Origin: Planctomycetota bacterium | GTDB taxonomy: Bacteria > Planctomycetota > Phycisphaerae > WQYP01 | Assembly (NCBI GenBank): GCA_021851715.1 | Contig: JAJZCR010000005.1 | Span: forward strand, 2,329 to 66,328 | Length of the DNA stretch: 64,000 nt | Direction: 5' to 3' | Shown: positions 1 to 64,000 of the stretch, piece after piece | Position numbering within the stretch: the first letter of the stretch is position 1 | How the letters are laid out: every line of letters begins with the position of its first letter | Notes under the pieces: generated by a model | Seen by the model: the letters and a program-made list of their open reading frames with translations, nothing else | What the model was told of the DNA's origin: nothing | Database searches by the model: none | Position numbers and translations under genes: made by a program

Positions 1-390
1 CCCGCCGCCAGCATGAATGGTCAGCGGCAGAGCAATGTAGTAGGCGACCAGGGTAAGCCCCAGGGCGATCAGCAAAGAAGATGGCACGCCAATGACCTGC
101 GAGAGCTCGCGCCGGGCTATCATCTCCTGCCGGGCGGTGCGTTTGAGCAGCAGGGGTATCAAGATGACCTTGGCGGCGATATAGATGCCCGCCGCGATAA
201 ACAAATCCGTGCTGTGATCGCGTATGCCCAGTAGCACCGCCGAGCAGGCCAGCAGCAACGATTGCAATACGTAAAAGCGTATGCAGCCGGTTACCTGAGC
301 CGCGGCGATGAGACCGAAGCTGCACAGCAGGAAAAATCCCGCCGTGAGTTGATTCAGCGCCGCGATCCAGGATATATCGGGATGAGCCAT
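1..390 (-). CDS. HyfE-like (hydrogenase-4 component E / NuoK-related) membrane subunit, first 130 codons; the gene continues beyond the left edge
   Basis: Not in the supplied ORF track because it is open at the window edge. My own reverse-complement translation from the ATG at 388-390 gives 130 stop-free codons: MAHPDISWIAALNQLTAGFFLLCSFGLIAAAQV..FYVLQSLLLACSAVLL..IAAKVILIPLLLKRTARQE.. It has three hydrophobic helices and a Y-x-QS / K-x4-P-L pattern like E. coli HyfE. It starts 11 nt after the stop of the NuoH/HycD-like gene. Confidence 0.5.
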   Translation of the reverse strand, partial: MAHPDISWIAALNQLTAGFFLLCSFGLIAAAQVTGCIRFYVLQSLLLACSAVLLGIRDHSTDLFIAAGIYIAAKVILIPLLLKRTARQEMIARRELSQVIGVPSSLLIALGLTLVAYYIALPLTIHAGGG

Positions 391-401
391 GGCCACAATC
401 C

Positions 402-1352
402 TTAAATGTGCATCATCCGGGCGAGCATGGCGGCCACAGCCACCACCAGAGCCAGCCCTAAAAAAGCGGTAATGCGAAACAGCCGCAGTTTGGCCAGCGA
501 GCTTTCGACCGCGGTAATCAGCATAATGGCCCCGAGAACTTTCAGCAGCACCAGAGGAATCGCCAGGACGACAGCGGCGGGCGCTTTTCCGGCGGCCAGC
601 CCCCAGGGCGCGATGAGCACGTTGAGGAACACGCACAAGAGCACAAAAAATTTCATGCAGCCGCCCCATTTCACCAGGGCCGCGCCGGCCCCGGAAAATT
701 CCAGCGATTTGGATTCATCGATCATCGCCAGTTCAAAGTGACCGGAGGGATTGTCCACCGGTATTTTGCCGGTTTCCGCCAGGATCAGCATGAAAAATGC
801 GATCGCGATGAGCACGTGCGACGGATCAAAAAAATTGGCGAAGGGATGAATCCAGGTTTGCTGGACGATGTAGGGAATGGTCGAATTGGCCACGAAACAC
901 ACCGTGAAAAATACCACCATGAACACCGGCTCGGCCAGAAAGCCAACCATGCGGGTGCGGCTGGCACCCATGGCACCGTAGGGATTGGCGCTATCCACCG
1001 CGGCCAGGGCCGCAAAAAAACCGGCCAGGGCCAGTATAAATCCCGCACCCAGCATGTCTCCCATGAACGCAAAAAACAGCGGATAACTGGTGAGCACCGG
1101 AATCAGCAGCGTTACCACGATTGGGGCGGCGAACACCAGGTACGGCGTGAGCCGGAAAATCCACGTGCTTTGATCGGAGAGCACCTGATCTTTACAAAAG
1201 AGCTTCCAGATGTCGCGGTACACCTGAAAGATGCTTGAACCGTGCTTGGATTGCACCCGCTCCTTGAGACGGTTGAGCACGCCCACCGCCAGCGGCGATG
1301 CCAGCAGCACCACCAGCACCTGCAGAAGATTATATAAAATCATCCGTAGCAT
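402..1352 (-). CDS. NuoH/HycD/HyfC-family membrane subunit of a group-4 (formate hydrogenlyase / Ech-like) hydrogenase
   Basis: Polytopic membrane ORF. The N-terminus 'MLRMILYNLLQVLVVLLASPLAVGVLNRLKERVQSKHGSSIFQVYRDIWKLFCKD' and the internal 'ETGKIPVDNPSGHFELAMIDES' match the HycD/NuoH pattern. I moved the start to the ATG at 1350-1352 (track start 1406). Confidence 0.75.
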   Translation of the reverse strand: MLRMILYNLLQVLVVLLASPLAVGVLNRLKERVQSKHGSSIFQVYRDIWKLFCKDQVLSDQSTWIFRLTPYLVFAAPIVVTLLIPVLTSYPLFFAFMGDMLGAGFILALAGFFAALAAVDSANPYGAMGASRTRMVGFLAEPVFMVVFFTVCFVANSTIPYIVQQTWIHPFANFFDPSHVLIAIAFFMLILAETGKIPVDNPSGHFELAMIDESKSLEFSGAGAALVKWGGCMKFFVLLCVFLNVLIAPWGLAAGKAPAAVVLAIPLVLLKVLGAIMLITAVESSLAKLRLFRITAFLGLALVVAVAAMLARMMHI

Positions 1353-1617
1353 TGCCGCAGTTCTCCATGACAACAGACCCGTCCGCCAATTCAGTCCGGC
1401 GACCACGGCGTTGTGACGCGAATCAGGGATTTTTGGGGTGCAGCCAGATCAGGTGGAATCAGCCCCGACCCGCAACCGTCAATTCCCGGCCATCAATACC
1501 TCAACACAGATTGCTTTAAATCCGCATCGCACGCATCGACACTCGCCAGGAGTCATTAGCCCTGAGTTCTCAGGGCGGTTACGGGAGGACTCCATCTCCT
1601 TAACTTGTCCTTGAAAT

Positions 1618-1646
1618 ACTCTAGAAGGTGGACCAGGATTTGTCAA
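1618..1646 (-). promoter_or_regulatory. Sigma-70-like promoter candidate for the hydrogenase operon (TTGACA-N17-TAGAGT)
   Basis: The minus strand reads TTGACA (1646-1641), a 17-nt spacer, then TAGAGT (1623-1618). This would give a leader of about 255 nt before the ATG at 1352. Confidence 0.35.
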
Positions 1647-2305
1647 ATTGGCGTTTCGTTTTTGTCCGAAATGACAACAAAGGCCTTGCGGGAAGTTTTC
1701 CCTCAGGTCAAAGCGATCCCATCCCCAGCCTTCCGCGACTACGGCTGTGCCCTCAAGGTTCAGGTCATCGGGTGTTCACTTCAGCGATGTTGCGGGTATT
1801 GCTCCACCCTGATTTGGCAACGGCGATCAATTTCGGTTGGCGGCGAGAACTGCGCCTGAGGCAGCAGACTGCAGCAGGCTGGACAGACCTTCGATGGCGC
1901 CGCACGGAAATGGTGGCCGGGCGGCAAGTCGCGGTTGAAGTTGCAACGTCAGCCCCCGGCACCATGCGTAAGGCAAATGCCGAATCGGTAAGCGTTATTC
2001 GCAAAGAGGCTGACATGAACCGTTACTCCGGTCTTTCCAGCAAAATTTGTACACCGATCCCTGGCCTCTAAACAGAGCCTCCATGCCGGGATAGTGCATT
2101 TGTCGGACGATTGCCGCCCCGGCAATAAAAGAATCTCTACACGTCCGATTAAATCGAGATTGTGGCGCTATTGGCCGAGGGCCACATTCGTGACCGGACG
2201 GGCTGCGGGCGGCCGCCCGCCGTTGGCTTGAGCTAACCGGCGTGGCGGAATCTCGGGTATAATTGATACATAAGCAAAGGGACAGTTTCAGGCGGATGTG
2301 CAACG

Positions 2306-5300
2306 ATGGCCCGCAATTCCAATCCAGCAACGACCGGGCAGATACCCGATGATTTGCGTGAATCGCTGCAAGGCGTGGCGAAGCGCCATCGCACGGTGCG
2401 TAGCAGCCTGGCGGCGTTGCGGGTGCTCTTCGTGAGTTTGGCGGTCGGCTTGGTTGCGGTTCTCCTGCTGGGGGAATTTACGCAAATGCCCTTGACGCTG
2501 CGCTGGGTGCTGGCCCTGCTGGTGTGGGTGGTGCCGGCGGGGTTATGTCTGCATGTGCTTATTCCAGCGCTGCGGCGGGTGAACATGCAGGTGGCTGCAG
2601 ATACCATGGATGCGATAAGGCCGCAGTCTCATGAGCTTTTTCTGAGTGCCGTAGAATTTGCTCAAAAACGACAGGACCCATTCGTGGGATCGCCGCAACT
2701 GGTCAACCACGTTATTAACCGGGCGGCCGATGATGCGCACGCTGTGGATCCTGGGCAAGCGGTTTCCGCGGATAAATTGATACGCTGGGCCTTTCTCTGT
2801 GCCCCGCTGGTGCTGATCTGGGCCATCCTTTGGCCACTGATGCCGCAAACATTAACCTTGGGCGTGCAAAGGACGGTGTTCCCCTGGATGGTGGCTACCG
2901 CACCGCCAATGACTGGGCCGCGGCATTCGATCAAGGTGGAACAAGGGCCGGCCATTACTTTCTTCGAGAAGCGGTATATTTTTCCAGCGTATACCGGGCT
3001 ACCGGAGAAAACTGTTCGTGGCCACAACGGAGCGATCCACGGGCTGTCCGGTTCACGTGTCCAGGTGATTATCCATACCACCGAGCCGTTGGCAGTAGGC
3101 AGCCGGCTGGTGGTAAACCCAAGTGGAGGTCAACCGGACACGCTGCCGCTGACGCGTTATGGTCCGCTGGCGTATGCGGCGAAGCTGATGTTGACGCACA
3201 ACGCCACTTATGCGGCAGTGCTGGTGAATCAACTTGGCGTCCAAATGGCCGGGAAGCAGGTGTGGCCGGTGACGGTAGATGCGGTTCCGCCGCCGACGAT
3301 CCATATTCTCACCCCCGCTTTAACCGTGCGGGTAAGGCCTGATGATTTGGTGCCGGTGCAATTCATCGCCACCGACATCTATGGACTTTCGGCCATCCGG
3401 GCTTTGCTCTGGACAGGTAATTCTGCCGTACGAACCGTGAATATCGCCCTGCCGGGCACGCCAGGCAAGGTGATTCAAAGCAATTGGACAATTTCGGTGC
3501 CACAGCAACTGCAAGCTGCCGGCCGGACCGATGCCCACACGATTTATTATAAACTTGAGGCCTTGGATTGCGCCCAGCCACAGGCCCATATTGCCATGAC
3601 CGCCCGGCATGAGCTAATCGTGGATACCCACTTGCAGCACAGCTATCAAACCCGGCAGGATAACAAATTATGGATGTCGTTGCGGCAAGCAATTTTGCAG
3701 GCGTTAATCGCGGTAAAAGCGGGCCGTGCCCAGGCCCGGGCTTTAGTCCGCTGGCCCGCATACATGGCGGTTGATCCGTTACGCAAGGCGGCGGTGGCCG
3801 GTGTGGCGGTGCGAGTGGTGCGGACGGGTCGAACGCTGGCAAACCAGGCCAAGACCATGTTGGAGACTGATTTTGGTGCGGTAGCAGCGCGTGCTATTGG
3901 CATTGCCCACGGTCCGATGCACGTGGCCGCCAATGATCTGGCGCGAACCGGGCTGGCGGCGGATCAAGCCGGGGGCACCCGCATGCCTCGATTGGCCCGG
4001 GCCAGCACGGTGGCACTCCAGCGGACACAAGCGTCACTGCGACGGCTGCTGCACGCCCTGGACCAAGCCAAGACTCGTGAGGCTTTGAAAAATTTACTAA
4101 CCCGGTTGGCCCGGCGACAGCGTTCCATCGCCCAGAGGCTATTGGACGGCAGTTCCCCTCACCATGCTTACCACGACCAGCAGGCCCTGGCCCAACAATT
4201 GCAGCAACTGCTGCGGCAACATCCCTCACTGCAGAATCCCGTCGCGCAGCAAATGACGGGACAAATCAACCAGTTAGCCAAAAAAATAGCTTCCATTGCC
4301 GCCCGGCAGGCGGCAGAGGATATGGATTTACATCCCAATCTTCTTCGACAAGCCCAGCAGACTGCGTTGGGGCATCTGGCCAACCAGCAGCAACTTTTGA
4401 ACCGACAAATAACACGTTTCAACCAACGCTATAAACCGGCGATTGCCACAGCGGCAGCGCAGCCGGTTACCGCAGCGATGATGCAAACCGTAAGTCACGC
4501 TCTGAACAGCCCCGGCGATGCCGCCGTGGCCCGGGAAGGGCGCAACAACATCGTGAAAACCCTGCGGTCTATGGCCAGGCAATTAGACCGGTATGCCAGT
4601 CAGGCGGATACGCCTGCGGCCAGGCAACAGTCCCGTCAAGTGGAGCATAATCAAGTAACCGCGGATCAACTTTCGCGACAGGTTCAGGCCGCCGCAGCCA
4701 CTCTACAACAAGGAGAATCAACAAACGCTCTGCATCGCGCTGTGCGGGCAGCGGATGCCATTGGGCGGCAGGTGCGTAACATGCTCAATGAAAACCCTGT
4801 GGACCAGGAGCGGGCTGATTTGCTGCAAGCCCGGGCCGATGCCAGGCATGCTGTAGAACAAACCATGCATGGATCCGGCAATGCCGCGGAGAGTTTATTA
4901 AAACAGGCTTATCACCAATTGGCGAAGGCCATACGGGAACAGGTAGCGCAGCTCGAATCGCAGCGGAGTTTGGCTCAGCAGGCAACCGCGGCAGCCATGC
5001 AGGCCCGAACCCTGGCTAGTCGGCAGGCCGCCCTGGCCACACAGACGGCCAAGGCCCATAAAACACCGACTCCGCAGGCGATCTCAAGCGCCCAGCACCA
5101 AACCGCCAATGCCATTGCAGAGGCCATTGCCCGGGAACGGAAATTACAACAGGAGGCCATGGCCGGTGCCCCGAATGTGGCCCAGCACCTGAAAGCAGCT
5201 CTGACCCAAATGCAGAGAGCCAACACGGCACAGGCTCAGGCAGCCGCGGACCAATCCGCCCATGATCAGGCAGGCTCGCAGGCCAATCAAGGCCGGGCCT

Positions 5301-5968
5301 TGGCCCAGATGCGTATGGCCGGCCGGGAAATTGCGGCGTTGGAGCATTTCGGGAGGATGAATACTTCCTCGCAACGCCCGGCCGGAGCGGATGGCAGCAA
5401 AGCCGGCAATTGGGCGGCCAGACCAACCGAGTCCTCTCAAGCAGGCCCACCAGGGGCGAACAGTTCATCCGCCGATGCCGGTCAAAGCCGTGCCAGCCAG
5501 GCATCTTTGGGCACCATGGCTGCGGTAGCCAGACACGTACAGGCTGCAGTGGCAAGCCAGCAACAGGCGCTCACCGGCAGTGCCGGAGCCGCAGCTTCAG
5601 CGGCGCAATCGCTGACGATGGCCTCGGCGACGTTGGCGGGTGCACTGGCCGGCCAGCCATCGGCCATGCCGAACAGCCATGGTGGAAATCCAGGAGCCGG
5701 CAGCGCCGAGCCCTCTGCCGGCCAACCGGGCAGTGAAGGAACGGGCATCTCCGGACCAATGCCGGACACTTGGGCCGTACCCCCGCAGGTAACAGCATTG
5801 GGCATCAGTCCGGCGGAATGGGAACACCTTGGACCGCTGCAACAACTGCGACTGCTGAATATTGCCAGGCAAAAGCTGCCGTCCGGCTATCGCCGAATTA
5901 TTCGCGATTATTATTTGCGCATCGCCGCCTTGCCTCCATCATCGCACCCTCATGGGAAAGAAAATTAA
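2306..5968 (+). CDS. Giant membrane-anchored Gln/Ala-rich protein (DUF4175-like architecture, unverified)
   Basis: 1220-aa ORF with a TATAAT at 2258-2263 upstream. N-terminal TM helices (LFVSLAVGLVAVLLL, WVLALLVWVVPAGLCLHVLI, WAFLCAPLVLIWAILW). A Q/A-rich low-complexity or coiled-coil core of about 600 aa, then a P/G/S-rich linker, then the tail 'LPSGYRRIIRDYYLRIA'. Confidence 0.6.
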   Translation: MARNSNPATTGQIPDDLRESLQGVAKRHRTVRSSLAALRVLFVSLAVGLVAVLLLGEFTQMPLTLRWVLALLVWVVPAGLCLHVLIPALRRVNMQVAADTMDAIRPQSHELFLSAVEFAQKRQDPFVGSPQLVNHVINRAADDAHAVDPGQAVSADKLIRWAFLCAPLVLIWAILWPLMPQTLTLGVQRTVFPWMVATAPPMTGPRHSIKVEQGPAITFFEKRYIFPAYTGLPEKTVRGHNGAIHGLSGSRVQVIIHTTEPLAVGSRLVVNPSGGQPDTLPLTRYGPLAYAAKLMLTHNATYAAVLVNQLGVQMAGKQVWPVTVDAVPPPTIHILTPALTVRVRPDDLVPVQFIATDIYGLSAIRALLWTGNSAVRTVNIALPGTPGKVIQSNWTISVPQQLQAAGRTDAHTIYYKLEALDCAQPQAHIAMTARHELIVDTHLQHSYQTRQDNKLWMSLRQAILQALIAVKAGRAQARALVRWPAYMAVDPLRKAAVAGVAVRVVRTGRTLANQAKTMLETDFGAVAARAIGIAHGPMHVAANDLARTGLAADQAGGTRMPRLARASTVALQRTQASLRRLLHALDQAKTREALKNLLTRLARRQRSIAQRLLDGSSPHHAYHDQQALAQQLQQLLRQHPSLQNPVAQQMTGQINQLAKKIASIAARQAAEDMDLHPNLLRQAQQTALGHLANQQQLLNRQITRFNQRYKPAIATAAAQPVTAAMMQTVSHALNSPGDAAVAREGRNNIVKTLRSMARQLDRYASQADTPAARQQSRQVEHNQVTADQLSRQVQAAAATLQQGESTNALHRAVRAADAIGRQVRNMLNENPVDQERADLLQARADARHAVEQTMHGSGNAAESLLKQAYHQLAKAIREQVAQLESQRSLAQQATAAAMQARTLASRQAALATQTAKAHKTPTPQAISSAQHQTANAIAEAIARERKLQQEAMAGAPNVAQHLKAALTQMQRANTAQAQAAADQSAHDQAGSQANQGRALAQMRMAGREIAALEHFGRMNTSSQRPAGADGSKAGNWAARPTESSQAGPPGANSSSADAGQSRASQASLGTMAAVARHVQAAVASQQQALTGSAGAAASAAQSLTMASATLAGALAGQPSAMPNSHGGNPGAGSAEPSAGQPGSEGTGISGPMPDTWAVPPQVTALGISPAEWEHLGPLQQLRLLNIARQKLPSGYRRIIRDYYLRIAALPPSSHPHGKEN

Positions 5969-6049
5969 GCCGCCCCGCGAACATTTTGGCATCAGTCAAA
6001 ACATCCGCGTCATCATGGAATGGGTTCACTTATATTTAATCGAGATGCT

Positions 6050-6556
6050 TTAATCATCGGCGGGGCCGGGCACCAGCTTAGCCGCTTCCCGCATGGCTTT
6101 TTCCACATCACTGAAAATGCGGTTTTCCAACTCGGTTATTTTTTCGATGCGACGGGTATGGCGGCCTTGTTCAAATTCGGCCACCAGCCAGGCCTTTACA
6201 ATTCGCCGGATCAATTCTTCACCGAGAAGATCAGCGGCAAGGCAAAGCACATTGGCATCGTTGTAACGGCGGGAGACTTCTGCGGTTAATTCATCATGGC
6301 AGGTGGCGGCGCGAATGCCCGGAATTTTGTTGGCAACAATGGCCATGCCGATGCCGCTGCCATCAATGAGAATAGCCCGCTGGGCGCGGCCCTGCACCAC
6401 CGCCAGCGAAGCGGGAATGGCGTAATCGGGGTAATCACAGGGTTTAGTGGCATCGGTTCCGAAGTCCAGCACTTCATGGCCCGCATGGCGAAGCTGGGCA
6501 AGCAGATGGTCGCGGTTGTGTACGCCACGATGATCAAAGGCGACAGCTATATTCAT
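6050..6556 (-). CDS. rpiB: Ribose-5-phosphate isomerase B (RpiB/LacAB family)
   Basis: Motifs 'MNIAVAFDHRG', 'ILIDGSGIGMAIVANKIPGIRAA' and 'RRYNDANVLCL' are typical RpiB. The start overlaps the upstream gene stop by 4 nt. Confidence 0.9.
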   Translation of the reverse strand: MNIAVAFDHRGVHNRDHLLAQLRHAGHEVLDFGTDATKPCDYPDYAIPASLAVVQGRAQRAILIDGSGIGMAIVANKIPGIRAATCHDELTAEVSRRYNDANVLCLAADLLGEELIRRIVKAWLVAEFEQGRHTRRIEKITELENRIFSDVEKAMREAAKLVPGPADD

Positions 6557-7671
6557 GGGACTATTCCACTCAGGCGTTGCGCAATCAAAGCTTCCAGACG
6601 TTTGGCAAGCTCACGATATCGGCCCACCTCTGAACCGATCGGGTCGGCAATATCCGCATCAGGATCCAGCGTGAACGTTTTATCCGCTACTGCGGGGTAA
6701 CGTTCCAGAAGTTCGTCCCGATGCGATTGTGTCATTGTATAAATCACATCCGCCCGCTGCAACAAGTCCACAGTCACGGCCCGCGACCGGTGGGTGGTCA
6801 AGTCGGCACCTCGTTCCCGGGCGGCGGTACGGGCTTCGGTGGTGGCGGGCATACCGTCAGTCGCATGCAGCCCCGCGGATTCCACCACCACGTGGTGCTG
6901 CGGCAGCGCCGCCGGCGCTATGCCCAGTTTCCGCGCCAGCCAGGCACCGGCAATGGCCGCAGCCATCGGCGAGCGACACGTATTACCGGTGCAGATAAAA
7001 ACGATGACCTCCTCGGCCAGGCGGTTGATGATGCGTTCCTCAATCACGCCTGGGCGGACGATTTGCAATTGATCCCCTGCCACGCGGACGATCGTGGAGG
7101 ACTTGCGGTAGCGCGCCGGGCCGGCATCCACCACGGCATCAAGTTGGTCCAGAATGCGAGCGGGGATATCACCCACTTCGCCCGCCGGCTGAAGTTCGCC
7201 GGCCCCTATCATGGCGGTGGGACCGGGCAGATCGGCGAGAATTTCCCTTGTCACCGGCTGGTCTGGACAGCGGAAGGTGATCCAGCCATCGCTGATGATT
7301 TCACCGGCCACTGCGGGTTCAATCAACATGCCCAGGGAGGATTGTTCCCCAGCGGACGCCCGCATCTGTATGGCCACGGGCCCGGGCCAGCATTTTTTCA
7401 TGATGCGCGCCGCCATGGTGGGCATCTCCCGAATATACAATCGCGCTTGCGACGCCTGAGCCACGTGAATCACCCAGCCGGGGTGACCGCGGATATTTTT
7501 TATTTTTTTAAGTCGTTCGATGGCCGGTGGCTGGGTCAGCCAGGCGGCCAGGCCATAGACCGTTTCCATCGGCAGGCCGACAATGCCGCCGCGGGTCAGC
7601 ACATCCACCGCTTTCATGACTGCCTTTCGCTGATCAGATGGAGAACCAGTGGTCAAAAGGACAGGCGACAT
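6553..7671 (-). CDS. Fusion protein: YrdC/Sua5-type L-threonylcarbamoyladenylate synthase domain plus low-molecular-weight protein phosphatase domain
   Basis: The N-terminal half has 'GGIVGLPMETVYGLAA' and 'SSTIVRV' (YrdC fold). The C-terminal half has the CX5R(S/T) P-loop 'FICTGNTCRSPMAAA' and a 'DPDADIADPIG' Asp loop (LMW-PTP / arginine phosphatase family). Confidence 0.85.
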   Translation of the reverse strand: MSPVLLTTGSPSDQRKAVMKAVDVLTRGGIVGLPMETVYGLAAWLTQPPAIERLKKIKNIRGHPGWVIHVAQASQARLYIREMPTMAARIMKKCWPGPVAIQMRASAGEQSSLGMLIEPAVAGEIISDGWITFRCPDQPVTREILADLPGPTAMIGAGELQPAGEVGDIPARILDQLDAVVDAGPARYRKSSTIVRVAGDQLQIVRPGVIEERIINRLAEEVIVFICTGNTCRSPMAAAIAGAWLARKLGIAPAALPQHHVVVESAGLHATDGMPATTEARTAARERGADLTTHRSRAVTVDLLQRADVIYTMTQSHRDELLERYPAVADKTFTLDPDADIADPIGSEVGRYRELAKRLEALIAQRLSGIVP

Positions 7672-7708
7672 GGATGCTCCAATTCAGGCGACCACCGGTG
7701 AAGCAGAA

Positions 7709-8536
7709 TTATTTTTTGTCCGCATAAAATGTATTGTAAAACAGCGCGTGATTGTTTTTTATCCACAGCGCCAAGTCCGTCCCCAATATCTGATTATAGT
7801 CCAACGGCACCGGTTCAATCTTGGAGCGAATATTATGATCTCCATATTGGGTATGATAGGCATCATTTTCCTTGGTGGACTGTTCAATATGGTTAAAATC
7901 GTGCTGGAAATAGGGTTCTTCCAGATAAGCGTATACGCGGCGAAGAACCTCTTCCGGATGAGTGGTTAAATCTTCAAACCGTACCACATGCATGGTTTTA
8001 ATAACGCCGGTCTGAATGGATTCGACCAGTCGGGCCACGGCAATGCCCACGGGCGGTCCGTTGAGCCAGCGCATGACGCGGTTGTTGATGGTAACCATGG
8101 TAAGTGTACCGGTTACTTCATCGGCATCGGAGAAGTGGCGTTTTTTTCGGAAGAGTTTTTCCATGGAGGCAAGAATGGCCCGGAGATCGCGGATACAGAC
8201 CAGATACTTGGGATTGGGATGAAATTGGTTGACCCACTCATGGAAGTGAAACCAACTGCGGCATTTGTCCACGCAGACGGGTTTATCGGTAACACCGTCA
8301 AAAAAACCGTTGAGGCCGTATTTGCAATAGCTGATGAAAGCTTTATGCATAAGCTCCGGATCCTGGGCTTTGAATTCCGCCAATTCTGTATAAAACTTGC
8401 GGGATGCCAGTAATAAATCAATAACTCCACTGGTGGGGGTACAGTAAAAGCGCGGATTCTGGGCGAGAATGTTTTGCAGCAATGTGGACCCGGATCGCGG
8501 TAAAGAAGCGTTGAAAACAATCTTTTTGTCGAACAT
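7709..8536 (-). CDS. PAPS-dependent sulfotransferase family protein
   Basis: 5'-PSB motif 'LPRSGSTLLQNIL' right after the N-terminus. I moved the start to the ATG at 8534-8536, which is preceded by GGAGAA (track start 8788). Confidence 0.75.
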   Translation of the reverse strand: MFDKKIVFNASLPRSGSTLLQNILAQNPRFYCTPTSGVIDLLLASRKFYTELAEFKAQDPELMHKAFISYCKYGLNGFFDGVTDKPVCVDKCRSWFHFHEWVNQFHPNPKYLVCIRDLRAILASMEKLFRKKRHFSDADEVTGTLTMVTINNRVMRWLNGPPVGIAVARLVESIQTGVIKTMHVVRFEDLTTHPEEVLRRVYAYLEEPYFQHDFNHIEQSTKENDAYHTQYGDHNIRSKIEPVPLDYNQILGTDLALWIKNNHALFYNTFYADKK

Positions 8537-8843
8537 CAAGGTTCTCCTGCCGGACCTGCGAAAAATGTCTACCTCGCGTCCTGATGCGCATCGAAAAATT
8601 CTCCGCAGACATCTTGGAACAACCGTAGTATAACCCACGGGCGATTTTTTTTCATCTGTGCCGGCCGGGTAAACGGGGAAAGCCGTCCTCGTGGCGCTGG
8701 TGTATGGCTGCACCCGGGGCCGGTATCTCGCATCCGGACCGACGTTGAGTATACTTAGGCAGAACTCGGTGGCGGCCGATTCGGTCACCAGGCGGGTTTG
8801 TTGGAACGGGTGACGCTTGTTTCACCCTCTGATTGAGGTATGC

Positions 8844-10196
8844 ATGCGACGTGTTGTCATTACCGGACTGGGAGCGGTTTCTCCGTTTGGGTTGTCGGCG
8901 GAAAATTTGTGGCAGGGTTTAATTTCCGGTAAATCCGGTGTGGGTCCCTTGACCAGCTTTAATGCCGCGAGCTTTCCCAGCCGCATTGCCGGCATCGTGC
9001 CGCCGTTTAAAACCATCGATTATGTGCCCAAAAGTTACCGCAAGGCCACCAAAATCATGGCCCGCGATATTGAACTTGCGGTCATTGCCGCTGATGGAGC
9101 GGTGCGCAGCGCCCGCCTGGCCACACGGGGCATGATTGAAACATTTGGCGGCCCCCAGTCTTTGCCAGCAGGATGGAAAATGGTGGATCCAACCCGTGTC
9201 GGTTGCAACATCGGAGCGGGATTGATCTGTGCGGACCTCAATGAGATGACCAGCGCTTTGGTCAAGGCTCGCAATCCGGACTTGAGTCTGAACCTCGCTG
9301 CCTGGGGCCATCCGGCGGAGCCGGGAAAAACCAGCGGTATGGAAAATCTTACTCCGCTGTGGCTGCTGAAATATCTACCGAATATGCTGGCTTGTCATGT
9401 CAGCATCATTCACGATACCCAGGGCCCCTCCAACACCGTTACCTGCGGCCAGGCTTCCGCAGGCCTGGCTTTGATGGAAGCCTGCCGCACTATTCAGCGT
9501 GGCAACGCAGATGTGGCCCTGGTGGGCGGATGCGAATCTGTAACACATCCGGTGGGTCTTATGCGGTGGTCGCTGCTGAACCGGTTGACCACCACCGGCA
9601 ATGACAATCCGGCACATGCGTGCAAACCTCTGGATAAGGCCGCCTCGGGAACCGTCATTGGCGAAGGCGGCGCGGTATTGGTGATTGAAGAATTAGAATT
9701 GGCCCGGGCCCGGGGAGCTGTTATTTACGCCGAGATCACAGGATTGGGAGCTTCGGCCACGGGCCAGCCGGTAGGTCAATGCGATTCCACTGGTGAATCC
9801 ATGGCTTACGCCATGAAAAAAGCTTTAGGCGAGGCCGCAATCAGCCCTGATGACGTACACATGATTATACCGCCCGGTTATGGAATTCCAGCCGCCGACG
9901 CCGCCGACATCAAGGCCATTCATCATGTTTTTTCTTCCCGCTCGAAGCCGTGGGTGGTGGCGATGCGGGGTGCCACCGGAGATTGCGGTGCCGGCTCTCA
10001 GGCACTGGATATTGTCGCCGCGGCCATGGCATTGCATCAGCAGACCGTACCGCCCGGCATTAACACGCTCAATCCGCTTGACGGCATCAACGTGCCGCAT
10101 ACCCCCCAGACAGGAACTCCATTGCATCACGTGCTGGTGGCGGCGAGTTCCATGGCCGGACAAAATTCAGTCGTGGTGCTGAAAAAATATGTGTAA
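8844..10196 (+). CDS. Beta-ketoacyl synthase-like protein, non-condensing chain-length-factor type (Gln at nucleophile position, both catalytic His lost)
   Basis: KAS N-terminus 'MRRVVITGLGAVSPFG', with GAGG 7 nt upstream of the ATG at 8844. The active-site region is 'VTCGQASAGLALMEACRTIQRGNAD'. 'MIIPPGYGIP' replaces NAHGT and 'AMRGATGDCGAG' replaces KSMTGH. Confidence 0.75.
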   Translation: MRRVVITGLGAVSPFGLSAENLWQGLISGKSGVGPLTSFNAASFPSRIAGIVPPFKTIDYVPKSYRKATKIMARDIELAVIAADGAVRSARLATRGMIETFGGPQSLPAGWKMVDPTRVGCNIGAGLICADLNEMTSALVKARNPDLSLNLAAWGHPAEPGKTSGMENLTPLWLLKYLPNMLACHVSIIHDTQGPSNTVTCGQASAGLALMEACRTIQRGNADVALVGGCESVTHPVGLMRWSLLNRLTTTGNDNPAHACKPLDKAASGTVIGEGGAVLVIEELELARARGAVIYAEITGLGASATGQPVGQCDSTGESMAYAMKKALGEAAISPDDVHMIIPPGYGIPAADAADIKAIHHVFSSRSKPWVVAMRGATGDCGAGSQALDIVAAAMALHQQTVPPGINTLNPLDGINVPHTPQTGTPLHHVLVAASSMAGQNSVVVLKKYV

Positions 10197-10245
10197 ATGA
10201 CCGCAGTGCGGCGTGCCGGATATGCGGCGTATCGGAGTAACATCA

Positions 10246-11556
10246 ATGCGTAACAGAGTGGTAATCACGGGAATGGGTTGGGTAACACCTCTCGGGCAGA
10301 CCCTGCAGGACGTATGGCAACGCTTAACCTCCGGCGAAAGCGGCATTGCGCCCATCACATTGTTCGATGCCCGCACCTTCCCCACAACATTTGCCGCGGA
10401 AGTCAAAAACTTTCAATTACCGGAGCGCTTTGTCCGCTCGGGCCGACACCGGGAAATCAGCCGGGCCACCGGTTTTTCGCTGGAAGCGGCCCGGCAGGCA
10501 TGGATGCAGGCTGGCCTGCCGGAGGCGGATTCCCCCGCAGCCGATATTGATCCGTATCAGGTGGGGATTTATCTGGGCAGCGGCGATGCGGCGCTGGATT
10601 TTGTGCCATTTACCGACACCGCCATTTCCAGTTGGAATGATGCCACCTCTTGCCTGGATACCACAAAATGGGGCACGCGAGCCTTGGGCGTCTTTAACGC
10701 CCTGCGCGAAATTGAGCAGGAGCCTTGCATGCCCGCCAACCATCTAAGTATGGAATTTAACGCCCGCGGCCCCGCGTTTAACTGCCTGACGGCCTGTGCG
10801 GCTTCCACGCAGGCGCTGGGCGAAGCAGCGGAAATTATCCGTCGCGGTGACGCCCAGGTGATGATTTCCGGAGGCGCTCATTCCATGATCCATCCCTTCG
10901 GTGTCACCGGTTTTAACCGACTCACCGCCCTTTCCACTCTGAACGACAATCCATCGCGGGCCTGCCGGCCGTTTGACGCCACGCGCGGTGGCTTTGTAAT
11001 TGGCGAAGGTGCCGGAATGTTGATTCTCGAATCGCTGGATCATGCCCGGACAAGAGGAGCCGGCATTCTGGCGGAAATTGTCGGTTACGGCAGTTCAGCC
11101 GATGCATACCGTGTTACCGATCAACACCCCGAGGGCCGCGGTGCGGTAGTGGCAATTCGCGAAGCCCTGCGTGACGCGGGTATGAAGCCTGAGGATATTG
11201 ATTACATCAATGCTCATGGTACCGGCACCAAAGAAAATGATTCCACGGAAACCCAGGCCATTAAAACGGTTTTTGGCCCATACGCCAGGCAAGTCCCCAT
11301 CAGCAGCATTAAAAGCATGATGGGCCATCTGATTGCCGCCGCCGGCGCTGTGGAAGCTATTACCTGCGTGCTGGCGATTCGTGATGGAGTGCTTCCCCCA
11401 ACCGCCAACTACGCCGTGCCCGATCCGGAATGTGACTTGGATTACGTACCCAATAAGGCGCGGCCCGCCAAAGTGGATGTGGCCATGTCCAACAGCTTCG
11501 GCTTTGGCGGCCAAAATGACACCCTGATTGTCCGGCGCTTTGTCAATTCGTCCTGA
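10246..11556 (+). CDS. Beta-ketoacyl-ACP synthase II-like (FabF family), catalytic triad intact
   Basis: Motifs 'MRNRVVITGMGWVTPLG', Cys in 'CLTACAASTQALGEA', 'YINAHGTGTKEND' and 'KSMMGHLIAAAGAVE'. Start set at the ATG at 10246 after GGAG. Confidence 0.85.
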   Translation: MRNRVVITGMGWVTPLGQTLQDVWQRLTSGESGIAPITLFDARTFPTTFAAEVKNFQLPERFVRSGRHREISRATGFSLEAARQAWMQAGLPEADSPAADIDPYQVGIYLGSGDAALDFVPFTDTAISSWNDATSCLDTTKWGTRALGVFNALREIEQEPCMPANHLSMEFNARGPAFNCLTACAASTQALGEAAEIIRRGDAQVMISGGAHSMIHPFGVTGFNRLTALSTLNDNPSRACRPFDATRGGFVIGEGAGMLILESLDHARTRGAGILAEIVGYGSSADAYRVTDQHPEGRGAVVAIREALRDAGMKPEDIDYINAHGTGTKENDSTETQAIKTVFGPYARQVPISSIKSMMGHLIAAAGAVEAITCVLAIRDGVLPPTANYAVPDPECDLDYVPNKARPAKVDVAMSNSFGFGGQNDTLIVRRFVNSS

Positions 11557-11584
11557 CGAAGAATTGGTGTTGAAAGGAGCATTT

Positions 11585-12754
11585 ATGCGCATCGCGTCTG
11601 CCATTTGTGTCGGCGATCAACCGGCGGTACTCGCCGCAGAGCTGGCGCATCAATTGCAGTCCCAGTTCCAGGGTGCCCCCGTGGATCTCGTGGTGGCTTT
11701 TGCTACCATCCAGTTGGCTCAGGCATTTCCGGAAGTTCTGTCCACGTTGCAGGGACAACTCGCCGCGCGCACTCTCCTGGCATGCACCGCCGAAAGCGTA
11801 CTGGGAGTGGATCGTGAAATTGAGCGGTCGGCCGCAGTCTCCGCTCTGGCGATGTCATTGCCCGGCATTACCGTCAAAACTTTTCATCTGGCGGAGGACG
11901 AATGGGCGGACATTCTCGGCGATAACCGGGTGCTGCGGACGCGGCTGGAACTGCCAACGGACCTGCGATTATTTGTGGTTCTTGGCGATCCCTTCACCAC
12001 GCCGGTGGTACAACTGCTGGATGCCTGTTCGGATGAATTTCCAGCGGCACCGGTGGTCGGCGGCATGGCCAGCGGCATCACCCAGCCCGGTCAGACACGT
12101 CTGACCATCAATGGGAATATATATTCGTCCGGTCTCGTCGGTGTGGGCCTGGCGGGTCCGTTGCAGGTCGATTGCGTCGTGTCGCAGGGTTGCCGGCCGG
12201 TGGGCCACACCATGGTGATCACGCGTGCCCATCAGAATGTGATCGAGCATCTGGATGGAATCCCGGCCATTGCCGCCATCGGGCGGATGCTGGAGGACCT
12301 GCCGCGGAAAGATCGCGAGATGATTGAAAAAGTGGGTCTGCAGATCGGCCGGGCCATTGACGAACGCAAAGGCAACTTCGGCCGCGGGGATTTTCTCATT
12401 CGCAATATCCTGAATTTGGATCGCCAGCAGGGGCATTTGACCATAGGGGATATGATCCATGAAAAGCAGACGGTGCAATTTCAGGTTCAGGATTCCCGCA
12501 GTGCCGATGAGGATCTTCGCCTCCTGCTGCAGGGAGAATTGCTGTTGGCCAACGCCCCGACCGGAGCCTTGATGTTCACCTGCAGTGGTCGCGGAACCCA
12601 TTTGTTCGGCGCACCGCATCATGACATCAGCACGGTGCGCAGTGTCTTGGGATCGGTGCCCGTTGCCGGCTTCTTTTGCGCCGGAGAACTCGGGCCGGTG
12701 GGCGGCCGGAATTTTATCCACGGGCAGACGGTGAGCCTGGCCCTGTTTCGCTAA
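11585..12754 (+). CDS. FIST (N and C) domain sensory protein
   Basis: 390 aa, soluble. The 'VDLVVAFAT..', '..FVVLGDPF..', '..VVGGMASG..' and '..GFFCAGELGP' pattern is typical of FIST_N/FIST_C. ATG at 11585 after AAAGGAG. Confidence 0.65.
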   Translation: MRIASAICVGDQPAVLAAELAHQLQSQFQGAPVDLVVAFATIQLAQAFPEVLSTLQGQLAARTLLACTAESVLGVDREIERSAAVSALAMSLPGITVKTFHLAEDEWADILGDNRVLRTRLELPTDLRLFVVLGDPFTTPVVQLLDACSDEFPAAPVVGGMASGITQPGQTRLTINGNIYSSGLVGVGLAGPLQVDCVVSQGCRPVGHTMVITRAHQNVIEHLDGIPAIAAIGRMLEDLPRKDREMIEKVGLQIGRAIDERKGNFGRGDFLIRNILNLDRQQGHLTIGDMIHEKQTVQFQVQDSRSADEDLRLLLQGELLLANAPTGALMFTCSGRGTHLFGAPHHDISTVRSVLGSVPVAGFFCAGELGPVGGRNFIHGQTVSLALFR

Positions 12755-12797
12755 GCCCGCCCAGCCGGATCTCCGTGCCCCATGAAAGCAACACACG

Positions 12798-13391
12798 ATG
12801 CGTAACTTTGTGACGATACCCGCCGAAATCGAAATAAAATTAAGGGTGGATGATTTTACCGCCGTCCGGGCAGCATTGGTGTCCGCGGGTGCCCAGGCCC
12901 TGGGAACAGATCGCGAACTTAACATATTTTTTGATCGGCCGGATAAAAGTCTGCGCGCCGACGGTGCGGGCTTACGGCTTCGCTGGCTATGGCACAATCA
13001 GGCCGTGGAACCGCAGGCACTGTTGACTTGGAAGGGACAGGCGGTATCCAGCGCCATGCACCATCGCCCTTCTCTGGATATCAGCGTTGCCCCACCTCAG
13101 CAGATGGCCGCCCTGCTGGAGATGCTGGGATTTGCACAAACGTTGGCCTTTGAAAAACTTCGCGAATCCTGGCGGCTGGAGACGAGCCGCATTGAACTGG
13201 ATCAATTACCCGAACTGGGCAACTTTGTCGAAATTGAAGGGCCGACGGAAGCCGCGGTCCTGGCAATGCAAAAGCGATTAGACTTGTTCGGCCGGCCGAT
13301 AGAGACACACACGTATATCGCCCTGGTGGAACGGCATTTGCACGACCACCCTGCCGACGATAACACCCTGCGATTCAAGCGCGGCGGATGA
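12798..13391 (+). CDS. CYTH-domain protein (class IV adenylate cyclase / triphosphate tunnel metalloenzyme family)
   Basis: N-terminal ExExK signature 'AEIEIKLRV', followed by 'LRADGAGLRLRW' and 'FVEIEGP'. Confidence 0.75.
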   Translation: MRNFVTIPAEIEIKLRVDDFTAVRAALVSAGAQALGTDRELNIFFDRPDKSLRADGAGLRLRWLWHNQAVEPQALLTWKGQAVSSAMHHRPSLDISVAPPQQMAALLEMLGFAQTLAFEKLRESWRLETSRIELDQLPELGNFVEIEGPTEAAVLAMQKRLDLFGRPIETHTYIALVERHLHDHPADDNTLRFKRGG

Positions 13392-13438
13392 AGCGCCGAA
13401 CCTCGCCGCCGGATAATAGAAGACGAAAACACGGATTA

Positions 13439-13546
13439 GAGCGGTTCTCAAAAGTCTTGTTGCAGGTGTGGTATATATTCGTACATCAGGAACAACACAT
13501 CACCTTAAAACATGCGACATTATTGATGAGAACTGCTCTAAACACG
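13439..13546 (+). repeat. Copy A of a hairpin-forming intergenic element of about 107 nt (partner at 48057-48163, inverted)
   Basis: The reverse complement of 13439-13546 matches 48057-48163 with 5 mismatches in about 107 nt. It has terminal inverted arms GAGCGGTTCTCA / TGAGAACTGCTC and is AT-richer than its flanks. It sits 48 nt after the CYTH stop and overlaps the last codons of the convergent CBS gene. Confidence 0.85.
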
Positions 13547-13975
13547 TCCGTACACGTATTCATGCAGATAGCGGATGGTAATCTCCTGTTCGCTGGTGTG
13601 CTGAGCGTTCAGGTCACCGATGGAGACCATCCCCAGCAATCCCCCATCCGGGTCGCATACCGGCAGGTGCCGGACGCGATGGGTTTTCATAATGGTGCTG
13701 GCTTCCTGCAGCGAGGTATCCAGATCGCAAAAGATCACGTCGCGGGTCATCACCTCTCCGACAGTGGTCTGATGAGGATTTTTATCCGCGGCGACCACAC
13801 GCTGGAGGATGTCACGCTCGGTGAGAATGCCGACAATATGCTCGGACTCCATCACCAGCAACGCCCCGATTTTGTAACGGTTCATCCGCTGGGTGGCGGC
13901 GAGGACACTGTCCGTGGGCATAACGGAATGCACGATGCGCGGCTTACCCGCAAGGATGTGAGAAAGTGTGGACAT
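13538..13975 (-). CDS. CBS-pair domain protein
   Basis: 145 aa with two CBS motifs ('IGALLVMESEHIVGILTERDIL' and 'VRHLPVCDPDGGLLGMVSIGDL'). Confidence 0.85.
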   Translation of the reverse strand: MSTLSHILAGKPRIVHSVMPTDSVLAATQRMNRYKIGALLVMESEHIVGILTERDILQRVVAADKNPHQTTVGEVMTRDVIFCDLDTSLQEASTIMKTHRVRHLPVCDPDGGLLGMVSIGDLNAQHTSEQEITIRYLHEYVYGRV

Positions 13976-14127
13976 GGCTGTACTCCTTCAAAGAGGCCAC
14001 TAAAATTTCCGGCATCAGAATTGGATAGCGACGCCAATGTTCTTGAGTGTAGACTTTTATAACAGATATGCAACATTGTGAATAAAATAACGAATAAGGC
14101 GGCCCTTGCTTATGCTCGCTGCTCTCA

Positions 14128-15123
14128 TCACTTGCTCTGACAGAAGCTGATCGCTGCCGTGAGGGATTCCGGATTAGCCAAAATGGTGCCAAACCCGCGC
14201 GGCAGGGGTCGGCAGCCGGTGTAGTGGTCAATGAGGTGTCGGCCACACCAGCTCAGAACCACATTTTGCCAGGATGCTACGGGATTTGGTGCCAGCGACG
14301 CATAAGCCTCCAGCAATGCCTGGGCTTCATCGCGTGCCACCATGCCATCCGGCCTTATGCACCAGTGAACAAAGGCATCCACCACATCTTGGGCGGGATG
14401 GCCAGTCTGGCAGAGGCCCCAATCCACCACATTGGCGATTTGCCGGTCGGCATCCAGCAAAATGGCCTCGGGCGATATGCCGCCATGGGCTAAACCGGCG
14501 TTATCAACAGCTCGGTTTTCCAGCATTTGCAGCAGCAAGTCCACATGCACCCGAGATGGTGCCGGAAAATCTCGCGGATGACGCAGGGGCGATGCGCATG
14601 ACCAATGGCGAATTTGCTCGCTCAAGGATGGCTGGTTGGTTGCCATGGGCATCTCGGCTAAAAGCCGGTGCAGCCAGGCAAGGCGCAAGCCCAGGTGGCT
14701 TAAATCCTGAGCCGTCCAGCGCTCCAGGGAAAGATGTTGCCCGACGGCAATTTCCGTCAAAACTAGGTGCGAACCTTGCGGGCCATCGACCACGAAGCAT
14801 GGGCCAGATGAAGTCATGGGGATGGATGCTTCCAGTCGCGGGGCTGGAAAACCCCGGCGGGACGCCACATCCAGTACAGACATGGCGTGTTGCAGCCATG
14901 GAAGACGATATTCAGGTGGAAACAACTGCAGCAGGTATTCCCGCTGTCCGGCGGTAAGAATTTCAAAACAGGTTGCCTGTCGCCCACGCTGCAGGTGGCG
15001 AAAACGAATGACACGGCCAATGGAATAGTGTCGTTCCAACAGAGCGTTAAAAGCGTAGGCCGTGCGGTCTTCCATTCCAAGATTGTTCCATCCATGATCC
15101 CGGGATGCAAGCGCAGCGGTCAA
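14128..15123 (-). CDS. Aminoglycoside/homoserine-kinase-type phosphotransferase (APH family)
   Basis: Catalytic loop 'LAHGGISPEAILLD' and 'VVDWGLCQTGHPAQDVVD' (Brenner / DxG-like motifs of the APH fold). Confidence 0.7.
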   Translation of the reverse strand: MTAALASRDHGWNNLGMEDRTAYAFNALLERHYSIGRVIRFRHLQRGRQATCFEILTAGQREYLLQLFPPEYRLPWLQHAMSVLDVASRRGFPAPRLEASIPMTSSGPCFVVDGPQGSHLVLTEIAVGQHLSLERWTAQDLSHLGLRLAWLHRLLAEMPMATNQPSLSEQIRHWSCASPLRHPRDFPAPSRVHVDLLLQMLENRAVDNAGLAHGGISPEAILLDADRQIANVVDWGLCQTGHPAQDVVDAFVHWCIRPDGMVARDEAQALLEAYASLAPNPVASWQNVVLSWCGRHLIDHYTGCRPLPRGFGTILANPESLTAAISFCQSK

Positions 15124-15271
15124 AGCCGGCTACGGCAAGAGCCGCCGGCCATGGACTGGTCCGATGATAGGCTCATGTTGCAGGGAAACCTTGATCTTCA
15201 AATAAATCCCCACTGGTCGTGTTAAGTATGCTCGCCAGATTTACCCTGAAAATGATCGCTGGCGAAATAAT

Positions 15272-15299
15272 TTGCATTAAATAAAAATAAACCTATAAT
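15272..15299 (+). promoter_or_regulatory. Promoter candidate TTGCAT-N16-TATAAT in the AT-rich divergent region
   Basis: TTGCAT at 15272-15277 and a perfect TATAAT at 15294-15299. It would give a leader of about 320 nt before the crtC-like ATG, or a separate small transcript. Confidence 0.3.
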
Positions 15300-15628
15300 A
15301 CATTAGCTTGACTTGGTGCAACGGCCGGTCGGGATGTGGTATACCAGTGAGGGGGGTTTGATGAAATGCCGGGCGGCATTGGCTGAATTCTTCCGCCAAT
15401 AGCCGCACCGTTTGGACATGAGTGCGGTCTTTAAGCGAAGCTTCGCATTGATTGTAAAGGCTTTTTTCGCTTAACAGTTGCCTGACGCAGCTAATCCAGA
15501 ACCGCAATCATGCCGATAAATGACGGGCGGATACTATAATTCCGCAGAATCACTTTCCTGGCCGGCCCTTGGTGGGGTCGGCCATGAGGAACGTAAAAAT
15601 TGTGGTTCTCTTTGGTCTGGTCTAATTT

Positions 15629-16903
15629 ATGTTGGACGGGTCGGTAAAACCCTTGGATTACTGTGGATCTTCGCCGGCGACGGCTCCGGATGATTCAGGC
15701 ATTACCTCTGGAGCAGGATCTTCGCGCGCCGGGATTGCCGGTTTAGCCAGCCCGGAACACCTGCGACTGTGGGCGGCCGACGCATCACGGCAGCAGCGCA
15801 CCCCGGGCTCGTACGAATGGTGGTATTTTGACGCTGTGGATGCCGTCGGCAACGGCGCTGTCATCTGCCTATTCGATGGTTTTTGCTTTCATCCGCGGTA
15901 TCTGGCGGAAGTTCGACGGTACCATCGGCGTATGAGAGCCCATGATCTTTCCGCTATTCGCGAAGAGGTGCTGGCATCGCATTATCCGGCGGCGTATGTA
16001 TCGGCCTATCAGGGTGGCCGCTGTGTGGCACGCTTCGTCAACATGTATCCACCGGATTCGTTCCGTGGCTCAACTGATTCTCCGGAACTTCAAGTGGGAC
16101 CGAATCGCGTAACCTTGCGGCACGATAATTCACTGGGCATTGTGGCCCGCGGTTATCCTACCCATCGTACCACGGGCGGGGTGCAACACCGCCGGGACCA
16201 TTGCATTCTCGTTGATTTTAATTTCAACCCCACTTTTAAGGGGGTGGAGCATATCGGCCCGTTTCGTCCGGATGGGGCCGATGGAGCACATCACATGTGG
16301 GTGATCAGTACGCCGCACGCCAAAGTCACCGGCCGTGTACAACATGTGGATCAACGCAACGGTGTAACCATCTTTGATATTCCGATTAATGCCCTCGGCT
16401 ACCATGATCATAATTTCGGCGGATCGGGCATTGCCCGTGACATCAAGCGTATCACACGCGGACGGGCGTTGGGAAATGACTATTCGATCGTGTGGAACCA
16501 TGCACTGACCGCGGAAAACCTGCCCGCCACCACCAATTCCCTGATATTTTTTCAGGCTGCCGCCGAGCCGATTGTCATCATGAATCCAAAAACGGAAGTG
16601 CGCCAAAGCCGGATTTCTCCATCGCTGGTGCGGTATCCCACCATGCTGACCATGCACGGCAGTGATACCCATGGTAATTCGGCGGAATTAGTGGTCACGC
16701 TGCGAAACCTGATGGAAACCACTCCATACAGTGTCCGGACCACCTGTTCGGCGGAACTTCGCATTTTAGGGCGCAAGCAGGTACGTGGTGAGGGAATCAT
16801 GGAAACTTCCTCGGTGCACAGCCTGAACTGGCCAATTTTGAGCGATGCCGCCTTCCGCACCATTCGCCCCATTGATCGTGACGATCCGCTCTGGCGGCAG
16901 TAG
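15629..16903 (+). CDS. CrtC-like hydratase (hydroxyneurosporene synthase / carotenoid 1,2-hydratase family)
   Basis: 'PGSYEWWYFDAVDAVGNGAVICLFDGFCFHPRY' resembles the N-terminal CrtC signature (GGYxWWYxDAxSDDG..F.GSVFSPYY). The true start is uncertain. Confidence 0.55.
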   Translation: MLDGSVKPLDYCGSSPATAPDDSGITSGAGSSRAGIAGLASPEHLRLWAADASRQQRTPGSYEWWYFDAVDAVGNGAVICLFDGFCFHPRYLAEVRRYHRRMRAHDLSAIREEVLASHYPAAYVSAYQGGRCVARFVNMYPPDSFRGSTDSPELQVGPNRVTLRHDNSLGIVARGYPTHRTTGGVQHRRDHCILVDFNFNPTFKGVEHIGPFRPDGADGAHHMWVISTPHAKVTGRVQHVDQRNGVTIFDIPINALGYHDHNFGGSGIARDIKRITRGRALGNDYSIVWNHALTAENLPATTNSLIFFQAAAEPIVIMNPKTEVRQSRISPSLVRYPTMLTMHGSDTHGNSAELVVTLRNLMETTPYSVRTTCSAELRILGRKQVRGEGIMETSSVHSLNWPILSDAAFRTIRPIDRDDPLWRQ

Positions 16904-16904
16904 T

Positions 16905-19900
16905 TCACGCCAGCAGCCGCTCCAGCAATACCAGCGGATGCTCCGCCGTGCGGCCCGTACCATCCAGAATCTGGTGTCGGCACGATGTGCCGGGGGCCAC
17001 AATCACCGCGCCCGGAACAGCTGCACGCACCGGGCCAAACAGCGATAATTCTCCAATTTTCATCGATAAATCGTAATGAGCCTGGGTATAACCGAAACTG
17101 CCGGCCATACCGCAACATCCGGAATCCAGTACAGTTAGTTTCTCCCGCAGTACGCGCCGCAGCATAGCAGTGCCGCTGGCAGGCCCTCCAAGCGCCTTCT
17201 GGTGGCAGTGCCCATGGTACACCACCGGCGGCAAGGTTGACGTTTCCGGCAGCCGAATCGGGCGGGGATGCTGATCCCAGAATTTATCCAGAAAATCTTC
17301 TGCGGCCATGGCTTTGTCCGCCACTGCCCTAGTTAATTTCGGATCGCCGGAGAGCTTCAGGCTTGGCCAGTCGTCTTGCACAGCACTCAGGCAGGAAGGC
17401 TCCAAAAATAAAATAGCCCGTACTTCTGCAGGAGATGCTGCACCCTGCGGAAACATGGCCTGGGCTAAAGCGCCGCGGGTTTTTTCGATGGTACTTTTCG
17501 CCTGGGCCAGCAGCCCCATGGACATCAAGGCCCGGCCGCAGCAGCCCACATCCGGCACCAGCACCTCATAACCCAGCCTCTCCAGCAGGCGTACCAGGGC
17601 CAAGCCGGGTTGCGGTTCGTTGAACGCGGTGAAACAATCAGCAAAGACGATCACACGCGGCCGCGTGCCCGGCACCTGGGGCGTGTTGCGAGGCTGCATC
17701 TGTTCGGCACTTTGGGCTCCGCCTGCGGCCGCGTCAACCACTGGCAGGCGAGCCTGTGTGCCACCCAACATTGCCGCAAGCTGGAGAAAAATAGACGGCG
17801 AGAATTCCGGCAATCGCCGCCGTGGAGACAGTTTAAGCATTCGGGCGATGATACCCTGCGCCGGCCCCCATCGAAGCAGCGCATTGGCCTGCTGATGAAA
17901 CCTGGAACCCCAGCGATTCAGCCGGTCAATGTTTCCAAAAAGACGCGCCGCCAGCGGTACGTGATGCCAGTGCCGGTAGGACTGGGCCAAATATTCTGCC
18001 TTGAGCCGGGCCACATCTACACTGCTTGGACATTCGGCCTTACAGGCCTTGCAGGAAAGACACAAATCCAGTGTTGCCAAGGTCTGCGCATCGCCAAGCC
18101 GAGGCGTTCCGCCATCCGTTAAAAAAGCCGCGCGCAAGGCATTGGCCCGACCGCGGGGCGAATGCCTTTCATCCAGGGTAGCCCGGTAAGAAGGACACAT
18201 GGCGCCGCCGGAAATCTTCCGGCAAAATCCCGATCCATTGCACATCTCCACCGCCCCGCGAAAACCCTCCTGCGCGTGGTAATCAAAAAACGTTTCCAGC
18301 GTATCGACCGCCCTGGACGGCGCTGTGGCCTGCGGTCTGGCCGTGCCAATTCGCAGATTTTCCGTCAAGGTCGCCAGCGAACCGGTATTGACAATCATGC
18401 CCGGGTTGAGAATCCCGACCGGATCAAAAATCTCTTTGATCTGCCGGAACGCCGTCATTAACTCTTCGCCGTAGAACCTTTCCAGCAGCGGTCCGCGCAC
18501 CCGCCCATCGCCGTGCTCGCCGGACATCACGCCACCGCAGGCCCGGGCCAAATCAGCGATTTCCACGGCTATGTCACGCATGGCCTGGCGATCCGCCGCC
18601 TCGTGCAGATCCAGCAGCGGTCGCACGTGCAGCACACCCACCGACGCATGGGCGTAGAACGCCGCGGTGGTACCATGACTTTGTACAATGCGGTTGAATT
18701 CCCGCACAAACCTGGGCAATTCGGACACGGGAACCGCATTGTCTTCCACGAATGTTACCGGCTTGCGGAAACTGGATACACCGTGCAGCAGTGCCTCGCT
18801 GGATTTCCGCAGGGTCCATGCCTCGGCCATCGCCGGCGTGCTGGTCAATATTTTCATCGGCTGCGCAGGCAGCAGGCTCTGCAGCCGGGCCAGCGAGTTG
18901 GCGACTTCATCTGCTCCCTGAGCCGACTGATATTCCACGTATAACACCGCCTGCGGCAATCGTCCGGACCACTGGGGCAGCATTTCCACATAGCCCCGGC
19001 ACAGCGTGTTCTGCCCTGCCGCCTGCAGTACCACATCATCCAGCAATTCCACCGCAGATGGTGCGGTGGCTAAAATCGGCTCCACAGCATCAATGGCCGC
19101 CGTGAGCGTTTCAAATGCCACGATGGCCAGACCGCTGGCCACCGGACGTGGATGCAGCTTCAGCCGGGCCGCCACCACCATGGCCAGGCTTCCCTCGCTA
19201 CCGCAGATCAGTCCGGAGAGATCCAGATCAGGTATGGGAACATTGCTATCGAGTTGGCGCAGCACCCCATCCAGAGCGTAGCCAGCGTTGCGCCGCACCA
19301 AGCGGGGAAATCGTGCGCGTATATCTGCGGCATTTTTTCCCACCACCACGGCCACCTGCTGGGCCAGGCGCAATGCCGTGGGATCCATCCGGCCTGCGCC
19401 AGCCTGCAGCCAGAATCTTTCCCCGGAACTAAGCAGCACTTCCACTCCCGCCACGTTCTCGCTGGTACGGCCGTAACGGATGGACCTGGCACCGGCGGCA
19501 TTGTTACCGATGCAGCCACCAATGGCGGCCTGGGCGATAGTGGCCGGATCGGGCGCGAAAAATTGCGTCAAACCGCGACCGGCTAATTCAGCATTAAGCG
19601 CTTCAATGGTCAGGCCGGGTTCCACCGTGCACGTCTCGCCGCGGGGGTCTACCGCCAGCAGCCGCCGACAACCGGCCGAAAAGTCTATGACCACCGCGTG
19701 ATTGGTGCACTGACCCGCCAGGCTGGTCCCGCCGCCACGCGGCAGTACCGGCAACCGATGCTGGGCGCAATAGGCCAAGGCTCGCCGGGCTTGATCGGGG
19801 GAATTGGGCATCACCACGCCAATGGGCTGAACCTGATAAGCCGATGCATCTGTCGCCCACAGGGTTCTATCATGGGCGCTAAATCGCACGGCCCCCACGT

Positions 19901-20000
19901 CCAGATGCAGCAGATCGTCCGCTATATGTTGATAAAAGTCCTCCCCCCCGCTGGAATTGGGCGGTTGGCCCAAAAGAGGTAAACTTTTTTTCCCGGCCAT
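16905..20000 (-). CDS. FAD-linked oxidase fused to Fe-S/CCG domains (YdiJ / GlcD-GlcF fusion type 2-hydroxyacid dehydrogenase)
   Basis: 1031 aa. N-terminal FAD_binding_4 ('PVLPRGGGTSLAGQ'). Central 4Fe-4S motifs ('CNGSGFCRK', 'CLSCKACKAECPS'). C-terminal CCG repeats ('DCFTAF', 'CCGMAGSFGY'). Confidence 0.85.
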   Translation of the reverse strand: MAGKKSLPLLGQPPNSSGGEDFYQHIADDLLHLDVGAVRFSAHDRTLWATDASAYQVQPIGVVMPNSPDQARRALAYCAQHRLPVLPRGGGTSLAGQCTNHAVVIDFSAGCRRLLAVDPRGETCTVEPGLTIEALNAELAGRGLTQFFAPDPATIAQAAIGGCIGNNAAGARSIRYGRTSENVAGVEVLLSSGERFWLQAGAGRMDPTALRLAQQVAVVVGKNAADIRARFPRLVRRNAGYALDGVLRQLDSNVPIPDLDLSGLICGSEGSLAMVVAARLKLHPRPVASGLAIVAFETLTAAIDAVEPILATAPSAVELLDDVVLQAAGQNTLCRGYVEMLPQWSGRLPQAVLYVEYQSAQGADEVANSLARLQSLLPAQPMKILTSTPAMAEAWTLRKSSEALLHGVSSFRKPVTFVEDNAVPVSELPRFVREFNRIVQSHGTTAAFYAHASVGVLHVRPLLDLHEAADRQAMRDIAVEIADLARACGGVMSGEHGDGRVRGPLLERFYGEELMTAFRQIKEIFDPVGILNPGMIVNTGSLATLTENLRIGTARPQATAPSRAVDTLETFFDYHAQEGFRGAVEMCNGSGFCRKISGGAMCPSYRATLDERHSPRGRANALRAAFLTDGGTPRLGDAQTLATLDLCLSCKACKAECPSSVDVARLKAEYLAQSYRHWHHVPLAARLFGNIDRLNRWGSRFHQQANALLRWGPAQGIIARMLKLSPRRRLPEFSPSIFLQLAAMLGGTQARLPVVDAAAGGAQSAEQMQPRNTPQVPGTRPRVIVFADCFTAFNEPQPGLALVRLLERLGYEVLVPDVGCCGRALMSMGLLAQAKSTIEKTRGALAQAMFPQGAASPAEVRAILFLEPSCLSAVQDDWPSLKLSGDPKLTRAVADKAMAAEDFLDKFWDQHPRPIRLPETSTLPPVVYHGHCHQKALGGPASGTAMLRRVLREKLTVLDSGCCGMAGSFGYTQAHYDLSMKIGELSLFGPVRAAVPGAVIVAPGTSCRHQILDGTGRTAEHPLVLLERLLA

Positions 20001-20023
20001 GAGGAAACTCCCGAAGAAACGCG

Positions 20024-21637
20024 TTATGGCTCCCGTAAGATGCGGATCGCATCGAGCAGTGCATTATCCCGCTGACTGGCAAAACGCAGCACCACATGCC
20101 CCTTAGCATCCGCCCGAACCGTAAAGATCCGTTCAATCGCGCGGTTCGGTCCACCAGCCGCGGCATCAATGTCAAAATCATTGAGTACCTGCCGATTGTT
20201 GATGAATACGGCAAACAGCCGCTGGCCCGGCACTTTCCAGTAATTTTCCGCAAAAAACAATTCGACCGCATACCGTCCATGCGGTTTCAGACCTGGTATG
20301 AGGTATGTGAAATTTCCGAAACGATTGCTCTGAAATACCTTTTCCGGCACATCAGCAGGAACTTGCGACATATTCACGGGGCGGGTTTTGGTTTTGCCGG
20401 TAGCATTCAGGCAATCTTGATCCGCCGAAAACGCGCCCTGCGCAGCGCCGCCGACATTGATTGCCCGCACAACCCGGGCATTTTTCAAAAATCCGGAAAC
20501 CATCCGCGGGTTTTGGTTCGCAGCAAGGGTGTTTATTACTACCGGTTTGGTCCACCGGGATTTATCGCGCCCCGCGGTGGCACGTACCCGATAAAACCAG
20601 CGCTGCTTAATACCCAGACTCCGATCCACAAAATCAGTGGTATTGGCGGTAAATTTTCGGGTTTCGGCGATCCTGGAAAAAGCCGGAGAACCGCTGCGTT
20701 GCACCACAAAACCCCTCTGATCAAAGGCCGAATCATTCCATCTTACCAGCACCTTTCCCGCCCCCAGGGCCACAGGTGTGGACATGGTGGGGGTGTGAAT
20801 TTTCCAGAGAAATACCTTGATCCAATCCACGAGCATGGTTTGGGGAAACCTGGCCGTGGCCTGGGTGGTTCCACCATAAGCGCCCCCTTCGGCCAAATTT
20901 AAAATAATGTAAAACGGATGGTTAAAAACCCATCCGCCGCGGTTTTGATCCAATGGCGTAAACGTGGCATAGATATGGCCATCACATTCAAAACGGATCG
21001 ACCCGGGGCTCCAATAACATCCGAAGGTATGATACCTTTTCCAGAAGCGGTGCCCTTTGGCCAGCAAATAAACACCTCCCGCCCCCACGCCATCCGGACC
21101 ATGAATGGTGCCGGTGATTTGCCGCGGACGATTACCGCTGTACTCCATGATGTCGATTTCTCCGCAATGCGGCCAGCCCACCTTGGGAAAATTGGTACCC
21201 AGCAGCCAGAAAGCCGGCCACGCGCCGGAACCGGCTTGGTGCGGCCCTCCGGGCACTTTGATCCGGGCCTCGAAAAATCCGTATTTCATCCTCCCCGCCG
21301 GATCGATATGCGTGTTAATGCGCCCCGAAATGTACGCCCCAGGTTTGCCCGGGTAGTGCCGCACGCAAATGGCCAGCGCCCGCCCCCCTGTGGCTCCTCG
21401 GGAAGCCACGATATGCAGCGACTGCTTGCCATCTGAATAATAGGTCGGACAATTCGGATCCCAACCACGATCATAGAACCAATGATGAGGCTCAGGCTGG
21501 CCGCCTACGGGTCCGGTGAACTTCCATTCATAGAACGGTTGGGCTGGAGCCGGGGGCGCGGCAACCACGACATTGGCGGTCCATACTGCAGCGACCAACG
21601 AGATGGCCACGCCATATCGAAAGAGTATACGGACCAT
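20024..21637 (-). CDS. Secreted GH16 beta-glucanase, Fn3 and malectin domains in series
   Basis: Signal peptide 'MVRILFRYGVAISLVAAVWTANVVVAAP'. GH16 catalytic 'GEIDIMEY'. An Fn3-like middle region ('VLVRWNDSAFDQRGFVVQRS..FYRVRA'). A C-terminal malectin-like region ('AINVGG..FSADQ..GRYAVELFFAENYW..GQRLFAVFIN'). Confidence 0.8.
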   Translation of the reverse strand: MVRILFRYGVAISLVAAVWTANVVVAAPPAPAQPFYEWKFTGPVGGQPEPHHWFYDRGWDPNCPTYYSDGKQSLHIVASRGATGGRALAICVRHYPGKPGAYISGRINTHIDPAGRMKYGFFEARIKVPGGPHQAGSGAWPAFWLLGTNFPKVGWPHCGEIDIMEYSGNRPRQITGTIHGPDGVGAGGVYLLAKGHRFWKRYHTFGCYWSPGSIRFECDGHIYATFTPLDQNRGGWVFNHPFYIILNLAEGGAYGGTTQATARFPQTMLVDWIKVFLWKIHTPTMSTPVALGAGKVLVRWNDSAFDQRGFVVQRSGSPAFSRIAETRKFTANTTDFVDRSLGIKQRWFYRVRATAGRDKSRWTKPVVINTLAANQNPRMVSGFLKNARVVRAINVGGAAQGAFSADQDCLNATGKTKTRPVNMSQVPADVPEKVFQSNRFGNFTYLIPGLKPHGRYAVELFFAENYWKVPGQRLFAVFINNRQVLNDFDIDAAAGGPNRAIERIFTVRADAKGHVVLRFASQRDNALLDAIRILREP

Positions 21638-21780
21638 ACGCCATAGCCTTCATCTATAAGCGTCGCCAAGCTACCGCTGCGGATATTCTGCTGACAACTT
21701 ACCAGGACCGTACATGACAGCGACAAGAGCCACCGCCATGCATCTGCGGGTGTTCACGTTTGCCAAAACGATGCGGAGGT

Positions 21781-24021
21781 TTACGCCCCCGGCAGACGTT
21801 TTTCCGCCGATACAGTCGACGTAGCGACCGTTTGTCCGGCCGCGTATTCAAAGAACGTACGGTAATTCTGGCGGAAATAACCGGAACCCCAGGCTTGGGC
21901 TGCATTAAGCACAATCCCCAGGAAATTAGCATTCACTTGCCGCAGTTGATCCTGAATACGGGAAACGGTTCCGCGTGTTACCACCCCGGCCCTTAAGACG
22001 GCAATCACACCATCCACACGCGATGCCAGATTAACCGAGTCGGAAACAAACGTCAGTGGTGCGCCGTCAAAAATCACTACGTCGTAGCGGGATTCAAGAT
22101 CGGTAAGCACCTCATGGAAACCGCGGTGCTCACTGAGTTCGCGCGGTACCTTCACGGCAGTACCAGCCCCCATCAGGTGCAGATTAGGCAGATCCGGATG
22201 GGCCACAATCACTTGGTCCATGCTGGCCTGTTTGTTTAACAGATCAGTCAAGCCCAGGGCGGACAGGTTCGGATAAATCGTTCTTAGAATGGGACGGTAG
22301 AAGTTCACCTCCACCAGAAGCACACGCAAGTCACTTAGCGCCATGCCATTGGCCAAGTTACTGGCCACAGTACTGGCTCCGCCGCCCGGCGAAAAGCTTG
22401 CTACCAAGATGCTGCGCAAGGGTTGTCCCGGTGAAACTGCCGCCAGCCTCCCGCGAATTTGGCGGAAGGCTTCGGCCGTCATGGATGCCGGCGATGTCCG
22501 AACGCTGGTCATTGGATTTCCGCTTAAAAGCGTATCGTCGGCATGATCCGGCACAAACCCCAACATTGGCATGTGCAGCAAGGCAGTGATGTCTCTTGGG
22601 GTGCGCACACGGGTATTGGTAAACTCCACCAGATACGCCAGCCCCACGGAAAGCGCCACCCCAATCACCATACCCACAATTAAAAAGTGCGGCAGAATTG
22701 GGAAAGAACGCTTATTCGGAACCGCAGCCACTTCAAACAGCCGCACACGCGAAGCATCGGCGGAGCGGCGCAAGTTCATGATGGTGGCTTTCTGGGTCAG
22801 CGTATCGAGCAGCTTTTGCTGATTGTGCAAAGTCTGAAGCATATTCTGGTACTTGGCCACGGCCGCATCCAAGTCGCCGACCAACCGCTGTTCCACATCG
22901 CGGCGACGCCGGGTATCCACTTCCGTGGCCTGGGCGTCGAGCATCTCGGCTTTGGCATGCTCCAGCATCTGCAGCCGGGCATGCACCTCCAATTTGCTTT
23001 TGACGCGCTGAATCTGTCCTTCCATGGTCGCAATCTGAATCTGCAGCACCACGGTCGAACGGTTATTGGGACCAAGTGTCATCTTGGAAACTTGGTACTG
23101 CTGCTTGAGATTTAAGAGCGAAGACTGCAGTGCAGAAAGCTTGGGATCGGTGTCGATGGTTTGTTCCATCTTCGGACTGAGCTTAAGTGTGTTGTTTTTG
23201 ACCTGTTCGCGAATGCCTTCGTAATCCTGCTTGAGCTGGCTGGCGGAGATTTCTGACCGGATCAGCAGGGCGTTGAGCGCCGCGAGAGTTTCCGCCTGCA
23301 CCGAATGTTGATCCACTAAGCCCGGAATATCGTGAGCAACCCGATAGGTTTCCACATTTTGCTGCATGGACGTAACTTGGGCCTGCACTTTCTGCTGGGC
23401 CCGGGTGATCAACTGCGCCTGTTCCGAAAGGGTTTGCTTTTCCTGATTCTGCAGCACCTGCAAATAGACTGACCCAATCGCGTGAACTAATTGGGCAACT
23501 TCATTCCGATCGTGCCAGGATATGGAAATAGCAAATAGCGCCGACCTTCTGATGGGCTCAACGCTCACATCCCTTTCCAAATCCTGCACCGGATGAGCCG
23601 GATGACTTTCCAACCAGTCGCTCTTCATCGCCAAGTTGTTGGGATAGCGATAATTCTGCTGAAAAGCACTAGTCTGGATCGCCGGCCCCAGCACCGCCGG
23701 ACTATGTATTAATACCGCCTGCCGGTTGATAAACTGTGTCACTTCCGCGTTAACGATGGCATTGGCGGATCCGAAAGCCTGTGCCAGCGGACTGTTGTTG
23801 GATGGCAATACCTGAAAATATTCCTTCGCTGTATACCGGGAATCATACTTGTCAAATGCCAGAAACAGCCCAAAGCTTATCACCAGGCCCAATGCCGTCC
23901 CGATGACAATAAGCCAGCGGTGACGTTTAAGCACATAGCCTATTTTGGGTGTGGAACTGCTCGGCGGAGGCGCAAAATCCATGGGTGCCGGTGGTATCGC
24001 CAAGGCCGTTGATTGACTCAT
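21781..24021 (-). CDS. Wzz/GumC chain-length determinant fused to a degenerate BY-kinase-like domain (Wzc/EpsG-like polysaccharide co-polymerase)
   Basis: Two TM helices flank a long coiled-coil periplasmic domain. The C-terminal P-loop region reads 'SFSPGGGASTVASNLA' (no Lys). Walker A' is 'VLLVEVNFYRP', Walker B is 'YDVVIFDGAP', and the tail is the Tyr-containing 'GYFRQNYRTFFEY'. Confidence 0.8.
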   Translation of the reverse strand: MSQSTALAIPPAPMDFAPPPSSSTPKIGYVLKRHRWLIVIGTALGLVISFGLFLAFDKYDSRYTAKEYFQVLPSNNSPLAQAFGSANAIVNAEVTQFINRQAVLIHSPAVLGPAIQTSAFQQNYRYPNNLAMKSDWLESHPAHPVQDLERDVSVEPIRRSALFAISISWHDRNEVAQLVHAIGSVYLQVLQNQEKQTLSEQAQLITRAQQKVQAQVTSMQQNVETYRVAHDIPGLVDQHSVQAETLAALNALLIRSEISASQLKQDYEGIREQVKNNTLKLSPKMEQTIDTDPKLSALQSSLLNLKQQYQVSKMTLGPNNRSTVVLQIQIATMEGQIQRVKSKLEVHARLQMLEHAKAEMLDAQATEVDTRRRRDVEQRLVGDLDAAVAKYQNMLQTLHNQQKLLDTLTQKATIMNLRRSADASRVRLFEVAAVPNKRSFPILPHFLIVGMVIGVALSVGLAYLVEFTNTRVRTPRDITALLHMPMLGFVPDHADDTLLSGNPMTSVRTSPASMTAEAFRQIRGRLAAVSPGQPLRSILVASFSPGGGASTVASNLANGMALSDLRVLLVEVNFYRPILRTIYPNLSALGLTDLLNKQASMDQVIVAHPDLPNLHLMGAGTAVKVPRELSEHRGFHEVLTDLESRYDVVIFDGAPLTFVSDSVNLASRVDGVIAVLRAGVVTRGTVSRIQDQLRQVNANFLGIVLNAAQAWGSGYFRQNYRTFFEYAAGQTVATSTVSAEKRLPGA

Positions 24022-24105
24022 AAGATTCCCCGTTCGTCAAAACCCACGTTCTCGTATGTTTCGGGCTGTTCCGAAACGTACTATAACCAGTAGAATGATA
24101 TCGGT

Positions 24106-27100
24106 CTATCCATCCAATTTGCTTAACAACGCTTGAGCGCGTTTCAGCCCGCTTTGATGCTGTTGTTGTGCGTATTTTATCGCATCTTGCAAATATTTCT
24201 TCGCACCGGCTATGTTATTTTCCTTCACCAGCACGTTGGCCAAATGATAATAAGCGGTGGCCAAATGTCCATGCTTAACCGCCCGGGTAAGCGCTTTATA
24301 AGCCCCGGTGGTATCGCCGTTTAAGAACCGCACCCACCCCAGCGTATCAAGAATATTGGGATCGACGGCGTAGCTGACGCGATTCTCAGCGGCAGCGGCA
24401 ATCGCGTTGGCCCGTTCGATCAAAGGCATTGCCTCCAGGGCCTGGTTCAAATGAACCGCCAGCACATACGCCAGGTTATTCAGCGTATTGGCATCGGTAG
24501 GATCAAGTTTGAGAACCTGCTTATAGTACATGGCCGCAGTACGATAATCCTGCGCACCGTACGCCGCCACCGCGGCAATTCGCAAGGCCGTGATCTGCAC
24601 AAAACCGACAGGATTGGTGCCAAGCACTTGCTGCGCTTCGTGTAGCGCCCCGGCATGATTTCCCACCGCAAGCTGCGCCTGCGACAGGCTCAACATAAGC
24701 CCTGGATCATTTTTATGCGATGCCAGCAGATTTTTCAGCGACTGCTCCACCGCCGAAATACCGGCCACAGCCTTGTACTTATCACTCACGGCCAGCAGAG
24801 CCTCTGGTGATTTGATGGAAAGCTCTAAAGCGTGACTAAAATCAGCGCTGGCTTTGGGCACCTGGTGCATAGCCCCCAGGGCCATGCCGCGCACGGTATA
24901 AAGTCCGGGATTATTAGGATCCAGGGCAATAGCGACGGTCGCAACTTTTTCCGCACGCTGGTACGCCTTGGCCTGCATCAACAGCGTCAAATAGGCCGGT
25001 GTGGTTTGCAGGCTTTGGCCGGCCTTTTTATAAGCCGCAGTCGCCACCGCTACCGCCGTGGCGCGATCGCCGCGCATTAACGCCAGGTCCGCCCGCATCA
25101 ATTGCCAGTTAAATGAACTCGGAAATGCCCGAATGGAGTCATCCACCAGCCGCGAGAGCAGGCTCACCGGATCGATGGTTCTCAGAGTTCCGGCCAGGGT
25201 GCTTTGGTCCGTGCTGGGCGTGGCCATGTACATGTGGCTAAGGGCAAAAAGCAGGGTCGCATAATCCATCCGCACCTGGTTGTCGTGCGGATCAAGTTTC
25301 ACAATCGATTGATATTCATGCACCGCCTGTGCGTAATGTTTCGTGCGCTCCAGCAGCTTCGCCAGATTCACTCGAGCCGCCATATCACCGGGTGCCTTGG
25401 CTATCACCACCTGCAGATCGCTGATCGCCTGGGCCAGATCTCCCTGGGGCATCATCGAAAGCAAAACCGCCTGGTTGTACAGGGCTTGAATATCACCCGG
25501 ATTGGCCGCCAATGCCCGATCCACAGCCTTTTCTGCCAAGTCCAGCTTCTTTTCCATCAGGTATCCCAACGCCTCCAACGTCAGGCCCGCCTCATCATGC
25601 GGATTTTTCACAAGAATTTTGCTTTGCAGCAACGACAACCCATGCTTCACGTGCCCCGCGCGAATCAGCGTTTGAATGTATTCCAACAGCACCGGACGAC
25701 TCAGAGGTTTGGCTTTGTAAAGGGAAGTCAAATACTTTAAAGCCTGTTTATAGTGCCCCAGGGCGTTAAGCATGGCCGCCATCTGTGTTTGCACCCGGTA
25801 GATGCCGGCGGGTTGTTTGCGGGCTGCAGACGTATACATCTGCGCCGCTTGTGCATAGTCCCCGCGTGTGCGATAGAAATCTCCCATCATCAGGCGCCCC
25901 AGATAGGCCGTTTTGGCATCCGGACTTTCCGCCAGATGACTGAAAATGCTTTCCGCCGCTGCCGGCTTCTTATCCAACTCGTACAACTGCGCCAACCCCG
26001 TCGCCAACACCAGATTTTTCTGGTGCTGAGCGTAGGCCGCTTTCAGCATGGCAATGCCGGCGGAATACCGCTTCGCTCGACCGTACAGGAACGCCAATCT
26101 TTGTATGTTGTGCAGATCACCGGGATCACTTTTATACACGGCCAGCCGCCGACGAATAGCCGGCCCCACCGACCCGTAAAGATCCTGCAGGTCGCGCCGC
26201 CACTGCCGCAGTTGCGTATCCAAGGTGTTATAGACCAGCCCCTGGTCAATTAAACGCGAGGCTCGGGCAACGCTGTCCGGAGTCTGTTGACTCATATAGT
26301 ATTGCACCAGCGGCTTGAGCGCCGCCATGTCGTCGGGCTTTTGATGCAAAGCCAGTTTCAAGGCCGCGATACCGGCTTCGATGTTGCCGGATTTCAGCAA
26401 AGCAGCTCCGTAATAGGTACGCACCACGGCACTCTGCGGATTTAAAGCCAAGGCGGCCTTCAGCGTCTGGACCGCGCTGGCGACGTCACCTTCTCCCATT
26501 TCCAGGCGCCCGCGGTACAAGGCCCCTTTCACACCGTCCAGATTCAGCGAACCCGCCAGACCCGCCACATCGGAGGCCTTTTTATAATCTTTCTGCAGCA
26601 TCGCCAACTCAAACTCGCGCTCCACCACCGCCGTATCATGCGGGCTGATGGCCGCAGCAGCAGCCACGGCTACCCCCGCGTGCTTGACCTTGTTTTGCTG
26701 CAAATAGAAAGTGGCCAGCATCAAGTTCCGCTGCAACGCATCCGGCAGGGTCTTAATGGCCGCCAATTGCGCCGCCACGGCCGATTCTCCCGGCAGGCTG
26801 ATGGACGCCAGATCGCTGTCCACCGAACGCAGCTTCACCACCGGAGATTTCCCCGCGCGCAGCGCAGAATTAAGCAGCAGAAATTGCAAATTGTTCGGTA
26901 CCGCCTTCACGGCGGCGGCCACCAGGGCCTTGACTGCGGACACACGGTGTAATTTCATCAGTGCCACATAGGCGATAATAACCACGCGGCTGTCGCCGGG
27001 AGACTTTTTCACCCATGGTTTGACGATATGCCAGGCCCTTAAATAATCGCCCTGCCGCAATGCCACCCGGGCACGCAGTACCGACAGCGACAAATTGCCG

Positions 27101-28749
27101 GCGGTGTTGGCGGGGGTTAAAAACACGGCCAAATCAGACACGCGATTCAAAACCGCCAGGGCCTGGGCTTTGATGGCAATGGCCACCGCATTGGTGGAAT
27201 CCTTGGATAAAATACGATTGGCAATATGCAAAGCATCGTGGGGATGCACGGGAGCTTCCAGCGCAGCCTTGTTCAGCAAAATCGCAACTGCACCCGGGGC
27301 CCTTGCGAGAATGGCATTGAATTCCGCCAGGGCCGAGCCGGACTGCCCAATCATTTCATACGCCTGGGACATGAGTTCTTTGTCCATCACCCACAACCGC
27401 ACTTCCTGCGGATTACTCGGCGAAAGCAAAGTACCGGCCTGCGCCAAAGTGGCCAGAGCCTTGGTCACTTGGCCGCTTTCAAGCTGCAATTGCCCCGTGG
27501 ACAAAATAACCCACGGAGTTTTCGGTGCCAGCAGGCGAATACGTGCGATGTTCTGTTGGGCCTTTTGGAGGGCCAGCGTTCGGGCGGCAGAATCGGGAAC
27601 CGCTTTTTGGCCAATGGCTAAATACGCCTCCGCCAGCCATTGATAAGACTGAAACTTCATTTCGCGGTTCAACATCGGCTTAAACCCGCCGCCCGGCGTT
27701 GGATGCGCTAAACCCAATTCCAGATAATGCACGGCTGAGGCAAACTGATTGTGCTGTAAATACAGGTGCCCCAATTGAAAATAACCCGCCATTTGTCCAG
27801 GCTCAAGGGCAATGACCTTTTTAAGAGCGGCCACCTGCAACGCCAGCGGTTTCTTTTCCGCCAGCAGCAGCAACGCCCTGGCCTGGTACACCTTCGGATT
27901 CCCGGGGGCGAGTTTCACCGCCTGGGCCATCGCGGCATCCGCCTGTTGGTGCCACGCCGGGTTGCCCCGGCACAGTGCCACCAGATATAGCCAGCCCAGC
28001 AGGTTCTTGGGATTTTTCTTTACAAACGACTTCATCACTTGCAGCCCCTTGGCTTGCAAAGCCTTGGCTGCCGCCTTGCTGATAGTCTGCTGGCTTAATT
28101 CTGTCGCCGCCTGCATAAGATACGTCCCGGCCATGTTGGCAAAAGGCCGCGGATCGGCCGGCATAAGCTGGCAGGCCTTGGCAAAATCCGCCATAGAAGC
28201 CTTATATCTGGCGTCCGTTAAGGCCAGCACATCTTTGACCGCGTTCAGCCGCGACTCGCCCCGCAGCCGGTACGCTTCGGCATTTTTGGGGTCCATCTTC
28301 AAAACTGCTTCAGCCGTCTGTCGCACTTGGCCCCACGCACCGGTGGTTGGCATCAATTCTGCTAATTTCGCTGATTTATGCAGTAATCGGCGCTGCGCCG
28401 GCATGTACCCGGCATCGGTGCGAACGGCTGCATTCCACGACTGAAAAGCCTGGCTGATCCAGTGGTGATGTTTGTTCGAATGGGCATAAAACAGATTGCC
28501 CACTTTGTACAGCAGCGGCGCTGCCCCCGGTAGATGCTGGCGTTCGGTGGCGATAATAGCCCGTTGATAGGCCTGAATCGCCAGCGTCACGTGGCCGGCC
28601 TTCAGATAAGCCCGGGCCTCCTTTTCCAGCCGTGTAGGATTATTCTCAAGCTTATTTTTTATCCAGAATAGACCTGCCCCCAGGCCAATGATAACCACCA
28701 GCACCGTCAGCAATATCACCAGGAATCTTGTATTTACTTTTCTAGCCAT
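24106..28749 (-). CDS. Giant TPR-repeat protein (PrsT-like exosortase-locus TPR protein), N-terminally membrane anchored
   Basis: 1547 aa. N-terminal TM 'FLVILLTVLVVIIGLGAGLFWI', followed by dozens of A/L/Y-rich 34-aa TPR-like repeats. Its position is adjacent to EpsI and the exosortase. Confidence 0.8.
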   Translation of the reverse strand: MARKVNTRFLVILLTVLVVIIGLGAGLFWIKNKLENNPTRLEKEARAYLKAGHVTLAIQAYQRAIIATERQHLPGAAPLLYKVGNLFYAHSNKHHHWISQAFQSWNAAVRTDAGYMPAQRRLLHKSAKLAELMPTTGAWGQVRQTAEAVLKMDPKNAEAYRLRGESRLNAVKDVLALTDARYKASMADFAKACQLMPADPRPFANMAGTYLMQAATELSQQTISKAAAKALQAKGLQVMKSFVKKNPKNLLGWLYLVALCRGNPAWHQQADAAMAQAVKLAPGNPKVYQARALLLLAEKKPLALQVAALKKVIALEPGQMAGYFQLGHLYLQHNQFASAVHYLELGLAHPTPGGGFKPMLNREMKFQSYQWLAEAYLAIGQKAVPDSAARTLALQKAQQNIARIRLLAPKTPWVILSTGQLQLESGQVTKALATLAQAGTLLSPSNPQEVRLWVMDKELMSQAYEMIGQSGSALAEFNAILARAPGAVAILLNKAALEAPVHPHDALHIANRILSKDSTNAVAIAIKAQALAVLNRVSDLAVFLTPANTAGNLSLSVLRARVALRQGDYLRAWHIVKPWVKKSPGDSRVVIIAYVALMKLHRVSAVKALVAAAVKAVPNNLQFLLLNSALRAGKSPVVKLRSVDSDLASISLPGESAVAAQLAAIKTLPDALQRNLMLATFYLQQNKVKHAGVAVAAAAAISPHDTAVVEREFELAMLQKDYKKASDVAGLAGSLNLDGVKGALYRGRLEMGEGDVASAVQTLKAALALNPQSAVVRTYYGAALLKSGNIEAGIAALKLALHQKPDDMAALKPLVQYYMSQQTPDSVARASRLIDQGLVYNTLDTQLRQWRRDLQDLYGSVGPAIRRRLAVYKSDPGDLHNIQRLAFLYGRAKRYSAGIAMLKAAYAQHQKNLVLATGLAQLYELDKKPAAAESIFSHLAESPDAKTAYLGRLMMGDFYRTRGDYAQAAQMYTSAARKQPAGIYRVQTQMAAMLNALGHYKQALKYLTSLYKAKPLSRPVLLEYIQTLIRAGHVKHGLSLLQSKILVKNPHDEAGLTLEALGYLMEKKLDLAEKAVDRALAANPGDIQALYNQAVLLSMMPQGDLAQAISDLQVVIAKAPGDMAARVNLAKLLERTKHYAQAVHEYQSIVKLDPHDNQVRMDYATLLFALSHMYMATPSTDQSTLAGTLRTIDPVSLLSRLVDDSIRAFPSSFNWQLMRADLALMRGDRATAVAVATAAYKKAGQSLQTTPAYLTLLMQAKAYQRAEKVATVAIALDPNNPGLYTVRGMALGAMHQVPKASADFSHALELSIKSPEALLAVSDKYKAVAGISAVEQSLKNLLASHKNDPGLMLSLSQAQLAVGNHAGALHEAQQVLGTNPVGFVQITALRIAAVAAYGAQDYRTAAMYYKQVLKLDPTDANTLNNLAYVLAVHLNQALEAMPLIERANAIAAAAENRVSYAVDPNILDTLGWVRFLNGDTTGAYKALTRAVKHGHLATAYYHLANVLVKENNIAGAKKYLQDAIKYAQQQHQSGLKRAQALLSKLDG

Positions 28750-28843
28750 CGATATCCTCTTTGATAGTTTTTCGGAAGTCCAGATTCACCGCATTGATGA
28801 TGTTCCCGGTCAGCCGGTACCCGATTTCAGATCGCCGGGCCAC

Positions 28844-29671
28844 TTACGAAGGCGGCACCTTTTTAGTCTCCGCAGTTACACCCTGGGTTGAGGGTGCGTT
28901 GAGTTTTTTCCAGTTCGGTAAAATTCGCTCAATGGACGGCAGCGCCGCGCGGATAAACGCGCTAATGGTTTTTCGGGCCTCGGCCCGGGTGGAAGGCCCC
29001 AGCACATCCACCTCAATTTTACAATCGTAGCCGTATTTGCTCCTGGCATGCCAAAACATGGCACTTACCTGCTGGGTGTTGGGCGCATATTTGCCATCCA
29101 CCTGGAATGTGTAGGCGGTATTAATGTACTCTCCACCGGAATGATGGCTATACATCAGCGGCATGCCGCTGCCGGCACCGTTGGGTTTGGCAAACGCCAA
29201 AAACCGCATCGGCAGATCCGTTACCCTGCCATCCGCGTGCGGAACATTTTTAACGGCAATCAGGTTGTCCTTCACGCGCTGCAAACCTGCCCCCACCCAG
29301 CAGACATTGGGTACGTGGGGTGTGGCAAAGTCCGTCGGATAGAAGTTTAAATTGATCTGCACCAGCGAAGCCGGACTGTCCGGCGGCATTGCCGTATCTT
29401 CATACTTGCGGATCAGGTAATCGTGCGTGCCCAATACCGCCAGCGTCTCCGTGGACAAACGTTCATCCGCTGAACCAGGCGGAACCTTAAACACACCCAG
29501 TGTGCGCGGCAAACTGGGCAACGGAGCCTGCAGCGGCGTGGGTATTTTTTGCAGCACCATTCCCATTTGGGCCTGGGCCCATTCCAGCGACAGCAGTCCT
29601 GCTCCCAGAATCGCCACGGCGGTGATGCCCGCCAAAATCAGATGTTTATTGGTACGCGACAAGGAAGTCAT
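28844..29671 (-). CDS. EpsI-family exosortase-associated protein
   Basis: 275 aa with a single N-terminal TM. It overlaps the exosortase gene by 4 nt, which suggests translational coupling. Size and position fit the EpsI family; the sequence-level call is from context. Confidence 0.6.
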   Translation of the reverse strand: MTSLSRTNKHLILAGITAVAILGAGLLSLEWAQAQMGMVLQKIPTPLQAPLPSLPRTLGVFKVPPGSADERLSTETLAVLGTHDYLIRKYEDTAMPPDSPASLVQINLNFYPTDFATPHVPNVCWVGAGLQRVKDNLIAVKNVPHADGRVTDLPMRFLAFAKPNGAGSGMPLMYSHHSGGEYINTAYTFQVDGKYAPNTQQVSAMFWHARSKYGYDCKIEVDVLGPSTRAEARKTISAFIRAALPSIERILPNWKKLNAPSTQGVTAETKKVPPS

Positions 29672-30675
29672 GTGCCGCCTCCTGCCGTTGAAACTACATT
29701 CGGCTCCTCAATAAAAATGTGATCCAAGGCCCATGCCGCCCCCAATTGTAAAAACATCGCCGGGATCAGCATTAACATCCCTAAACTCGCATGGGTGCTG
29801 CCCCTGGCCCACTCCTGCCCCGCAGACACAAATAACACCCCGGTGAGCGCTACCCGCAGGGCATTACACAAAATCGCAATTGGCAAAGCGCACAAGGCCA
29901 GGAACAACTTCTGCCACACCGGCCGGGGCACACTGTACGCCAGCACAATCGCCAACGCGAAAAATGCCGTCAAACTCCTGATCCCGCTGCACGCCTGGGC
30001 CACATCCAGGGAATCCCAGTGCGCCCGAACCTGCACGTGAATCTGCGTAGCCGTTACTATCGACGGTATCCCGAACATGGTAAGCAAATGTCCCCCCAGC
30101 GAGGCCGCCAGGAATTGCAGTGGCGTTGTAAGCTTGACATACAACGCCTGCGGAGGAGGAATCATGAACAATAAATAGCATATCGGCAGCCACAGCAGCC
30201 TCATGTAATCCCAGCCCAACATCCACAGGAACATGCCAAAGAGCACCACCAACATGCTTAACTCGGAAAACTGAATTTGCCCCGTGACTAAAAACAGCAC
30301 CTGCGTCGCCGTTCCGAAAATCAGCAACGCCAGCCCCACAGCGCTGCGATGTGGCTCCAGCGACCTCAACACCGGCCACTGCTGATAAACAAAAAACGCG
30401 CTGATAAATGGTATGGCAAAACCCTGGCTGAAATTCGGATTCGAATACCATACCGAAACCAACTGCAAAAAATTGATCCGGTAAAGCACCAGGAACTCTA
30501 GAACCATCAACGCTATAATCAGCCATGCCACCGGACTTACACTTCCGCCACCGGGCGCTGGATCGTTCATTTTTATCGATGTGGAATAGTCAAACCGCCG
30601 CACCGGCGCAGCACCGCCGGCATTCATCGCTGATATGCCCGACGATTGATCCGAACGTGTGGCTGGGCTACTCAT
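29668..30675 (-). CDS. Exosortase (XrtA/EpsH-like transpeptidase)
   Basis: Polytopic membrane protein with the catalytic Cys motif 'QACSGIRSL', a conserved Arg in 'CNALRVALTG' and a His in 'RGSTHASLGML'. Confidence 0.85.
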   Translation of the reverse strand: MSSPATRSDQSSGISAMNAGGAAPVRRFDYSTSIKMNDPAPGGGSVSPVAWLIIALMVLEFLVLYRINFLQLVSVWYSNPNFSQGFAIPFISAFFVYQQWPVLRSLEPHRSAVGLALLIFGTATQVLFLVTGQIQFSELSMLVVLFGMFLWMLGWDYMRLLWLPICYLLFMIPPPQALYVKLTTPLQFLAASLGGHLLTMFGIPSIVTATQIHVQVRAHWDSLDVAQACSGIRSLTAFFALAIVLAYSVPRPVWQKLFLALCALPIAILCNALRVALTGVLFVSAGQEWARGSTHASLGMLMLIPAMFLQLGAAWALDHIFIEEPNVVSTAGGGT

Positions 30676-30927
30676 CTATTCAAAAACTCCAGTGTTATTG
30701 TTCCACGGGTTGCGACACCGACCAACAACTTCGCACCGCCAGCTACGAAACAACCGCGTTTCCTGCCCCACCTGCCGACGTGGATATGACCACCATCGTC
30801 ATGAATCCGCACCGACGGCTTCCAACGCCGCCTATTATTATCGGTTCCAACCGTGCTTATGCTGCAAGCACTTTTGCTCCATTTTCTGTTCCCCATTCCT
30901 TCCATGGCATTGCAGCACAAACTTAAA

Positions 30928-30956
30928 ATTATACCAGGTTGACCGTCAATTTTCGA
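30928..30956 (-). promoter_or_regulatory. Promoter candidate for the exosortase operon (TCGAAA-N17-TGG-TATAAT, extended -10)
   Basis: The minus strand has TCGAAA (30956-30951), a 17-nt spacer ending in TGG, then a perfect TATAAT (30933-30928). This gives a leader of about 245 nt to the ATG at 30675. Confidence 0.35.
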
Positions 30957-31209
30957 GCCAGAATTACGAGGCAATTTTCCCGGCCACAACCCCAAGGACG
31001 TTTCATCACCCCCCCCCTTGATGTTACGACCCGCAAGCCCTTTGGTTCAGGTGCTGGCAGGGCCTCTGTTGCCCCACCGGCCTGCCGCATTTGTAATCAT
31101 GATATTACAGGACATATGCCGCCCAAACCTGTCGCTGGTCGCGGCCCGGCTGGTGCGGGGCCACGTTCGCCCAGGGTAATCTCGTCCACGGCGGCAGACC
31201 ACTGCCCTA

Positions 31210-32820
31210 TTATCCGCCTTGCGTAATAATCGGCTGGATGTAAAAGTTCCGGTCGTACGTAAATCCGAATCCGTAGGCCGCCTGGAACCCATTGCGGAAT
31301 ATCGCCAAAAATGGCGCGATCATATCGGTGCCCACATTGAGCACATCATTGGGTTTCAGGAAAATGTCCGGTTCTTCGCCGTCAAAAATTGCCTGCAAAT
31401 TGACCTGAATAATGGTTTCTTGACTCTTGCCGATCCGGCGAATCAGTTCGCACCGCCGCGGTATGGCCAATGCGCCCAAATTGCCCGCTGCCGCCACCGC
31501 CATCTTCAGCGTAATGCGTTGTCCCGTAAGCGTATAGACGCCCGGCCGATTCACATTGCCCATCACATAATAATACTGCGGCTTGGCGGACGGAATGCGG
31601 ATGATATCGCCGGGCCGGATGATGATGTTCTCGCGTGGATTACCTTCCAGCAGCTTGCGTACCCGGATTCTGATCACCATATCCTTATACGGCAGATTTT
31701 TCTTCTGCCGCGTCATGTTTGAAAAGTGATACTTCGCCGTATGAACCGGCTTTACCGGCGCTGGCATCGTGGTGGTGCCCGGCGCTTTCTTCGATGGCAA
31801 CGGCACCCAGTGATGGTTCACATACACGAAATGCCGGTGTGGCGCGTTGCCTGAGGACTCCAGCGTCTTGGTCAGCAAGTCCTGTTCCTTCTTGAGCAAC
31901 TTCGTGGAGTTCTTGCCATGAGTCTCTGACGATTCAATCTCGTGCTGCAACGCCTCAAGTTCCTGGGCCGTGCTGGCGGTGCCACCCGTGGAACTGTTTG
32001 TACTCGGAGCTTGTGACGCCACATGCGTATGTTCCGCCTTGACCTTGTTTTCCGGGGAACGGATCACATAAATCCAGCGCACACCCTGGTCCGGCGTGGG
32101 GTTGCCCGCCAGTGCCAATGCATCAAGCAGCCGAAAACTCGGCGAGGTGATGTTGTACGTTCCAGCGCGCGCGCCACCAATAATCGAAAACACCCGGCGC
32201 TTCGCCTGGGTTAAATCCACATTGACCTGCGGACCGGACTGATGCGGTCCCGGCGGAGACATCTCCCCGCTTTGAATCAAAATTCGCACAATGCGCCGCC
32301 GCAACTGCCGCGTCGTCAAGCCCTTCGCCTTGATGGTACCGATAAAATCCAGTGTGATATCGCCCTGCGTATTGATCTGCCGGGTCTGCACCGATTCCTG
32401 ATCCGGCACCACCAACTGAAACACGGAAACCGTTACCACATCGCCCGCTCCAAGCACGTAGGGACGGGTGGACGGAACAAGATCCGCCACCGTTGGACGC
32501 CAAGAATCCGACCATGGTCCAGGCGGCGGATCATTCACCGCCAATGAATTCAAAATCGGCCACGTGACAGGTTCCACATCGCCCCACGGATTGGCTTTAT
32601 CAAACCGCCCCACCTCCGCCGGATTCATAAACGAATTGCGAAGGTTCAAATAGTTGCTTAAATCGCTGCCGGCATTGGAACAGCCCACCAGCGAGCCAAC
32701 GGCGCTTGCCAGCACGCACAGCCCCAGCACACGCCCCAGCCGCCCACCCCTCGCCATTGGAGCCGGACCAGCGCCAACAGGGTTCAACTGATTTTTCTTT
32801 TGTGCCACGCGATCAGCCAT
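31210..32820 (-). CDS. Outer-membrane polysaccharide export lipoprotein (Wza / Poly_export + SLBB family)
   Basis: Lipobox 'GSLVGCS', plus 'GAGDVVTVSVF', 'IRPGDIIRIPS' and 'LKPNDVLNVG'. The track start at 32826 is TTG and the first ATG is at 32820. An alternative ATG at 32757 gives a canonical lipoprotein signal peptide. Confidence 0.8.
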   Translation of the reverse strand: MADRVAQKKNQLNPVGAGPAPMARGGRLGRVLGLCVLASAVGSLVGCSNAGSDLSNYLNLRNSFMNPAEVGRFDKANPWGDVEPVTWPILNSLAVNDPPPGPWSDSWRPTVADLVPSTRPYVLGAGDVVTVSVFQLVVPDQESVQTRQINTQGDITLDFIGTIKAKGLTTRQLRRRIVRILIQSGEMSPPGPHQSGPQVNVDLTQAKRRVFSIIGGARAGTYNITSPSFRLLDALALAGNPTPDQGVRWIYVIRSPENKVKAEHTHVASQAPSTNSSTGGTASTAQELEALQHEIESSETHGKNSTKLLKKEQDLLTKTLESSGNAPHRHFVYVNHHWVPLPSKKAPGTTTMPAPVKPVHTAKYHFSNMTRQKKNLPYKDMVIRIRVRKLLEGNPRENIIIRPGDIIRIPSAKPQYYYVMGNVNRPGVYTLTGQRITLKMAVAAAGNLGALAIPRRCELIRRIGKSQETIIQVNLQAIFDGEEPDIFLKPNDVLNVGTDMIAPFLAIFRNGFQAAYGFGFTYDRNFYIQPIITQGG

Positions 32821-32908
32821 GCGCAACCTTTCATCACATGTTACTTATGCCCGCGACTGATAAACTAACCGCCGCGACTTTGAATCACATCCCGACTTCT
32901 CTTAATAG

Positions 32909-32937
32909 AAAATGGCTTGGCCATTGCCAACCATTTT
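32909..32937 (-). terminator. A-tract/T-tract flanked hairpin (bidirectional intrinsic-terminator-like) about 90 nt upstream of the export gene
   Basis: The plus strand reads AAAATGG-c-TTGGC-catt-GCCAA-CCATTTT. That is 12 bp with one bulge and a 4-nt loop, and the U-tract forms part of the 3' arm on either strand. Confidence 0.35.
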
Positions 32938-33498
32938 AACCAATCTTCCGCCGCTTGTCAGCCCACCTTTCCTGCTTACCTGCGGCTAAACGCCAAGTTC
33001 GCCAGTCCCCGATTCACGCCCTCTTTAGCGGCCTCTGCAATGCCAATGCGGCCCAAGCCATCGGCCATGTTGATTTATCCTGCCGCAACTGTCAAGCCCA
33101 AACCGGGCACTCAAGGCTGCGGTACCCCGGATTTATCCGGTTATCGTGGAATTATCGGCCATCCGACCCAAATTTCTGTCCTATACTTGTCCAAAACGCC
33201 TCCATCCAACGCATTTTGTCCGATACAGACACCCACTGCGGTACAACGCCAATGGTCTGTGGGTATACCCTGTAAACCAGCCAGACCGTTTATAGGGGCG
33301 ATCTTTTGGGGGGAAGCAAAGCCCGTCGGCGTGGACCCCGACCCCGTAAACGAACACGACCATCTTGGAAATCTTGCCCCAGGACACAACACAGCGACCC
33401 ATTGTTCCCGACTGCCGGGACCAAAATCTCGGCAATCCGGCTCATCACCGCAGCACGCGGATCGCCGTAACTGCGCTCCGAGAATATTTTCCTTAGAA

Positions 33499-34314
33499 TC
33501 AGCGGCTATGACTGGCATAGCGCTGGATAAATGCTTCGTAGTCAGCCGGCGTATCGATACCATGCGGAGCAAAAGGCACATCATGAACCAGAACTGTGGC
33601 TCCCATGAATAATGCCCGCAATTGTTCGAGTTTCTCATATTCTTCCAACATGCAGGGTGGATGGGCTGCCAACCGCAAGAGAAAGTCCCGACGGTAAGCG
33701 TACACGCCCAGATGCTGACGATAGATCAAGGGCTGGCCACCTGCCGTTGAGATCCCGCCATCGGTGCGGCGATAGGGAATAGTGCTGCGGGAAAAGTACA
33801 AGGCCCGCCCCGCCGCATCCACCACCACCTTGACAACGTTAGGATTGGCGATGGCGGCAGGCTCGGTAATGCGGACGGCTGCGGTAACCATTTCCCGCGA
33901 TGCTGCGGATACCGCTCCTTTTTCGGGTACCGCAGAAGCGGCGATCAGCCGCGCCAGATCATCAATGGTCTCCGGCGGAATTTCCGGTTCATCCCCCTGC
34001 ACGTTCAAAAAGTATTGGTAATGGGCAAATTCCGGCCGCTGGGCAACTTCGGCAACACGATCGGTGCCGCTGCAATGGGTGGCGGCTGTCAGGACCGCTG
34101 TAGCTCCAAAACCTTCCACGGCGCTCGCAATGCGCTGGTCATCCGTGGCCACAATCACCTCCTGCACGTGGCGCGCCTGGCGAACCTGATCCACCACATG
34201 CTGGATCAGAAACTTGCCGGTGGCCCTGAGCAGCGGTTTGCCCGGGTAACGCAAGGATCCAAAACGGGCGGGAATCACGGCAAGAACAGACATGGCAGGC
34301 TCCTGATAACCCAT
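33499..34314 (-). CDS. kdsB: 3-deoxy-manno-octulosonate cytidylyltransferase (CMP-Kdo synthetase)
   Basis: Motifs 'VLAVIPARFGSLRYPGKPLL', 'VIVATDD' and 'NVQGDEP'. The start may be the second ATG at 34293. Confidence 0.85.
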   Translation of the reverse strand: MGYQEPAMSVLAVIPARFGSLRYPGKPLLRATGKFLIQHVVDQVRQARHVQEVIVATDDQRIASAVEGFGATAVLTAATHCSGTDRVAEVAQRPEFAHYQYFLNVQGDEPEIPPETIDDLARLIAASAVPEKGAVSAASREMVTAAVRITEPAAIANPNVVKVVVDAAGRALYFSRSTIPYRRTDGGISTAGGQPLIYRQHLGVYAYRRDFLLRLAAHPPCMLEEYEKLEQLRALFMGATVLVHDVPFAPHGIDTPADYEAFIQRYASHSR

Positions 34315-34329
34315 GACGATGGGAAAGTT

Positions 34330-34857
34330 TCATGGCGCGTCGGGTGGCGGCACCGACGGGGGAACAATTTCGGCGTGGGCTTTAAACAACTGCCGGAAGG
34401 CTTCTTCCACCGCTTGGGGAATAACGCGCACCTGGCCCACGACGGTCATGAAATTGATATCGCCGCTCCAGCGGGGCACGACATGAATATGGACGTGTCC
34501 AACCACGCCGGCCCCTGCGCAGCGGCCGATGTTAATGCCGATGTTAAATCCCTGTGGATTCATCGCGATCTGAAGAATTTTCTGGGCGTGGGCGGTCAGT
34601 TCCATCACAGCGGTGCGTTCCGCCACGGAAAGCTCCGTTAAATCCGGCACATGGCGGTATGGAGCGATGAGCAAATGGCCGTTGACATAAGGGTAGCGAT
34701 TCATCAACAACATGCAGTCCGGAGTGCGGGCCACCACCAGGTTGCGCTGATCCAGTTGCGGAGCAAGGGCCAGGTCGCACAGAAAACAATTTTTGCCATC
34801 ACCGGAAACACTGCGGATGTAGTCCAGTCGCCACGGTGCCCAGAGAATATCAGCCAT
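34330..34857 (-). CDS. HIT-family nucleotide hydrolase/transferase
   Basis: Histidine triad 'GHVHIHVVPRW' and an N-terminal 'CFLC' zinc-like motif. Confidence 0.85.
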   Translation of the reverse strand: MADILWAPWRLDYIRSVSGDGKNCFLCDLALAPQLDQRNLVVARTPDCMLLMNRYPYVNGHLLIAPYRHVPDLTELSVAERTAVMELTAHAQKILQIAMNPQGFNIGINIGRCAGAGVVGHVHIHVVPRWSGDINFMTVVGQVRVIPQAVEEAFRQLFKAHAEIVPPSVPPPDAP

Positions 34858-34953
34858 AAATTCACCACACGCGTTTATTTTGCCGGTGGTATGCTAGAAT
34901 AACCGGCCTGCGGGGTCAAGAAAATGACTGAACTGAAAGGATCAGGTGTATAA

Positions 34954-36522
34954 GTGAATAGCAAGAACGAAGAAGGCAGGGCCGCTTCCAATGCCATCCC
35001 AGCCGCGGCCTCGTGCGCCATCGTGATTTTCGGCGCCACCGGCGATTTGACGGCGCGCAAGCTGATTCCCGCCATTTATAATCTGACACGCGATGGGGGG
35101 TTACCGCGGTCCGCAGTGGTAATCGGCTTTGCCCGTCGGCCCAAAACCGATGAACAATTCCGGCAGGAACTGCTGGACGGTCTGAACAAATTTTCGCGGT
35201 CGCGCCCGGTGGATTTGCAGCTATGGCAGGATTTATCCAGCCGTATTTTTTATCATCAAAGCACGTTTGAAGATGCTGCGGGCTATCGCAGTCTGGCCCA
35301 GCGGCTGCTCAAGCTGGATCAAACCCACGGCACCGGCGGGCGGCGGCTGTATTATCTTTCCACCAGCCCCGTGGAATTCGGCACCATTGTGGATCAACTG
35401 CTGGAAACAGGGCTCGGCAACATCGACCCATTCAGCAGTGCGGCGTGGCGGCGGATTATTGTGGAAAAGCCGTTCGGTCGCGATCTGCAAACCGCCCGCG
35501 ATTTGAACACGCGCATCAATCGTGTATTTGACGAATCGCAGGTGTATCGCATTGACCATTACCTGGGCAAGCAGACGGTACAAAATCTGCTGGTGTTTCG
35601 ATTTGCCAACGGCATTTTTGAACCCATCTGGAACCGCCGCTATGTGGATCATGTGCAGATTACCGTGGGTGAAACCCTCGGTGTGGAAGGACGTGGCGGC
35701 TATTTCGAAACTGCCGGTACGTTGCGCGACATGGTGCAAAACCACCTTATGCAACTTCTAGCTCTGGTGGCGATGGAACCGCCGGTGGCATTGGATGGCG
35801 ATGCCATTCGCGATGAAAAACTGCGTGTACTCAGGTCCATTCCGCTCTTCGGCGGCAAGGAGGTGGCCGAGCGGACCATTCGCGGGCAATACACCTCCGG
35901 ACAGGTTAACGGCCAGCCCGTGATCGGGTATCTGCAGGAGCGTGGCGTGCAGCCGGAAAGCACCATCGAAACCTATGCGGCGGTGAAACTCTTTATTAAC
36001 AATTGGCGCTGGCACGGAGTGCCATTTTATCTGCGCAGCGGCAAATTAATGAAGCGGCAGGGCTCGGAAGTGAACATCCATTTTAATTCCGCACCGGGCG
36101 TGCTTTTTAATGCCCAGGCCAATCGCGTGTCGCGCAATGTGCTGACCCTGCGCATTCAACCCGGCGAGGGAATCTCGTTGCTGATCAACGCCAAGCGACC
36201 GGGTACGGCCACCAAAATCGCCCCTGTTCACATGGATTTTGAATACCATGAAGCCTTCGGCAGCTATTCGCCGGAAGCCTATGAACGGCTGCTTTTGGAT
36301 GCCATTCTCGGCGATTCGACGTTATTTATCCGCCGCGATGAAGTGGAAAGTTCCTGGGCTATTATCGACGGCATTGAACAGGGCTGGGAGCAGGGTTTAT
36401 CACCCCTGACCCGGTACGAACCGGGAACCTGGGGCCCGGTGGAAGCGGATGCGCTGTTGGCCCAGGATGGCCGGTTGTGGGACGCCCTGGGTTCGCACGA
36501 TCGGGATGGGTTTCCCCAGTAA
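34954..36522 (+). CDS. zwf: Glucose-6-phosphate 1-dehydrogenase
   Basis: Motifs '[15 protein letters not shown]', '[14 protein letters not shown]' and 'EKPFG'. GTG start at 34954. Confidence 0.92.
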
Positions 36523-36534
36523 TGGCCCGGAATC

Positions 36535-36556
36535 GCTGTTGCCAACCGGCAACAGC
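36535..36556 (+). terminator. Perfect 9-bp GC-rich hairpin 13 nt after the zwf stop (no U-tract)
   Basis: GCTGTTGCC-aacc-GGCAACAGC, followed by a second hairpin CCGGCT-tgaa-AGCCGG. Confidence 0.3.
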
Positions 36557-36629
36557 CGGGGCCTGTCCGGCTTGAAAGCCGGTGGCCCGCGGCCAGAGAA
36601 CGGCCTGTTTTCAAGAAAGGATCAGCCCC

Positions 36630-37385
36630 ATGGCGGTTTGTCAGGTGAGTTTTTTTGGTTCGGCCATTCAAAAGGCGGCCGGCATGAACGTGATCATTCC
36701 GGAGAATCTTAAAGGCCGCGCCCCGGTGCTGTACCTGCTGCATGGTCTTTCCGATGATTATACCGCCTGGTGCCGTCGCACCAGCATTGAGCGATACGTA
36801 TCCGGCATGAGGCTGATCGTCGTCATGCCCGACAGCAACCGCGGCTGGTACACCAACAGTGTCAATCCACCGGGATTGAAATTTGAAGATCATATCATGC
36901 AGGATGTCGTGGGTTTTGTGGAGCGGACGTTTCCGGTGATTTGCGAGCGCCGGGGCCGTGCCATTGGCGGACTCTCCATGGGCGGATACGGAGCAATCAA
37001 ACTGGCGCTGAAACATCCGGAGGTGTTCTGTTCGGTCCATTCGCATAGCGGAGCGCTGGCACGTCTGGCCGTCCTGGCCCAATCCACACAGACGGACGCG
37101 TATATTCTTGAAGCCAGGGCCATTTTTGGAGCCGCGGCCGCCGGCGGCAGCGAGGATTGTACGACCCTGGCTGCGACCTGCCCGAAAAACTTCCGCCCGC
37201 ATCTGTGGATCGACTGCGGCACCCAGGATTTCTTGATCCAGGACAGCCGTAGCATGCACCGCCATCTGCTGAAGCTCAAGTTCAAACATACGTATCATGA
37301 ATATCCGGGGGTCCACGATTGGGCCTACTGGGACGCCCATATTCAAGATGCACTGAAGTTTCACGCCAGGAATCTGAAACTTTAG
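36630..37385 (+). CDS. Esterase-D / S-formylglutathione-hydrolase-like alpha/beta hydrolase
   Basis: 'VLYLLHGLSDDYTAW' and the nucleophile elbow 'GGLSMGGYGA'. ATG at 36630 after AAAGGA. Confidence 0.75.
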   Translation: MAVCQVSFFGSAIQKAAGMNVIIPENLKGRAPVLYLLHGLSDDYTAWCRRTSIERYVSGMRLIVVMPDSNRGWYTNSVNPPGLKFEDHIMQDVVGFVERTFPVICERRGRAIGGLSMGGYGAIKLALKHPEVFCSVHSHSGALARLAVLAQSTQTDAYILEARAIFGAAAAGGSEDCTTLAATCPKNFRPHLWIDCGTQDFLIQDSRSMHRHLLKLKFKHTYHEYPGVHDWAYWDAHIQDALKFHARNLKL

Positions 37386-37424
37386 CCAGTGGAGCCGCTC
37401 GCCGCGGTGCTTCCGGCCAGCCGA

Positions 37425-38645
37425 TCACGTATGGTAATCCGCATTGATGGTGATATACTGGCGGGACAGATCACAGGTGTACACGCGGCAGGTGAATGCC
37501 CGCCCGGTACCCAGGTCCACGGTGATATCCAGTTCTGAATGTTTCATGGCCTGCTGGACAGTGCCAAGATCGACCCGGGTGGGCTGCCCATTTTTGAAAA
37601 CCGTTATCTTGCCGACCTGGCATGTGCAGTGATCGGGGCTCATCCTGGCTCCGGAATAACCGGCCGCACTGACAAACCGGCCCCAGTTCGGATCGCCACC
37701 ATGGATGGCCGTTTTCACCAGCGGACTGTTGGCAATGGCCATGGCGGCTTTGCGCGCATCCGCGGCGGAAGCCGCGCCGGTAACCCGGACGTGCACCAGT
37801 TTGGTGGCACCTTCGCCGTCGAAGGCAATCTGCCGGGACAGGGCATCGCATACCTCCAGGAGGCCGGCCCGGAACTTTTTCCAATCCGGCCCGGCGGTTC
37901 GCAGCACCCGATGGTCCGCCAGGCCGTTGGCCAGGCACGCAAAAGTATCGCTGGTGCTGGTGTGCTGGTCCACGGTAACACAGTTAAAAGTTTCATCCAC
38001 GACCGATTTCACGGTCTGTCGCAACAGCGGCGCGGCTATGGCCGCATCCGTCGCCACGTAGGCCAGCATGGTGGCCATGTTCGGCGCGATCATGCCGGAG
38101 CCTTTACAAACACCGGCAATCCGGACCGCGGCCGAACCGAGGCGAAGGGTAACCGCGGCCATTTTTACCCGCGTATCGGTGGTTAATATTCCCTCGGCAA
38201 AGGCGAGGCCGGCCGATGAGCTGTCGCTGATTTCACCGGCCAGCCGGGGAATTCCGGCACGGAGCTTGGCCATCGGCAAAAAATGACCGATCACACCGGT
38301 GCTGCCGGGCAGAATCATCGCTGGGGTTACGGTCGGTATTCGCCGGATCAGTGATTCAGCCGTCAATTGGCACATTTCCCGGGCGTCGTTGATGCCGCGC
38401 CGGCCCGTGCAGACATTGGAGCATCCGCTGTTAATGATGCAACCGTGCAGCCGGCCGCTGCGCAAATTCTGCCGGCCCACGATAATCGGAGCACCCACAA
38501 TTTTATTACGGGTGAATACAGCGGCGGCGACGGCGGGTACCCTGCTTACAAGCATGGCCAAGTCCGGTTTATTGGATTGTTTGATGCCGCAGCGCAGCGC
38601 CCCGGCCCAAAAGCCTGGAACACTGGTAATGGTTTCATTGGCCAT
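37425..38645 (-). CDS. argJ: Bifunctional ornithine acetyltransferase / N-acetylglutamate synthase
   Basis: 'ITSVPGFWAGALRCGIK' and the autoprocessing site 'PNMATMLAYVATDA'. I moved the start to the ATG at 38643-38645, giving 407 aa (the track ORF is 480 aa). Confidence 0.9.
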   Translation of the reverse strand: MANETITSVPGFWAGALRCGIKQSNKPDLAMLVSRVPAVAAAVFTRNKIVGAPIIVGRQNLRSGRLHGCIINSGCSNVCTGRRGINDAREMCQLTAESLIRRIPTVTPAMILPGSTGVIGHFLPMAKLRAGIPRLAGEISDSSSAGLAFAEGILTTDTRVKMAAVTLRLGSAAVRIAGVCKGSGMIAPNMATMLAYVATDAAIAAPLLRQTVKSVVDETFNCVTVDQHTSTSDTFACLANGLADHRVLRTAGPDWKKFRAGLLEVCDALSRQIAFDGEGATKLVHVRVTGAASAADARKAAMAIANSPLVKTAIHGGDPNWGRFVSAAGYSGARMSPDHCTCQVGKITVFKNGQPTRVDLGTVQQAMKHSELDITVDLGTGRAFTCRVYTCDLSRQYITINADYHT

Positions 38646-38947
38646 GATCAAATCCGCCTGGGTGTAAGAACCGAGCCCTGGGCGCAAATCCTTCAGGAAT
38701 TCCCCCGGGGCCAATGTTTTACCATGGACAAGCAGAATCGCAAGCACCCGCGTCGTGATGATGGCTGTGGCGTTGACTCTCCCGACTATTTCCACGTAAG
38801 TCACGCCGTAACCAGCCTGCAAAGTGCACAGTCCCGGGTGGAATGTCCGGAGGGTATTTGACCGCATCGCTGCGTATCAGTATTCTCAAATAAAATAACT
38901 GGACGACGGTTGTTCCAGTTGATGGTTTAACATGATAAGGAATCAAA

Positions 38948-39973
38948 ATGATGGCAAATGCAGCGTCTTCCCTGAAAATCTATTATGAAAATGAAGCACC
39001 TCTTAAGGGCCTGCACGGTAAAACGGTAGCGGTGATAGGTTACGGTTCGCAGGGTCACGCCCACGCGCAAAATCTGCGCGACAGCGGCATTAAGGTTGTG
39101 GTGGCCAATCGGCGCGATTCGGCCAACGGCAAACTGGCGATCAGCCACGGGTTTGATCCGATCTCCGTGCCCGCGGCGGTGCAAGCCGCGGACCTGATTA
39201 TTATTGGCTTGCCGGATGAAGTGCAATCGGAAATTTATGCCAAGGAAATTGCGCCGCATCTGAAGGCCGGCAAGGCCTTCGGCGCAACGCACGGTTTCAA
39301 CATTCACTTCAAGCAAATCGTTCCGCCCAAGGATGTGGATGTCATCATGGTCGCCCCCAAAGGCCCGGGACATCTGGTGCGCAGCGAATTTGTGAAAGGG
39401 GGCGGCGTGCCCTGTCTGGTGGCCGTGCATCAGGATGCCACCGGTCACGCCCTGGCCACGGCGCTGGCGTGGGGCAATGGCATAGGCGGAGCACGGGCGG
39501 GCATTATCAGCACCACGTTTAAAGATGAATGTGAAACCGATTTGTTCGGTGAACAGGCAGTTTTGTGCGGCGGGCTTTCAGCCCTGATCAAGGCGGGCTT
39601 TGAAACGCTGGTAAAAAACGGCTATCCGCCGGAAATGGCCTATTTCGAATGTGTCCATGAAGTAAAACTCATTGTCGATCTGATTTATCAGGGCGGGCTG
39701 AACTATATGCGTTACAGCATCAGCAATACCGCCGAATATGGCGATCTGACCCGCGGCCCGCGCATTGTGACAGATCAGACCAAAAAGGAAATGCAGAAAA
39801 TTCTGGATGAAATTACCAGCGGCAAGTTCGCCGCCGAATGGATGGCCGAACACAAGGCCGGCAAGCCGAAGTTTAATGCGCTCTACGAAGCGGATAAAAA
39901 CCATCCAGTGGAGGTAACGGGCCGCAAACTACGCAACATGATGAAATGGATCAATGCCAAGAACATTGAATGA
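38948..39973 (+). CDS. ilvC: Ketol-acid reductoisomerase (class I)
   Basis: Motifs '[24 protein letters not shown]', '[10 protein letters not shown]' and '[14 protein letters not shown]'. Confidence 0.93.
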
Positions 39974-40032
39974 CGCCCGGCAACAGCGGCACCAGGCCGG
40001 GAAGTACCGGCCCATTCCTGGAGTATAAAAAT

Positions 40033-40476
40033 ATGGTTGAGTTTTGCCAGCGACTGGATCATGTGGCCATCGCCGCGGATAATACCGATCTGATGGTGAA
40101 GTGGTACCAACGTATGCTGGGGTTGGTGGTGGTGGCCCAAACAGATCCGCAGCCACCCAGCAATCAGGCTACGTATCTGGTTGGCCCGCCGGGTCCGCGG
40201 GGAATCCATGGGGGAATGTTGATGGAAATCATGCCCCGCAACGACCATGTGCGCCGACCGCGTGAAAGTCACGATGCCGGCATCAGCCACGTGGCCTGGG
40301 TGGTCCAGGATTTTGACGCTGCCTATGCCCATCTGGTCTCTGAAGGCGCGGGGTTTATCGGTTCGGCTGTACAGGCCGTCGGCGGCGGGCGACTGATTTC
40401 ATTTGTGGATTGTGAGGGCAATCTGATGCAAATTGTGGAGCGCAAGCAAACCGCCGGCCACGAAGCGAAAATATAG
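40033..40476 (+). CDS. VOC (glyoxalase / methylmalonyl-CoA epimerase-like) family protein
   Basis: 'LDHVAIAADNTDLMVKWYQRMLG' and 'ISHVAWVVQDFDAAYAHL', i.e. paired beta-alpha-beta-beta-beta modules. ATG at 40033. Confidence 0.7.
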   Translation: MVEFCQRLDHVAIAADNTDLMVKWYQRMLGLVVVAQTDPQPPSNQATYLVGPPGPRGIHGGMLMEIMPRNDHVRRPRESHDAGISHVAWVVQDFDAAYAHLVSEGAGFIGSAVQAVGGGRLISFVDCEGNLMQIVERKQTAGHEAKI

Positions 40477-40505
40477 CCGCTCTGCGCCGGCCTATCGGAG
40501 TTGAC

Positions 40506-40619
40506 GTGAATACTGCCACACGAATAAGCGAAAAATTTCCACCGCCGCTGCTGGTGCGCAGCGGTATTTTTCTGATAATCTTGATTCTGCTGGGTGGATG
40601 CTCCAATCGCACCGTGTAA
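40506..40619 (+). other. 37-codon mini-ORF encoding a lipoprotein-type signal peptide, in frame with sppA but cut off by TAA
   Basis: GGAG (40497-40500), 5 nt, then a GTG at 40506. Translation is VNTATRISEKFPPPLLVRSGIFLIILILLGGCSNRTV, then a TAA at 40617-40619. The sppA ORF continues in the same frame from 40620. Confidence 0.6.
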
Positions 40620-40628
40620 ATTAACCTG

Positions 40629-41534
40629 GTGCCCACCCACCAGACCATTACACCTCACACCATACACCAAACCACCGCATGGTTTAACAGCAATCGTGTG
40701 GCCATTGTCAATATCAGCGGCATGCTGATGGATTCCCGCGGCGGACTGCTGACTTCCGGCCACAATCCGGTCAGTGATTTAAGCCAGACACTCCGGACCA
40801 TTGCCCATGATCCGCGGGTGAAAGCCGTAATTCTGCGACTCAATACCCCCGGCGGTACCGTGACCGCCAGCGCCATGATGTACCATGACATTCTGTCTTT
40901 CAGGCGAAAAACGCATCTGCCGGTCATCGCCTCCATGATGGATGTGTGCGCCAGTGGCGGGTATTACGTTTCCTGCGCTGCGGACTATCAGATGGCGTAT
41001 CCGACCACCATTACCGGCTCCATCGGGGTGATTGTGCAGCTTTTTAACTTTCACAACTCGCTGAAGTACCTGGGCATTTCCGCACCGGCATTTGTCAGCG
41101 GCCCCAACAAGGAAACCGGATCTCCATTTTCCAAAATGACTCCTTCTCAAGCCCGCATTATCCAGGGATTCGTCCGTCAGTTTTATGCCCGCTTCAAGGG
41201 CATTGTGGAGAAAACGCATCCATTGGTGGGCAAAGCCGATTGGCCGCGGCTGACGGATGGCCGTCCGCTGACCGGGCAAAGCGCAGCCCGCTACCACTTG
41301 ATTAATTCTGTGGGGACCTTGCAGGACGCCATTGCTCTGGCCAAAAAGATGGCCCACATTCAACACGCGAGCGTGGTTCTGTACAGCAGAGCGTCGCACG
41401 GCAGCGGGTCCATTTACGCCAAGGCCCAGCCGATCAAGCCCATGGGCAATCTTAACCTGGTGAATATTCAACTGGGTTCCGCGGAGATGGCCGCCATGCT
41501 CCATCCACAATTTTTGTATATGTGGGAACAATAA
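40629..41534 (+). CDS. sppA: Signal peptide peptidase SppA (36K type, S49 family); N-terminal anchor apparently severed (see mini-ORF at 40506-40619)
   Basis: 'VAIVNISGMLMD', 'VILRLNTPGGTVTAS' and the nucleophile region 'DVCASGGYYVSC'. Confidence 0.8.
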   Translation: MPTHQTITPHTIHQTTAWFNSNRVAIVNISGMLMDSRGGLLTSGHNPVSDLSQTLRTIAHDPRVKAVILRLNTPGGTVTASAMMYHDILSFRRKTHLPVIASMMDVCASGGYYVSCAADYQMAYPTTITGSIGVIVQLFNFHNSLKYLGISAPAFVSGPNKETGSPFSKMTPSQARIIQGFVRQFYARFKGIVEKTHPLVGKADWPRLTDGRPLTGQSAARYHLINSVGTLQDAIALAKKMAHIQHASVVLYSRASHGSGSIYAKAQPIKPMGNLNLVNIQLGSAEMAAMLHPQFLYMWEQ

Positions 41535-41551
41535 CCAGGAAACAGGAATGC

Positions 41552-42910
41552 CTACCCGCCGGTAAGCTGCCTGGCCAGAATGGTTTGTGAAATCAGGGTG
41601 CGGCCACGCGCATCTTTGAGTTCCAGAATGATATGGCGATTCCCCAGCGGTCCACCCACGCGGATGATCCCAAAGTTATGCCCAAAAAATGGTACCCCCA
41701 CCCGTCGCGGGTTGATCCATGCGGACGCCTTTGGCGTCCGCACCGGCGCGGCCGCCAGAGAAGAACTGGTCAGATCATAAAGCGGATATTGATCCAATCC
41801 GTGAACATTGGCCGGGCGAACACTCAACTCGCCGAAACGGCAATGCCCGCTGAGAAACACCACTCCCGTAACCGCATGGCCGAAGAGCCAGTCAAAAAAC
41901 GCGGCCCGCTCATGATGAAAATTTCCCCACGATTCATGCCCCGGGTAATCGGAGAGAACAGGGTCACCATCAACAATCAATTTGAAGGTGGCCCGGCTGC
42001 GCATCAACCGACTTTTCAGCCAGGAAAGTTGCCTCCAACCCAGCATGGCTCGCGGGTGTGGCGCCTTGGCGGAGGAGCGGAAACTGCGGTCATCAAGCAG
42101 GAACACCGCCACATCGCCAAGCCGAAAATGGCAGAATGTGCCGGGTGCATGGGCTATGCCGTAATCCGGATTGGGCCAGTAGCTTTCGAAAGCCTGCAAG
42201 GATTGCCGGCGGAACACAAAATTGCGGTTGCTGTGCGGAGTGCCAAAATCGCGGTCGTCCCAGGTGGCATAAACGGCGGAGATACGCAGCAGCCGCTGGA
42301 AGCCCGAAAAATGTCGCGCCTGCTGGTAGTGCTCCATGATAAATCTGGCGGCGTGAACATAGGTGTACGGAAAATTCTTCAGGTGGCGGGGCAGATAAAA
42401 GGCGTTGCCGGCAAAAATAAACGCCAGTGGTTGCGTGGCGGCAATACTCTTCCAGATACGTGGGCTGGCATATTGGGCCGTATTGGCACAGGAACCAAAT
42501 GCCAGCGTGATCGCCGCACCGGCTCCCATTGACGGGGCGGTGTGGATCACCAGCGGTGGGCGGGGCAGACGCACGGGCACACCGCCCAGATCGACCTTGA
42601 TGCGGTAATCATGGTCGCTGCGCAGATTGGCAAGATTCAGGTCTGCAACAAACGGTGGCGGACCTGACACCGTGAATCCGTAAGCGCTTTGCAACTGGCC
42701 GGTGTTGGCGTCAAAACATTGCACTTTCACACGGTCACTGTTGTTGATTTCAAACCAAAGGCGAGCGGAATGTGCCGTCAGACTCCCCACCATCGGTCCG
42801 GCCACCAGATGCGCACCCTTCACCACTGTGCCCATGGAGGTCAAACACGTCAAAATTGCCGCCAGCGTTACCGCTCTAACCTGTACAAAACCCAACATCT
42901 TTTCAAGCAC
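41552..42910 (-). CDS. PhoD-like alkaline phosphatase / metallophosphoesterase
   Basis: Signal peptide, then 'FAFGSCAN', 'FIFAGNAFY', 'ATWDDRDFG', 'FLLDDRSFRS' and 'VFLSGHCRFGEL'. Confidence 0.75.
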   Translation of the reverse strand: MLEKMLGFVQVRAVTLAAILTCLTSMGTVVKGAHLVAGPMVGSLTAHSARLWFEINNSDRVKVQCFDANTGQLQSAYGFTVSGPPPFVADLNLANLRSDHDYRIKVDLGGVPVRLPRPPLVIHTAPSMGAGAAITLAFGSCANTAQYASPRIWKSIAATQPLAFIFAGNAFYLPRHLKNFPYTYVHAARFIMEHYQQARHFSGFQRLLRISAVYATWDDRDFGTPHSNRNFVFRRQSLQAFESYWPNPDYGIAHAPGTFCHFRLGDVAVFLLDDRSFRSSAKAPHPRAMLGWRQLSWLKSRLMRSRATFKLIVDGDPVLSDYPGHESWGNFHHERAAFFDWLFGHAVTGVVFLSGHCRFGELSVRPANVHGLDQYPLYDLTSSSLAAAPVRTPKASAWINPRRVGVPFFGHNFGIIRVGGPLGNRHIILELKDARGRTLISQTILARQLTGG

Positions 42911-43030
42911 CCTTTAATCAGGCCATCCAGTTCGCTTAGTATCATAACGCTTGAACACGGAGGTTGGCACAGCGCGGCAGAATCGCCATCCAGATGCTTG
43001 GGCACCAGCAGACAGCGGGGCCGGCCGCAA

Positions 43031-43807
43031 TCAGAGCCGTTGCAGTTCCAACCAGGCCTTTATTCCCACCGCCCCATCCACAACCATCTGCCCCTGGCCG
43101 GCGGCCAATAAGTCTACCAGCAACCCCAGACTGCGATCCGCCTGTCTTGGCGCGTGGATATCCGATCCTCCCAGTCTGGCTTGCGTGAATTTACCGATCG
43201 GTCGCTGATCACCACGGGAATCCGCCGGGCCAATCAAAGCCAGTACGATCTGGCAGCGTTCATCGGTGGCTCGCCGTTGGGTGGAAGCAATGGCCTCTGC
43301 AGGCACGCCCGGCTCGGCCAAGCCGGCCGGGGGACCGTCCGTCCAGATTTCCATTCCGCCCACAATCGCCATCGGCACCATACCGCGCCGCACATACTCT
43401 GCGCCACGCACGCACGCCACTGCCGCCGATGCCGCTCCCGCCGCGTAGACTACCACCGGCCCGTGCAACCCCAGATCCATGGTAAGTTCAGTGGCGAGGG
43501 TACTGGGCAAGGTTCGGCGGAAAGCATTGGGGCTGGGATATTGCCCGCCATCCGCCGCGCGCGAGTTATCAAACTCCAGGTCATCGTGCAGCGATCCGGT
43601 CGTGCTGCCGATGAATAAGCCGCTGTTGTCCCGGAGCGTCGGTGTTACACCGGCCATTAAGGCTTGCGCGGCGTCGCAGGCCAAGTTGGACGCCTTGGTC
43701 GTGGGCCGCTCTATGCTCTGCCAGGTTCCACCGCCACAACCCAGCACCGGCGGGATACGGTCGGTATCCAGTGAAACCCACGCGTACAAACAAACTGGCG
43801 TATTCAT
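43031..43807 (-). CDS. Half-size KS-like protein, chain-length-factor type (Cys replaced by Ala, C-terminal thiolase half absent)
   Basis: 258 aa. 'VVVYAAGAASAAVACVRGAEYVRRGMVPMAIVGG' aligns to the KS active-site region with Ala at the Cys position. There are no His motifs. The 4-nt overlap with the upstream KS suggests translational coupling. Confidence 0.65.
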   Translation of the reverse strand: MNTPVCLYAWVSLDTDRIPPVLGCGGGTWQSIERPTTKASNLACDAAQALMAGVTPTLRDNSGLFIGSTTGSLHDDLEFDNSRAADGGQYPSPNAFRRTLPSTLATELTMDLGLHGPVVVYAAGAASAAVACVRGAEYVRRGMVPMAIVGGMEIWTDGPPAGLAEPGVPAEAIASTQRRATDERCQIVLALIGPADSRGDQRPIGKFTQARLGGSDIHAPRQADRSLGLLVDLLAAGQGQMVVDGAVGIKAWLELQRL

Positions 43808-44883
43808 TCCGGCTCCGTCTGCGATAATATCACCGCCGCATTTAATCCGCCGAATCCGCTGGCTGTTTTAAGAAGATATTTTATTGGCCGGGCGGGCCCG
43901 GATTGAATAACCAAATTTAAATCCGGGTATTCGGTCTGTTGCAAGCCAACCATCGGCGGCACCATGCCGGTGGTCAGGCACTGCCCGGCCAGCAGGGTTT
44001 CAATCAAGCCCGCCGCCCCCAGTGTGTGGCCGATGAGTCCTTTTATGCCGCTAAGCGCCGGACGATGGGAAAATAGCGTCCGCATGGCGGTAGCCTCCAT
44101 TTCGTCGTTATAGCGTGTGCCAGTGCCATGAAGAACCACCGCATCGATGGCCTCCGGGCCAAGGCCCGCCATGCTCAGTGCGCTGCGGATCGCCCGAATA
44201 AGTCCGCCCGCCGCCCGATCCGGCGCAGTCCGGTGCATGGCATCCGCAGACATTCCCCAGCCCACCAGCGAAACGGTGCGCTCGGGGCGACTGCCCGGGT
44301 CAAATCGGCGCAGCAGGCATGCCGCCGCCGCCGAACCCAGTACCAAGCCGTCGCGGTTTTTATCAAACGGGTGGCAGTTGGTCTTGGCCAGGGCCTTAAG
44401 CGACTTAAACCCGTCGCGGGTAAAACCGGTGATCGTATCCGCCGCCACGACAACGGCCTCCGCAACTACACTGGACGCCACGAGTTCGCCGGCTTCTATC
44501 AGAGCCGTTAAACCGGAAGTGCAGGCAGTAGATACGCCATAGCACGGCCCGCCAAGGCCAAACCGACGCGCCACGATGTTTAGTGACTCGGACATTAGTT
44601 CCGGCAACCGGTCGACATTTCTCCCCTGCCGCACTGCCGCCATCCAGGCCTCAATTTCCGCGATATTCCCCTTGGTCGTGGCCAAAATTACACCGCAACG
44701 TGGCGCGTCACGCACCTGGCTTAGAATCGGTCTAAGCGCCTCGGCCACCAGGTGGTGCCAATCCATGGAGGCTGGCGTATCAGTGGCTTTCCACTCCGGC
44801 CGGCAGCCTGTCTGCCATGCGGTCCACAAAGCGTGAATGGAGGAAAACTCCGGCGTAACTGCCGAGCCGGTAACGATTTCCAT
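43804..44883 (-). CDS. Beta-ketoacyl synthase (intact Cys-His-His)
   Basis: Motifs 'GVSTACTSGLTALIEAG', 'VVLHGTGTRYNDEME' and 'KGLIGHTLGAAGLIE'. Start set at the ATG at 44881-44883 (alternative 44904; track 45012). Confidence 0.8.
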   Translation of the reverse strand: MEIVTGSAVTPEFSSIHALWTAWQTGCRPEWKATDTPASMDWHHLVAEALRPILSQVRDAPRCGVILATTKGNIAEIEAWMAAVRQGRNVDRLPELMSESLNIVARRFGLGGPCYGVSTACTSGLTALIEAGELVASSVVAEAVVVAADTITGFTRDGFKSLKALAKTNCHPFDKNRDGLVLGSAAAACLLRRFDPGSRPERTVSLVGWGMSADAMHRTAPDRAAGGLIRAIRSALSMAGLGPEAIDAVVLHGTGTRYNDEMEATAMRTLFSHRPALSGIKGLIGHTLGAAGLIETLLAGQCLTTGMVPPMVGLQQTEYPDLNLVIQSGPARPIKYLLKTASGFGGLNAAVILSQTEPE

Positions 44884-45186
44884 AGCATGGTCTGGATTTG
44901 GCATTAAAATCGCATCCTGACAGAATACCCGCCTGCGCCGTCGATAAGCCGCGATCGAATTCCCGCGTCGTTGTTGGGGCATGACCCGCACGGTATGATC
45001 TGAATTTAGCACATTTGTGCACGGACTTTAAGTGTTCCGCCCCGCAGTAGCCGCCAAAGTCTGCAAGGTTCATCGCGACGGGGAGTTGGCGGCACCGGAA
45101 AACTGCAGTTGGTGCAAAGACAGTGCGAGGTTGTAATACCGGATGATCAATACCCAGCCACAGTGCGTTTGGGGAAGGCTTTGACC

Positions 45187-45996
45187 ATGCCATCGGCCGA
45201 GGAAATTCCACTGGATCGGCAGCACACCAGGTTGACCTGGCGCATCCTCTGGCGCACGACCCTGGTGTACACCTGGTTCGGTCTTTACTTGTTTGTCCTG
45301 GCAGTGCTGCTCGCACCGCTGCTGTGGCTGGCGGGGGCGACTTGGGATCCGCAGCGCCGTCTGGCCCGCCGCTGGACCCGGGCCTTTTACCGCCATGCCA
45401 TGCGCAGCTACTGCGGCTCTCGAATGGTTATTGAGGCTCTCCCGGGTCAAGCTATTCCGGAACCCTGTATTGTGGTGGCAAATCATCAATCCGCCATCGA
45501 CATTCTTTTGCTCTTTCAGCTCTCTCCTGATGCCCGCTGCTGGGCCAAGGATTGGCCGTTTCAAAAGCCGTTGCTGGGTTGGCTGATGCGGCTTTGCGGC
45601 CATCTGCATGTCGATAATCCAAACGTGCTGCAGAAGGCGGCGGAAAGTATCCGGCAAGGCGTGGGGATGTACGTGTTTCCGGAAGGTACGCGGTCGCGCA
45701 ACGGGCGGCTGGGCCGATTTCATGATGGCGCTTTTATGTTGGCGGTGCAAACCGGCGTGCCCATTGTGCCAGTGGCTATTTGCGGCAGTGGGCGTTGCAT
45801 GACCCCCGGTTATGTGGCCATTTTCGACGTCCCAATTTCTGTCAGGCCACTGGGAATTCTCTATGCTGATCCCACGGTTCCCAAAGCCCACATGGTTTTG
45901 AAGCGACAAACTCACAGTTTGATCGCCGCTGCTCTCGACGCAGATGGAACCTCCCATGCGATGGACGACCGCAGGAGTCAAACCATTTCTACGTAA
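45187..45996 (+). CDS. Lysophospholipid (1-acyl-sn-glycerol-3-phosphate) acyltransferase family protein
   Basis: HX4D 'VVANHQSAIDILL', 'VFPEGTRSRNG' and 'GVPIVPVAI', with an N-terminal TM helix. Confidence 0.8.
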   Translation: MPSAEEIPLDRQHTRLTWRILWRTTLVYTWFGLYLFVLAVLLAPLLWLAGATWDPQRRLARRWTRAFYRHAMRSYCGSRMVIEALPGQAIPEPCIVVANHQSAIDILLLFQLSPDARCWAKDWPFQKPLLGWLMRLCGHLHVDNPNVLQKAAESIRQGVGMYVFPEGTRSRNGRLGRFHDGAFMLAVQTGVPIVPVAICGSGRCMTPGYVAIFDVPISVRPLGILYADPTVPKAHMVLKRQTHSLIAAALDADGTSHAMDDRRSQTIST

Positions 45997-46160
45997 CTGG
46001 CAAAACTTAAACATCCGGTGTCACGACAGGGCGGCGCAAGTTATCCGAAATCCCTGACTTTCAACACGACGAACGTTTCCACAAAAATGCTTAAACTGTC
46101 ACTGTCCACGGTCCGGCCGTAACATGGGCCTCTGGTTCGCCGATATTCGCCATAACAATG

Positions 46161-46189
46161 TTGGAAGCAGGTGATGCAAAGCTTATAAT
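46161..46189 (+). promoter_or_regulatory. Sigma-70-like promoter TTGGAA-N17-TATAAT upstream of the hot-dog dehydratase gene
   Basis: TTGGAA at 46161-46166, a 17-nt spacer, TATAAT at 46184-46189, and the ATG 34 nt downstream. Confidence 0.4.
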
Positions 46190-46222
46190 GGATGGAGTAG
46201 CTGGCAGATTCTGCGGGACGCG

Positions 46223-46642
46223 ATGGAAAATTTAGCTCATTTTATTCCCCATCGACCTCCGATGCACTGGCTGGATCAGGCGTGGCTGCAGGAAGATGGA
46301 TCCATCGGTGCACGCTGGACCGTTCCGGATGACAATCCAGTGGTCAACACACTGCTGCAGGGACACGTGCTTCCGCCATCGGCACTTCTTGAAATACTGG
46401 CCCAAACCGCCGCCTGCAAGGCCGGACTCGCAGCGTGCCAGGACCACGCACGTGTTCCTGCTGGCCGTCTGGTGGCCATTGAATATCTGTCGTTTCAGGC
46501 ACCCATACAGGTGGGCGATACGTTGGAACTCAGGATAAGCGTGTTGCGACAGTGGCAAACATTGTTGAAATGCCGCCTGTCCGCCACGGTACGTGGAGAA
46601 GTAGCCGCTCAGGGTGTGGCAACATTTGCATGGGTTGCGTAA
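46223..46642 (+). CDS. Hot-dog fold (FabZ/ApeI-like) 3-hydroxyacyl-ACP dehydratase
   Basis: 'FIPHRPPMHWLD' resembles the PHRxPxLLxD motif of FabZ-type and aryl-polyene dehydratases. 139 aa. Confidence 0.65.
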   Translation: MENLAHFIPHRPPMHWLDQAWLQEDGSIGARWTVPDDNPVVNTLLQGHVLPPSALLEILAQTAACKAGLAACQDHARVPAGRLVAIEYLSFQAPIQVGDTLELRISVLRQWQTLLKCRLSATVRGEVAAQGVATFAWVA

Positions 46643-46844
46643 CGTCACTTTCCTTGACTGCGGTGCATGATTCGGTTAATGTTGATGTGTCGGCGTTTCT
46701 TGTTGTCGGAAAATGAGGTTGCTTTGCCGTCCGCAAAAAAAAAGCAAAGCGGGCTACTCATTGGACTTCGTTGATGACAGGCTATCCCCGCGTACGGGAA
46801 AGCTTTTTTGCCATCAGATTCAACTTGCTTAAGGAGTAATTTTT

Positions 46845-47327
46845 ATGGCATCGTGTGCATCTACCGACGGTAAAAGCCGTGAAGCTGAACATCTCACCAG
46901 CCTGGGGATTCTACTGGTACGAGTAGTCCTGGGGATTATTTTCATTTATTATGCCGGCCAACATGCCTTCGGATGGTTCGGCGGACGCGGAATTGGAGCC
47001 TTTGCCAATACTCTTGCTCATGATCATTTTTCCATACTGTCTCCACTGGTGTGGGCATGGATGTCCGCCATTGCTGAATTGGTCGGTGCATCGCTGATCA
47101 TCATTGGTTTGGTTTCCCGGTTGGCGGCGCTGCTGATGATTTTGGACATGTTCGGGGTGCTTTGGGCGCATTGGGCTGAAGGCTTCGGCGGCACCGATTT
47201 CAATATCGCCCTGATCGCCATGGCCGGTTTGGTCCTTATTGCCGGACCGGGGCAGATTGCCGTTGATTACATGATTCGCTGTTCGCACAGGCAGCCACAA
47301 CCCACCGGTTCTCCGGCTGCGGCTTGA
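46845..47327 (+). CDS. DoxX-family membrane protein
   Basis: Four TM helices, 'RVVLGIIFIYYAGQHAFGWFGG' and 'ELVGASLIIIGLVSRLAALL'. Confidence 0.7.
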   Translation: MASCASTDGKSREAEHLTSLGILLVRVVLGIIFIYYAGQHAFGWFGGRGIGAFANTLAHDHFSILSPLVWAWMSAIAELVGASLIIIGLVSRLAALLMILDMFGVLWAHWAEGFGGTDFNIALIAMAGLVLIAGPGQIAVDYMIRCSHRQPQPTGSPAAA

Positions 47328-47494
47328 ATACCGCCCAACGGAAGTTGATTGCGGCTAAACCTGAACCACTGACACGGCCTCATCGAACCTGATACATGGT
47401 AGTGTCATTGGCTGGGGGCAGCCTGCGGGCATAGATTGGCCATGGCCCGCTGCCGCCTTGCCTGCTTGAAGCAATCACTGGTGCTGCGGGATGG

Positions 47495-47980
47495 TTACTT
47501 GCCACTCTTGGGACCAAACGTGTGGCGCAGGTAATTAATGACTTGCCAGCGCTGTTTGCGACTCAGCGAATCTTGAAAACTGGGCATGGGGCTTTTTCCG
47601 CGGGTAATCTTCCAAAAAATAGCCCCGTCCGTCTGTTTCCAGAATTTGGCGGTGGTCAGATTCGCCGGGTGCGGACTTAAAAACGCACCCGTCGGACCGT
47701 CGCCTTTGGCGTTGGCACCATGGCAGGCTACGCAATTCTGCGTAAAGATGGATTCGCCGGCGCTGATGGATTGGGCGTTTATCGGAATCGGGTTCTTATG
47801 TTTGGATGCGGAATGTGGAGCATTCCAATGTGAAAACATTCCCGGCTTTGGAAACATGGTGGATTTGGGCATGGCTCCCAGTGTCAGCATGGCTGCACAA
47901 GCCGCTGAGATCAGAGGTACCTTGGAAGACTTGAAAAACATAGGCGCAATCTCCATTAAAATCTTGACCTCACGGTCCAA
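47495..47980 (-). CDS. Class I c-type monohaem cytochrome
   Basis: Signal/anchor sequence, a single 'CVACHG' haem-binding motif and a distal Met in 'GKSPMPSF'. Confidence 0.75.
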   Translation of the reverse strand: MDREVKILMEIAPMFFKSSKVPLISAACAAMLTLGAMPKSTMFPKPGMFSHWNAPHSASKHKNPIPINAQSISAGESIFTQNCVACHGANAKGDGPTGAFLSPHPANLTTAKFWKQTDGAIFWKITRGKSPMPSFQDSLSRKQRWQVINYLRHTFGPKSGK

Positions 47981-48056
47981 ACCGACGCCGCAGACCGATA
48001 TAGTACAGCCAGATGGGTGATAGAATCAAGTAACCGGACCTGCTGGTCCGATTTTA

Positions 48057-48163
48057 GTGGTTAGAGCAGTTCTCATAAATAATGTCGCATGTTTTAAGGT
48101 GATGTGTTGTTCCTTATGTACGAATATATACCACACATGCGACAAGACTTTTGAGAACCGCTC
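48057..48163 (-). repeat. Copy B of the hairpin-forming element of about 107 nt (partner at 13439-13546)
   Basis: 102 of 107 positions are identical to the reverse complement of copy A. It lies 148 nt downstream of the outer-membrane-factor stop and upstream of the cytochrome c gene. It contains a perfect 9-bp internal helix GTCGCATGT/ACATGCGAC. Confidence 0.85.
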
Positions 48164-48310
48164 CAGGCCTTTCGATAGCTCGGTCGGTGGTGGCTGTTTT
48201 GTTGACTTGGTTTACAGCCACCCATCCAAGAAACAGCCATATTTCGAGCTAGCCCTGCAGTGTATCGACTTTCAATATCTCACCCTCACCATGGCCCGGT
48301 GAAATCCGCG

Positions 48311-49732
48311 TCACCGGCCAGGGACACGTAGTTCGCCGTGGACAGTTTTAACCGGAGGCCGCTCCATCGGCTCGGCAATGATGGCGTCGATATCCGCAAT
48401 CCGTTGATCCAGATCGGTTTGCAGAGCGACCATGGTCTGCTGGATTTGCAGCATGGTCTGGTCCAAACGAAGCTGCTGGCCGATGGAAGCCCGGCCTTGT
48501 TGGTAAGCCGCACGTGTCAGAGCTGCCATCATCCGCCGGCGAGGCAGAATATGGCAGCGAAAAAGTATTAATTGGCGGTGATCATTGCGCATAGCAATCA
48601 GATCGATGAGGAGTCGGGCGGCCAGAATGTTATATTGACCGCGCCAGGCGGCGCGGGTGGCGTGCAACTGGTCTCGTGCCTGCCGGATGGAGGCATTGAT
48701 GGCTTGATAGCGCAAAGCCGGAACTATCAGCGCCCCGGTGAAATTTTGTACGGTGCCATCCAGCGACGTCGACAGGCCGATGTCGAAATTGGGGATATAT
48801 TGCATTGCCGCACGGCGAATGCTGATACGGCCCGCCGCAGCCAGCTTACGCAGCCCCTGGAGCTTCGGATTCCGATTCACCGCCGTAGCCAATAGCTGAT
48901 TGTTGCTCACGGCAGGCACCGAGAGTTCGGCAATGGCTTGCGGAGGCTTCAGCGGCATATCGGCCGGTCGGCCCAAAAGGGCGTTAAGGGCAGCCAATTG
49001 CCGGGGCAATTGGTGGGTCAGCGCCACAATTCGGCTGCGCAGCAAATCAAGGCGATTTTGTCCGGAGAGCCATTGTTGCGGCCTGACGGTGCCGGTTTTT
49101 ATTCCGGCATGATTCAGGGCAATCGCACTTTGCAGCAGGGATTGCTGTCGCTTGGCCAGTTGCAGAATTACCGCAGTTCGCGCGTAGTCATACCAGGCAT
49201 CGAGCACGTTGCGGCGAAGTGCAAAGCGACGGGCCTGATAATTCCATTCGGCGGCCACAGCCCGCAACAGTGCGATCCTGGCATCGGCGGATATCTTGGA
49301 CGGCCATTGGATATCCGCACTGCCCATATTACCCGCTCCGACAGTGGTGTTGGACAAGGAAGCCGCCCCGCGGCTTAACAAGGTACCCGCATTAAGCATC
49401 AGGGTGGTGGTTTGAGTTCCGGCCTGCGGAATGTTTTCAATGGCAACGCGCCACTGCCAATAGGATTGCTGCACCTGCGGGCTATTGCGCAGCGCGTAAT
49501 GCACCAACTGGCGAGGTGTAGCGTTGAATGGCAAGGGCGGCGGATGGCGCTGGGCGAAAGGCTTGGCAAAGGCCTTCCCGGCGACTTGAGCTTGCCGGCG
49601 CAGTTTGCCTTCACCCGCCGGATGCACCGTACAGCCTGCCAGGCCAGTGAGGGCCGCCACCACCATGATCGACAGCCATGGACAGTATCCGTGCCAGTGA
49701 CGCATGACCTTGGGCCGGGGTGAAATCAACAT
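48311..49732 (-). CDS. Outer membrane efflux lipoprotein (TolC/CusC/CzcC family)
   Basis: Lipobox 'LTGLAGC' and two OEP repeats. An ATG overlaps the RND stop by one base (TGATG), so I start it at 49732 (alternative ATG at 49705). Confidence 0.8.
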   Translation of the reverse strand: MLISPRPKVMRHWHGYCPWLSIMVVAALTGLAGCTVHPAGEGKLRRQAQVAGKAFAKPFAQRHPPPLPFNATPRQLVHYALRNSPQVQQSYWQWRVAIENIPQAGTQTTTLMLNAGTLLSRGAASLSNTTVGAGNMGSADIQWPSKISADARIALLRAVAAEWNYQARRFALRRNVLDAWYDYARTAVILQLAKRQQSLLQSAIALNHAGIKTGTVRPQQWLSGQNRLDLLRSRIVALTHQLPRQLAALNALLGRPADMPLKPPQAIAELSVPAVSNNQLLATAVNRNPKLQGLRKLAAAGRISIRRAAMQYIPNFDIGLSTSLDGTVQNFTGALIVPALRYQAINASIRQARDQLHATRAAWRGQYNILAARLLIDLIAMRNDHRQLILFRCHILPRRRMMAALTRAAYQQGRASIGQQLRLDQTMLQIQQTMVALQTDLDQRIADIDAIIAEPMERPPVKTVHGELRVPGR

Positions 49733-52700
49733 CATATATGGGATCCTGTTTCGAAATTGGATTCTGGTGGAACCATGGTCGAAGCGCTGCATTGTTTTTG
49801 AAGCTGCCACCCCATCACGATGTAATACAAGGCCGGCAGCACCAGCAATTCCAGAATAAACGCGGTACCCAGGCCCCCTATCATGGGTGCCGCCAGGCGG
49901 CGCATTACCGAGCCACCCGCACCTGTGGCCCACAGCAACGGCGTCAAGCCGATGAGCGCGGCACAGGCGGTCATGGTCTGCGGGCGGATGCGCCGCACGG
50001 CCCCGGTATAAACGGCGTCAAAGAGATCCTGTTGGCTTTCAAGTCGGCCATCGTTCCGCGCCTGCTGCAAGCTCACATCCAGATACAGCACCAGCACCAT
50101 TCCCATTTCCACCGTTAATCCGCACAGGGCGATAATGCCCACCCAGACCGCCACCGACAGATGATAGTGCAGGAAATACAAGGTCCATGTCGCTCCCACC
50201 AGGCCGAAAGGAATGGATAAAAGCACGCCCAGCACGCGGCCCACGCTGCCGGTGGATACCAGCAGCAGAATGAAAATAATCAATAAAACCATGGGCACCA
50301 CCAGTTCAAGGCGGGCATTGGCCTCCTGAATCTGTTTGTACAAGCCGACCCACTGGTACGTGTAACCTGCAGGCAGCGTGATCCGGCGGCGGATGGCAAC
50401 GTTGGCCCGATTCACGTAACCGACGGTGTTGCCGGTGGTGGTGGTGATATTGACGTAATTGACCGTCATGGCGTTTTGGCTGTCGATCTCGGGTGGCCCG
50501 GCGGCATAACGGATCTGGGCGATCATACCCAGCGTGATCACACTGCCGTTGGGCGTGACGATGGGAAGGTCCTGAAGTTCCGTCGCGCTGCCGCGAAACT
50601 TGCGAAAATAGCGGATATTGATAGGCAGCCGCTGCAAACCCAGCACCATGGTGCTCACCGGATCGCCGCCGACGGCCATGGTGATGATGCGTTGAACGGC
50701 GGCCTGGGTCAGACCGTAGCGCATGGCCTGCAAGCGGTGAATATGGATATCCAGGTAATAACCTCCCAGTGTCTGGTTGGCGATCGCGCTGCCGGTACCA
50801 TCAACTCCTTGAAGCACGCGGGCGATTTCGTTGGACACCCGGCCAAGCACCTTGAGATTTTCGCCAAAGATGCGCATGCCCAGCAGGGTCTTGCTGCCGG
50901 TGTTGGCCATGTTGACGCGATTGGCGATGGGCATGGTCCAATAGGCGGCAAAGCCGGGAATTTTCAAAGCCTCGTTGAGACCCTCATGATGCTTGTTCCG
51001 GGCATCGGTCCATCTATGGAGAAGCTGCTGCAGAGAAAGCCGCGCATGCCCCGGCCAGAAAGTGCGCCGCAGCGGCCATGAAAGCCAGTGCGGCCAGTTG
51101 TCATAAAACCGCGCCACCGGAACCATGGGCCATTGGGTCCGGCGTTTAAGCCGGATGATGGTATCAATCATGTTCAGCGGCGCGGAATCGGTGGCGCTAT
51201 CCGCCCGGCCGATCTGCCCCCAGACGCTTTTCACCTCTGGAAAACTTTTGATAATTTTGTCGCTTTGCTCCAGCACGTAACCCGCCTCGCCGACACTTAT
51301 ACCAGGATACGTGGTTGGCATATATTCCAGATCGCCTTCATATAGCGGCGGCGTAAATTGCGTACCCAGGCGGCTCCATGGCCAGTAAATGGAAACGCAC
51401 AGCGCCGCAGCTACCAAAAGCAGCAGCCACCGCCAGACCATGGCCGCGTTAAAGACCGGACGAAATCCCCGCTGCAGCCACTGGCTTACCAGATTGTGCT
51501 GTTCGTGGATAATCTTCTGCGGCATCACCAGCATCACCGCCAGAACCACCCAGCCCAGCACCAGCCACCATTGGTAGCGTGCTAATTCGTCACTGTGACT
51601 GGCGGCGTTATACAAGCCGATCGCCGGCACGATGATGATCGCCAGCGCCGCGGCCCCCTGCATCCACCAGGGCCACTGCCCTGGGAACAACCGTGGTGTA
51701 ACAAAATAAATCATCAAAATGGGGACGACCGTGATGGAAAGCACCGCCGCGGCACCGATGGCAAACGTCTTGGTCAGAGCCAGCGGGCCAAACATTTTGC
51801 CGCTTTCGCCCGGTAAAATAAAGATCGGTAGAAAACTGATGGTGATAATCAGCAGGCTGAAAAACAATGCGGGACCCACTTCTCCGGCCGCCTCCAGCAT
51901 GATCATGGTCCGGGGACGCGGCGGGCGGCCTTTTGCCACCTGCTGCTCGTCACGGTTGATATGCTGGTGGGCGTTTTCAATCATCACGATGGAGCTGTCC
52001 ACCACCACGCCGATGGCGATGGCAATACCGCTGAGGCTCATGATATTGGCGCTCACGCCCAGCCAATAGAGGATCGCCAAGCTGATGATCATGCTGGCGG
52101 GAATTACGACAATGGCCACCAGGCCGCTGCGTCCGTGCCATAAAAACAGCAGGCACACGGCCGCCACCACAATCATTTCCTCCAGCAGCGTATCGGAAAG
52201 CGTATGAATGGAACGGTTAATGAGGTTGTCGCGGTCGTAACCGGTCTTGAAAAATACGCCAGGAGGCAGACTCGTGGACATGGCGGCGATTTTCTTTTTG
52301 ACCCGTTGCACCACCCGATACGTGTCTGCGCCGGAACGCACCACCACAATGCCGCCGACGACCTGCCCGCGACCGTTCCAATCCAATATTCCCTGGCGCT
52401 GCCCGCCGGCAATCTGCACCGTGGCCACGTCATGCAACGGAATCGGCGTGCCATCAGGGGCTTGCCCCACGGGTACGTTTTCCAGTTGCTTGATATTCCG
52501 CAAATATCCCCGGCTGCGGACCAGATACTGCAATTCGCTTATGTCCACGGTTGCGCCGCCCACATCGTTATTGGACTTCTGAATTGCGCCGGCCACCTGC
52601 CCCACACCCAGGTGGTACGCCCGGAGCCGGTTCGGATTCACCACCACCTGATATTCCTCGGAAAAGCCACCGATCCCCGCCACTTCCGCCACTCCCCGTA

Positions 52701-53373
52701 CCGCGTCCAACTGATAACGCACAAACCAATCCTGCAGGGACCGCAACTGCCCCAGGTTGATGTTGCTGGCAACCAGCGGCTTACCCGACAGAGGCGATTT
52801 TCCGGGGCGGTCAAACGCCCGCACCAGCACCAGGCGGGAGCGGTGCGAAAGCGGCGCAGAATCCCGGTGGGGGTACCATCGATTGGTCTGCGGATCATGC
52901 CAGATTCCTCCGGGGTAACTGCCGCAATACCAGCCGGGATATAACACGTATTGATACGCCCACCCCGCCCCGGTGGCGTCCGGGCCAAGTTCCGGGGTTA
53001 CCCCTTTGGGTAGCAACGCTTTGGCTGAGTCCAGATACTCCAGCACCACATTGCGGGCCCGATACAAATTGGTGCCGTTCTTAAAAACCACCGTCACCAG
53101 GGAATAATCGAACATGCTTTGGCCGCGCACGGCCGTGACATTGGGCACGTGAATAAGCTGGGTTTCCAACGGATACGTCACCTGTTTGTCCACCACTCCC
53201 GGCGTCTGGCCGGGGTAATTCGTAAGCACCAGCACCTGTATGTCGGACAGATCGGGCACAGCGTCAAGCTTGCTGTGAAAAGCGGCCCAACCGGTCGCCG
53301 CCATCACCATCAGAGCCACCAGCAGCACCGGAAGGCGGTTGTGGATCGAGAATTCTATGATCTTGCGTATCAT
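49732..53373 (-). CDS. Heavy-metal-efflux (CusA/CzcA-type) RND permease, unusually long (1213 aa)
   Basis: 'MIRKIIEFSIHNRLPVLLVALMV', 'VPDLSDIQVLVLTNYPGQ', 12-TM topology and the typical 'GIAIGVVVDSSIVMIEN'. Confidence 0.9.
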   Translation of the reverse strand: MIRKIIEFSIHNRLPVLLVALMVMAATGWAAFHSKLDAVPDLSDIQVLVLTNYPGQTPGVVDKQVTYPLETQLIHVPNVTAVRGQSMFDYSLVTVVFKNGTNLYRARNVVLEYLDSAKALLPKGVTPELGPDATGAGWAYQYVLYPGWYCGSYPGGIWHDPQTNRWYPHRDSAPLSHRSRLVLVRAFDRPGKSPLSGKPLVASNINLGQLRSLQDWFVRYQLDAVRGVAEVAGIGGFSEEYQVVVNPNRLRAYHLGVGQVAGAIQKSNNDVGGATVDISELQYLVRSRGYLRNIKQLENVPVGQAPDGTPIPLHDVATVQIAGGQRQGILDWNGRGQVVGGIVVVRSGADTYRVVQRVKKKIAAMSTSLPPGVFFKTGYDRDNLINRSIHTLSDTLLEEMIVVAAVCLLFLWHGRSGLVAIVVIPASMIISLAILYWLGVSANIMSLSGIAIAIGVVVDSSIVMIENAHQHINRDEQQVAKGRPPRPRTMIMLEAAGEVGPALFFSLLIITISFLPIFILPGESGKMFGPLALTKTFAIGAAAVLSITVVPILMIYFVTPRLFPGQWPWWMQGAAALAIIIVPAIGLYNAASHSDELARYQWWLVLGWVVLAVMLVMPQKIIHEQHNLVSQWLQRGFRPVFNAAMVWRWLLLLVAAALCVSIYWPWSRLGTQFTPPLYEGDLEYMPTTYPGISVGEAGYVLEQSDKIIKSFPEVKSVWGQIGRADSATDSAPLNMIDTIIRLKRRTQWPMVPVARFYDNWPHWLSWPLRRTFWPGHARLSLQQLLHRWTDARNKHHEGLNEALKIPGFAAYWTMPIANRVNMANTGSKTLLGMRIFGENLKVLGRVSNEIARVLQGVDGTGSAIANQTLGGYYLDIHIHRLQAMRYGLTQAAVQRIITMAVGGDPVSTMVLGLQRLPINIRYFRKFRGSATELQDLPIVTPNGSVITLGMIAQIRYAAGPPEIDSQNAMTVNYVNITTTTGNTVGYVNRANVAIRRRITLPAGYTYQWVGLYKQIQEANARLELVVPMVLLIIFILLLVSTGSVGRVLGVLLSIPFGLVGATWTLYFLHYHLSVAVWVGIIALCGLTVEMGMVLVLYLDVSLQQARNDGRLESQQDLFDAVYTGAVRRIRPQTMTACAALIGLTPLLWATGAGGSVMRRLAAPMIGGLGTAFILELLVLPALYYIVMGWQLQKQCSASTMVPPESNFETGSHI

Positions 53374-54710
53374 GGCATGGCCTTTCGCTTCGGTGACATC
53401 CGGGGAATAAAGCGGGCCTTGATCTCATTGAGTTGCGATTCCACATCCATCAGGAACTGGCCGCTGGTAACCACTTTTTGGCCCCGTTTCAGACCGGAGA
53501 GAACCTGTACCAGGCTGTGCTCACCGCTCAAACCTGTCTTAACCGCGACCGGATTAAAATGACCGGGCTGCACTTCCACAAACGCCAACTCGCCGGTGCC
53601 GGTGTTCATTACCGCCACACGCGGAACCAGGAGGCATCGAAGAACCGGCTTGGTATGGATATCCGCCAGAGCATACATACCGGGACGCAATTGGCCGGCG
53701 CGATTATTCAAAATCATGCGGACCGTGGTGTTATGGAACTGCGGGTTCTCATACGGATCAATGAAGCTGATCTTTCCCGTAAAGGTTTGTCCGGGCAGCG
53801 CCGCCAAGGTGGCCGTCACACGCTGGCCCCGGCGAATCCACGGCAATTGATTGTCAAACACCCGCACATTGAGCCACAAAGTGCCAAGGCTTTCGATCCG
53901 CATGGCGGTCGTGCCGGTTTTGATGAAGGATTTCTGCCGGACCCGCACCGCCGTGAGTGTGCCGGCAGCCGGGCTGTAAAAGGTGATGTAGGTTTGGGCA
54001 TGAAGCGTTTTCTCAATGTTTTTGATTTGCACGCCATTGACGCCCAGAAATTTCATCCGCTGTTCCATGGATCGCACCAGTTCTGCCGTGTCGCGGGTGG
54101 CTCCGGCATCGCGGGATTTTCGCAAGGCGAGCACCGCCTTCCGCGCCGCAATAAGTTCTTCCTCCGCAGTCACGATAGCCGGGCTGTACAGCGTGAATAG
54201 CGGTTGACCACTGGTGACGGCGGTACCGTTGGTGGTGGCGTAAAGCCTGCCAATCCAGCCATCGGTGCGCAAATTGATACTGAAGCGTTCCGGGGCGGCG
54301 GCCTGCAGATAGCCGACCGCCCGGATGGTTTTCCGCAGCGCACCCTCCGTCACCTGCGCGGTTTGAATGCCCATATCCTGAACTATGGCTGGATCCACAT
54401 GGACCTGCCCCGCCGGGGCGAGCTTCCGTGTGGAAGCGTATACGGGAATTAATTTCATACCCATGGAACTTATGCCGGGCTTGTTGGAGATAGACGATGG
54501 TCCCACCATCGGATCCCACCAATACAGGATCCGGCGTTTGGAACCATGGGCCGCCTGCGTCGATGGCTCTCCACCGGCAACCCTTGCGGTACCGTTTTTT
54601 AAGCCCATCCATCGGCCGATCGGGCGATGATTCCACGCCCCAATGGCAATCCCGATGAGTCCGCCCATGGCTATTGCTAAAATGACCAGCAGTGTTTTGA
54701 GAACCTTCAT
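53370..54710 (-). CDS. RND efflux periplasmic adaptor (CusB/CzcB-like membrane fusion protein)
   Basis: Signal anchor 'MKVLKTLLVILAIAMGG', then a lipoyl/beta-barrel pattern ('GQPLFTLYSPA', 'FVEV..G.F..V.VKTG'). ATG at 54708-54710 after AGAGGA. 4-nt overlap with the RND gene. Confidence 0.85.
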   Translation of the reverse strand: MKVLKTLLVILAIAMGGLIGIAIGAWNHRPIGRWMGLKNGTARVAGGEPSTQAAHGSKRRILYWWDPMVGPSSISNKPGISSMGMKLIPVYASTRKLAPAGQVHVDPAIVQDMGIQTAQVTEGALRKTIRAVGYLQAAAPERFSINLRTDGWIGRLYATTNGTAVTSGQPLFTLYSPAIVTAEEELIAARKAVLALRKSRDAGATRDTAELVRSMEQRMKFLGVNGVQIKNIEKTLHAQTYITFYSPAAGTLTAVRVRQKSFIKTGTTAMRIESLGTLWLNVRVFDNQLPWIRRGQRVTATLAALPGQTFTGKISFIDPYENPQFHNTTVRMILNNRAGQLRPGMYALADIHTKPVLRCLLVPRVAVMNTGTGELAFVEVQPGHFNPVAVKTGLSGEHSLVQVLSGLKRGQKVVTSGQFLMDVESQLNEIKARFIPRMSPKRKAMP

Positions 54711-55307
54711 GGCATCCTCTGTTGAAGGGTGACAAATGCTCGGCACCAGAAGCGGTGCCGCTGTACGCCGATACATAACATATTTATACAGATATGATTA
54801 TATAATAAGTACGCACTTGCTGTGCAGAGGAGAAAGTGTAAAATCCGCGCCACCAGGCTGGGGCCTGTGGTATTGGGAAACTGAATGCAGGAGGAAAACG
54901 CTTGTCACCGATGGCCGGACGAATTTCAGAGGAACCGGAAATGGCACCATGCTGGTGGGCGCGGCGGCAGTGGCCATTGGAAGTGCATGCACCACGATGC
55001 AGACCGGAGGTTGCCGATTTTCACCGCCGGTGCCCGAGCACGCACGGTGCATCCCGCCGGACCTGGCCGTCATCATCATGGAATTCATCATTCCGCAGCG
55101 GCAACAGGCGCTCACTTCGCGGCCACGCGCAGCCCGGCACACCCCCGTGGTCACCACGGTCGGAAACGCCACGCCCACGATCAACGCCGGTACCATCAGC
55201 CGGCGGATCGACCAAAATAATTTCCTGAGGATGGTCATATTGGCTCGCAAAACTTGTGCATCAACGGTCCGTGCCTGTTTTTTTAGCGGTCCGGCCTGCG
55301 GGGGCTC

Positions 55308-55700
55308 TCAACGATGCAATTGATCCTGCAGTTTCACGGCCATCCACATGCCGCCCATTTTCCACCATATCTTCATCGGAAAAATCGTATCATCCGCCGG
55401 ATCCATCTTGCCCTTCACTTGGATGGTTTTCCCCACATACGCGGCCAACGGACCCGGATTGGTCAAAAGCGTCCACGCCTTGCCTTTAATCAGAATGCCG
55501 GCCGGCATGCCACTGGCCAAACACTTTTTGCCGCAGGTTTTGCCATGCGCTCGGCCTTTCATTTGCATGGTGCTGTAACAGGCCATATCCAACAATTCAC
55601 CCTTGACGGTTACTTTTTTTAGCATGGTCGCATGGGCCGCCATACCCGCCCCTGCTACCAGCATAACGACCGTCACGATCGAAAAAGTCATTTTGTGCAT
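55308..55700 (-). CDS. Small secreted Met/Cys/His-rich protein (candidate periplasmic metal-binding protein)
   Basis: AGGAG 8 nt upstream of the ATG at 55700. Signal peptide 'MHKMTFSIVTVVMLVAGAGMAAHA'. Mature part is about 105 aa and includes 'DMACYSTMQMKGRAHGKTCGKKC' and 'WWKMGGMWM'. Confidence 0.6.
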   Translation of the reverse strand: MHKMTFSIVTVVMLVAGAGMAAHATMLKKVTVKGELLDMACYSTMQMKGRAHGKTCGKKCLASGMPAGILIKGKAWTLLTNPGPLAAYVGKTIQVKGKMDPADDTIFPMKIWWKMGGMWMAVKLQDQLHR

Positions 55701-55774
55701 GCGTCCAGCTCCTAACGAAAAACATCCTTATTCTGCTCGTCGCCGGCACCATGTCCGCGACTCCATAGCTTACA

Positions 55775-55800
55775 ACGAGACCCAAGGCCTAAAAAGTTCA
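55775..55800 (-). promoter_or_regulatory. ECF-type promoter candidate P2 (TGAAC-N18-CGT) upstream of the small periplasmic protein gene
   Basis: The minus strand reads TGAACTTTTTAGGCCTTGGGTCTCGTTGT, 75 nt upstream of the ATG at 55700. It is near-identical in layout to P1 at 57651-57676. Confidence 0.45.
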
Positions 55801-56097
55801 AAACCCTTGATTTTTAATTTTCCATGTTTGTCCTGAGGCGTCGCACTCAGTCGCCAATCTCCCTGTTACCCTGCACAGCAACCTGAAACATCCAATGAAT
55901 AAACGAGTTAGGGTCGCATCCAGCCAAATCACCGGTAACCAGGATTTCGGCACGGCGATCGGCCGGATGCCGGTATGGACATGACCGCGGCAGGGCTGTT
56001 ACGAACATCGCCAAAACTCATGTATTGCGACAAGTGATGCATGGCGGGAAAACCCGGAGGCGGGTGGCTCCCGCGACGCAGTAGCCGTGGATGAATT

Positions 56098-56694
56098 TCA
56101 TGCTGTCGGCTCTTGAAGATGCCGGCCGCTTTCTGCCAATCGATCGGCCAGCAACAATCTTCGCAAAATCGCCCGGCCACGGCTCAGTCGCGAGCGAATG
56201 GTTCCCACCGGAACATCCAAAATCTCCGCCGCCACCGCATAGTCATAACCACCGATATCGACGAGTAAAATAGCCCAGCGCATGTCTTCGGGCAGTCCCC
56301 GGATGGCCTGTATCAGTTGCGCGTCGGACACACATTCCATTAATTCATCGGGATGGTCAATCTCATCGGGTGCCGGCACCGCAGGCGAGGCCGCCCGCGC
56401 GGCGGGTTCCGCAGCCAAAGCCTCCAAACTGATAACCGGTCCTTCGCCCGCGTGCTTCCGCCACCGGTCCGTCCAGGTATGACGCAAAATGGTCAATAGC
56501 CACGCCTGAATGCCATTCTGGTCCTGAAGCGTGCGCAGCGCGCGGCTGGCCTTAAACAGCGTCTCCTGGGCAAGATCCTCGGCTTCGGCGAGATTTTGGG
56601 ATAACAGCGTGGCGCTGCGCAGCACCATGGCTCGGTGGGGCCACACAAGGCGATAGAAATCAACACAGGTATCTTGCGATTCCGGAACGGCCAT
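56098..56694 (-). CDS. ECF (group IV) sigma-70 family RNA polymerase sigma factor
   Basis: Region 2 'AEDLAQETLFKASRAL..W.AWLLTILRHTWTDRWR' and region 4 'GYDYAVAAEILDVPVGTIRSRLSRGR'. Confidence 0.88.
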   Translation of the reverse strand: MAVPESQDTCVDFYRLVWPHRAMVLRSATLLSQNLAEAEDLAQETLFKASRALRTLQDQNGIQAWLLTILRHTWTDRWRKHAGEGPVISLEALAAEPAARAASPAVPAPDEIDHPDELMECVSDAQLIQAIRGLPEDMRWAILLVDIGGYDYAVAAEILDVPVGTIRSRLSRGRAILRRLLLADRLAESGRHLQEPTA

Positions 56695-56919
56695 TCCCCT
56701 TCACTTTGGGTTCACCTTCCATGTTGATTTTATACCCGACTGCCGCGGCAAACCAATCTGCCCAGATCGCCGGATTGGGCCCAAATAGCTGAGGGTGCCG
56801 ATGTTTGTTAAATTAAAGTGTGTCTTTAGCGTGATGGGAGGAAAGAACCTATACGCCCTTTTCCCATTCGAATCATCCGGCGTTGGCGGCGTTGTCCATG
56901 GCAGGTCCAACCAGGCAAT

Positions 56920-57573
56920 TCAGTCCCGCAAGTGTGACGCCATCGCCAGCAATGCCGCGGGCGAACTTCGCCCCATCAGACACATCCAATGCCCGTGGCG
57001 TTTGGCCTCAACCAGGTTGAGGTCATGGGTCCGCACCACCTGATATTGAACCCCCTGGAAATGCACCCTCTGTCCTCTGGGACCGGCAATATGGTTGCCC
57101 GTGAGCACCACCACCGGGTGGGATCCCGACGAAAGCATCGCACATGAAACCTGCTGATGTCGAATTTCAGTCATGTAACACGAATTCATCCTGGCCATGT
57201 GGCAGGTTTTAAGCCCCGGCAGGCATATACAGGCCTGGGCTATCGCCGCAGCCGCCTTCGACTCCGTAAACCGGCCAGCACTGACAGGCGAACGGGCCAT
57301 GGCAGACCGGTACGCGTGCGTTAAATCGGCCAGCGAGGCCCGGGTCGGGACGGCCGAGAGGATGGAAAACAACACCAACCCCATGGCCAAAAACGCTGCG
57401 GCTCCGGCCACCAGGCCCACACCAAATTGGCGTAAATTCCTCCGCGGCAACACAATGGCCTGCCTCAGCCGTTGATCCAACGCCCCCGTATCCACCGGAA
57501 TCGTGGCCAGCCGTCGCAGGCGACGCGTCAGTACCGCGTCAAAGGCATTATCCTTGGGATCAGGCGTAGGCAT
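56920..57573 (-). CDS. Single-pass membrane protein with Cys/His/Met-rich extracytoplasmic domain (candidate anti-sigma factor / sensor)
   Basis: GGAG upstream of the ATG at 57573. A cytoplasmic segment of about 50 aa, then TM 'VGLVAGAAAFLAMGLVLFSILSAV', then an outer domain with 'ACICLPGLKTCHMARMNSCYM' and 'HGHWMCLM'. The function is inferred from context only. Confidence 0.45.
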   Translation of the reverse strand: MPTPDPKDNAFDAVLTRRLRRLATIPVDTGALDQRLRQAIVLPRRNLRQFGVGLVAGAAAFLAMGLVLFSILSAVPTRASLADLTHAYRSAMARSPVSAGRFTESKAAAAIAQACICLPGLKTCHMARMNSCYMTEIRHQQVSCAMLSSGSHPVVVLTGNHIAGPRGQRVHFQGVQYQVVRTHDLNLVEAKRHGHWMCLMGRSSPAALLAMASHLRD

Positions 57574-57650
57574 GGGCCACTCCGTGTGTTGCGAGCCGTC
57601 AAATCAGGCGTACAAACTGGCTATCTGCACACCCGCCCACGTGAAGATAA

Positions 57651-57676
57651 ACGCAAATGGCGGCCAAAAAAGTTCA
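57651..57676 (-). promoter_or_regulatory. ECF-type promoter candidate P1 (TGAAC-N18-CGT) upstream of the anti-sigma-like gene / ECF sigma gene
   Basis: The minus strand reads TGAACTTTTTTGGCCGCCATTTGCGTTTA, 78 nt upstream of the ATG at 57573. Confidence 0.45.
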
Positions 57677-57813
57677 ACCCTACGGGTAAAACATGCGTCA
57701 AGAGACCGCGCGAAAATAAATTCATATTTTACACAGGAATTTTGGTCGCCGGAGCAAGGCGCAACGGGCGAGCAAAGGGCGAAGAATGAAGAAGTGTGAA
57801 TTGCCAGCCATCC

Positions 57814-58827
57814 TTAGGGTTTCCGCCGCTTGCGCGGCAGCAGTGTCAGGCCGGCCATTGCCACACCGAAAAGTGCCAGCGTGCTGGCTTCGGGCGTTTC
57901 TACTGCCGTACCGGCAGTAGTTAAATTCCAGCCCACCACGTCCAACGCGATAAGCTCATTACGTCCAAGAACGGGATTAACCCCGGGGGAACCAAATGCA
58001 TCCTGAACTTGCGGCGGACTATTCCCTTGGGCCTGCGCCGGCGTAACGCCATTCCCCCAGTCCGCGTAATCCGAGCTTCCACCGTATTGATTGAAGTGCA
58101 CCAAATCGGTGCTGCCACCATCGATCGAAAAGTACGGAGCAATATTGGTACTGGTGCTGTAGCTTCGGACGCCGCTGGCCGTGTACCGGAACAAGTCCAA
58201 TGGGCCCACCGCCCCGGTTGTGAGGTTCCCACTGCCCAACTCCGATCCAGTCCCACCGATGGCAAGCACCTCATCGATTTCGTGTGCGGCAACAGACTGC
58301 GCCGAATAACCACTGGGATTTGAGCTATTGGCCATCAGCCCCAAGTTCAAAGAGATAGTGCTGTCGGGTGCTCCGGGTGGCGGATTCGCGATGTATCCAA
58401 GCGCCCTTAAAAGCGGCAAGGTGGTGGTTATATTTCCGCTGGTGTTGCCCGGCACCGGATCATTCGGACCGGGTGGCAACGAAGCGATCGCGGTATTATC
58501 GTAGGAGGACCGCGTTTGGTTGTTTTCTAGATTAGATAGGTATTGAGAGTATGTTATCGTACTGACGTACGTGCTGCTCTGACCAAGCCCGGAATTCATA
58601 CCCGCAAAAGTGATATTCACCGTCACCGGATTGGCTATATAACTCTCCACCGTGGAGATCGCCTGGTTAACCTGAGATTCGTAATATGCGGTATTGGATC
58701 CGCCGTAGGTGCCAAAGCTGGAAGCAAACGTCGCATTGATGGTCAGCGCCGGTGCAACCGCAGCTGACCCCAGCAGCATCAGCGCCCCAGGCAACACCGC
58801 AGCCGACCAACTGCGAGCACTCAGCAT
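57814..58827 (-). CDS. PEP-CTERM-anchored secreted protein with metalloprotease-like 'HEIDEVL' motif (exosortase substrate)
   Basis: Signal peptide 'MLSARSWSAAVLPGALMLLGSAAVAPA', with the start moved to the ATG at 58827. The C-terminus 'TPEASTLALFGVAMAGLTLLPRKRRKP' has the PEP-like motif, a TM helix and a basic tail. Central motifs are 'AAHEIDEVLAIGG' and 'LDLFRY'. Confidence 0.75.
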   Translation of the reverse strand: MLSARSWSAAVLPGALMLLGSAAVAPALTINATFASSFGTYGGSNTAYYESQVNQAISTVESYIANPVTVNITFAGMNSGLGQSSTYVSTITYSQYLSNLENNQTRSSYDNTAIASLPPGPNDPVPGNTSGNITTTLPLLRALGYIANPPPGAPDSTISLNLGLMANSSNPSGYSAQSVAAHEIDEVLAIGGTGSELGSGNLTTGAVGPLDLFRYTASGVRSYSTSTNIAPYFSIDGGSTDLVHFNQYGGSSDYADWGNGVTPAQAQGNSPPQVQDAFGSPGVNPVLGRNELIALDVVGWNLTTAGTAVETPEASTLALFGVAMAGLTLLPRKRRKP

Positions 58828-59159
58828 CCGCCCAGTAGAATTTACCACGCCTGGGCAACCTGCCACACTTTCCGTGCGAACATTTTCACCAGCCATAACC
58901 ATCTCCTCATTTTCTGGTGCATCTTGCTCCTTCGAAGCCATAACCACGCTTCGAAAGAAAGGGCCAAGAGCCTTTACGGGAATCAGTTTAGCCAGCACCC
59001 AGACCAAAGGCAAGAAAAAAAATGTCATTTTTCGTCAATAAAAATTTAGATATTATTTCAATTGAAGAGTGGCAATTCGCCGGAGTCAATTATTCGGTAT
59101 ATTGCCTGCTACCTCACCGGCATCAAACCGCCCTACCAGCAAATGCCCATAGCCCGCTT

Positions 59160-62156
59160 CTATGGCCCGCCTTCGCCGGCAATGGCCGCCAATTCCGATT
59201 CCTGCTGGGCAAGCTGACTTTTCAGGCCTTCCACCACTTTGGCCGGAGCTTTGCTCATAAAAGCTTCGTTGGCCAGCTTGGACCGGTTGCCGGCGATAAA
59301 GCGTTCCAGTTCCGCGCGGCGCTTGGCCAGCCGCTGCATTTCCACTTGCGGATCTATCACGCCGGCCACGAATATCTGCACATTGGGCACGATGGCTACG
59401 GCGGCATTAGCGGGCTTTTGCACATCCACGGCAATGGTGAGCAGACTGCCGGAAAGTGGTTCAATAATTCCCCGGCCGGCCTCCAGCAGCAGTTGAAATT
59501 CCGCGGTCGCCGGTTGCAGCGTTACTTCCAGAACTTTTCTGGAATCCACATTGTATTGGTTGCGGATGTCCCGAATTTTGCGGGTTATTTCCTGCACCAG
59601 CGCCAGTTGCGTCTCGGCCTGCGGCGATGCCAATTGTGGTATCACCTTTGGAAATGGTGCTGTGATCACCGACCCGGTGCGCTGGGGTAATTTTTCCCAA
59701 ATTGCTTCGGAAATAAACGGCATCAGCGGATGCAGCAGTCGCAGGCTGGTGTCCAGGCAATACAACAAAATGGCCTGCACGGTGCGATCCTGTTGGCGCA
59801 GACGATTTTTGGCAATTTCCAGATACCAATCGCACAGGTCATTCCATAAAAATTCATACAATGCCGCCGCCAGCGGAGCAAAGCGAAAATAATGAATCGA
59901 TTCTTCCACCAGGCCCACCGTGCAATTGAGCCGGGCCAGTATCCATCGGTCAGCCATATCCACATTCTGGATCAGGGCAAGGATTTCCCTGGTGGTGGGC
60001 ACGGCAACATCGGCTGCATTGGATAAAATAAACCGCGATGCGTTCCAGATCTTATTGGCGAAATTCCGGCCCGCATCAAAACGCGGGCTGGTGTTGCGGC
60101 CGGTGGTTTTATCTTTCACCACGGGCAGGCGAATATCCTGCGTGTCGGTAATCATGGAGGCCAGCGTATAACGCAGGGCATCGGCCCCGTGGCTGTCCAC
60201 AATATCCACCGGGTCCACGCCGTTGCCAAGAGATTTTTTCATCGGGCGGCCTTGGCCATCCTGAATGACGGCATGAATGTAAACCTGTTTGAACGGCACT
60301 TCGCCATGCAAATACAGGCCGAATATGACCATCCGTGCCACCCACAAGGAAAGAATTTCCCGGGCGGTGGATAGCACGCTGGTGGGATAAAAATAAGGCA
60401 GAATCTGATCCTCAGCCCTGTCGCTGGTGCCCCTGGCCGGCCAACCCATGGTGGACAGCGGCCACAGTGCGGACGAAAACCAGGTGTCGAGCACGTCGGG
60501 GTCTGGCGTGAGCAATTCGATATCCTCCAACATTTTTCCGGAGAAGGCTGGCAGTTCTTCCCTCAATTCATCTAAATTGCGGTTGGTTTGGCGCATCGTG
60601 TTTGCGAGCCTGGCCATTATCTCATTGGCCCGGGCACTGCCTGCTAGGATGCGCAGCTGCAGCGGAGTTTCCACCTCGTCGACGCGGAAATCGGAGGAGG
60701 CCAGGCCTGATTCCTCCAAGAACTCCTCGACGGTGTTGTGAGCGCGTCTGAGAGCATCGCCGCTCCTGTCAGGCTCCCCCATCGACCAGTTACAATGGAC
60801 GGAGGCGACCCACACCGGTATCTGATGCCCCCACCACAACTGCCGGCTGATGCACCAGTCGCGCTTTTGGCTTAGCCAGTCGATATAACCTTTGGCATAG
60901 CGCTGGGGCGTTATCTTTACCCGGCCGGATTCCACCGCGTCAATGGCAGCCTGAGCCAGCCCACTGGCTTTGCGGCCATCGGCCAGCGTAATGCCGCCTT
61001 CCACATCGCCCATTTTCACAAACCATTGCTCGCTTAAATACGGCTCAATAGGCGTTTTACTGCGGTCGCTGTGGCCAACTTCATGTTCGTGCGGCTTTTT
61101 CTCCGCAATAAGTCCAAGATTTTCAAGGTCTTCCAGCACTTTCTTCCGGGCGGCAGTGGCAAATTTCAAGCCCGTGTAATCGTATGTTTTTCCGTTGAAA
61201 GTGCCCCGGCCATGGTCATTAACCCTGCCATCAGGCGTAAGCAAATTAATTTGCGCCAAGTGGTGCCGCTGTCCCGTGGCGTAATCATTGGGATCATGAG
61301 CCGGTGTCACCTTCACCACACCGGTGCCGAATTTTGGATCCACCAGCAGCCCATCGGCAATAATGGGAATTTCCCGCCCCACCAGCGGCAGCAGGACGCT
61401 GCGCCCGATAAGATTTTTATACCGCAAATCTTCCGGATGGACCGCCACGGCGGTATCGCCCAGCATGGTTTCCGGGCGGGTGGTGGCGACAATCAAAAAT
61501 TCCGGCTCGCCATCGCGCCGCCCCACCACCGGATAACGGATACTGGCTAATTGCCCCTGCACCGGTTCATAATAAATTTCATCATCGGCGACTGCGGTCT
61601 GCAGTTGGGTATCCCAATTCACCAGGCGCAAACCCCGGAAAATCAGGCCATCCTTAAAAAGTTCGAAAAATGCCTCGCGCACCGCCCGGGCGCATTGGTC
61701 ATCCAGGGTAAAGCGGGTGCGATCCCAATCGCAGGAGCAGCCAACCAGTTTAAGCTGCGAAATAATGCGGGTTTGATATTCATCCTTCCATTGCCATATG
61801 CGCTTGACCAGACCTTCCTTGCCCAAATCATGGCGGGAAAGTTTTTCCTCTTCAAAAATGCGCTTCTCCACCACCGCCTGCGTGGCAATGCCGGCGTGAT
61901 CTGTGCCGGGCATCCAAAGGGTGTTGTCCCCTTTCATCCGGTGGTAGCGAATCAGCACATCCTGAAGGGTGCCGTTAATGGCATGGCCCAGGTGCAAGGC
62001 TCCGGTCACATTGGGCGGAGGAATGACAATGCTGAAGCGCTGTTCGGGCGGCCGGTTATCCGGTGCCGCATGAAAAGCACGTGCTTCCAGCCACTGGGCA
62101 TAAATCCGCGTTTCTACGGCTTTGGGGTCATACTGTGGGGCTGATTCAGTCGTCAT
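59160..62156 (-). CDS. valS: Valine--tRNA ligase
   Basis: HIGH 'PPPNVTGALHLGHA', the KMSKS equivalent 'PMKKSLGNG', a 'WCISRQLWWGHQIPVW' editing/CP1 region and a C-terminal coiled coil. Confidence 0.93.
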   Translation of the reverse strand: MTTESAPQYDPKAVETRIYAQWLEARAFHAAPDNRPPEQRFSIVIPPPNVTGALHLGHAINGTLQDVLIRYHRMKGDNTLWMPGTDHAGIATQAVVEKRIFEEEKLSRHDLGKEGLVKRIWQWKDEYQTRIISQLKLVGCSCDWDRTRFTLDDQCARAVREAFFELFKDGLIFRGLRLVNWDTQLQTAVADDEIYYEPVQGQLASIRYPVVGRRDGEPEFLIVATTRPETMLGDTAVAVHPEDLRYKNLIGRSVLLPLVGREIPIIADGLLVDPKFGTGVVKVTPAHDPNDYATGQRHHLAQINLLTPDGRVNDHGRGTFNGKTYDYTGLKFATAARKKVLEDLENLGLIAEKKPHEHEVGHSDRSKTPIEPYLSEQWFVKMGDVEGGITLADGRKASGLAQAAIDAVESGRVKITPQRYAKGYIDWLSQKRDWCISRQLWWGHQIPVWVASVHCNWSMGEPDRSGDALRRAHNTVEEFLEESGLASSDFRVDEVETPLQLRILAGSARANEIMARLANTMRQTNRNLDELREELPAFSGKMLEDIELLTPDPDVLDTWFSSALWPLSTMGWPARGTSDRAEDQILPYFYPTSVLSTAREILSLWVARMVIFGLYLHGEVPFKQVYIHAVIQDGQGRPMKKSLGNGVDPVDIVDSHGADALRYTLASMITDTQDIRLPVVKDKTTGRNTSPRFDAGRNFANKIWNASRFILSNAADVAVPTTREILALIQNVDMADRWILARLNCTVGLVEESIHYFRFAPLAAALYEFLWNDLCDWYLEIAKNRLRQQDRTVQAILLYCLDTSLRLLHPLMPFISEAIWEKLPQRTGSVITAPFPKVIPQLASPQAETQLALVQEITRKIRDIRNQYNVDSRKVLEVTLQPATAEFQLLLEAGRGIIEPLSGSLLTIAVDVQKPANAAVAIVPNVQIFVAGVIDPQVEMQRLAKRRAELERFIAGNRSKLANEAFMSKAPAKVVEGLKSQLAQQESELAAIAGEGGP

Positions 62157-62158
62157 TG

Positions 62159-63742
62159 TTACAGGTTGTCCTTCTCCAGCGACTCCACTTCATGGATCAG
62201 TCGGTATTCAATGCCATCCACAAGGGCCTGCCAACTGGCCTCAATCACATTTTCGGAAACACCCACCGTGCCGAACACTCCTTCCGGCGAACGAAATTCA
62301 ATCACCACCCGAACTTTCGCGGCGGTTTCGGCGGATGAATTCACCACCCGCACCTTGTAATCCAGCAGGTGCAGCTTGGCGATGCCGGGGTAGTGTGGCA
62401 GCAGCGAGGCGCGCAAAGCCGCATCCAGCGCGTTCACCGGGCCGTCACCCGTCGCGGATTCGCTGACCGCGTTGTTGCCGATACGCATTTTCAGCGTGGC
62501 CACGGTGGATACCGGGCCGTCACCGCTGCGGGATATGGCGCAGTGGTAGCTTTCTAAATCGAAGAATTTGCGGTATCGGCCGATCTGCTTGCGCAGCACC
62601 AGTTCAAAAGAACCTTCCGCCGCCTCAAACTGATAGCCCGCGGCTTCCCGCGTGGTAATCTGATCCAGCACTTTTTTAAGGGCCACACGGTCATTTTCAA
62701 TCTGAAATTTCCGCCCGGCCTTGGCGGCTATATTGGAAATGCCCGATAGCTCCGATACCAGAATGCGCCGCGAATTACCCACGGCTTCCGGCGGAATATG
62801 CTCGTACGAACGCGAAAGCTTGTTCACCGCATGAACGTGCATCCCACCCTTGTGCGCAAAGGCGCTGGTACCTACAAACGGCTGATTGTTGATAAAATTA
62901 AGATTGGCAATTTCGTACACAAATCGCGAAACCTCCGTCAAATGGTGCAGCGATTCGGGCAGCAGGCAATCGAAGTCCATTTTCAGACGCAGGTTCGCAA
63001 TCACCGTGGTAATATCCACATTACCGCAGCGTTCACCCAGGCCGTTGATGGTACCTTGCACGTGTATCACTCCGGCCCGCACGGCCACCAGCGAATTGGC
63101 CACCGCCAGGCCGCTGTCGTTATGGGTGTGAATACCCACGGGAATGGCCACACTTTCCGCGGCCTTTTTCACGAATTCCGCCACCCGCAGCGGCAGCGAA
63201 CCACCGTTGGTATCGCACAGGCAAACCAGCACCGCTCCGGCCTGCGCCGCCGCCGCCAGTGTTTTCAAGCCGTACTCTGAATTGGCCGCAGTGCCATCAA
63301 AAAAATGCTCCGCATCATAAATCACCTTGCGCCCCAGCCGCGTGAGATAAGCCACACTTTCGGCGATCATGTCCAGATTTTCCTGCAAGCTTACCCCCAG
63401 CACCTCGGTGGCGTGCAGATCCCAGGTTTTACCCACCACGGTGACATACTCGGTTTCGGCATCGCGCAAGGCACTTAAACCGGTGTCATCCTCCGGCTTT
63501 ATTCCTTTGCGGCGGGTCATCCCAAAGGCCACCAGCCGGGAGTTTGTCAGATGCAAAGACCGCGCCTCCCGGAAGAAGGCCACATCCTTAGGATTAGACA
63601 GCGGATAGCCGCCTTCGATAAAGTCCACCCCAAGTTCATCGAGTCTGTGGGCAATCAGCAGTTTATCCTGCACGGAAAAGGATATCCCTTCCCCCTGGCT
63701 GCCATCGCGCAGTGTCGTGTCGTATATTTCAATGCGTTTCAT
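62159..63742 (-). CDS. cimA: (R)-citramalate synthase / 2-isopropylmalate synthase family (CimA-type)
   Basis: 'MKRIEIYDTTLRDGSQGEGISFSVQDKLLIAHRLDELGVDFIEGGYPLSNPKD', 'HTHNDSGLAVANSL' and a C-terminal LeuA-dimer region. ATG at 63740-63742 after GGAGG (track start 63931). Confidence 0.85.
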   Translation of the reverse strand: MKRIEIYDTTLRDGSQGEGISFSVQDKLLIAHRLDELGVDFIEGGYPLSNPKDVAFFREARSLHLTNSRLVAFGMTRRKGIKPEDDTGLSALRDAETEYVTVVGKTWDLHATEVLGVSLQENLDMIAESVAYLTRLGRKVIYDAEHFFDGTAANSEYGLKTLAAAAQAGAVLVCLCDTNGGSLPLRVAEFVKKAAESVAIPVGIHTHNDSGLAVANSLVAVRAGVIHVQGTINGLGERCGNVDITTVIANLRLKMDFDCLLPESLHHLTEVSRFVYEIANLNFINNQPFVGTSAFAHKGGMHVHAVNKLSRSYEHIPPEAVGNSRRILVSELSGISNIAAKAGRKFQIENDRVALKKVLDQITTREAAGYQFEAAEGSFELVLRKQIGRYRKFFDLESYHCAISRSGDGPVSTVATLKMRIGNNAVSESATGDGPVNALDAALRASLLPHYPGIAKLHLLDYKVRVVNSSAETAAKVRVVIEFRSPEGVFGTVGVSENVIEASWQALVDGIEYRLIHEVESLEKDNL

Positions 63743-64000
63743 AAATAACCTCCGGTCCTCCGCTAAGGGGCCGACCCTTATTGTGGCGGCATCCGGACGG
63801 AATATCAATGATGGCAGTGCAACCCCATCCGCCCTGGCACCGGTACTGTGCCATTGCCGTGGCACAGGGGGCCTTCGCCATGCCGACAAGCTGCCAAATC
63901 CCCTTTTTTGCCGACGCTTGGCGGTTTTCATCCGTCATGCCGGTGCAGCGGATGCCCGCCGCAGATTGGGATTGCCCAACTGTCCGCAAGCCCCCATTAA

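Follow-up and report, generated by a model that had tools for sequence, protein, structure and literature searches.

Anammox members of the Planctomycetota encode two FabF-fold proteins, amxFabF2 and amxFabFmut, which are each inactive alone but form an active heterodimer that decarboxylates malonyl-ACP (Granatino et al., bioRxiv 10.64898/2026.05.19.726425). The same May 2026 preprint shows that S. brodae amxFabFmut crystallizes as a homodimer when expressed alone and describes FabF/FabFmut as the first chain-length factor (CLF) in a fatty-acid pathway, tied to ladderane synthesis. Earlier, Rattray et al. (2009, PMC2649909) had noted the anammox pair and listed FabF paralogues of Rhodopirellula baltica with Asp or Glu at Cys163. 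Related arrangements are known from the actinorhodin-type KS-alpha/CLF pair (PDB 1tqy) and from the ApeO/ApeC aryl-polyene system, a FAS-like type II system whose KS-CLF works with the dehydratases ApeI and ApeP (PMC8358021).

Here, we analyzed a 64-kb stretch of planctomycete DNA (the window), in which a ketosynthase homologue without a catalytic triad (ORF1) lies directly upstream of an intact ketosynthase (ORF2). A sequence-only reading of this DNA knew of no described system of such composition, but the R. baltica paralogues had already been listed, and the anammox preprint characterizes an analogous FabF/FabFmut heterodimer. The best reading of ORF1/ORF2 is by analogy with the anammox amxFabF2/amxFabFmut complex and with KS/CLF pairs. 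We consider it likely that the two proteins are obligate partners in a heterodimer that serves as a FabF-type condensing enzyme and that they represent the condensing half of a Planctomycetota-wide gene cluster, whose remaining trio would be encoded elsewhere in this genome.

Genes of the locus

The pair and its neighbors are as follows:

7709-8788, minus strand, sulfotransferase, divergent
8844..10196, plus strand, pseudo-ketosynthase (KSmut; ORF1), Pfam PF00109 and PF02801
10246..11556, plus strand, FabF-type ketosynthase, putative active subunit (ORF2), Cys/His/His/Lys/Phe intact
11585..12754, plus strand, FIST_N/FIST_C protein (Pfam), 28 nt past the ketosynthase gene
12798..13391, plus strand, CYTH-domain protein, Pfam CYTH 73 bits, EIEIK present
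13538-13975, minus strand, CBS-pair protein, convergent
14128-15123, minus strand, APH-family phosphotransferase, just past the CBS gene

The ORFs match independent gene calls on the source contig, in which the sulfotransferase is 275 aa long. Pfam searches and coordinates bear out the identities and orientations first proposed for the FIST, CYTH (EIEIK), CBS-pair, and sulfotransferase genes; the APH gene is an addition. The CYTH protein scores 51 bits against NCBIfam cyaB, under the cutoff of 58. ORF1 has the full length of a KAS protein, as had been stated, although the 451 aa given for it are 450 aa plus the stop. Purifying selection acts on ORF1, ORF2, and the FIST and CYTH genes alike, with a dN/dS of 0.108 for ORF1 against its orthologue in locus L001 and of 0.090 for ORF2.

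Active sites of ORF1 and ORF2

HMMER alignments with the FabF structures of T. thermophilus (1j3n) and E. coli (2gfv and 9lpl) place Gln203 of ORF1 (TCGQAS) at the catalytic Cys, Pro344 (IIPPGYG) at His303, and Asp380 (TGDCG) at His340, confirming the replacement of Cys-His-His by Gln/Pro/Asp that the sequence-only reading had proposed. That reading had named the Cys two residues upstream, which is Cys201, as the residue that might prove to be the nucleophile instead; the alignment keeps Gln203 in this position. While Cys201 is invariant in the alignment of the ORF1 family, the nucleophile column holds no Cys in any of the 60 paired loci in which active-site columns were counted, out of a comparison set of 80 related Planctomycetota loci. 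This column contains Glu in 28 loci, Asp in 21, Gln in 10, and Ala in 1, so that 59 of the 60 carry Glu, Asp, or Gln. Gln at this position is specific to the clade of the window, and most orthologues have Glu or Asp. The His columns are variable across the family, whereas the Lys335 position retains Lys or Arg, and VPKSYRKATKIMARD and PLWLLKYLPNMLACHV, the motifs that mark the family, are conserved throughout the phylum. The acidic or amide residue could reflect a residual function of the family that is not purely structural. Among representative clusters of the family, Thr, Asn, Gly, and even Cys also occur in the nucleophile column; three 50%-identity clusters keep the Cys, one of them the full triad, showing that the loss of activity is not universal in the family.

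By sequence and predicted structure, ORF1 is nearest to FabF and not to polyketide CLFs. FabFs score 186 bits against 149 bits for the actinorhodin CLF (1tqy_B), and the top Foldseek matches of the AF2 model (pLDDT 89.5) are canonical FabFs with a TM of 0.91, E. coli FabF C163Q being among the best. In a representative library, matches of the ORF1 family are intermixed with giant PKSs, so that E-value counts there do not measure the size of the family. ORF1 itself is not a FabF, since it lacks the triad and its 263 bits against TIGR03150 (fabF) are below the cutoff of 493.75. The profile of the ORF1 family scores canonical FabFs at 284-306 bits and, well below these, the two chains of PDB 9s5h, which contains two KS proteins and is possibly the anammox complex, at 187 and 223 bits. 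The 9s5h chains likewise score below canonical FabFs for ORF1, ORF2, and locus L088. In the ORF1 model, confidence is low only at the invariant PLWLLKY (residues 171-177). The anammox FabFmut homodimer is disordered in the corresponding region (10.64898/2026.05.19.726425), and the low confidence in the model is consistent with a surface that orders only on partner binding.

ORF2 (436 aa) retains the triad, as had been claimed, with Cys184, His324, and His361 intact together with Lys356 and Phe420. The Cys, both His, the Lys, and the Phe gate are kept in all 60 ORF2 orthologues. Its 483.1 bits against TIGR03150 are just under the cutoff (493.75), but it passes the PRK07314 subfamily model (466 bits; cutoff 387), which, along with the triad, identifies it as a FabF-subfamily ketosynthase. 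ORF1 and ORF2 are 32% identical, and an insertion that carries an L..(A/K)WG motif and is 15-22 aa long distinguishes both from E. coli FabF. The mean net charge is about -2 for pseudo-ketosynthases and about -14 for their partners; the anammox pair shows the same polarity, with the more positive charge on its dead subunit.

Conservation of the pair

The pseudo-ketosynthase gene is followed directly by the ketosynthase gene in 64 of the 80 loci. The genes are separated by a median of 48 nt; in 20 loci the spacing is no more than 10 nt, and in 8 the genes overlap by 4 nt. The two genes are therefore conserved as a unit, and the proposal of a KS-fold partner without condensing activity, ORF1, encoded immediately before an intact ketosynthase is borne out by the alignments and the ORF2 triad. 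This conservation, combined with one dead and one intact active site, fits a heterodimeric condensing enzyme. The adjacency is not obligatory, given that 16 loci show no adjoining ketosynthase, 11 of them with at least 4.7 kb of downstream sequence. The pseudo-ketosynthase family matches more than 590 species-level genomes, so that triad-less FabF partners paired with intact ketosynthases extend across non-anammox Planctomycetota.

The two proteins might instead act separately, ORF2 as a homodimeric FabF paralogue and ORF1 as a homodimeric non-condensing protein that serves in acyl-ACP binding or sequestration, in regulation, or in other chemistry through its acidic or amide residue. Such an arrangement would accommodate the 16 loci without an adjoining ketosynthase, the retention of Glu/Asp/Gln at the nucleophile position and of Lys/Arg at the Lys335 position, and the homodimeric crystal of S. 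brodae amxFabFmut. It is nevertheless unlikely in view of the constant gene order, the translational coupling seen in many genomes, the insertion in the interface region common to both proteins, their charge asymmetry, and the anammox precedent, in which neither subunit is active alone.

KSQ domains and Cys-to-Gln mutants of FAS owe an increased decarboxylase activity to the Gln that replaces their nucleophile, and for ORF1 such a Gln would mean a KSQ-type priming decarboxylase that turns malonyl-ACP into an acetyl-ACP starter for extension by ORF2. The match to E. coli FabF C163Q and the malonyl-ACP decarboxylation by the anammox heterodimer can be cited in its favor. We regard this role as quite improbable, because both His that drive decarboxylation are replaced in ORF1 (His303 by Pro and His340 by Asp) and Gln occurs in only 10 of the 60 orthologues, among which Glu and Asp dominate. 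In the anammox mutant subunit, the residue is Val or Thr, so that the activity is attributed to the heterodimer, which includes the intact subunit. Gln, which had been taken as the hallmark of CLF and KSQ proteins, finds no support as such in this family, and with neither catalytic His retained, ORF1 was rejected as a KSQ loading or decarboxylase domain.

A five-gene cluster with a dedicated ACP

The ORF1 family is usually found in a compact cluster of five genes with its own unusual ACP. Directly upstream of the pair, 46 of the 80 loci encode two FabZ-like dehydratases with a long ACP (~130 aa) between them, and the full cluster is found at 65% identity to ORF1 (L081). Both dehydratases carry the precomputed Pfam assignment PF22818 (ApeI-like), and the best PDB matches of the FabZ-like cluster protein are the anammox amxFabZ entries 8AYD, 8AYC, and 7QV0. 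None of the five cluster proteins reaches an NCBIfam equivalog cutoff. When neighboring ORFs were clustered over the 80 loci, only the FabZ-like and ACP families recurred; another large "family" proved to be an artefact of antisense ORFs.

In the window, tblastn with three ACP queries, E. coli AcpP among them, and a search of the six-frame translation with HMMs built from 50-59 locus sequences detected neither an ACP nor a FabZ like those of the cluster anywhere in the 64 kb. The lone weak match is an unrelated hotdog gene at 46.2 kb. While the absence of an ACP near the pair, reported earlier, thus holds across the whole window, the suggestion that the pair borrows the housekeeping ACP does not agree with its relatives, which carry the dedicated long ACP and two ApeI-like dehydratases upstream. 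In the genome GCA_964610975.1, an orphan pair lies on one contig (L002) and a FabZ-ACP-FabZ trio on another (L082). This split within one genome implies that the pair of the window, too, probably uses a dedicated ACP encoded elsewhere and not the housekeeping one, a conclusion that rests on its relatives.

The anammox system and the planctomycete cluster have several features in common. Both include a FabF-fold pair with the triad-less paralogue directly upstream of the intact one, and each comes with an ACP of its own and a FabZ-type dehydratase (in the 46 loci and L081, not in the window). A B12 radical-SAM gene within the cluster of L088 is a further likeness to the anammox system. However, the anammox mutant subunits carry Val or Thr together with Asn, Glu, or Cys, whereas the ORF1 family carries Glu, Asp, or Gln, variable residues, and Asn or Asp. 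In addition, unlike the cluster of anammox bacteria, the one described here encodes two dehydratases and a long ACP but lacks a phytoene-dehydrogenase homologue. Its occurrence in non-anammox Phycisphaerae, Tepidisphaerales, and Planctomycetales implies that it is not ladderane-specific. R. baltica RB3714 and RB4527 (Rattray et al. 2009, Table 2), in which Asp or Glu takes the place of Cys163 and Asn that of His333, resemble most members of the ORF1 family in this residue pattern; they were listed only as deviant active sites, without a partner, cluster, or function.

In P. limnophila, Tn-seq found Plim_3120 (KS), Plim_3121 (FabZ), Plim_3122 (PP-binding), and Plim_3124 (FabZ) all to be essential, and likewise acpP, fabF, fabD, and fabH. 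Judged by gene order and annotation only, Plim_3120-3124 is the apparent counterpart of the five-gene cluster. The idea that the pair replaces FabH was dropped, since P. limnophila has an essential fabH. Literature searches for Plim_3120, for RB4527, and for ApeI with Planctomycetota returned nothing specific.

Proposed mechanism

In the heterodimer that we favor, ORF2 would provide the only working Cys-His-His site and use it to join malonyl-ACP to an acyl chain by decarboxylative Claisen condensation. ORF1 would be a conserved pseudo-enzyme paralogue that arose by duplication of a ketosynthase already bearing the shared insertion, which lies before the helix-loop-helix lid. By giving its half of the dimer interface and of the acyl tunnel, ORF1 may, in the manner of a chain-length factor, determine which substrate or chain length is preferred. 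The cluster order would be ApeI-like dehydratase, long ACP of ~130 aa, ApeI-like dehydratase, pseudo-ketosynthase, and ketosynthase; in the lineage of the window, the pair appears to have been split from the dehydratase-ACP-dehydratase trio, which we expect elsewhere in the genome, supplying the dedicated carrier protein. Ketoreduction, malonyl transfer, and any enoyl reduction would fall to housekeeping FabG, FabD, and FabI, respectively, and the product would be an acyl chain that the housekeeping FAS does not replace.

More tentatively, we suggest that the two ApeI-like dehydratases, the ~130-aa ACP, and the pseudo-KS/KS heterodimer might constitute a second, probably essential acyl-ACP pathway across the Planctomycetota, whose product the housekeeping FAS cannot replace. 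The pseudo-ketosynthase might then derive from an active ketosynthase, of which the rare members with Cys-His-His would be a trace, and the anammox "ladderane" Cluster I might be a specialized offshoot of the ancestral cluster instead of an anammox invention. The distribution of the family, its compact cluster, and the essentiality of the apparent P. limnophila counterpart point to an uncharacterized, possibly essential lipid or cofactor pathway across the whole phylum, and tractable organisms such as P. limnophila offer a way to study how a pseudo-ketosynthase programs a FAS-type ketosynthase.

Neighboring genes and polyketide-type systems

The sequence-only reading had combined a KS/CLF and a housekeeping ACP with the FIST, CYTH, and sulfotransferase genes to make a specialized, perhaps sulfated, lipid under small-molecule or nucleotide signaling. 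The local layout fits: four co-oriented genes are separated by 49, 28, and 43 nt, have plausible ribosome-binding sites and no convincing terminator between them, and are all under purifying selection in a 64-kb window without an ACP. This gene order is, however, not conserved in relatives, an outcome that the sequence-only reading had itself named as a refutation. Apart from contigs that are identical to the window, L001 (90% identity) is the only locus in which the FIST, CYTH, sulfotransferase, and APH genes accompany the pair; in the other 79 of the 80 loci, none of them lies within 10 kb of it. Loci at 56-65% identity have unrelated housekeeping genes downstream, such as those for an aminotransferase, an AAA protein, transketolase, and PGI in L002-L006. 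The FIST and CYTH genes are lineage-specific neighbors outside the conserved unit, and a KS-FIST-CYTH functional module is unsupported. With a dedicated ACP in relatives and in the genome that has the same orphan arrangement, we consider the proposed tie to FIST/CYTH signaling very improbable and have removed it.

A classical type II (aromatic) PKS with a KS-alpha/KS-beta minimal set is effectively refuted: although a ketosynthase beside a full-length partner without the nucleophile Cys, beginning 49 nt downstream of it and with Gln in the clade of the window, recalls the actinorhodin pair, and 1tqy_B is a significant match at 149 bits, canonical FabFs score higher for both ORF1 and ORF2, Gln is not conserved across orthologues (10 of 60), sequence, profile, and Foldseek comparisons all fail to give CLFs as the closest relatives, no cyclase, aromatase, or ketoreductase gene occurs in any of the 80 loci, where FabZ-like and ACP genes are the sole recurrent neighbors in a FAS-like context, and the distribution is phylum-wide in variable housekeeping contexts.

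The planctomycete cluster also resembles the aryl-polyene system in its KS/CLF-type pair, dedicated ACP, and two hotdog dehydratases. ORF1 is full length, unlike the truncated ApeC-type CLFs (~250 aa), and no ketoreductase, thioesterase, acyltransferase, glycosyltransferase, or export genes are linked to the ORF1/ORF2 pair, a further difference from the aryl-polyene system. Separately, the window contains a second ketosynthase with a truncated KS-like partner at 43.0-46.6 kb, unrelated to ORF1/ORF2 and absent from the sequence-only reading. It is accompanied by a PlsC-type acyltransferase and a hotdog protein, and the KS pair itself (43.0-45.0 kb) is ApeO/ApeC-like.

An inactive ketosynthase beside an intact one

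The two adjacent ketosynthase (KS) genes, ORF1 and ORF2, belong to a widespread planctomycete family of pseudo-KS/KS pairs found in a compact cluster with a dedicated ACP. The genes at the locus are as follows.

7709-8788, minus strand: sulfotransferase, divergent
8844-10196, plus strand: ORF1, pseudo-KS, 450 aa
10246-11556, plus strand: ORF2, intact FabF-type KS, 436 aa
11585-12754, plus strand: FIST_N/FIST_C protein
12798-13391, plus strand: CYTH protein
13538-13975, minus strand: CBS-pair gene, convergent
14128-15123, minus strand: APH-family phosphotransferase

Gene calls made independently for the source contig (ENA ERZ27237200 k141_385393, 179 kb) match all four co-oriented genes. Each is preceded by a GAGG- or GGAG-type ribosome-binding site, and the gaps between them are 49, 28, and 43 nt in order. 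A 224-aa ORF at 13388-14062 (plus strand) was dismissed as an artefact because it matches no known family and overlaps the oppositely oriented CBS gene.

HMMER alignments to the Thermus thermophilus and E. coli FabF structures place Gln203 of ORF1 on the nucleophilic Cys, in the column of the engineered Gln of FabF C163Q, with Pro344 in place of His303 and Asp380 in place of His340. This upholds the sequence-only reading, which had noted Gln, Pro, and Asp in lieu of Cys-His-His. The Cys two residues upstream is not the true nucleophile: C201 is invariant throughout the family, and the elbow column holds Cys in none of the 60 paired orthologues. In ORF2, Cys184, His324, His361, Lys356, and the Phe420 gate are intact, and all are kept in 60 of 60 orthologues. 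ORF2 scores 483 bits against TIGR03150, just under the cutoff of 493.75, and clears the PRK07314 subfamily model; the TIGR03150 score of ORF1 is only 263 bits. The AlphaFold2 model of the ORF1 monomer adopts the FabF fold (pLDDT 89.5, pTM 0.90), its sole poorly predicted stretch being the invariant PLWLLKY segment. Taken together, the alignments, profile scores, and model confirm that a triad-less ORF1 lies beside an intact ORF2.

The pair as a conserved unit

Homologues of ORF1 are abundant among Phycisphaerae metagenome-assembled genomes, and a search across GTDB, with a single genome for each species, yielded at least 592 loci that encode a relative. The 80 best-scoring loci are all from Planctomycetota (Phycisphaerae, Tepidisphaerales, and Planctomycetales), and in 64 of them a same-strand ORF2 orthologue directly follows the ORF1 orthologue. 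The gap between the two genes has a median of 48 nt; it is at most 10 nt in 20 cases and a 4-nt overlap in eight, which suggests translational coupling.

The core of the earlier KS/CLF-like reading, a dead KS beside an intact KS, is supported, whereas the proposed coupling to the FIST, CYTH, and sulfotransferase genes was not borne out. Across the 80 loci, these genes and the APH gene adjoin the pair only in L001, a relative locus at 90% identity, and in window-identical contigs, so the FIST/CYTH part of the gene order is not conserved, an outcome that the sequence-only reading had itself named as grounds for refuting it. In the next relatives (L002-L006, 61-65% identity), the pair is followed by a class-V aminotransferase, AAA proteins, transketolase, and phosphoglucose isomerase.

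A five-gene cluster with a dedicated ACP

In 46 of the 80 loci, a trio of genes lies directly upstream of the pair on the same strand, in the order FabZ-like dehydratase, long ACP, and second FabZ-like dehydratase. Fifty-six loci have the proximal dehydratase at least. The long ACP (127-138 aa) has a PP-binding domain with an insertion of about 50 residues, and its GAESID serine motif is present in 50 of 50 sequences. Both dehydratases carry a precomputed Pfam match to PF22818 (ApeI-like), and all five cluster proteins fall short of the NCBIfam equivalog cutoffs.

The 64-kb window yielded neither an ACP nor a cluster-type dehydratase. The full cluster adjoins P0019, an ORF1 homologue at locus L081 that is 65% identical, so the orphan pair of the window's lineage is a derived state. 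Genome GCA_964610975.1 carries an orphan pair on contig CAZSYN010000006.1 (L002) and a trio without KS genes on a separate contig, CAZSYN010000010.1 (L082). The most economical reading is that the window genome also encodes the trio elsewhere, so that its pair would use the dedicated long ACP and not the housekeeping AcpP. The earlier suggestion of a borrowed housekeeping ACP thus finds no support in the relatives.

Several loci show local variation. An ArsR/HTH_5-type regulator of 106-108 aa lies divergently upstream of the first dehydratase at L081 (3874-4200) and L082 (3042-3362), both Phycisphaerae; the two are 75% identical, and none was found at the other loci. In one Phycisphaerales genome, a 23S rRNA intervening-sequence protein gene (PF05635, four-helix-bundle family; L023:9072-9482) separates the ACP from the second dehydratase. 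Another Phycisphaerales genome, which keeps only the proximal dehydratase upstream of the pair, has a third KS gene about 1 kb downstream (L007:8494-9759; 421 aa, 39% identical to ORF2).

Nature and origin of the inactive subunit

The nucleophile column of the 60 paired loci holds Glu in 28, Asp in 21, Gln in 10, and Ala in one. Gln is a trait of the window's clade only, and the weight once given to it as a CLF or KSQ hallmark is lost, as Glu and Asp are commoner. Residues vary at the first His position (Phe, His, Pro, Ser, Ala, or Thr), and the second position is mostly Asn (39) or Asp (10).

Two signature motifs, PLWLLKYLPNMLACHV and VPKxYRKxxKVMARD, occur in all 47 stand-alone clusters (50% identity) drawn from 1.84 billion representatives. 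Three of these (P0431, P0457, and P0486) keep the nucleophilic Cys together with both motifs, and P0431 (L087:2018-3307) has the full Cys-His-His-Lys-Phe set. The ORF1 family therefore descends from an active ketosynthase, of which the three are possibly living examples. P0431 stands alone on a 4.9-kb contig.

ORF1 and ORF2 are 32% identical. Immediately ahead of the helix-loop-helix lid, both have 15-22 extra residues bearing an L..(A/K)WG motif, relative to an E. coli FabF sequence that was verified against printed alignment segments over most of its length, the stretch flanking the insertion excepted. The common insertion argues for duplication of an already modified KS. Purifying selection is equally strong on both genes (dN/dS against L001 of 0.108 for ORF1 and 0.090 for ORF2), and ORF1 diverges faster overall, with a mean identity to the window of 50% versus 65% for ORF2. 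The pseudo-KS is also much less acidic than the KS (mean net charge about -2 versus about -14), and its residues 61-75 form an invariant basic stretch.

Relation to known systems

The pair is a variation on the KS/CLF theme within a FAS-like context, in a family hitherto uncharacterised. Membership of the actinobacterial CLF clade was rejected, since the closest PDB structures to the ORF1 model by Foldseek are canonical FabFs (TM about 0.9), not chain-length factors. An ApeC-type truncated CLF was likewise rejected. ORF1 is not a KSQ either, and a KSQ-type decarboxylase role is unlikely because both His are replaced and the Gln is not conserved.

Rattray et al. (2009, Table 2; PMC2649909) listed FabF paralogues of Rhodopirellula baltica in which Cys163 is replaced by Asp or Glu and His333 by Asn. 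This is the commonest pattern of the ORF1 family, although they described neither partner nor cluster. In anammox bacteria, amxFabF2 and amxFabFmut are each inactive alone but co-purify, decarboxylate malonyl-ACP, and form acetoacetyl-ACP, with chain-length preference tuned by residues of the mutant subunit (preprint 10.64898/2026.05.19.726425). The amxFabZ structures are the five best PDB matches of the cluster's proximal dehydratase, by a small margin. By contrast, the two KS chains of PDB 9s5h, the anammox complex only by supposition, score below canonical FabFs for ORF1, ORF2, the family profile, and the L088 proteins.

At L088 (3102-8578; JGI metagenome 3300033141), the five-gene cluster takes a variant form that recalls anammox Cluster I: a B12-binding radical-SAM gene (437 aa) separates the ACP from the first ApeI-like dehydratase. 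The cluster is followed by a hydrolase, a GH3-family gene, and two methyltransferases. The ORF1 relative encoded there carries Asp in the nucleophile column but retains the two His residues, the Lys, and the Phe gate.

Proposed mechanism and possible essentiality

By analogy with the KS/CLF and anammox complexes, ORF1 and ORF2 would form an obligate heterodimer, in which ORF2 would carry out condensation and ORF1 would shape the acyl tunnel and possibly also the ACP docking surface. Because the cluster has no ketoreductase, enoyl reductase, or malonyltransferase, these would have to be shared with the housekeeping FAS; if enoyl reduction were skipped, an unsaturated chain would result.

In Planctopirus limnophila, Tn-seq found Plim_3120 (KS), Plim_3121 (FabA/Z), Plim_3122 (phosphopantetheine-binding), and Plim_3124 (FabA/Z) to be essential (PMC10632474 and supplement), along with acpP (Plim_2565), the adjacent KS paralogue (Plim_2564, presumably fabF), fabD (Plim_2566), and fabH (Plim_2221). 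The order of Plim_3120-3124 matches the five-gene cluster, which makes these genes candidate counterparts by gene order and annotation. If they are indeed orthologues, the pathway is neither redundant with the housekeeping FAS nor a substitute for FabH.

Other loci in the window

A second KS/pseudo-KS pair, unrelated to ORF1/ORF2, lies at 43031-46642, and other genes of interest are listed with it.

21781-24021, minus strand: protein with AAA_31 ATPase domain
29668-30675, minus strand: exosortase, EpsH family
31210-32826, minus strand: polysaccharide export protein (Poly_export/SLBB)
43031-43807, minus strand: truncated KS-like protein without Cys, 258 aa
43804-45012, minus strand: KS with intact triad, 402 aa; best NCBIfam match PRK09185, below cutoff
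45109-45996, plus strand: PlsC-type acyltransferase, divergent from the second pair
46223-46642, plus strand: hotdog FabZ-like protein, 139 aa, divergent from the second pair

The stop of the second KS gene overlaps the start of the truncated gene by 4 nt. The layout resembles the portion of aryl-polyene-type clusters that carries ApeO/ApeC, the acyltransferase, and the dehydratase, but neither an ACP nor a ketoreductase was seen at 43031-46642. A 314-aa ORF at 45070-46014 (minus strand) is an antisense artefact.

The region 24106-32826 is a PEP-CTERM/exopolysaccharide-type locus, comprising the exosortase with a DUF3485 protein, a 1547-aa TPR protein, and the Poly_export/SLBB protein, with the AAA_31 protein nearby. 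Two proteins without a Pfam or NCBIfam match, of 1220 aa (2306-5968) and 424 aa (15629-16903), are both conserved in the close relative L001/L084.

Follow-up and report, generated by a model that had tools for sequence, protein, structure and literature searches.

Two inverted copies of a 100-bp AT-rich hairpin element, probably a MITE derived from an IS630-family insertion sequence, in 64 kb of DNA from an uncultured bacterium

Two copies of a short AT-rich sequence, able to fold into a long hairpin, lie 34.5 kb apart and in inverted orientation in the stretch of DNA analysed here (64 kb, hereafter the window). The initial annotation saw in them, at a length of about 107 nt, either a transcribed structured element, such as a 3'-UTR stabiliser, a terminator or a small RNA, or a MITE- or REP-like repeat family. 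The question raised by the locus is whether this sequence is an RNA element kept by the cell or a piece of mobile DNA.

Extent and insertion sites of the element

Positions 13439-13546 (+) were realigned with the reverse complement of 48057-48163, and the reported match was recovered: no gaps and 5 substitutions. In local blastn searches with the 100-bp core, copies A and B were identical at 96 of 100 positions (E = 3e-44). Three sub-patterns of 21-30 nt, with at most 3 mismatches allowed in each, matched only copies A and B in the window, where shuffled sequences give an expectation of 0, and blastn-short found no more diverged copies there. The GC content of the element is 39-41%, compared to 56.8% for the window, in agreement with its description as AT-rich. 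Its length had to be revised, as the mobile unit is exactly 100 bp (Table 1). Within these 100 bp the two copies differ by 4 substitutions (element positions 23, 27, 49, and 87), and the fifth substitution of the earlier alignment falls in the flank, outside the element. The extra 8 nt of the annotated interval (TAAACACG in copy A, TAACCAC in copy B) consist of a TA target duplication and flanking DNA. The sequence AACACG belongs to the host, because it is present at the empty site of relatives (see below), and its likeness to the flank of copy B is the common TA plus chance.

The intervals between the stop codons of the upstream genes and the element are 47 nt (CYTH gene, copy A) and 147 nt (outer-membrane efflux protein gene, copy B), which places both copies in sense orientation after these stops, as had been described. 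One frame of the element is open and encodes a 34-aa peptide. Two open reading frames that overlap the element, 13388-14062 and 48057-48302, are present in the ORF list; they had been called spurious, and a MITE at these positions explains them.

Table 1. Features of the window at and around the two copies. L numbers denote loci outside the window.
Feature	Position	Strand	Remarks
Probable MITE, copy A, 100 bp (GAGCGGTTCTCA...TGAGAACTGCTC)	13439..13538	+	96/100 identical to copy B; relatives L014-L021 are without the element in the CYTH-CBS spacer, with exact break points
TA target-site duplication of copy A, left	13437..13438	.	Empty site in L014, L015, and L016
TA duplication of copy A, right	13539..13540	.	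Forms, with base 13538, the TAG stop of the CBS gene on the minus strand
Left terminal inverted repeat, copy A	13439..13466	+	First 22 nt as at the left end of the IS in L004; 2 substitutions further in
Right terminal inverted repeat, copy A (ACATGCGACATTATTGATGAGAACTGCTC)	13510..13538	+	Aligns with the right ends of IS relatives (..CATAGGACATGATTTTCGAGAAGTGCTC)
Probable MITE, copy B, 100 bp, inverted relative to copy A	48064..48163	-	First 28 nt identical to the left ends of the complete L004 IS and the truncated L001 IS
Dinucleotide at the left end of copy B	48164..48165	-	Reads TG in element orientation; either a TA duplication in which one base has changed or a non-canonical site
TA at the right end of copy B	48062..48063	-	Read from the sequence
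CYTH-domain gene, upstream flank of copy A	12798..13391	+	PF01928, 73 bits
CBS-pair gene, convergent with the CYTH gene	13538..13975	-	Insertion into its stop codon, with a stop restored
Outer-membrane efflux protein gene, upstream flank of copy B	48311..49933	-	PF02321
Cytochrome c gene, downstream of copy B	47495..47941	-	Conserved upstream region begins about 35 nt past the element

The CBS protein of the window is present unchanged on 9 public contigs, and every retrieved contig that spans the spacer between the CYTH and CBS genes carries the element. One contig of the same strain (L012, a Logan contig of SRR13203278) ends at its position 3464, inside copy A, an assembly break of the kind caused by a multi-copy repeat. 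Relatives with CYTH proteins 89, 84, and 78% identical to that of the window share the gene order (ketoacyl synthases, FIST, and CYTH, with CBS and APH convergent), and their CYTH-CBS spacers measure 41-42 nt versus 146 nt in the window. The empty site in the relatives reads GGAT-TA-AACACG, and the occupied site GGAT-TA-[100 bp]-TA-AACACG. With longer flanks, L014 reads ...GAAACCACGGAT-TA-AACACGTCCGTACACG... and the window reads ...GAAAACACGGAT-TA-[GAGCGG...100 bp...CTGCTC]-TA-AACACGTCCGTACACG... Copy A is a presence/absence polymorphism with a precise empty site when compared to L014-L021. Precise empty sites together with a duplicated TA are a hallmark of the IS630/Tc1-mariner group. Duplication of a TA target has been described for bacterial elements of the IS630 group (PMC2229807).

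Copy A went into the TA of a TAA codon, the stop of the CBS gene. This gene ends in GTT TAA in the relatives and in GTT TAG in the window, where the third base of the stop is the G at the element's terminus, read on the strand of the gene, and the protein has 145 aa in the window and in all relatives. The insertion was neutral for the CBS protein because it recreated a stop codon, and the case is an example of TA-targeting elements landing on stop codons.

Copy B lies after the stop codon of an efflux operon, ahead of the region upstream of a cytochrome c gene. It is flanked by TG on the left and TA on the right, and we read these dinucleotides as a probable TA duplication in which one base has changed. 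The exact cytochrome c protein of the window had no database record. The same gene order without the element was found in L026, the one relative retrieved for this site, where the cytochrome c is 86% identical and the spacer is too diverged to align across the insertion point.

Insertion sequences with matching ends and further copies

The first 20 nt of the element were scanned against 185,579 species-representative genomes and yielded a single match, in a metagenome-assembled genome titled Planctomycetota bacterium (L001), the only locus with this label. The copies of the source genome itself are absent from that collection, or differ within the 20-mer. L001 contains the first 28 nt of the element and, about 60 nt further on, an ORF whose N-terminus has the helix-turn-helix typical of IS630-type transposases (Pfam HTH_32 and related); this insertion sequence (IS) is truncated after approximately 150 codons. 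Metagenomes were scanned with a degenerate 22-mer compatible with either end of the element, and 8 loci were identified, two of which were clearly relevant: L004, with a complete IS, and L007, with a MITE. Five others are probably fortuitous: L003, L005, and L009, which represent one AT-rich sequence, L006, and L008. A scan of viral contigs gave 2 matches, both inside coding sequence and due to chance, and blastn of the IS against plasmids gave no match. At the last of the 8 metagenome loci, L002, a TA-flanked terminus (GAGCGGTTCTCAAAAATAATGTAAGCGG, positions 953-1035) is related to the same IS clade; 82 nt beyond its start could be seen, and it belongs to an IS or to another MITE.

The IS in L004 occupies positions 448-1593 (1146 bp) with TA on either side, and is bounded by imperfect terminal inverted repeats of 35 nt. 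At the left end, GAGCGGTTCTCAAAAGTCTTGTCGCATG, it is the same as copy B over 28/28 nt. The single ORF of 349 aa matched the NCBIfam model NF033545, 'IS630 family transposase', at 229 bits (cutoff 100), and also contains Pfam DDE_3 and four HTH domains. Homologues of this transposase numbered 1221 at E <= 1e-40, nearly all on contigs of approximately 1.1-2 kb. Short contigs of about the size of an IS are the usual signature of a collapsed multi-copy repeat. On the same L004 contig, a second transposase gene (Pfam DDE_Tnp_1; 1465-3297, minus strand) abuts the IS630-family IS, and its ORF runs through the right inverted repeat of the latter; one IS seems to have inserted into or beside another.

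Four more complete IS insertions (1141-1143 bp) were obtained from three relatives, with transposases 76-79% identical to that of L004. The IS in L031 (79%) comes from an ENA sample whose accession number is near that of the host, and its ends differ from those of the MITE. L032 and L034 contain the same IS at two sites, L035 contains it again on a contig barely longer than the IS, and L036/L037 represent a complete IS at one site. All 5 distinct complete insertions, which comprise 4 IS variants, start with GAGC[A/G]GTTC, end with GCTC, and have TA on both sides.

The left approximately 50 nt of the MITE align with the left ends of these ISs, with a subterminal ATTCG motif near position 40-45 among the aligned bases, and the right approximately 35 nt align with their right ends, for example ..CATGCGACATTATTTATGAGAACTGCTC versus ..CATAGGACATGATTTTCGAGAAGTGCTC in L032. 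The agreement of the right arm with the recovered right ends was at best about 24/31 nt, as judged by eye in the right-end alignment, and none of the recovered ISs has a right end that closely matches it. Both arms of the MITE carry GTCGCATG, the left-end form in the ISs of L004, L001, L032, and L034; the right ends of the ISs have GTCCTATG around the transposase stop codon, at the place where the MITE arms have GTCGCATG. No full-length IS or transposase gene was found within the 64-kb window by tblastn with the L004 transposase (best E = 0.05).

The 34-aa peptide from the open frame of the element was used as a phmmer query against 1.84 billion representatives. One match, a spurious 63-aa ORF (P0162) that reads through the element, led to a further copy, L038; two others were irrelevant tandem-repeat translations. 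The L038 copy (positions 841-940) is exactly 100 bp, is flanked by TA on both sides, and comes from an ENA sample whose accession belongs to the series that also contains the contigs of the host. The L007 copy (positions 2779-2879) is 101 bp, and its flanks, CA and TT, we read as the likely decayed duplication of an older copy. Overall, at least four copies of the MITE were found (A, B, L007, and L038), two of them in the 64 kb of the window and two at unrelated loci on metagenome contigs of different organisms, and the TA duplication is intact in copies A and L038. L007 and L038 are 72% identical to each other, and each is 76-82% identical to the window copies. When all four are aligned the first 18 nt are conserved, the last approximately 33 nt are almost invariant, and the middle is diverged; the left arm varies after nt 18. 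The L038 copy precedes, by about 30 nt, a gene whose product has a prepilin-type N-terminal methylation motif. The L007 copy, in opposite orientation, ends 2 nt before the ATG of a gene for a GH39 glycosidase with a signal peptide. The immediate 5' leader of this GH39 gene is now MITE sequence (L007, 2779-2884), and automatic ORF calling could lengthen the gene by 26 codons of MITE sequence.

Mobile DNA or functional RNA

We conclude, with a probability of about 0.93, that the element is a non-coding MITE derived from an IS630-family insertion sequence, because it consists of the two ends of an IS of the L004 clade without the transposase gene. Four features of an IS630 MITE are present: a small non-coding unit, terminal repeats homologous to those of an IS, a TA duplication, and a precise empty site. 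The MITE would have kept approximately 50 nt of the left end and approximately 35 nt of the right end of its parent and lost the transposase gene. A DDE transposase encoded at another locus of the genome, by a full-length member of the same clade, would bind both terminal inverted repeats, excise the 100-bp element, and insert it at a TA dinucleotide, which would be duplicated. Binding, excision, and insertion at a duplicated TA is the known working of the IS630/Tc1-mariner group. We infer an autonomous partner IS in the source genome.

Of the two interpretations in the initial annotation, the MITE alternative stands and the transcribed structured RNA does not. Folding gave one long imperfect hairpin for copy A on the plus strand (MFE -35.5 kcal/mol, z -5.1) and for copy B on the minus strand (MFE -41.8 kcal/mol, z -8.5), with less stable folds for the opposite strands (z -2.9 and -5.6). 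The helices described before, an outer one of 12 bp with one G-U pair and an inner one of 9-10 bp, were found again. Such a hairpin is expected because terminal inverted repeats pair automatically. The search of Rfam returned no match over the element, either at the gathering threshold or at E <= 10. Neither copy is a rho-independent terminator, as no U-tract follows the stem (the sequence after it is UAAACACGUCC in copy A and UAACCACUAAAAUC in copy B), and scans for promoters and terminators found none in the element and, near copy B, only separate small hairpins outside it. One of these, a G+C-rich hairpin (CGGACC-AGCA-GGTCCG) at 48032-48053 on the minus strand, lies just past copy B, on the side of the cytochrome c gene and ahead of its conserved upstream region; it was flagged as terminator-like by the scan, is outside the MITE, and is not conserved in L026. 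Elsewhere in the window, positions 1540-1608 (minus strand) match the fluoride riboswitch (crcB motif, Rfam RF01734) at 49.8 bits (gathering score 34, E = 8.5e-11). Pfam searches with large ORFs of the window identified only housekeeping and TPR proteins.

Base pairing was compared in the four copies. The hairpin has 26 pairs; 16 are invariant, 4 are changed on one side to a wobble or Watson-Crick pair, and 6 are each unpaired in one copy, so that compensatory changes amount to 0/26 pairs, a count of low power with four sequences. The variation damages the helix and sits on one arm, a pattern that would fit conserved protein-binding ends and not conserved pairing. The G-U pair of the outer helix had been taken as a sign of RNA function. 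A transition that interrupts an inverted repeat will always appear as G-U when one strand is folded and as A-C when the other is, so this detail is worth at most 1 bit. In L038 that position is a G-C pair and the adjacent one a mismatch.

We weighed four other readings against these data. A functional structured RNA, a 3'-UTR stabiliser, terminator, or small RNA that is kept by the cell and was recruited at several genes, would account for z values of -5 to -8.5 on the strand that is sense to the upstream genes, with weaker folding on the other, and for the location of both window copies after a stop codon in that orientation; moreover, an influence on transcript stability has been reported for co-transcribed ERIC, Correia, and BOX elements (PMC3049150, PMC2229807). 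Nevertheless we consider this reading very unlikely. Apart from the empty Rfam search, the missing U-tract, the empty terminator scan at copy A, and the lack of compensatory changes with pairs broken from one arm, close relatives are without the element in the same spacer and their genes are otherwise intact. The location downstream of genes is a poor sign of RNA function: copy A is downstream of a gene either way, because the CYTH and CBS genes are convergent, and the L038 and L007 copies are 5' of genes, the latter in opposite orientation. Finally, the stems are most probably the transposase-recognition repeats of an IS; the ends of the element are the terminal inverted repeats of IS630-family ISs, and a match of this kind is what the initial annotation had itself named as speaking against an RNA. 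The element is selfish DNA of a common kind, not a dedicated RNA element.

REPs are G+C-rich palindromes of 20-40 nt without a target duplication. The element shares with extragenic palindromes of the REP/BIME type, which are moved by a RAYT (an IS200/IS605-like tyrosine transposase), that it is intergenic, palindromic, and repeated, and that copy A lies between convergent genes; it is, however, 100 bp long, A+T-rich, and flanked by TA, and its ends match those of IS630-family (DDE) elements, which leaves the REP-like alternative a practically negligible probability. That each copy is instead the remnant, in situ, of a full-length IS that lost its interior independently, so that no 100-bp lineage ever transposed, is suggested by the truncated IS of the same clade in L001. 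Copies A and B have the same junction and are 96% identical over all 100 bp, however, and L038 and L007, at 100-101 bp, agree with them in length and in their end segments. We regard such remnants as highly improbable, because four separate deletions would not all have the same break points. It is also improbable, although less so, that the MITE has been co-opted. In this case a very stable 3'-UTR hairpin, common to the convergent CYTH and CBS transcripts and, at copy B, located after the efflux operon and ahead of the cytochrome c gene's upstream region, might stabilise or insulate transcripts, or the inverted copies 34.5 kb apart might serve as substrates of a reversible chromosomal inversion; no observation requires either. 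Effects on transcripts, by a 3' hairpin or by insulation, are possible as side effects of the MITE, by analogy with RUP, BOX, ERIC, and Correia elements, for which they have been discussed (PMC3049150, PMC2229807).

Related elements and significance

By its features, the closest analogue of the MITE would be RUP of Streptococcus pneumoniae. In the passages on RUP in PMC2229807 and PMC3049150 (citing Oggioni & Claverys 1999), this element is described as 107 bp long, with inverted repeats like those of IS630-Spn1 and a TA target. According to the same passages (PMC2229807, PMC3049150) it is proposed to be mobilised by IS630-Spn1, 108 copies are reported, and it has stops in all six frames. Both elements are non-coding, measure approximately 100 bp, have IS630-like terminal repeats, insert at TA, are mostly intergenic and frequent between convergent genes, and form a tight hairpin from their paired repeats. 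They differ in the host, which here is an unrelated uncultured bacterium with IS relatives in Planctomycetota-labelled DNA, in the parental IS clade, which here is 1.14 kb with termini GAGCRGTTC...GCTC, and in coding potential, as the element in the window has one open frame whereas RUP has stops in six.

ISNpu3 belongs to the IS630 family. The Nezha MITE of cyanobacteria, in the sections of PMC3049150 and PMC3184786 that treat it, is proposed to be mobilised by ISNpu3-like elements; from this description it is likewise a small non-autonomous element tied to a full-length IS by the similarity of terminal repeats, in another phylum and with another IS. Stowaway MITEs and Tc1-mariner elements share the IS630-Tc1-mariner superfamily, the TA duplication, and miniaturisation by internal deletion (PMC3814204), but they are eukaryotic and usually form larger families, whereas the parent here is a bacterial IS630-type element. 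Correia/NEMIS and ERIC are also small TA-flanked elements with inverted repeats, whose transcripts form long hairpins and can alter the fate of mRNA (PMC2229807). Their autonomous partners are unknown or of another kind, and the IHF site, promoters, and RNase III processing documented for them have no counterpart among the motifs found here.

The MITE is an ordinary element that holds little biological surprise and settles no open biological question. Its value is in annotation, where it explains two AT-rich islands, two spurious ORFs, the change from TAA to TAG at the end of the CBS gene, and the point at which the public contig L012 breaks off. Judged from the sequences recovered, the IS and the MITE probably constitute a new, unnamed IS630-type pair, defined by the termini GAGCRGTTC...GCTC, by insertion at TA, and by a parent of 1.14 kb that has a derivative of 100 bp. 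This pair appears to be widespread in environmental bacteria, to judge from the 1221 transposase homologues at E <= 1e-40, and it could be masked in genome scans.

Follow-up and report, generated by a model that had tools for sequence, protein, structure and literature searches.

The window analysed here, a stretch of 64 kb from a member of the Planctomycetota, carries a minus-strand gene cluster that begins with a gene for a 217-amino-acid (aa) single-pass membrane protein (56920-57573). It is followed, in order, by genes for a 198-aa ECF (group 4) sigma factor (56098-56694), a 130-aa secreted protein with a signal peptide (55308-55700), a small Cys/Met-rich protein of 146 codons (54798-55238), a CusB-like periplasmic adaptor (53370-54776; longest ORF 468 aa), a CusA-type heavy-metal RND permease of 1213 aa (49732-53373), and an outer-membrane factor (OMF) lipoprotein of 474 aa, counted from the ATG at 49735 (48311-49735). 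A gap of 225 nt separates the 217-aa gene from the sigma gene, and ATGA stop/start overlaps join the adaptor to the RND gene (53370-53373) and the RND to the OMF gene (49732-49735). All genes named in the original prediction are present on this strand at these coordinates, and the overlaps it described are real; the approximately 530 nt that it called ambiguous contain the 146-codon gene, which is real and conserved.

The adaptor matches HlyD_D23 (E = 5e-58) and, weakly, HMBD; its best NCBIfam match is CusB, and it aligns with Escherichia coli CusB (4e-37) across DPM...MxM, with the three-Met site of CusB conserved. Comparison with relative L001 indicates that translation probably begins further in, from an ATG near 54710 (MKVLKTLL). 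The RND permease scores 963 bits against TIGR00914 (CusA/CzcA family; cutoff 701) and 890 bits against E. coli CusA, versus 370 bits against ZneA; Met occupies the positions of CusA M573, M623, and M672, and ~160 extra residues are distributed over three insertions. The OMF, which lies within ORF 48311-49933, has OEP domains and a lipobox (LTGLAGC), and its orthologues in L001, L012, and L018 are 458-474 aa long. Conservation of the CusA Met triad and the CusB three-Met site led us to reject a Cnr/Czc-type pump: the MFP-RND-OMF composition proposed for this efflux system is confirmed, but the pump is of the Cus type (Cu(I)/Ag(I)), a specificity read only from residues conserved with the E. coli Cus proteins.

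The sigma factor contains Sigma70_r2 and Sigma70_r4_2 domains and scores 58 bits against TIGR02937 (cutoff 42.9), and it reaches no equivalog model. Among solved structures it most resembles the redox and envelope-stress sigmas SigH, SigE, and RpoE, Mycobacterium tuberculosis SigH being the closest (7e-24, 87.9 bits); with only 23.7 bits (3.4e-4) to CnrH, it is not a CnrH-like sigma. It contains two Cys in total. Distant members of the 217-aa family come with sigma orthologues of 37-44% identity, and the family itself adjoins an orthologous ECF sigma in all eight sampled lineages, at 23-32% identity and in either gene order: partner before sigma in the window, L001, L002, L006, L012, L016, L018, and L028, and sigma before partner in L014 (36-nt gap), L027 (4-nt gap), and L030. 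Across these eight lineages the sigma has no conserved partner other than the 217-aa family. The layout is not due to chance; independent lineages repeat it, although their partner proteins are only 23-32% identical. A Pfam and NCBIfam scan of the cluster genes found no zf-HC2 or RskA protein, in keeping with what had been noted before, and the ten other large window ORFs scanned include no two-component or MerR gene.

The 217-aa protein has a single hydrophobic span (residues ~50-73). Its AF2 model places ~50 cytoplasmic residues with two short predicted helices before this span (N-terminal pLDDT low, 50-60) and a periplasmic domain of ~140 residues, comprising helices and a seven-stranded sheet, after it. 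The family forms 413 clusters at 50% identity and conserves a cytoplasmic motif, RL..LA.(M/I/L)PVDT..LD..L; as modelled, the N-in single-pass topology together with this motif constitutes an anti-sigma architecture, and the protein is a candidate anti-sigma factor and periplasmic sensor. Pfam and NCBIfam searches returned no match, and a profile search of the PDB returned no chain at E<=10, no solved anti-sigma factor being matched by sequence. The best Foldseek matches of the periplasmic domain are weak ones to the RseB/MucB C-terminal domain (E ~1e-3), and the profile match to RseB/MucB_C is likewise weak and below the Pfam threshold. The proposal of a new family thus stands in that no curated Pfam or NCBIfam model covers the 217-aa family, but the periplasmic fold is probably a known one, RseB/MucB_C-like, on this weak evidence. 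Of the Cys/His/Met motifs to which attention had been drawn, only C132, M134, C144, W196, and C198 are kept in alignments of the wider family; the further Cys and His residues are specific to the window lineage, in which the family's CCM motif carries Tyr in place of its second Cys. Instead of binding metal, the conserved Cys could form structural disulfides or act in redox sensing.

The 130-aa protein is predicted to form an OB-like beta-barrel (AF2 core pLDDT > 90), with invariant C41, H52, C56, and C60 and a Met/Trp-rich C-terminal hairpin (IWWKMGGMWM). It has 17 homologous clusters, and its distant homologues have neither a sigma nor a pump nearby. No Pfam or NCBIfam match was found, its profile hit no PDB chain at E<=10, and Foldseek of the model against the PDB gave weak OB-fold matches only (all E>0.04). 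CusF was found neither by sequence search nor by Foldseek, and a CusF homologue was rejected as its identity. CnrY, CnrX, and CusF all have PDB entries, so the lack of any chain at E<=10 for the 217-aa and 130-aa proteins means that all three are unmatched. As originally suggested, the candidate sensing parts therefore look non-homologous to those of Cnr, by PDB search as by the lack of a Pfam or NCBIfam model for either protein. The neighbouring 146-codon frame is conserved in L001, L002, L020, and L022, with a related 147-aa frame in L006 and L012; it stays open at 146-147 codons across five diverged lineages, and in the closer pairs differences at third codon positions exceed those at first and second positions, a pattern that fits coding sequence. 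Its product has an N-terminal hydrophobic segment (..TTGVCRAARG..CCRCGMMNSMMM..KCVLII) and no Pfam or NCBIfam match. Homologues of both small proteins are absent from L016/L026, L018, and L028, which keep the partner, sigma, promoter motif, and cusBAC, and from L030, which has the same gene order (the motif scan covered the other lineages). Because several lineages that keep the circuit lack it, the 130-aa protein is more likely an accessory or chaperone, perhaps for periplasmic metal, than an obligate CnrX-like sensor.

An ECF-type promoter motif, (T/G)GAACTTTT-N13/14-CGTT, has two matches in the 64-kb window against 0.02 expected, both on the minus strand: candidate promoter P1 (TGAACTTTTTTGGCCGCCATTTGCGTT; 57650-57676), ~75 nt 5′ of the 217-aa gene, and candidate promoter P2 (TGAACTTTTTAGGCCTTGGGTCTCGTT; 55774-55800), ~75 nt 5′ of the 130-aa gene, a position that puts it at the head of the efflux-side operon. 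P1 recurs upstream of the orthologous 217-aa gene in L001, L002, L006, L012, L016, L018, L020, L022, L024, L026, and L028, and a P1-type motif precedes the sigma gene in L014 and L027, where sigma comes before partner. P2 is conserved in L001, L002, L020, and L022; in L006, L012, L016, L018, L026, and L028 an equivalent motif precedes whichever gene comes first on the efflux side. The motif shared by both gene groups suggests that the sigma/partner pair switches the pump on. A sigma70-like site (TGCACA-18-TATAAT) just upstream of cusB, of a kind that such scans match at chance frequency, could allow basal constitutive expression.

The genomic context of the pair in relatives is largely one of metal handling. 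The 217-aa gene adjoins the same cusBAC-type efflux genes downstream in six of the eight sampled lineages, and Cu/Ag-type efflux or other copper genes are linked to the pair in six to seven of them. L028 additionally encodes a YHS/HMBD P-type ATPase, and in L027 the pair is part of a copper island that also includes Csp, DUF305, MerR-HMA, and DsbD, with a thioredoxin gene nearby; one lineage, L014/L015, has the pair without obvious metal genes in its vicinity.

We consider it probable that these genes form a two-operon ECF sigma circuit controlling the Cus-type (Cu(I)/Ag(I)) tripartite pump. In the resting state the sigma would be held at the membrane by the ~50-residue two-helix cytoplasmic N-terminus of the 217-aa protein, a type-II membrane protein; in size and shape this N-terminus resembles class II anti-sigma domains such as that of CnrY. 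The periplasmic domain of the 217-aa protein would respond to a signal in the periplasm, for which a thiophilic metal (Cu(I) or Ag(I), for example) is the likeliest candidate, and the sigma would be released by conformational change or regulated proteolysis. Free sigma is then expected to transcribe from P1 and P2, whose sites and conservation are observed. P1 would drive the partner and sigma genes, hence positive autoregulation, and P2 the 130-aa and 146-aa genes and cusB-cusA-OMF. The OB-like and Cys/Met-rich small proteins would be lineage-specific accessories; the 130-aa protein occupies the place expected of CusF and could plausibly pass metal on to the adaptor. The metal-responsive ECF circuit of cnr-like layout that had been proposed gains support from the pairing in 8/8 lineages, the shared promoter motif, the lack of zf-HC2 or RskA proteins, and the failure of the 217-aa and 130-aa proteins to match CnrY, CnrX, or any Pfam or NCBIfam model.

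The cnrYXH-cnrCBAT system of Cupriavidus metallidurans comprises the ECF291 sigma CnrH, the class II anti-sigma CnrY, and the periplasmic sensor CnrX, with two CnrH-dependent promoters (cnrYp and cnrCp); class II anti-sigma domains are short, cytoplasmic, and two-helical, at ~45-50 residues (PMC6851896). The present locus likewise has an ECF sigma and a candidate single-pass anti-sigma immediately 5′ of an RND operon for heavy-metal efflux, one sigma-type promoter each for the regulatory genes and the pump, and a predicted two-helix cytoplasmic domain of ~45-50 residues. It differs in its sigma (23.7 bits to CnrH), in 217-aa and 130-aa proteins without detectable similarity to CnrY or CnrX, in a candidate anti-sigma that bears its own ~140-residue periplasmic domain rather than docking to a separate sensor, in a Cu/Ag rather than Ni/Co pump, and in its planctomycete lineage. 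With E. coli cusCFBA/CusRS it shares the CusA Met triad, the CusB three-Met site, an OMF lipoprotein, translational coupling, and a small periplasmic protein predicted to be a beta-barrel. In contrast to E. coli, the order is small proteins, B, A, OMF; the small protein is not a CusF homologue; the RND is ~160 residues longer, with three insertions; and regulation would fall to an ECF sigma and its membrane partner, not to a two-component system. As in RpoE-RseA-RseB and AlgU-MucA-MucB, a (candidate) single-pass anti-sigma would hold an ECF sigma, the −35 element is of the GGAACTT type, and the periplasmic domain finds its best structural and weak profile matches in the RseB/MucB C-terminal domain. 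Here, however, that module would be part of the anti-sigma polypeptide, RseA_N, RseA_C, and the RseB N-terminal lipid-binding domain are missing, and the neighbours are metal efflux genes rather than envelope-protein quality-control genes. Copper homeostasis is also the province of the copper-responsive ECF sigmas CorE (ECF44) and CarQ (with CarR) of Myxococcus xanthus (PMC6851896, PMC10141476), to which the present sigma is comparable in that respect. CorE, however, works without an anti-sigma, and its metal sensing depends on a CxC motif and a Cys-rich domain at the C-terminus, neither of which the present sigma has; CarR is a multi-pass membrane protein controlling carotenogenesis.

Sensing might instead be divided between two proteins as in CnrX/CnrY, the 130-aa or 146-aa protein detecting metal and binding a periplasmic domain of the 217-aa anti-sigma that does not itself bind metal. 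We regard this as unlikely. The invariant C41/H52/C56/C60, Met/Trp-rich C-terminus, and confidently predicted fold of the 130-aa protein, and the position of its gene between sigma and pump genes, are consistent with such a role, as is the weak resemblance of the 217-aa periplasmic domain to the RseB C-terminal domain, a protein-binding module (RseA-RseB). Against it, L016/L026, L018, and L028 keep partner, sigma, motif, and cusBAC without homologues of either small protein, L030 shows the gene order likewise without them, and distant 130-aa homologues are found away from sigma or pump; moreover, with its gene behind P2, the 130-aa protein would be an output of the circuit.

The strong, recurrent association with copper genes, Cu/Ag-type efflux included (six to seven of eight lineages), argues against an envelope-stress or thiol-redox pair, in which periplasmic Cys would register disulfide or redox damage, or else envelope damage would be sensed by the RseB-like domain, with the pump as one output among several. 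The motif-bearing targets seen beside the pair, only pump operons and small secreted Cys/Met/His-rich proteins, argue the same way, and this reading seems improbable despite the weak RseB/MucB_C resemblance, the closeness of the sigma to SigH, SigE, and RpoE among solved structures, the L014/L015 pair without metal genes, and the thioredoxin and DsbD genes near the pair in L027. It is more doubtful still, indeed very unlikely, that the 217-aa protein is no anti-sigma but a co-transcribed membrane accessory in metal handling, with the sigma controlled otherwise and the pump largely constitutive or controlled from elsewhere. Its lack of sequence similarity to any known anti-sigma domain, the sigma70-like hexamer pair upstream of cusB, and the 225 nt between the two genes in the window would suit that idea; strict adjacency in both orders, including gaps of 4 and 36 nt where sigma comes first, as is canonical, the N-in single-pass topology and conserved cytoplasmic motif, and the lack of any other conserved sigma partner oppose it.

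The two-operon sigma/anti-sigma reading would make this locus a metal-resistance circuit of a known type in what appears to be a new version, in which an uncharacterised membrane partner is combined with an ECF sigma and a copper/silver pump.

An ORF listing and Pfam/NCBIfam scans bear out the minus-strand gene set of the original prediction. A 217-aa single-pass membrane protein (56920-57573; no Pfam or NCBIfam match) is followed by a 198-aa ECF sigma factor with Sigma70_r2 and r4_2 domains (56098-56694), a 130-aa protein with a signal peptide and no family match (55308-55700), a 146-codon gene (54798-55238), and three efflux genes (cusBAC), all on the minus strand. These last encode an adaptor of HlyD_D23/CusB architecture (53370-54776), a 1213-aa RND permease of the CusA/CzcA family (TIGR00914; 49732-53373), and an outer-membrane factor (OMF) lipoprotein with OEP repeats and the lipobox LTGLAGC (start at 49735); ATGA overlaps occur at both the adaptor/RND and the RND/OMF junctions.

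The 146-codon gene lies in a stretch of about 530 nt that had been called ambiguous and that holds a real gene (54798-55238, minus strand): the frame is open at 146-147 codons in four of the relatives' loci compared with the window (L001, L002, L020, and L022), with single-codon indels only. Differences between L002 and L020 at the three codon positions are 0.09/0.05/0.16, and in the closer pairs the third position exceeds the first and second; a related 147-aa frame occupies the same place in the more distant L006 and L012. The product, which belongs to no curated family, has an N-terminal hydrophobic segment, a Met-rich core with a conserved C...CC...M...C pattern, and a hydrophobic C-terminus, VL(L/I)I; scans of the 146/150-aa protein against Pfam/NCBIfam gave nothing usable. 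A gene called in L007 and L008 between the 138-aa gene and cusB was rejected as being in the wrong frame (21% identity); the corresponding conserved frame is L006:10483-10926.

Several features lie outside these genes. A 161-aa c-type cytochrome (47495-47980, minus strand; best NCBIfam match cytochrome 579, sub-threshold) is separated from the OMF gene by 330 nt on the downstream side; those relatives' loci that reach past the OMF gene showed no such gene after the pump, and the cytochrome therefore probably does not belong to the cluster. Directly upstream of the candidate promoter P1 is a metalloprotease of the NF038122 family that has a PEP-CTERM sorting signal (57814-59028, minus strand); in L002 its position is occupied by a 359-aa gene without a Pfam match. 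The window also contains a fluoride riboswitch (1540-1608, minus strand; Rfam RF01734, 49.8 bits; gathering score 34) upstream of a 334-aa ORF (402-1406, minus strand), and a 1220-aa ORF (2306-5968, plus strand) with no Pfam match at E<=1e-3. The latter was compared with a 1215-aa ORF in L014, likewise without a Pfam match, and the two are unrelated.

The RND permease scores 963 bits against TIGR00914 (cutoff 701), 890 against Escherichia coli CusA, and 370 against ZneA; with the CusA score far above that for ZneA, a CzcA-type specificity for divalent cations was considered and rejected. Its residues aligned to CusA M573, M623, and M672, the Met triad of the periplasmic cleft in the E. coli protein, are all Met. 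The adaptor is of the CusB type (PF16576, 5e-58), with an N-terminal DPM...MxM in register with E. coli CusB, where the three N-terminal Met residues form the Cu(I)/Ag(I) site. The CusA triad and the CusB methionines are the Cu(I)/Ag(I) ligands of CusCBA; with these Cus-type ligands conserved, the predicted substrates are therefore monovalent copper and silver rather than Ni, Co, Zn, or Cd. The OMF is a member of the TolC/NodT/CusC type (PF02321, 6e-19 over two stretches). The permease is about 160 residues longer than E. coli CusA, with insertions at approximately 146-205, 565-619, and 750-794, and its length is conserved among related loci (1213-1219 aa).

The sigma factor belongs to the ECF group (group 4; regions sigma2 and sigma4 only; PF04542, 6e-13; PF08281, 2e-14) and scores 58 bits against TIGR02937 (cutoff 42.9), reaching no equivalog model. 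Its bit scores are 87.9 with Mtb SigH, 58 with RpoE, and 23.7 with CnrH (4cxf_A; E=3.4e-4), and no close relationship to the ECF291/CnrH type was found. The relatives' sigma factors are orthologous to it (37-44% identity), with the motifs of regions 2 and 4 kept. CorE-like sigma factors (ECF44) are defined by a Cys-rich C-terminal extension together with a CxC motif that lies between sigma2 and sigma4 (PMC6851896); with two isolated Cys, no CxC, and no C-terminal extension in the window protein, direct metal sensing by the sigma factor in the CorE manner was considered and rejected.

The 217-aa protein (the partner of the sigma factor) represents a large family. A word-indexed search gave seven close clusters, and once a 31%-identical protein encoded at a related locus had been brought into a profile, 13 more at 23-32% identity were reached; scanning 1.84 billion representatives with HMMER yielded 413 clusters at E<=1e-3, 188 of them at E<=1e-30, with nearly all matches full-length (about 210-240 aa). 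Ten representatives were inspected, and their source names are "hypothetical protein" or absent. A locus search with the narrow alignment found seven Planctomycetota MAG loci among the GTDB representatives, a set from which the window's own genome is missing; the GTDB matches of the family are Planctomycetota and Phycisphaerae MAGs.

Neither the 217-aa protein (Pfam/NCBIfam at E<=0.1) nor any of 32 sampled family members has a zf-HC2/RskA-type domain, and its cytoplasmic part comprises only about 50 residues, compared with about 80-90 for a class I anti-sigma domain; the protein falls outside the class I anti-sigma factors (zf-HC2, RskA, and RsrA-like). The family shows no detectable sequence similarity to the class II anti-sigma factors CnrY/NepR, and its profiles (A3 and A5) found no anti-sigma chain among all PDB chains at E<=10, only chance-level matches.

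An AF2 model of the 217-aa protein (mean pLDDT 71.5, above 85 across residues 128-215) predicts short cytoplasmic helices at residues 8-22 and 30-39, with an N-terminus at a pLDDT of only 50-60, and a transmembrane helix at 52-72 followed by two periplasmic helices, seven strands, and a C-terminal helix. Conserved positions in the cytoplasmic part are R18, L22, and P26-V-D-T29; those in the periplasmic part are C132 (invariant), M134, C144, W196, and C198. Most family members have a CCM motif. In the window protein this is C132-Y133-M134, the second Cys having become Tyr, and C115, C117, C124, and H125 have been gained just upstream; this loss and these gains suggest that a putative metal or disulfide site has been remodelled in the window lineage relative to the rest of the family.

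An RseB_C-like fold for the periplasmic domain is suggested by three independent lines of evidence, all of them weak. The best Foldseek matches of the model are C-terminal domains of RseB/MucB (E 1e-3 to 7e-3; about 90 columns aligned, rmsd about 5 A); PF17188 (MucB_RseB_C) matches three of the 32 family members weakly (E>=5.7e-4) and the window protein not at all; and in an hhalign comparison with E. coli RseB the alignment is limited to the final 39 columns, covering the last strand and helix (E=0.007). Other sub-threshold matches in the family are to DUF3379 (one member) and NCBIfam CU044_5270 (five members). The suggestion that the sensing parts form a new family thus stands for the 217-aa protein insofar as no Pfam or NCBIfam model covers it, and is qualified by the weak likeness of its periplasmic part to RseB/MucB_C.

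The intergenic DNA has one element in common before the 217-aa and 130-aa genes. The pattern TGAACTTTTT-N13-CGTT, with one mismatch allowed, has exactly two matches in the 64 kb (0.02 expected by chance): P1 (57676-57650, minus strand), before the 217-aa gene, and P2 (55800-55774, minus strand), before the 130-aa gene at the head of the efflux-side operon. Alignments of orthologous upstream regions show the element kept and its flanks diverged. A relaxed pattern is found before the partner gene in L001, L002, L006, L012, L016, L018, L020, L022, L024, L026, and L028, and in L014 and L027, in which the sigma gene comes first, before that gene; it also precedes the first efflux-side gene, whether this encodes the 130-aa protein (L001, L002, L020, and L022), a 116-aa protein (L006 and L012), or CusB (L016, L018, L026, and L028). 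As read from sequence, this placement is that expected for an autoregulated ECF sigma factor targeting a pump operon. The cnr system has two CnrH-dependent promoters, cnrYp and cnrCp (PMC6851896), which P1 and P2 parallel, and we infer that the window sigma factor uses both.

In L016, one called "gene" of 87 aa has the promoter motif within it and is unlikely to be genuine. Small secreted proteins or lipoproteins of sister loci carry the strictly conserved sequence DSKGHYHPDW once or twice (L006:9436-9786, plus strand; L006:7609-7947, minus strand; L012:12886-13236, plus strand; L012:11063-11302, minus strand; L024 near 7954, minus strand). One of these genes is preceded by the ECF promoter motif, and the window has no gene of this kind; the proteins may be additional metal-binding members of the regulon.

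The pairing of partner and sigma factor is conserved across eight distinct architectures. The order in the window (partner, sigma, 130-aa, 146-aa, cusBAC) is shared by L001, L002, L020, and L022, and L006, L012, and L024 have the same genes with additional small ones. L016 and L026 have partner, sigma, and cusBAC; L018 has these with a toxin-antitoxin insertion (a PhdYeFM/PIN pair; L018:10880-11502, plus strand) between the partner and sigma genes; L028 has a Cu-type P-ATPase ahead of partner, sigma, and cusBAC; and L030 has sigma, partner, and cusBAC. In L014 the sigma gene is followed after 36 nt by the partner, with no metal genes nearby, and in L027 the two, in the same order, are 4 nt apart in a copper island with Csp, DUF305, MerR-HMA, and DsbD. 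With lineages counted by our own grouping of loci, the partner adjoins an ECF sigma gene in eight of eight and cusBAC in six. Three lineages have, between the sigma and pump genes but on the other strand, a gene for a lipoprotein that weakly matches Peptidase_M48 (L006:8442-9170, L012:11890-12492, and L018:13311-13901, all minus strand). It has no counterpart in the window and might be a protease that cleaves the anti-sigma candidate, or might be unrelated.

For the 130-aa protein, AF2 confidently predicts an OB-like barrel into which a helical segment is inserted (core pLDDT >90). C41, H52, C56, and C60 are invariant throughout its family, including members away from pumps; only the pump-linked subfamily has the Met/Trp-rich C-terminal hairpin IWW(K/R)MGxMWM. 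Foldseek against the PDB gives generic OB folds (E>0.04). CusF, a small periplasmic OB-like barrel with a Met/His/Trp metal site, was matched neither by profile nor among the best 50 Foldseek matches; for the 130-aa protein the barrel fold class is predicted and a signal peptide is present. CnrX, a Ni/Co sensor, is an all-helical four-helix bundle, in contrast to this predicted beta-barrel, and the profile search of PDB sequences at E<=10 gave no CnrX, only chance-level matches. The original prediction had judged the sensor candidates unlike CnrY and CnrX in size and motif; this agrees with the PDB-chain searches, which gave neither CnrY nor CnrX at E<=10 for either small protein.

These features are best accommodated by a circuit that we consider probable as a whole. 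The 217-aa protein would be a single-pass anti-sigma factor whose short two-helix tail sequesters the sigma factor, and its Cys/Met-bearing periplasmic domain would sense periplasmic Cu/Ag or a closely linked signal. Release of the sigma factor by the partner, by whatever putative route, would allow transcription from P1, giving autoregulation, and from P2, giving the accessory proteins and cusBAC. That the 130-aa or 146-aa protein acts in the manner of CnrX is unlikely, given that both genes are missing from lineages that retain the circuit and that they sit behind P2. It is similarly improbable that the pair is a general envelope-stress or thiol-redox sensor.

Still less probable is that the 217-aa protein is not an anti-sigma factor at all and that the pump is largely constitutive. 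A sigma70-like site (TGCACA-18-TATAAT, 10/12; 54797-54826, minus strand), at the 3' end of the 146-codon gene and just upstream of cusB, would favor this and could be a basal promoter, but the scan that found it is as a whole at chance frequency. The preferred circuit of anti-sigma/sensor and sigma factor would work like cnrYXH-CBA, as originally proposed; the likeness does not extend to family membership, because the sigma factor is far from CnrH, the partner and the 130-aa protein have no detectable similarity to CnrY or CnrX, and the pump is of the Cus type.

Reviews list CnrH, CarQ, CorE, and CorE2 as ECF systems for metal excess, and copper, zinc, and cadmium resistance is usually under one- and two-component systems (PMC6851896; PMC10141476). 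The literature searched contained no paper uniting Planctomycetes, ECF sigma factor, copper, and RND. A broader reading, which we put forward tentatively and with less assurance than the circuit, is that the 217-aa family is a hitherto undescribed class in which one protein is both periplasmic Cu(I)/Ag(I) sensor and anti-sigma factor, combining an RseB_C-like Cys/Met domain with a class-II-like two-helix tail. With its own ECF group and a GGAACTTTT-N13/14-CGTT promoter, the class would chiefly govern Cus-type efflux in Phycisphaerae and in other Planctomycetota and would be the first case of an ECF/anti-sigma pathway devoted to RND efflux of copper/silver, and the 130-aa OB-like protein would be a non-homologous replacement for CusF. 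Novelty is uncertain chiefly in that the ECF Hub may already contain the group of this sigma factor, paired with a partner that carries no annotation.

With a predicted promoter motif and conserved Cys/Met positions, the circuit can be tested directly, and, since the candidate regulatory parts (sigma, partner, and promoters) lie in one compact locus, it could be tried as an orthogonal metal-responsive switch. If correct, the circuit would represent a second way for an ECF sigma factor to control a heavy-metal RND pump, here of the Cus type, in a phylum with almost no characterised regulators, and an uncurated family that numbers several hundred clusters would gain a function.

Follow-up and report, generated by a model that had tools for sequence, protein, structure and literature searches.

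Two sites that resemble one another, P1 and P2, lie on either side of a gene for an ECF sigma factor in the stretch of Phycisphaerae DNA analysed here (64 kb, hereafter the window), and they are very probably real promoters of that sigma factor. P1 (57648..57676) stands in front of the gene for a 217-aa single-pass membrane protein, a putative cognate anti-sigma factor (56920..57573), and P2 (55772..55800) stands in front of a set of efflux genes. The sigma gene (56098..56694) is encoded between them. All coordinates are those of the window, and all these features are on the minus strand, as are those given later unless they carry a plus sign. It is with considerable confidence that I take this one sigma factor to read both sites, P1 for the partner gene and P2 for the efflux operon.

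I propose that the circuit works as follows. The 217-aa protein would be transcribed from P1, and its cytoplasmic N-terminus, about 45 residues forming two helices, would tether the sigma factor to the membrane, while its periplasmic, cysteine-bearing beta domain would sense a signal, presumably a metal and most likely Cu(I)/Ag(I). From P2 would be transcribed the genes for a small OB-fold protein, a Cys/Met-rich ORF, CusB, CusA and an outer-membrane efflux factor (OMF). Metal stress would release the sigma factor, and the efflux pump would be induced via P2. Via P1, the released sigma factor would induce its own inhibitor, a negative feedback that shuts the response off. It would probably induce itself as well: the DNA from the partner gene to the sigma gene shows no terminator, and read-through from P1 into the latter is therefore probable.

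P1 and P2 in the window and in orthologous loci

P1 reads TGAACTTTTTTGGCCGCCATTTGCGTTTA and P2 reads TGAACTTTTTAGGCCTTGGGTCTCGTTGT, just as a preliminary description of the window had given them. The -35 element TGAACTTTTT (57676-57667 in P1, 55800-55791 in P2) is the same in both, and in both TGAAC is separated by 18 nt from the -10 element CGTT (57653-57650 in P1, 55777-55774 in P2). GGCC is also common to the two, and so is a run of T. The description had put that run at five in each case, which is right for P2; P1 has six. From the end of CGTT to the ATG is 76 nt for P1 (ATG 57573) and 73 nt for P2 (ATG 55700), values consistent with the 78 and 75 nt reported before, because those were counted from the T of CGT. 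Each site is co-directional with the gene downstream of it. The two thus have what is looked for in an ECF-type promoter: a -35 element with AAC, a -10 element with CGT, fixed spacing between them, and orientation towards a gene. In SigH promoters GTT occupies positions -11 to -9 (PMC6411747), and by analogy with that geometry transcription is predicted to start near 57641 from P1 and near 55765 from P2.

It might be supposed that the resemblance between P1 and P2 is fortuitous, or that it is the functionless remnant of a local duplication. The bare pattern TGAAC-N18-CGTT would permit this: it has two matches in the window against 0.49 expected, 11 of 100 shuffled versions of the sequence yield at least two, and taken alone it is not significant in 64 kb. 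The extended pattern is a different matter. With up to three mismatches allowed, TGAACTTTTTNGGCC-N8-CGTT matches P1 and P2 only, against an expectation of 0.07, and none of 100 shuffles yields two matches. An exact search of both strands bears out the earlier remark that TGAACTTTTT has no further copy in the window; with one mismatch allowed there are nine matches against 2.85 expected. Variants of the form GAACT(T)-N-CGT again matched only P1 and P2 in the window. Furthermore, both sites are kept in orthologues and recur at equivalent positions in distant relatives, as described below, so that the comparative data have effectively refuted already the idea of a chance or vestigial likeness, and I give it next to no credence.

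Six other GAAC...CGT matches in the window (4503+, 50693+, 36230-, 15037-, 13447-, 11981-) were dismissed, because they lack the T-rich extension and because about six are expected by chance.

The close comparison is of six orthologous Phycisphaerae loci, whose sigma factors are 76-83% identical. Alignments show that both P1 and P2 are kept in all six. The 7-nt -10 region is 100% conserved in these loci and the -35 region 83-93%, as against 72-78% for the spacer and 69-76% for other intergenic DNA. P2 has a gap of 18 nt in every one of the six, and in the five orthologous loci compared it is kept with that gap as GGAACTTTT-N14-TCGTTGTAAG, starting with GGAAC and not TGAAC. In P1 the gap is 17 nt in four loci and 18 nt in two, and the identical gap noted in the preliminary description, while true of the window, is not a constant feature of P1. 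The orientation of the two sites and their distance from the start codon are conserved among the orthologues, and P1 stays with the anti-sigma-like gene although the upstream neighbours differ (L001 compared with L003).

An alternative view is that the sequence shared by P1 and P2 is no promoter but an operator, bound by a DNA-binding regulator such as a metal-responsive response regulator or a protein of the MerR type. Binding sites for proteins look the same whatever the protein, when judged by sequence alone, and Cus operons are classically under the control of the CusRS two-component system (PMC10141476). Nevertheless, what is conserved here is a pair of short asymmetric blocks, with variable sequence of fixed length between them, and these blocks always point to the downstream gene and keep a constant distance from it. 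This is the geometry of a promoter and not that of a palindrome or direct repeat. Apart from the sigma factor, neither the locus nor the flanking genes examined encode a regulator. I consider operators very unlikely, and continue to treat P1 and P2 as promoters.

The sigma group, its probable recognition motif and its membrane partner

The 198-aa product of the gene at 56098..56694 had been called an ECF sigma factor, and so it is. Pfam finds in it Sigma70_r2 (6e-13) and Sigma70_r4_2 (1.8e-14) and nothing else, and with the NCBIfam model TIGR02937 (sigma70-ECF) it reaches 58 bits, where 42.9 is the cut-off; the other NCBIfam evidence consists of generic ECF matches below equivalog cut-offs. 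Possessing only regions sigma-2 and sigma-4, without 1.1 and 3, the protein belongs to group 4 (ECF) of the sigma factors. Its best match in the PDB is SigH of M. tuberculosis (5zx2, E 7e-24). There are 1060 homologues at E<=1e-10, the close ones from Phycisphaerae MAGs.

A genome scan with the sigma alignment found 44 more distant loci of this family (sigma score >195 bits), and 35 loci of other ECF groups served as a control. Of the 44 family loci, 33 have the motif [G/T]GAAC-N17/18-CGT[C/T] a short way upstream of the sigma gene, a count that rises to 35 once two fused ORF calls are corrected; shuffles lead one to expect 0.24, and the other ECF groups have it in 1 of 35. In the remaining nine family loci it is directly in front of the partner gene. 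The association extends to efflux genes. Cus-type RND genes are found within 4 kb in 29 of the 44 family loci, compared with 1 of the 35 non-family loci, and the motif is upstream of 17 of the 25 neighbouring Cus-type RND operon starts (0.26 expected); in most relatives it stands directly in front of CusB or the OMF. Distant relatives have it too. L014 has four GGAAC-N18-CGT[TC] sites, every one upstream of a gene, and their targets include the partner-family gene and a small-protein/cusBA operon, while in L018, where the partner protein has an identity of only 26%, TGAAC-N18-CGTC precedes both the partner gene and a divergent OMF-cusB operon.

The 18-nt gap is the dominant class (106 sites versus 27), and the consensus of its 106 sites is aTTGAACCTtt...tCGTT. 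In the wider family GGCC is not kept. These comparisons, which took in about 50 related genomes, support the idea that the motif is the target of this sigma group and not a generic or chance GAAC/CGT match. The group's recognition sequence would be an extended -35 element, [T/G]GAAC(C/T)TTT, and then a -10 element, (T)CGTT, 17-18 nt after GAAC, a proposal that shares the high confidence I attach to the main explanation as a whole.

It is conceivable that P1 and P2 answer to another ECF sigma factor, whose gene is in some other part of the genome, through paralogy or cross-talk, and that the adjacent sigma factor has another regulon. Elements of the GAAC/CGT type are common to many ECF groups (PMC13492112, Table 4), the genome was inspected over 64 kb only, and two loci of this group occur in some single MAGs (L023/L026, L065/L068), so that a paralogous sigma factor outside the window could read the same motif. 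Yet the extended motif tracks the sigma group, as the counts given above attest, and it stays beside the sigma/partner pair through rearrangements of gene order. Another reader is unlikely, and I take the adjacent sigma factor, rather than a paralogue, to be the one that would bind the motif.

The partner, too, keeps to the group. Every one of the 44 family loci has a member of the partner's family next to the sigma gene, none of the 35 other ECF loci does, and among the 44 the two coding regions often overlap. The family is thus encoded beside a sigma factor and co-inherited with it, as an anti-sigma factor is with its own, and the 217-aa protein is most likely the cognate anti-sigma factor, one that would bind the sigma factor directly encoded beside it. 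It belongs to an unannotated family of proteins of about 220 aa, for which a representative-protein search gave 217 cluster representatives at E<=1e-3, and the names of these in the source databases go no further than "hypothetical protein". The protein itself has no sequence match in Pfam, NCBIfam or the PDB, and searches of the PDB with the protein and with the family profile returned noise only.

The AF2 model (pLDDT 84) provides a fuller picture. Helices 7-24 and 30-39 (pLDDT 88-90) make up a short cytoplasmic part before a single TM helix (51-72), and beyond this is a periplasmic beta domain. The modelled topology resembles that of a short class-II-type anti-sigma factor. A class I anti-sigma domain (zf-HC2/RsrA/RskA-like) is not found in the family: none of 60 members matches any anti-sigma model at E<=0.1. 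The best fold match of the 217-aa protein is to the C-terminal domain of RseB/MucB, a weak one (E ~1e-3, TM ~0.3), and the weak Pfam matches among the 60 members are to DUF3379, MucB_RseB_C and DUF3619, each in two to four members (four in the case of MucB_RseB_C). Across the same 60 members C132 and C198 are conserved, and the column next to C132, occupied by Y133 in the protein of the window, is Cys in at least 90% of them. The motif RRLxRLxxLPVDTxxLD is likewise conserved in the family.

Transcription of the sigma gene itself

In 33-35 of the 44 family loci the motif is directly upstream of the sigma gene, the arrangement expected of an autoregulated operon, whereas in the window it stands in front of the partner gene. 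A spacer of 225 nt, with a sigma-70-like box in it, then parts the partner gene from the sigma gene, and autoregulation of the sigma factor therefore depends on read-through. The original claim that the sigma factor drives its own operon is probable as regards the partner gene, which P1 precedes; the sigma gene itself would be reached only by that read-through.

The spacer contains a conserved island. All six orthologous loci have it in the form of a TATAAAAT box, which lies 34 nt before the start codon of the sigma gene. In the window the sigma-70-like box reads GGGTATAAAAT (56737-56727), directly upstream of the sigma gene, and a 16-nt spacer separates it from a possible -35 element, TTGGTT (56756-56751). 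The weakness of its -35 kept the element as a whole (56727..56756) from passing a simple sigma-70 consensus scan, and for this reason it is spoken of here as a candidate housekeeping promoter of the sigma gene.

Because this conserved box lies before the sigma gene, P1 may mainly provide anti-sigma feedback. Put more strongly, most transcription of the sigma gene would come from a housekeeping-type promoter of its own and P1 would exist essentially for the anti-sigma factor, so that the circuit would be a sigma-dependent shut-off loop and not one of classical positive autoregulation. Such wiring would refine the main explanation and is not a full rival to it. It would fit the seven of 44 loci in which the motif stands between the genes for the sigma factor and its partner (L029, L031, L033, L041, L048, L061, L065), and also L014 and L044, in which the motif precedes a partner gene that is parted from the sigma gene by a stretch with an opposite-strand ECF site. 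In one sub-lineage (L029, L031, L041) only the partner gene has the ECF motif in front of it, and the sigma gene has instead a conserved extended -10 element, TGGTATAAT. An experimental precedent exists in C. glutamicum, where housekeeping promoters transcribe sigH-rshA and a SigH-dependent promoter drives rshA alone (PMC3489674).

Other observations are at odds with separate transcription. The 225-nt spacer has no detectable terminator or unusually stable hairpin (fold z-score 0.66), and in L040, where the gene order is the same, the gap is only 45 nt, which implies that the partner and sigma genes are co-transcribed. The failure of the box in the consensus scan and its weak -35 also count against it, and planctomycete housekeeping promoters are poorly defined. 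I put the chances of a mainly housekeeping-driven sigma gene at a little less than even.

The efflux operon and its known counterparts

The first gene after P2 (55308..55700) encodes a 130-aa exported protein with an OB-like fold. Scans of Pfam and NCBIfam gave no family match to it. The AF2 model (pLDDT 83) is of a beta barrel with a disordered N-terminus resembling a signal peptide, and a fold search against the PDB gave nothing significant, just weak OB-fold resemblances. C41, H52, C56 and C60 are conserved in an alignment with 17 homologues, and by analogy with CusF the protein may be a periplasmic metal-binding protein. Homologues of it in L016 and L017 lie in unrelated contexts and without the motif; the small protein is therefore not always part of the regulon. 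Next comes a conserved Cys/Met-rich ORF of 146-150 aa (54798..55250; CCRCGMMNSMMM), taken from the ORF listing and matched at the same position in the orthologous loci by a gene of 146-151 aa, whose 147-aa protein in the window has no family match in Pfam or NCBIfam scans.

The gene for a CusB-like periplasmic adaptor follows (53370..54776), its start codon uncertain and its orthologues 443-473 aa in length. Pfam identifies HlyD_D23 in it (5e-58), with a sub-threshold match to HMBD, and in NCBIfam RND_mfp is above its cut-off and PRK09783 (CusB; 2.8e-44) below. The gene for a CusA-like heavy-metal RND pump (49732..53373, 1213 aa) scores 963 bits with TIGR00914 (CusA/CzcA), where the cut-off is 701, and the best PDB match of the pump is CusA of E. 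coli (3k07, E 1.6e-266), as compared with 2.7e-109 for ZneA. Last is the OMF gene (48311..49933; Pfam OEP, 6e-19). Its longest ORF overlaps the end of cusA, and translation probably begins near 49738, at MMLISPRPKV, with a lipobox-like LAGC following. A CusA-type pump, a CusB-type adaptor and an OMF are thus encoded together, as in CusCBA. The much closer similarity to CusA than to ZneA and the Cys/Met-rich accessory ORFs suggest Cu(I)/Ag(I) as the putative substrate.

Very little DNA separates the genes that follow P2 in the window (the two small ORFs, cusB, cusA and the OMF gene), and no convincing terminator lies among them. As part of the main explanation, and with the confidence given to it, P2 is taken to head a single operon of all five. 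The preliminary description had the sigma factor driving the small periplasmic gene through P2 and possibly the RND genes too. The first suggestion gains from the retention of P2 in orthologues, the second from the frequency of the motif before RND operons and its position before CusB or the OMF in most relatives, together with the tight packing.

The circuit logic, judged by analogy, matches that of CnrYXH-CnrCBA, built from non-homologous parts. In the nickel/cobalt system CnrYXH-CnrCBAT of Cupriavidus metallidurans (CnrH was formerly classed as ECF20 and is now ECF291), a sigma-dependent promoter, cnrYp, precedes the regulator operon and another, cnrCp, the pump operon, and CnrY is a single-pass protein with a two-helix cytoplasmic domain of 45 aa (PMC6851896). 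The window too has an ECF sigma factor and, as its putative anti-sigma factor, a single-pass membrane protein whose cytoplasmic domain is short (~45 aa) and two-helical, an anti-sigma gene that comes before the sigma gene, regulator genes that adjoin a heavy-metal RND (CBA) efflux operon, and two sigma-dependent promoters (predicted here), one for the regulator and one for the pump. The proteins, however, are not related by the searches made: CnrH is not among the 17 PDB matches of the window's sigma factor at E<=1e-5, and the partner-family profile does not find the CnrY and CnrX chains in the PDB at E<=10. The window locus has no separate CnrX-type gene, the periplasmic domain being fused instead to the anti-sigma-like protein, and its pump is CusA-type, not CnrA/CzcA-type. 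The ECF291 promoter consensus is ATACGC/CCCTCA (PMC13492112), as opposed to TGAAC/CGTT in the window. The locus is not, then, a CnrYXH-type (ECF291) module.

SigH is the nearest solved sigma structure by sequence, and its promoter in M. tuberculosis, GGAAYA-N17-GTT with strict spacing (PMC6411747), is similar to the motif of the window, in which the dominant spacing is 1 bp longer. C. glutamicum SigH/RshA also has a wiring like that suggested for the window, an anti-sigma factor with its own sigma-dependent promoter. The regulon of SigH and SigR concerns thiol-oxidative and heat stress, in contrast to metal efflux here, and the phylum is different. RshA and RsrA, the anti-sigma factors of these actinobacterial ECF12-type systems, are soluble zinc-binding redox sensors, whereas the partner in the window is a membrane protein with no zf-HC2 match.

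A third comparison is with RpoE-RseA-RseB and AlgU-MucA-MucB, whose -35 element is likewise of the GGAACTT type. In these systems an ECF sigma factor that regulates its own expression is paired with a single-pass anti-sigma factor, as it would be in the window, and it is the C-terminal domain of RseB/MucB that gave the best, weak, fold match to the periplasmic domain of the 217-aa protein. In the window, however, that RseB-like domain is fused to the membrane protein and is not a separate periplasmic protein, the 217-aa protein matches neither RseA nor MucA in sequence, CGTT takes the place of TCTGA/TCAAA in the -10 element, and the target is a metal pump and not envelope repair.

With cusCFBA of E. 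coli the window shares CusA, an OMF, the CusB-like adaptor with its sub-threshold heavy-metal-binding domain match, and a small exported protein co-encoded with them, in the role that CusF might play. The small protein differs from CusF in having no CusF family match and in having Cys/His and not the CusF site. Regulation differs too: by the CusRS two-component system in E. coli (PMC10141476), probably by an ECF sigma/putative anti-sigma pair here. The flanking genes examined include none for a two-component system.

I suggest, tentatively and as something rather less probable than otherwise, that the sigma group and the partner family constitute a previously undescribed copper/silver-sensing module, widespread in Phycisphaerae and Tepidisphaerales. 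The anti-sigma factor would itself be the periplasmic metal sensor, made of a short class-II-like cytoplasmic clamp, one TM helix and an RseB-like beta domain with a conserved CC...C site. Cus-type pumps would have this module as their regulator in place of CusRS, and in several lineages, including that of the window, the inhibitor would be expressed from a dedicated sigma promoter and the sigma factor from a housekeeping promoter. A literature search on Phycisphaerae, ECF and copper found nothing relevant.

The regulatory principle is already textbook; it is the sigma/anti-sigma family that is uncharacterised. Cus-type copper efflux, for which the textbook control is CusRS, appears in Phycisphaerae to be under a sigma/anti-sigma switch, and the CnrYXH paradigm would in this way extend to another metal and another phylum by means of non-homologous parts. 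The analysis also provides an uncharacterised ECF group with a testable regulon signature, [T/G]GAAC(C/T)TTT-N13/14-CGTT, and gives a putative function to a family of hypothetical proteins of the size noted above. The Phycisphaerae concerned include MAGs whose names suggest mine or acidic sites.

An efflux module and its two predicted promoters

The module comprises, on the minus strand, genes for a 217-aa protein (57573-56920), an ECF sigma factor with Sigma70_r2 and r4_2 domains (56694-56098), a 130-aa exported protein (55700-55308), a Cys/Met-rich ORF of about 147 aa taken from the ORF listing (55250-54798), a CusB-like adaptor (54776-53370), a CusA-type RND pump (53373-49732) and an outer-membrane factor (49933-48311). 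Pfam and NCBIfam scans recognized the adaptor and gave no family match for the 217-aa and 130-aa proteins; a family scan identified the outer-membrane factor. Domain scan and PDB search identified the sigma factor, whose nearest solved structure is Mycobacterium tuberculosis SigH (E 7e-24). Family scans and PDB search identified the pump (963 bits on TIGR00914; E 1.6e-266 against E. coli CusA versus 2.7e-109 against ZneA). It has 1213 aa, compared with about 1050 in E. coli CusA, and its alignment splits into four segments, implying insertions at residues ~146-205, 565-619 and 750-794. The closest homologues are from MAGs of Phycisphaerae and Planctomycetota.

Two predicted ECF promoters serve this module: P1 (57676-57648, minus strand; TGAACTTTTTTGGCCGCCATTTGCGTTTA), before the 217-aa gene, and P2 (55800-55772, minus strand; TGAACTTTTTAGGCCTTGGGTCTCGTTGT), before the 130-aa gene. 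Both read exactly as in the preliminary description, and its assertion that there were no further copies holds, as TGAACTTTTT occurs exactly, on either strand of the window, only at P1 and P2. The bare pattern TGAAC-N18-CGTT is by itself without significance (two in the window against 0.49 expected, and at least two in 11 of 100 shuffles). By chance, 0.07 occurrences of the extended pattern would be expected, and GAACT(T)-N-CGT variants select P1 and P2 alone. CGTT stands 76 nt from the start codon at P1 and 73 nt from it at P2, with transcription predicted to begin near 57641 and 55765, respectively (minus strand).

The gene order from the 217-aa protein through sigma, the 130-aa protein, the 147-aa ORF, cusB and cusA is kept in six distinct orthologous loci (sigma identity 76-83%), and it persists despite changed upstream neighbours: AraC and PhyH genes in locus L001, valS in L003. 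P1 and P2 are conserved across all six. All seven nucleotides of the -10 region are invariant; conservation is 83-93% in the -35 block, 72-78% in the spacer and 69-76% in the other intergenic DNA. P2 has the form GGAACTTTT...TCGTTGTAAG with an 18-nt gap in each of the five orthologous loci compared. The identical 18-nt gap that had been claimed for the two promoters is true of the window, and of P2 more widely, but at P1 the gap is 17 nt in four orthologous loci and 18 nt in two.

Some smaller features of the neighbourhood deserve mention. A block, AGTTTGTACGC (about 57625-57610, minus strand), lies in the predicted 5' UTR of P1, some 30 nt past the -10 element, and is kept in all six orthologous loci; GTAAGCTNTGGAGCCGC is likewise conserved in the P2 leader, as are the predicted UTR lengths of about 65-70 nt. 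Relative to its orthologues, the window has about 150 additional nt 3' of the sigma stop codon (56097-55950, minus strand) and about 120 additional AT-rich nt 3' of the 217-aa stop codon (56900-56790, minus strand). The gene 5' of P1 (57814-59028, minus strand) encodes a 404-aa protein that has an NF038122 metalloprotease domain (2e-43) and ends in a PEP-CTERM sorting signal; since it is missing from that position in L001 and L003, it is placed outside the module. The flanking genes are housekeeping in character (valS, a LeuA-like synthase, ketoacyl synthases), and no two-component regulator was seen among those examined. Elsewhere in the window, a fluoride riboswitch (1540-1608, minus strand; Rfam RF01734, scoring 49.8 bits where the gathering score is 34) precedes a 334-aa ORF (402-1406, minus strand) with a Pfam match to NADHdh (NuoH-like), not a typical fluoride exporter gene.

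The motif throughout the sigma group

A genome scan with the sigma alignment yielded 80 loci, whose ORFs were searched with HMMs built from the alignments of sigma and of the partner family, that is, the 217-aa protein and its relatives. The 44 loci with sigma scores above 195 bits form a distinct group, nearly all labelled Phycisphaerae, Tepidisphaerales or Planctomycetota. A partner-family gene adjoins the sigma gene in every one of them. It most commonly follows the sigma gene, and the two coding regions often overlap. The 35 loci that come from other phyla, whose sigma scores are below 170 bits, have no such gene.

The motif, sought as [GT]GAAC-N17/18-CGT[CT], lies on the coding strand just 5' of the sigma gene in 33 of the 44 family loci (35 once two fused ORF calls are corrected), against 0.24 in shuffles and 1 of the 35 non-family loci. 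In the remaining nine it immediately precedes the partner gene instead. Cus-type RND genes are found within 4 kb in 29 of the 44 (non-family, 1 of 35), and of the 25 RND operon starts that could be tested in family loci, 17 have the motif (shuffles, 0.26). On this strong comparative evidence, the proposal that the sigma factor at 56694-56098 reads P1 and P2 is well supported.

The consensus of 106 sites with an 18-nt gap is aTTGAACCTtt...tCGTT, while 27 sites with a 17-nt gap are mostly random-looking, from which 18 nt emerges as the canonical gap of the group. Of the features that P1 and P2 were said to share, the T run thus belongs to the extended -35 element, but GGCC is incidental.

More distant relatives use the motif in similar places. 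In L014 and L015 (identities: sigma 46%, partner protein 31%, small protein 65%), the sites take the form GGAAC-N18-CGT[TC]. L014 has four, every one upstream of a gene: the partner-family gene; a 116-aa gene that leads a run of small-protein gene, 151-aa ORF and cusBA; an 81-aa gene; and a gene encoding a YHS-domain protein of 618 aa. The sites before the last two kinds of gene in this related clade (L014 3202 and 4954, L044 3969, all minus strand), where the 81-aa gene is divergent from the sigma gene, imply a regulon there that exceeds the partner gene and pump. In L018 and L019 (partner protein 26%, sigma 49%), TGAAC-N18-CGTC lies directly 3' of the sigma stop codon, before the partner gene, and a second copy precedes a divergent OMF-cusB operon. 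Sigma/partner contigs of Planctomycete type turn up in MAGs that bear the labels Bacillota (L023, L026) and Methylococcaceae (L030), and an ECF locus (L071) in one labelled as a Bathyarchaeia archaeon; these odd labels probably reflect binning contamination.

Transcription of the sigma gene

How the sigma gene is itself transcribed is the one caveat to the earlier interpretation, which the comparative evidence otherwise strongly favors. It had been supposed that sigma drives its own operon. The motif lies 5' of most family sigma genes, but the sigma gene in the window may have a promoter of its own. An island, GTCGGGTATAAAAT, common to all six orthologous loci, lies between the partner and sigma genes and contains a sigma-70-like box, GGGTATAAAAT (56737-56727, minus strand), 34 nt from the sigma ATG. 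A possible -35, TTGGTT, accompanies it, the whole element occupying 56727-56756 of the minus strand. The predicted start of this candidate promoter would be about 7 nt past TATAAAAT, near 56720. In the sub-lineage of L029, L031 and L041, where the ECF motif precedes the partner gene and coincides with the sigma 3' end, a conserved extended -10, TGGTATAAT, precedes the sigma gene in the equivalent place. Together the two boxes suggest a sigma gene with its own housekeeping promoter.

In these three loci and in L033, L048, L061 and L065, the motif lies inside or just past the sigma 3' end, immediately 5' of the partner gene, and the sigma gene has no upstream copy, a wiring that would place feedback control on the inhibitor alone. 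The arrangement in L029, L031 and L041, and that of the window, resembles sigH-rshA of Corynebacterium glutamicum, where housekeeping promoters transcribe both genes and a SigH-dependent promoter, thought to end the response fast, drives rshA only (PMC3489674). Transcription from P1 nonetheless probably runs on into the sigma gene, because no terminator or stable structure was found between the two genes in the window and L040, with the same gene order, has a gap of only 45 nt.

The partner proteins and known systems

A profile search places the 217-aa protein in a family whose members have ~220 aa, with 217 cluster representatives found at E<=1e-3 and 118 at E<=1e-10. No Pfam or NCBIfam model and no PDB sequence matches it, and "hypothetical protein" is the only name found for it in the source databases. 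The family conserves an N-terminal motif, RRLxRLxxLPVDTxxLD, one transmembrane helix and periplasmic cysteine columns at C132, the next position (where the window protein has Y133) and C198. The AF2 model (pLDDT 84) predicts cytoplasmic helices at 7-24 and 30-39, a transmembrane helix at 51-72, and, in the periplasmic part comprising residues 75-217, two helices and a seven-strand beta domain. Its best fold matches, to the C-terminal domain of RseB/MucB, are weak (E ~1e-3, TM ~0.3). The protein is best read as a putative cognate anti-sigma factor, given its strict co-occurrence with the sigma group and its CnrY-like cytoplasmic topology (PMC6851896).

The 130-aa protein has a hydrophobic, signal-peptide-like N-terminus and invariant C41, H52, C56 and C60. 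It is modelled by AF2 as an OB-like barrel (pLDDT 83), with weak matches to OB-folds in the PDB. It may bind metal in the periplasm as a partner of the pump, in the manner of CusF. Homologues in L016 and L017 stand in unrelated gene contexts.

The regulatory principle is an ordinary one for ECF factors. As far as could be determined, neither this family of sigma and putative anti-sigma factors, nor its association with Cus-type efflux in Phycisphaerae, nor the placement of a promoter before the anti-sigma gene has been characterised. Cus-type pumps are classically regulated by CusRS (PMC10141476), and the copper-responsive ECF sigmas CorE and CarQ have a different mode of action, according to two reviews (PMC6851896, PMC10141476). 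The ECF291 promoter consensus also differs from the motif described here (PMC13492112). The closest analogue in logic is CnrYXH-CnrCBAT, in which an ECF sigma and a single-pass anti-sigma with a short two-helix clamp adjoin a heavy-metal RND operon, with two sigma-dependent promoters, cnrYp and cnrCp (PMC6851896). However, the window locus lacks CnrX, and PDB sequence and profile searches detected no homology between Cnr components and its parts. Nearest by sequence and promoter type is M. tuberculosis SigH, which reads GGAAYA-N17-GTT with strict spacing (PMC6411747); the dominant spacing in the window's sigma group is 1 bp longer.
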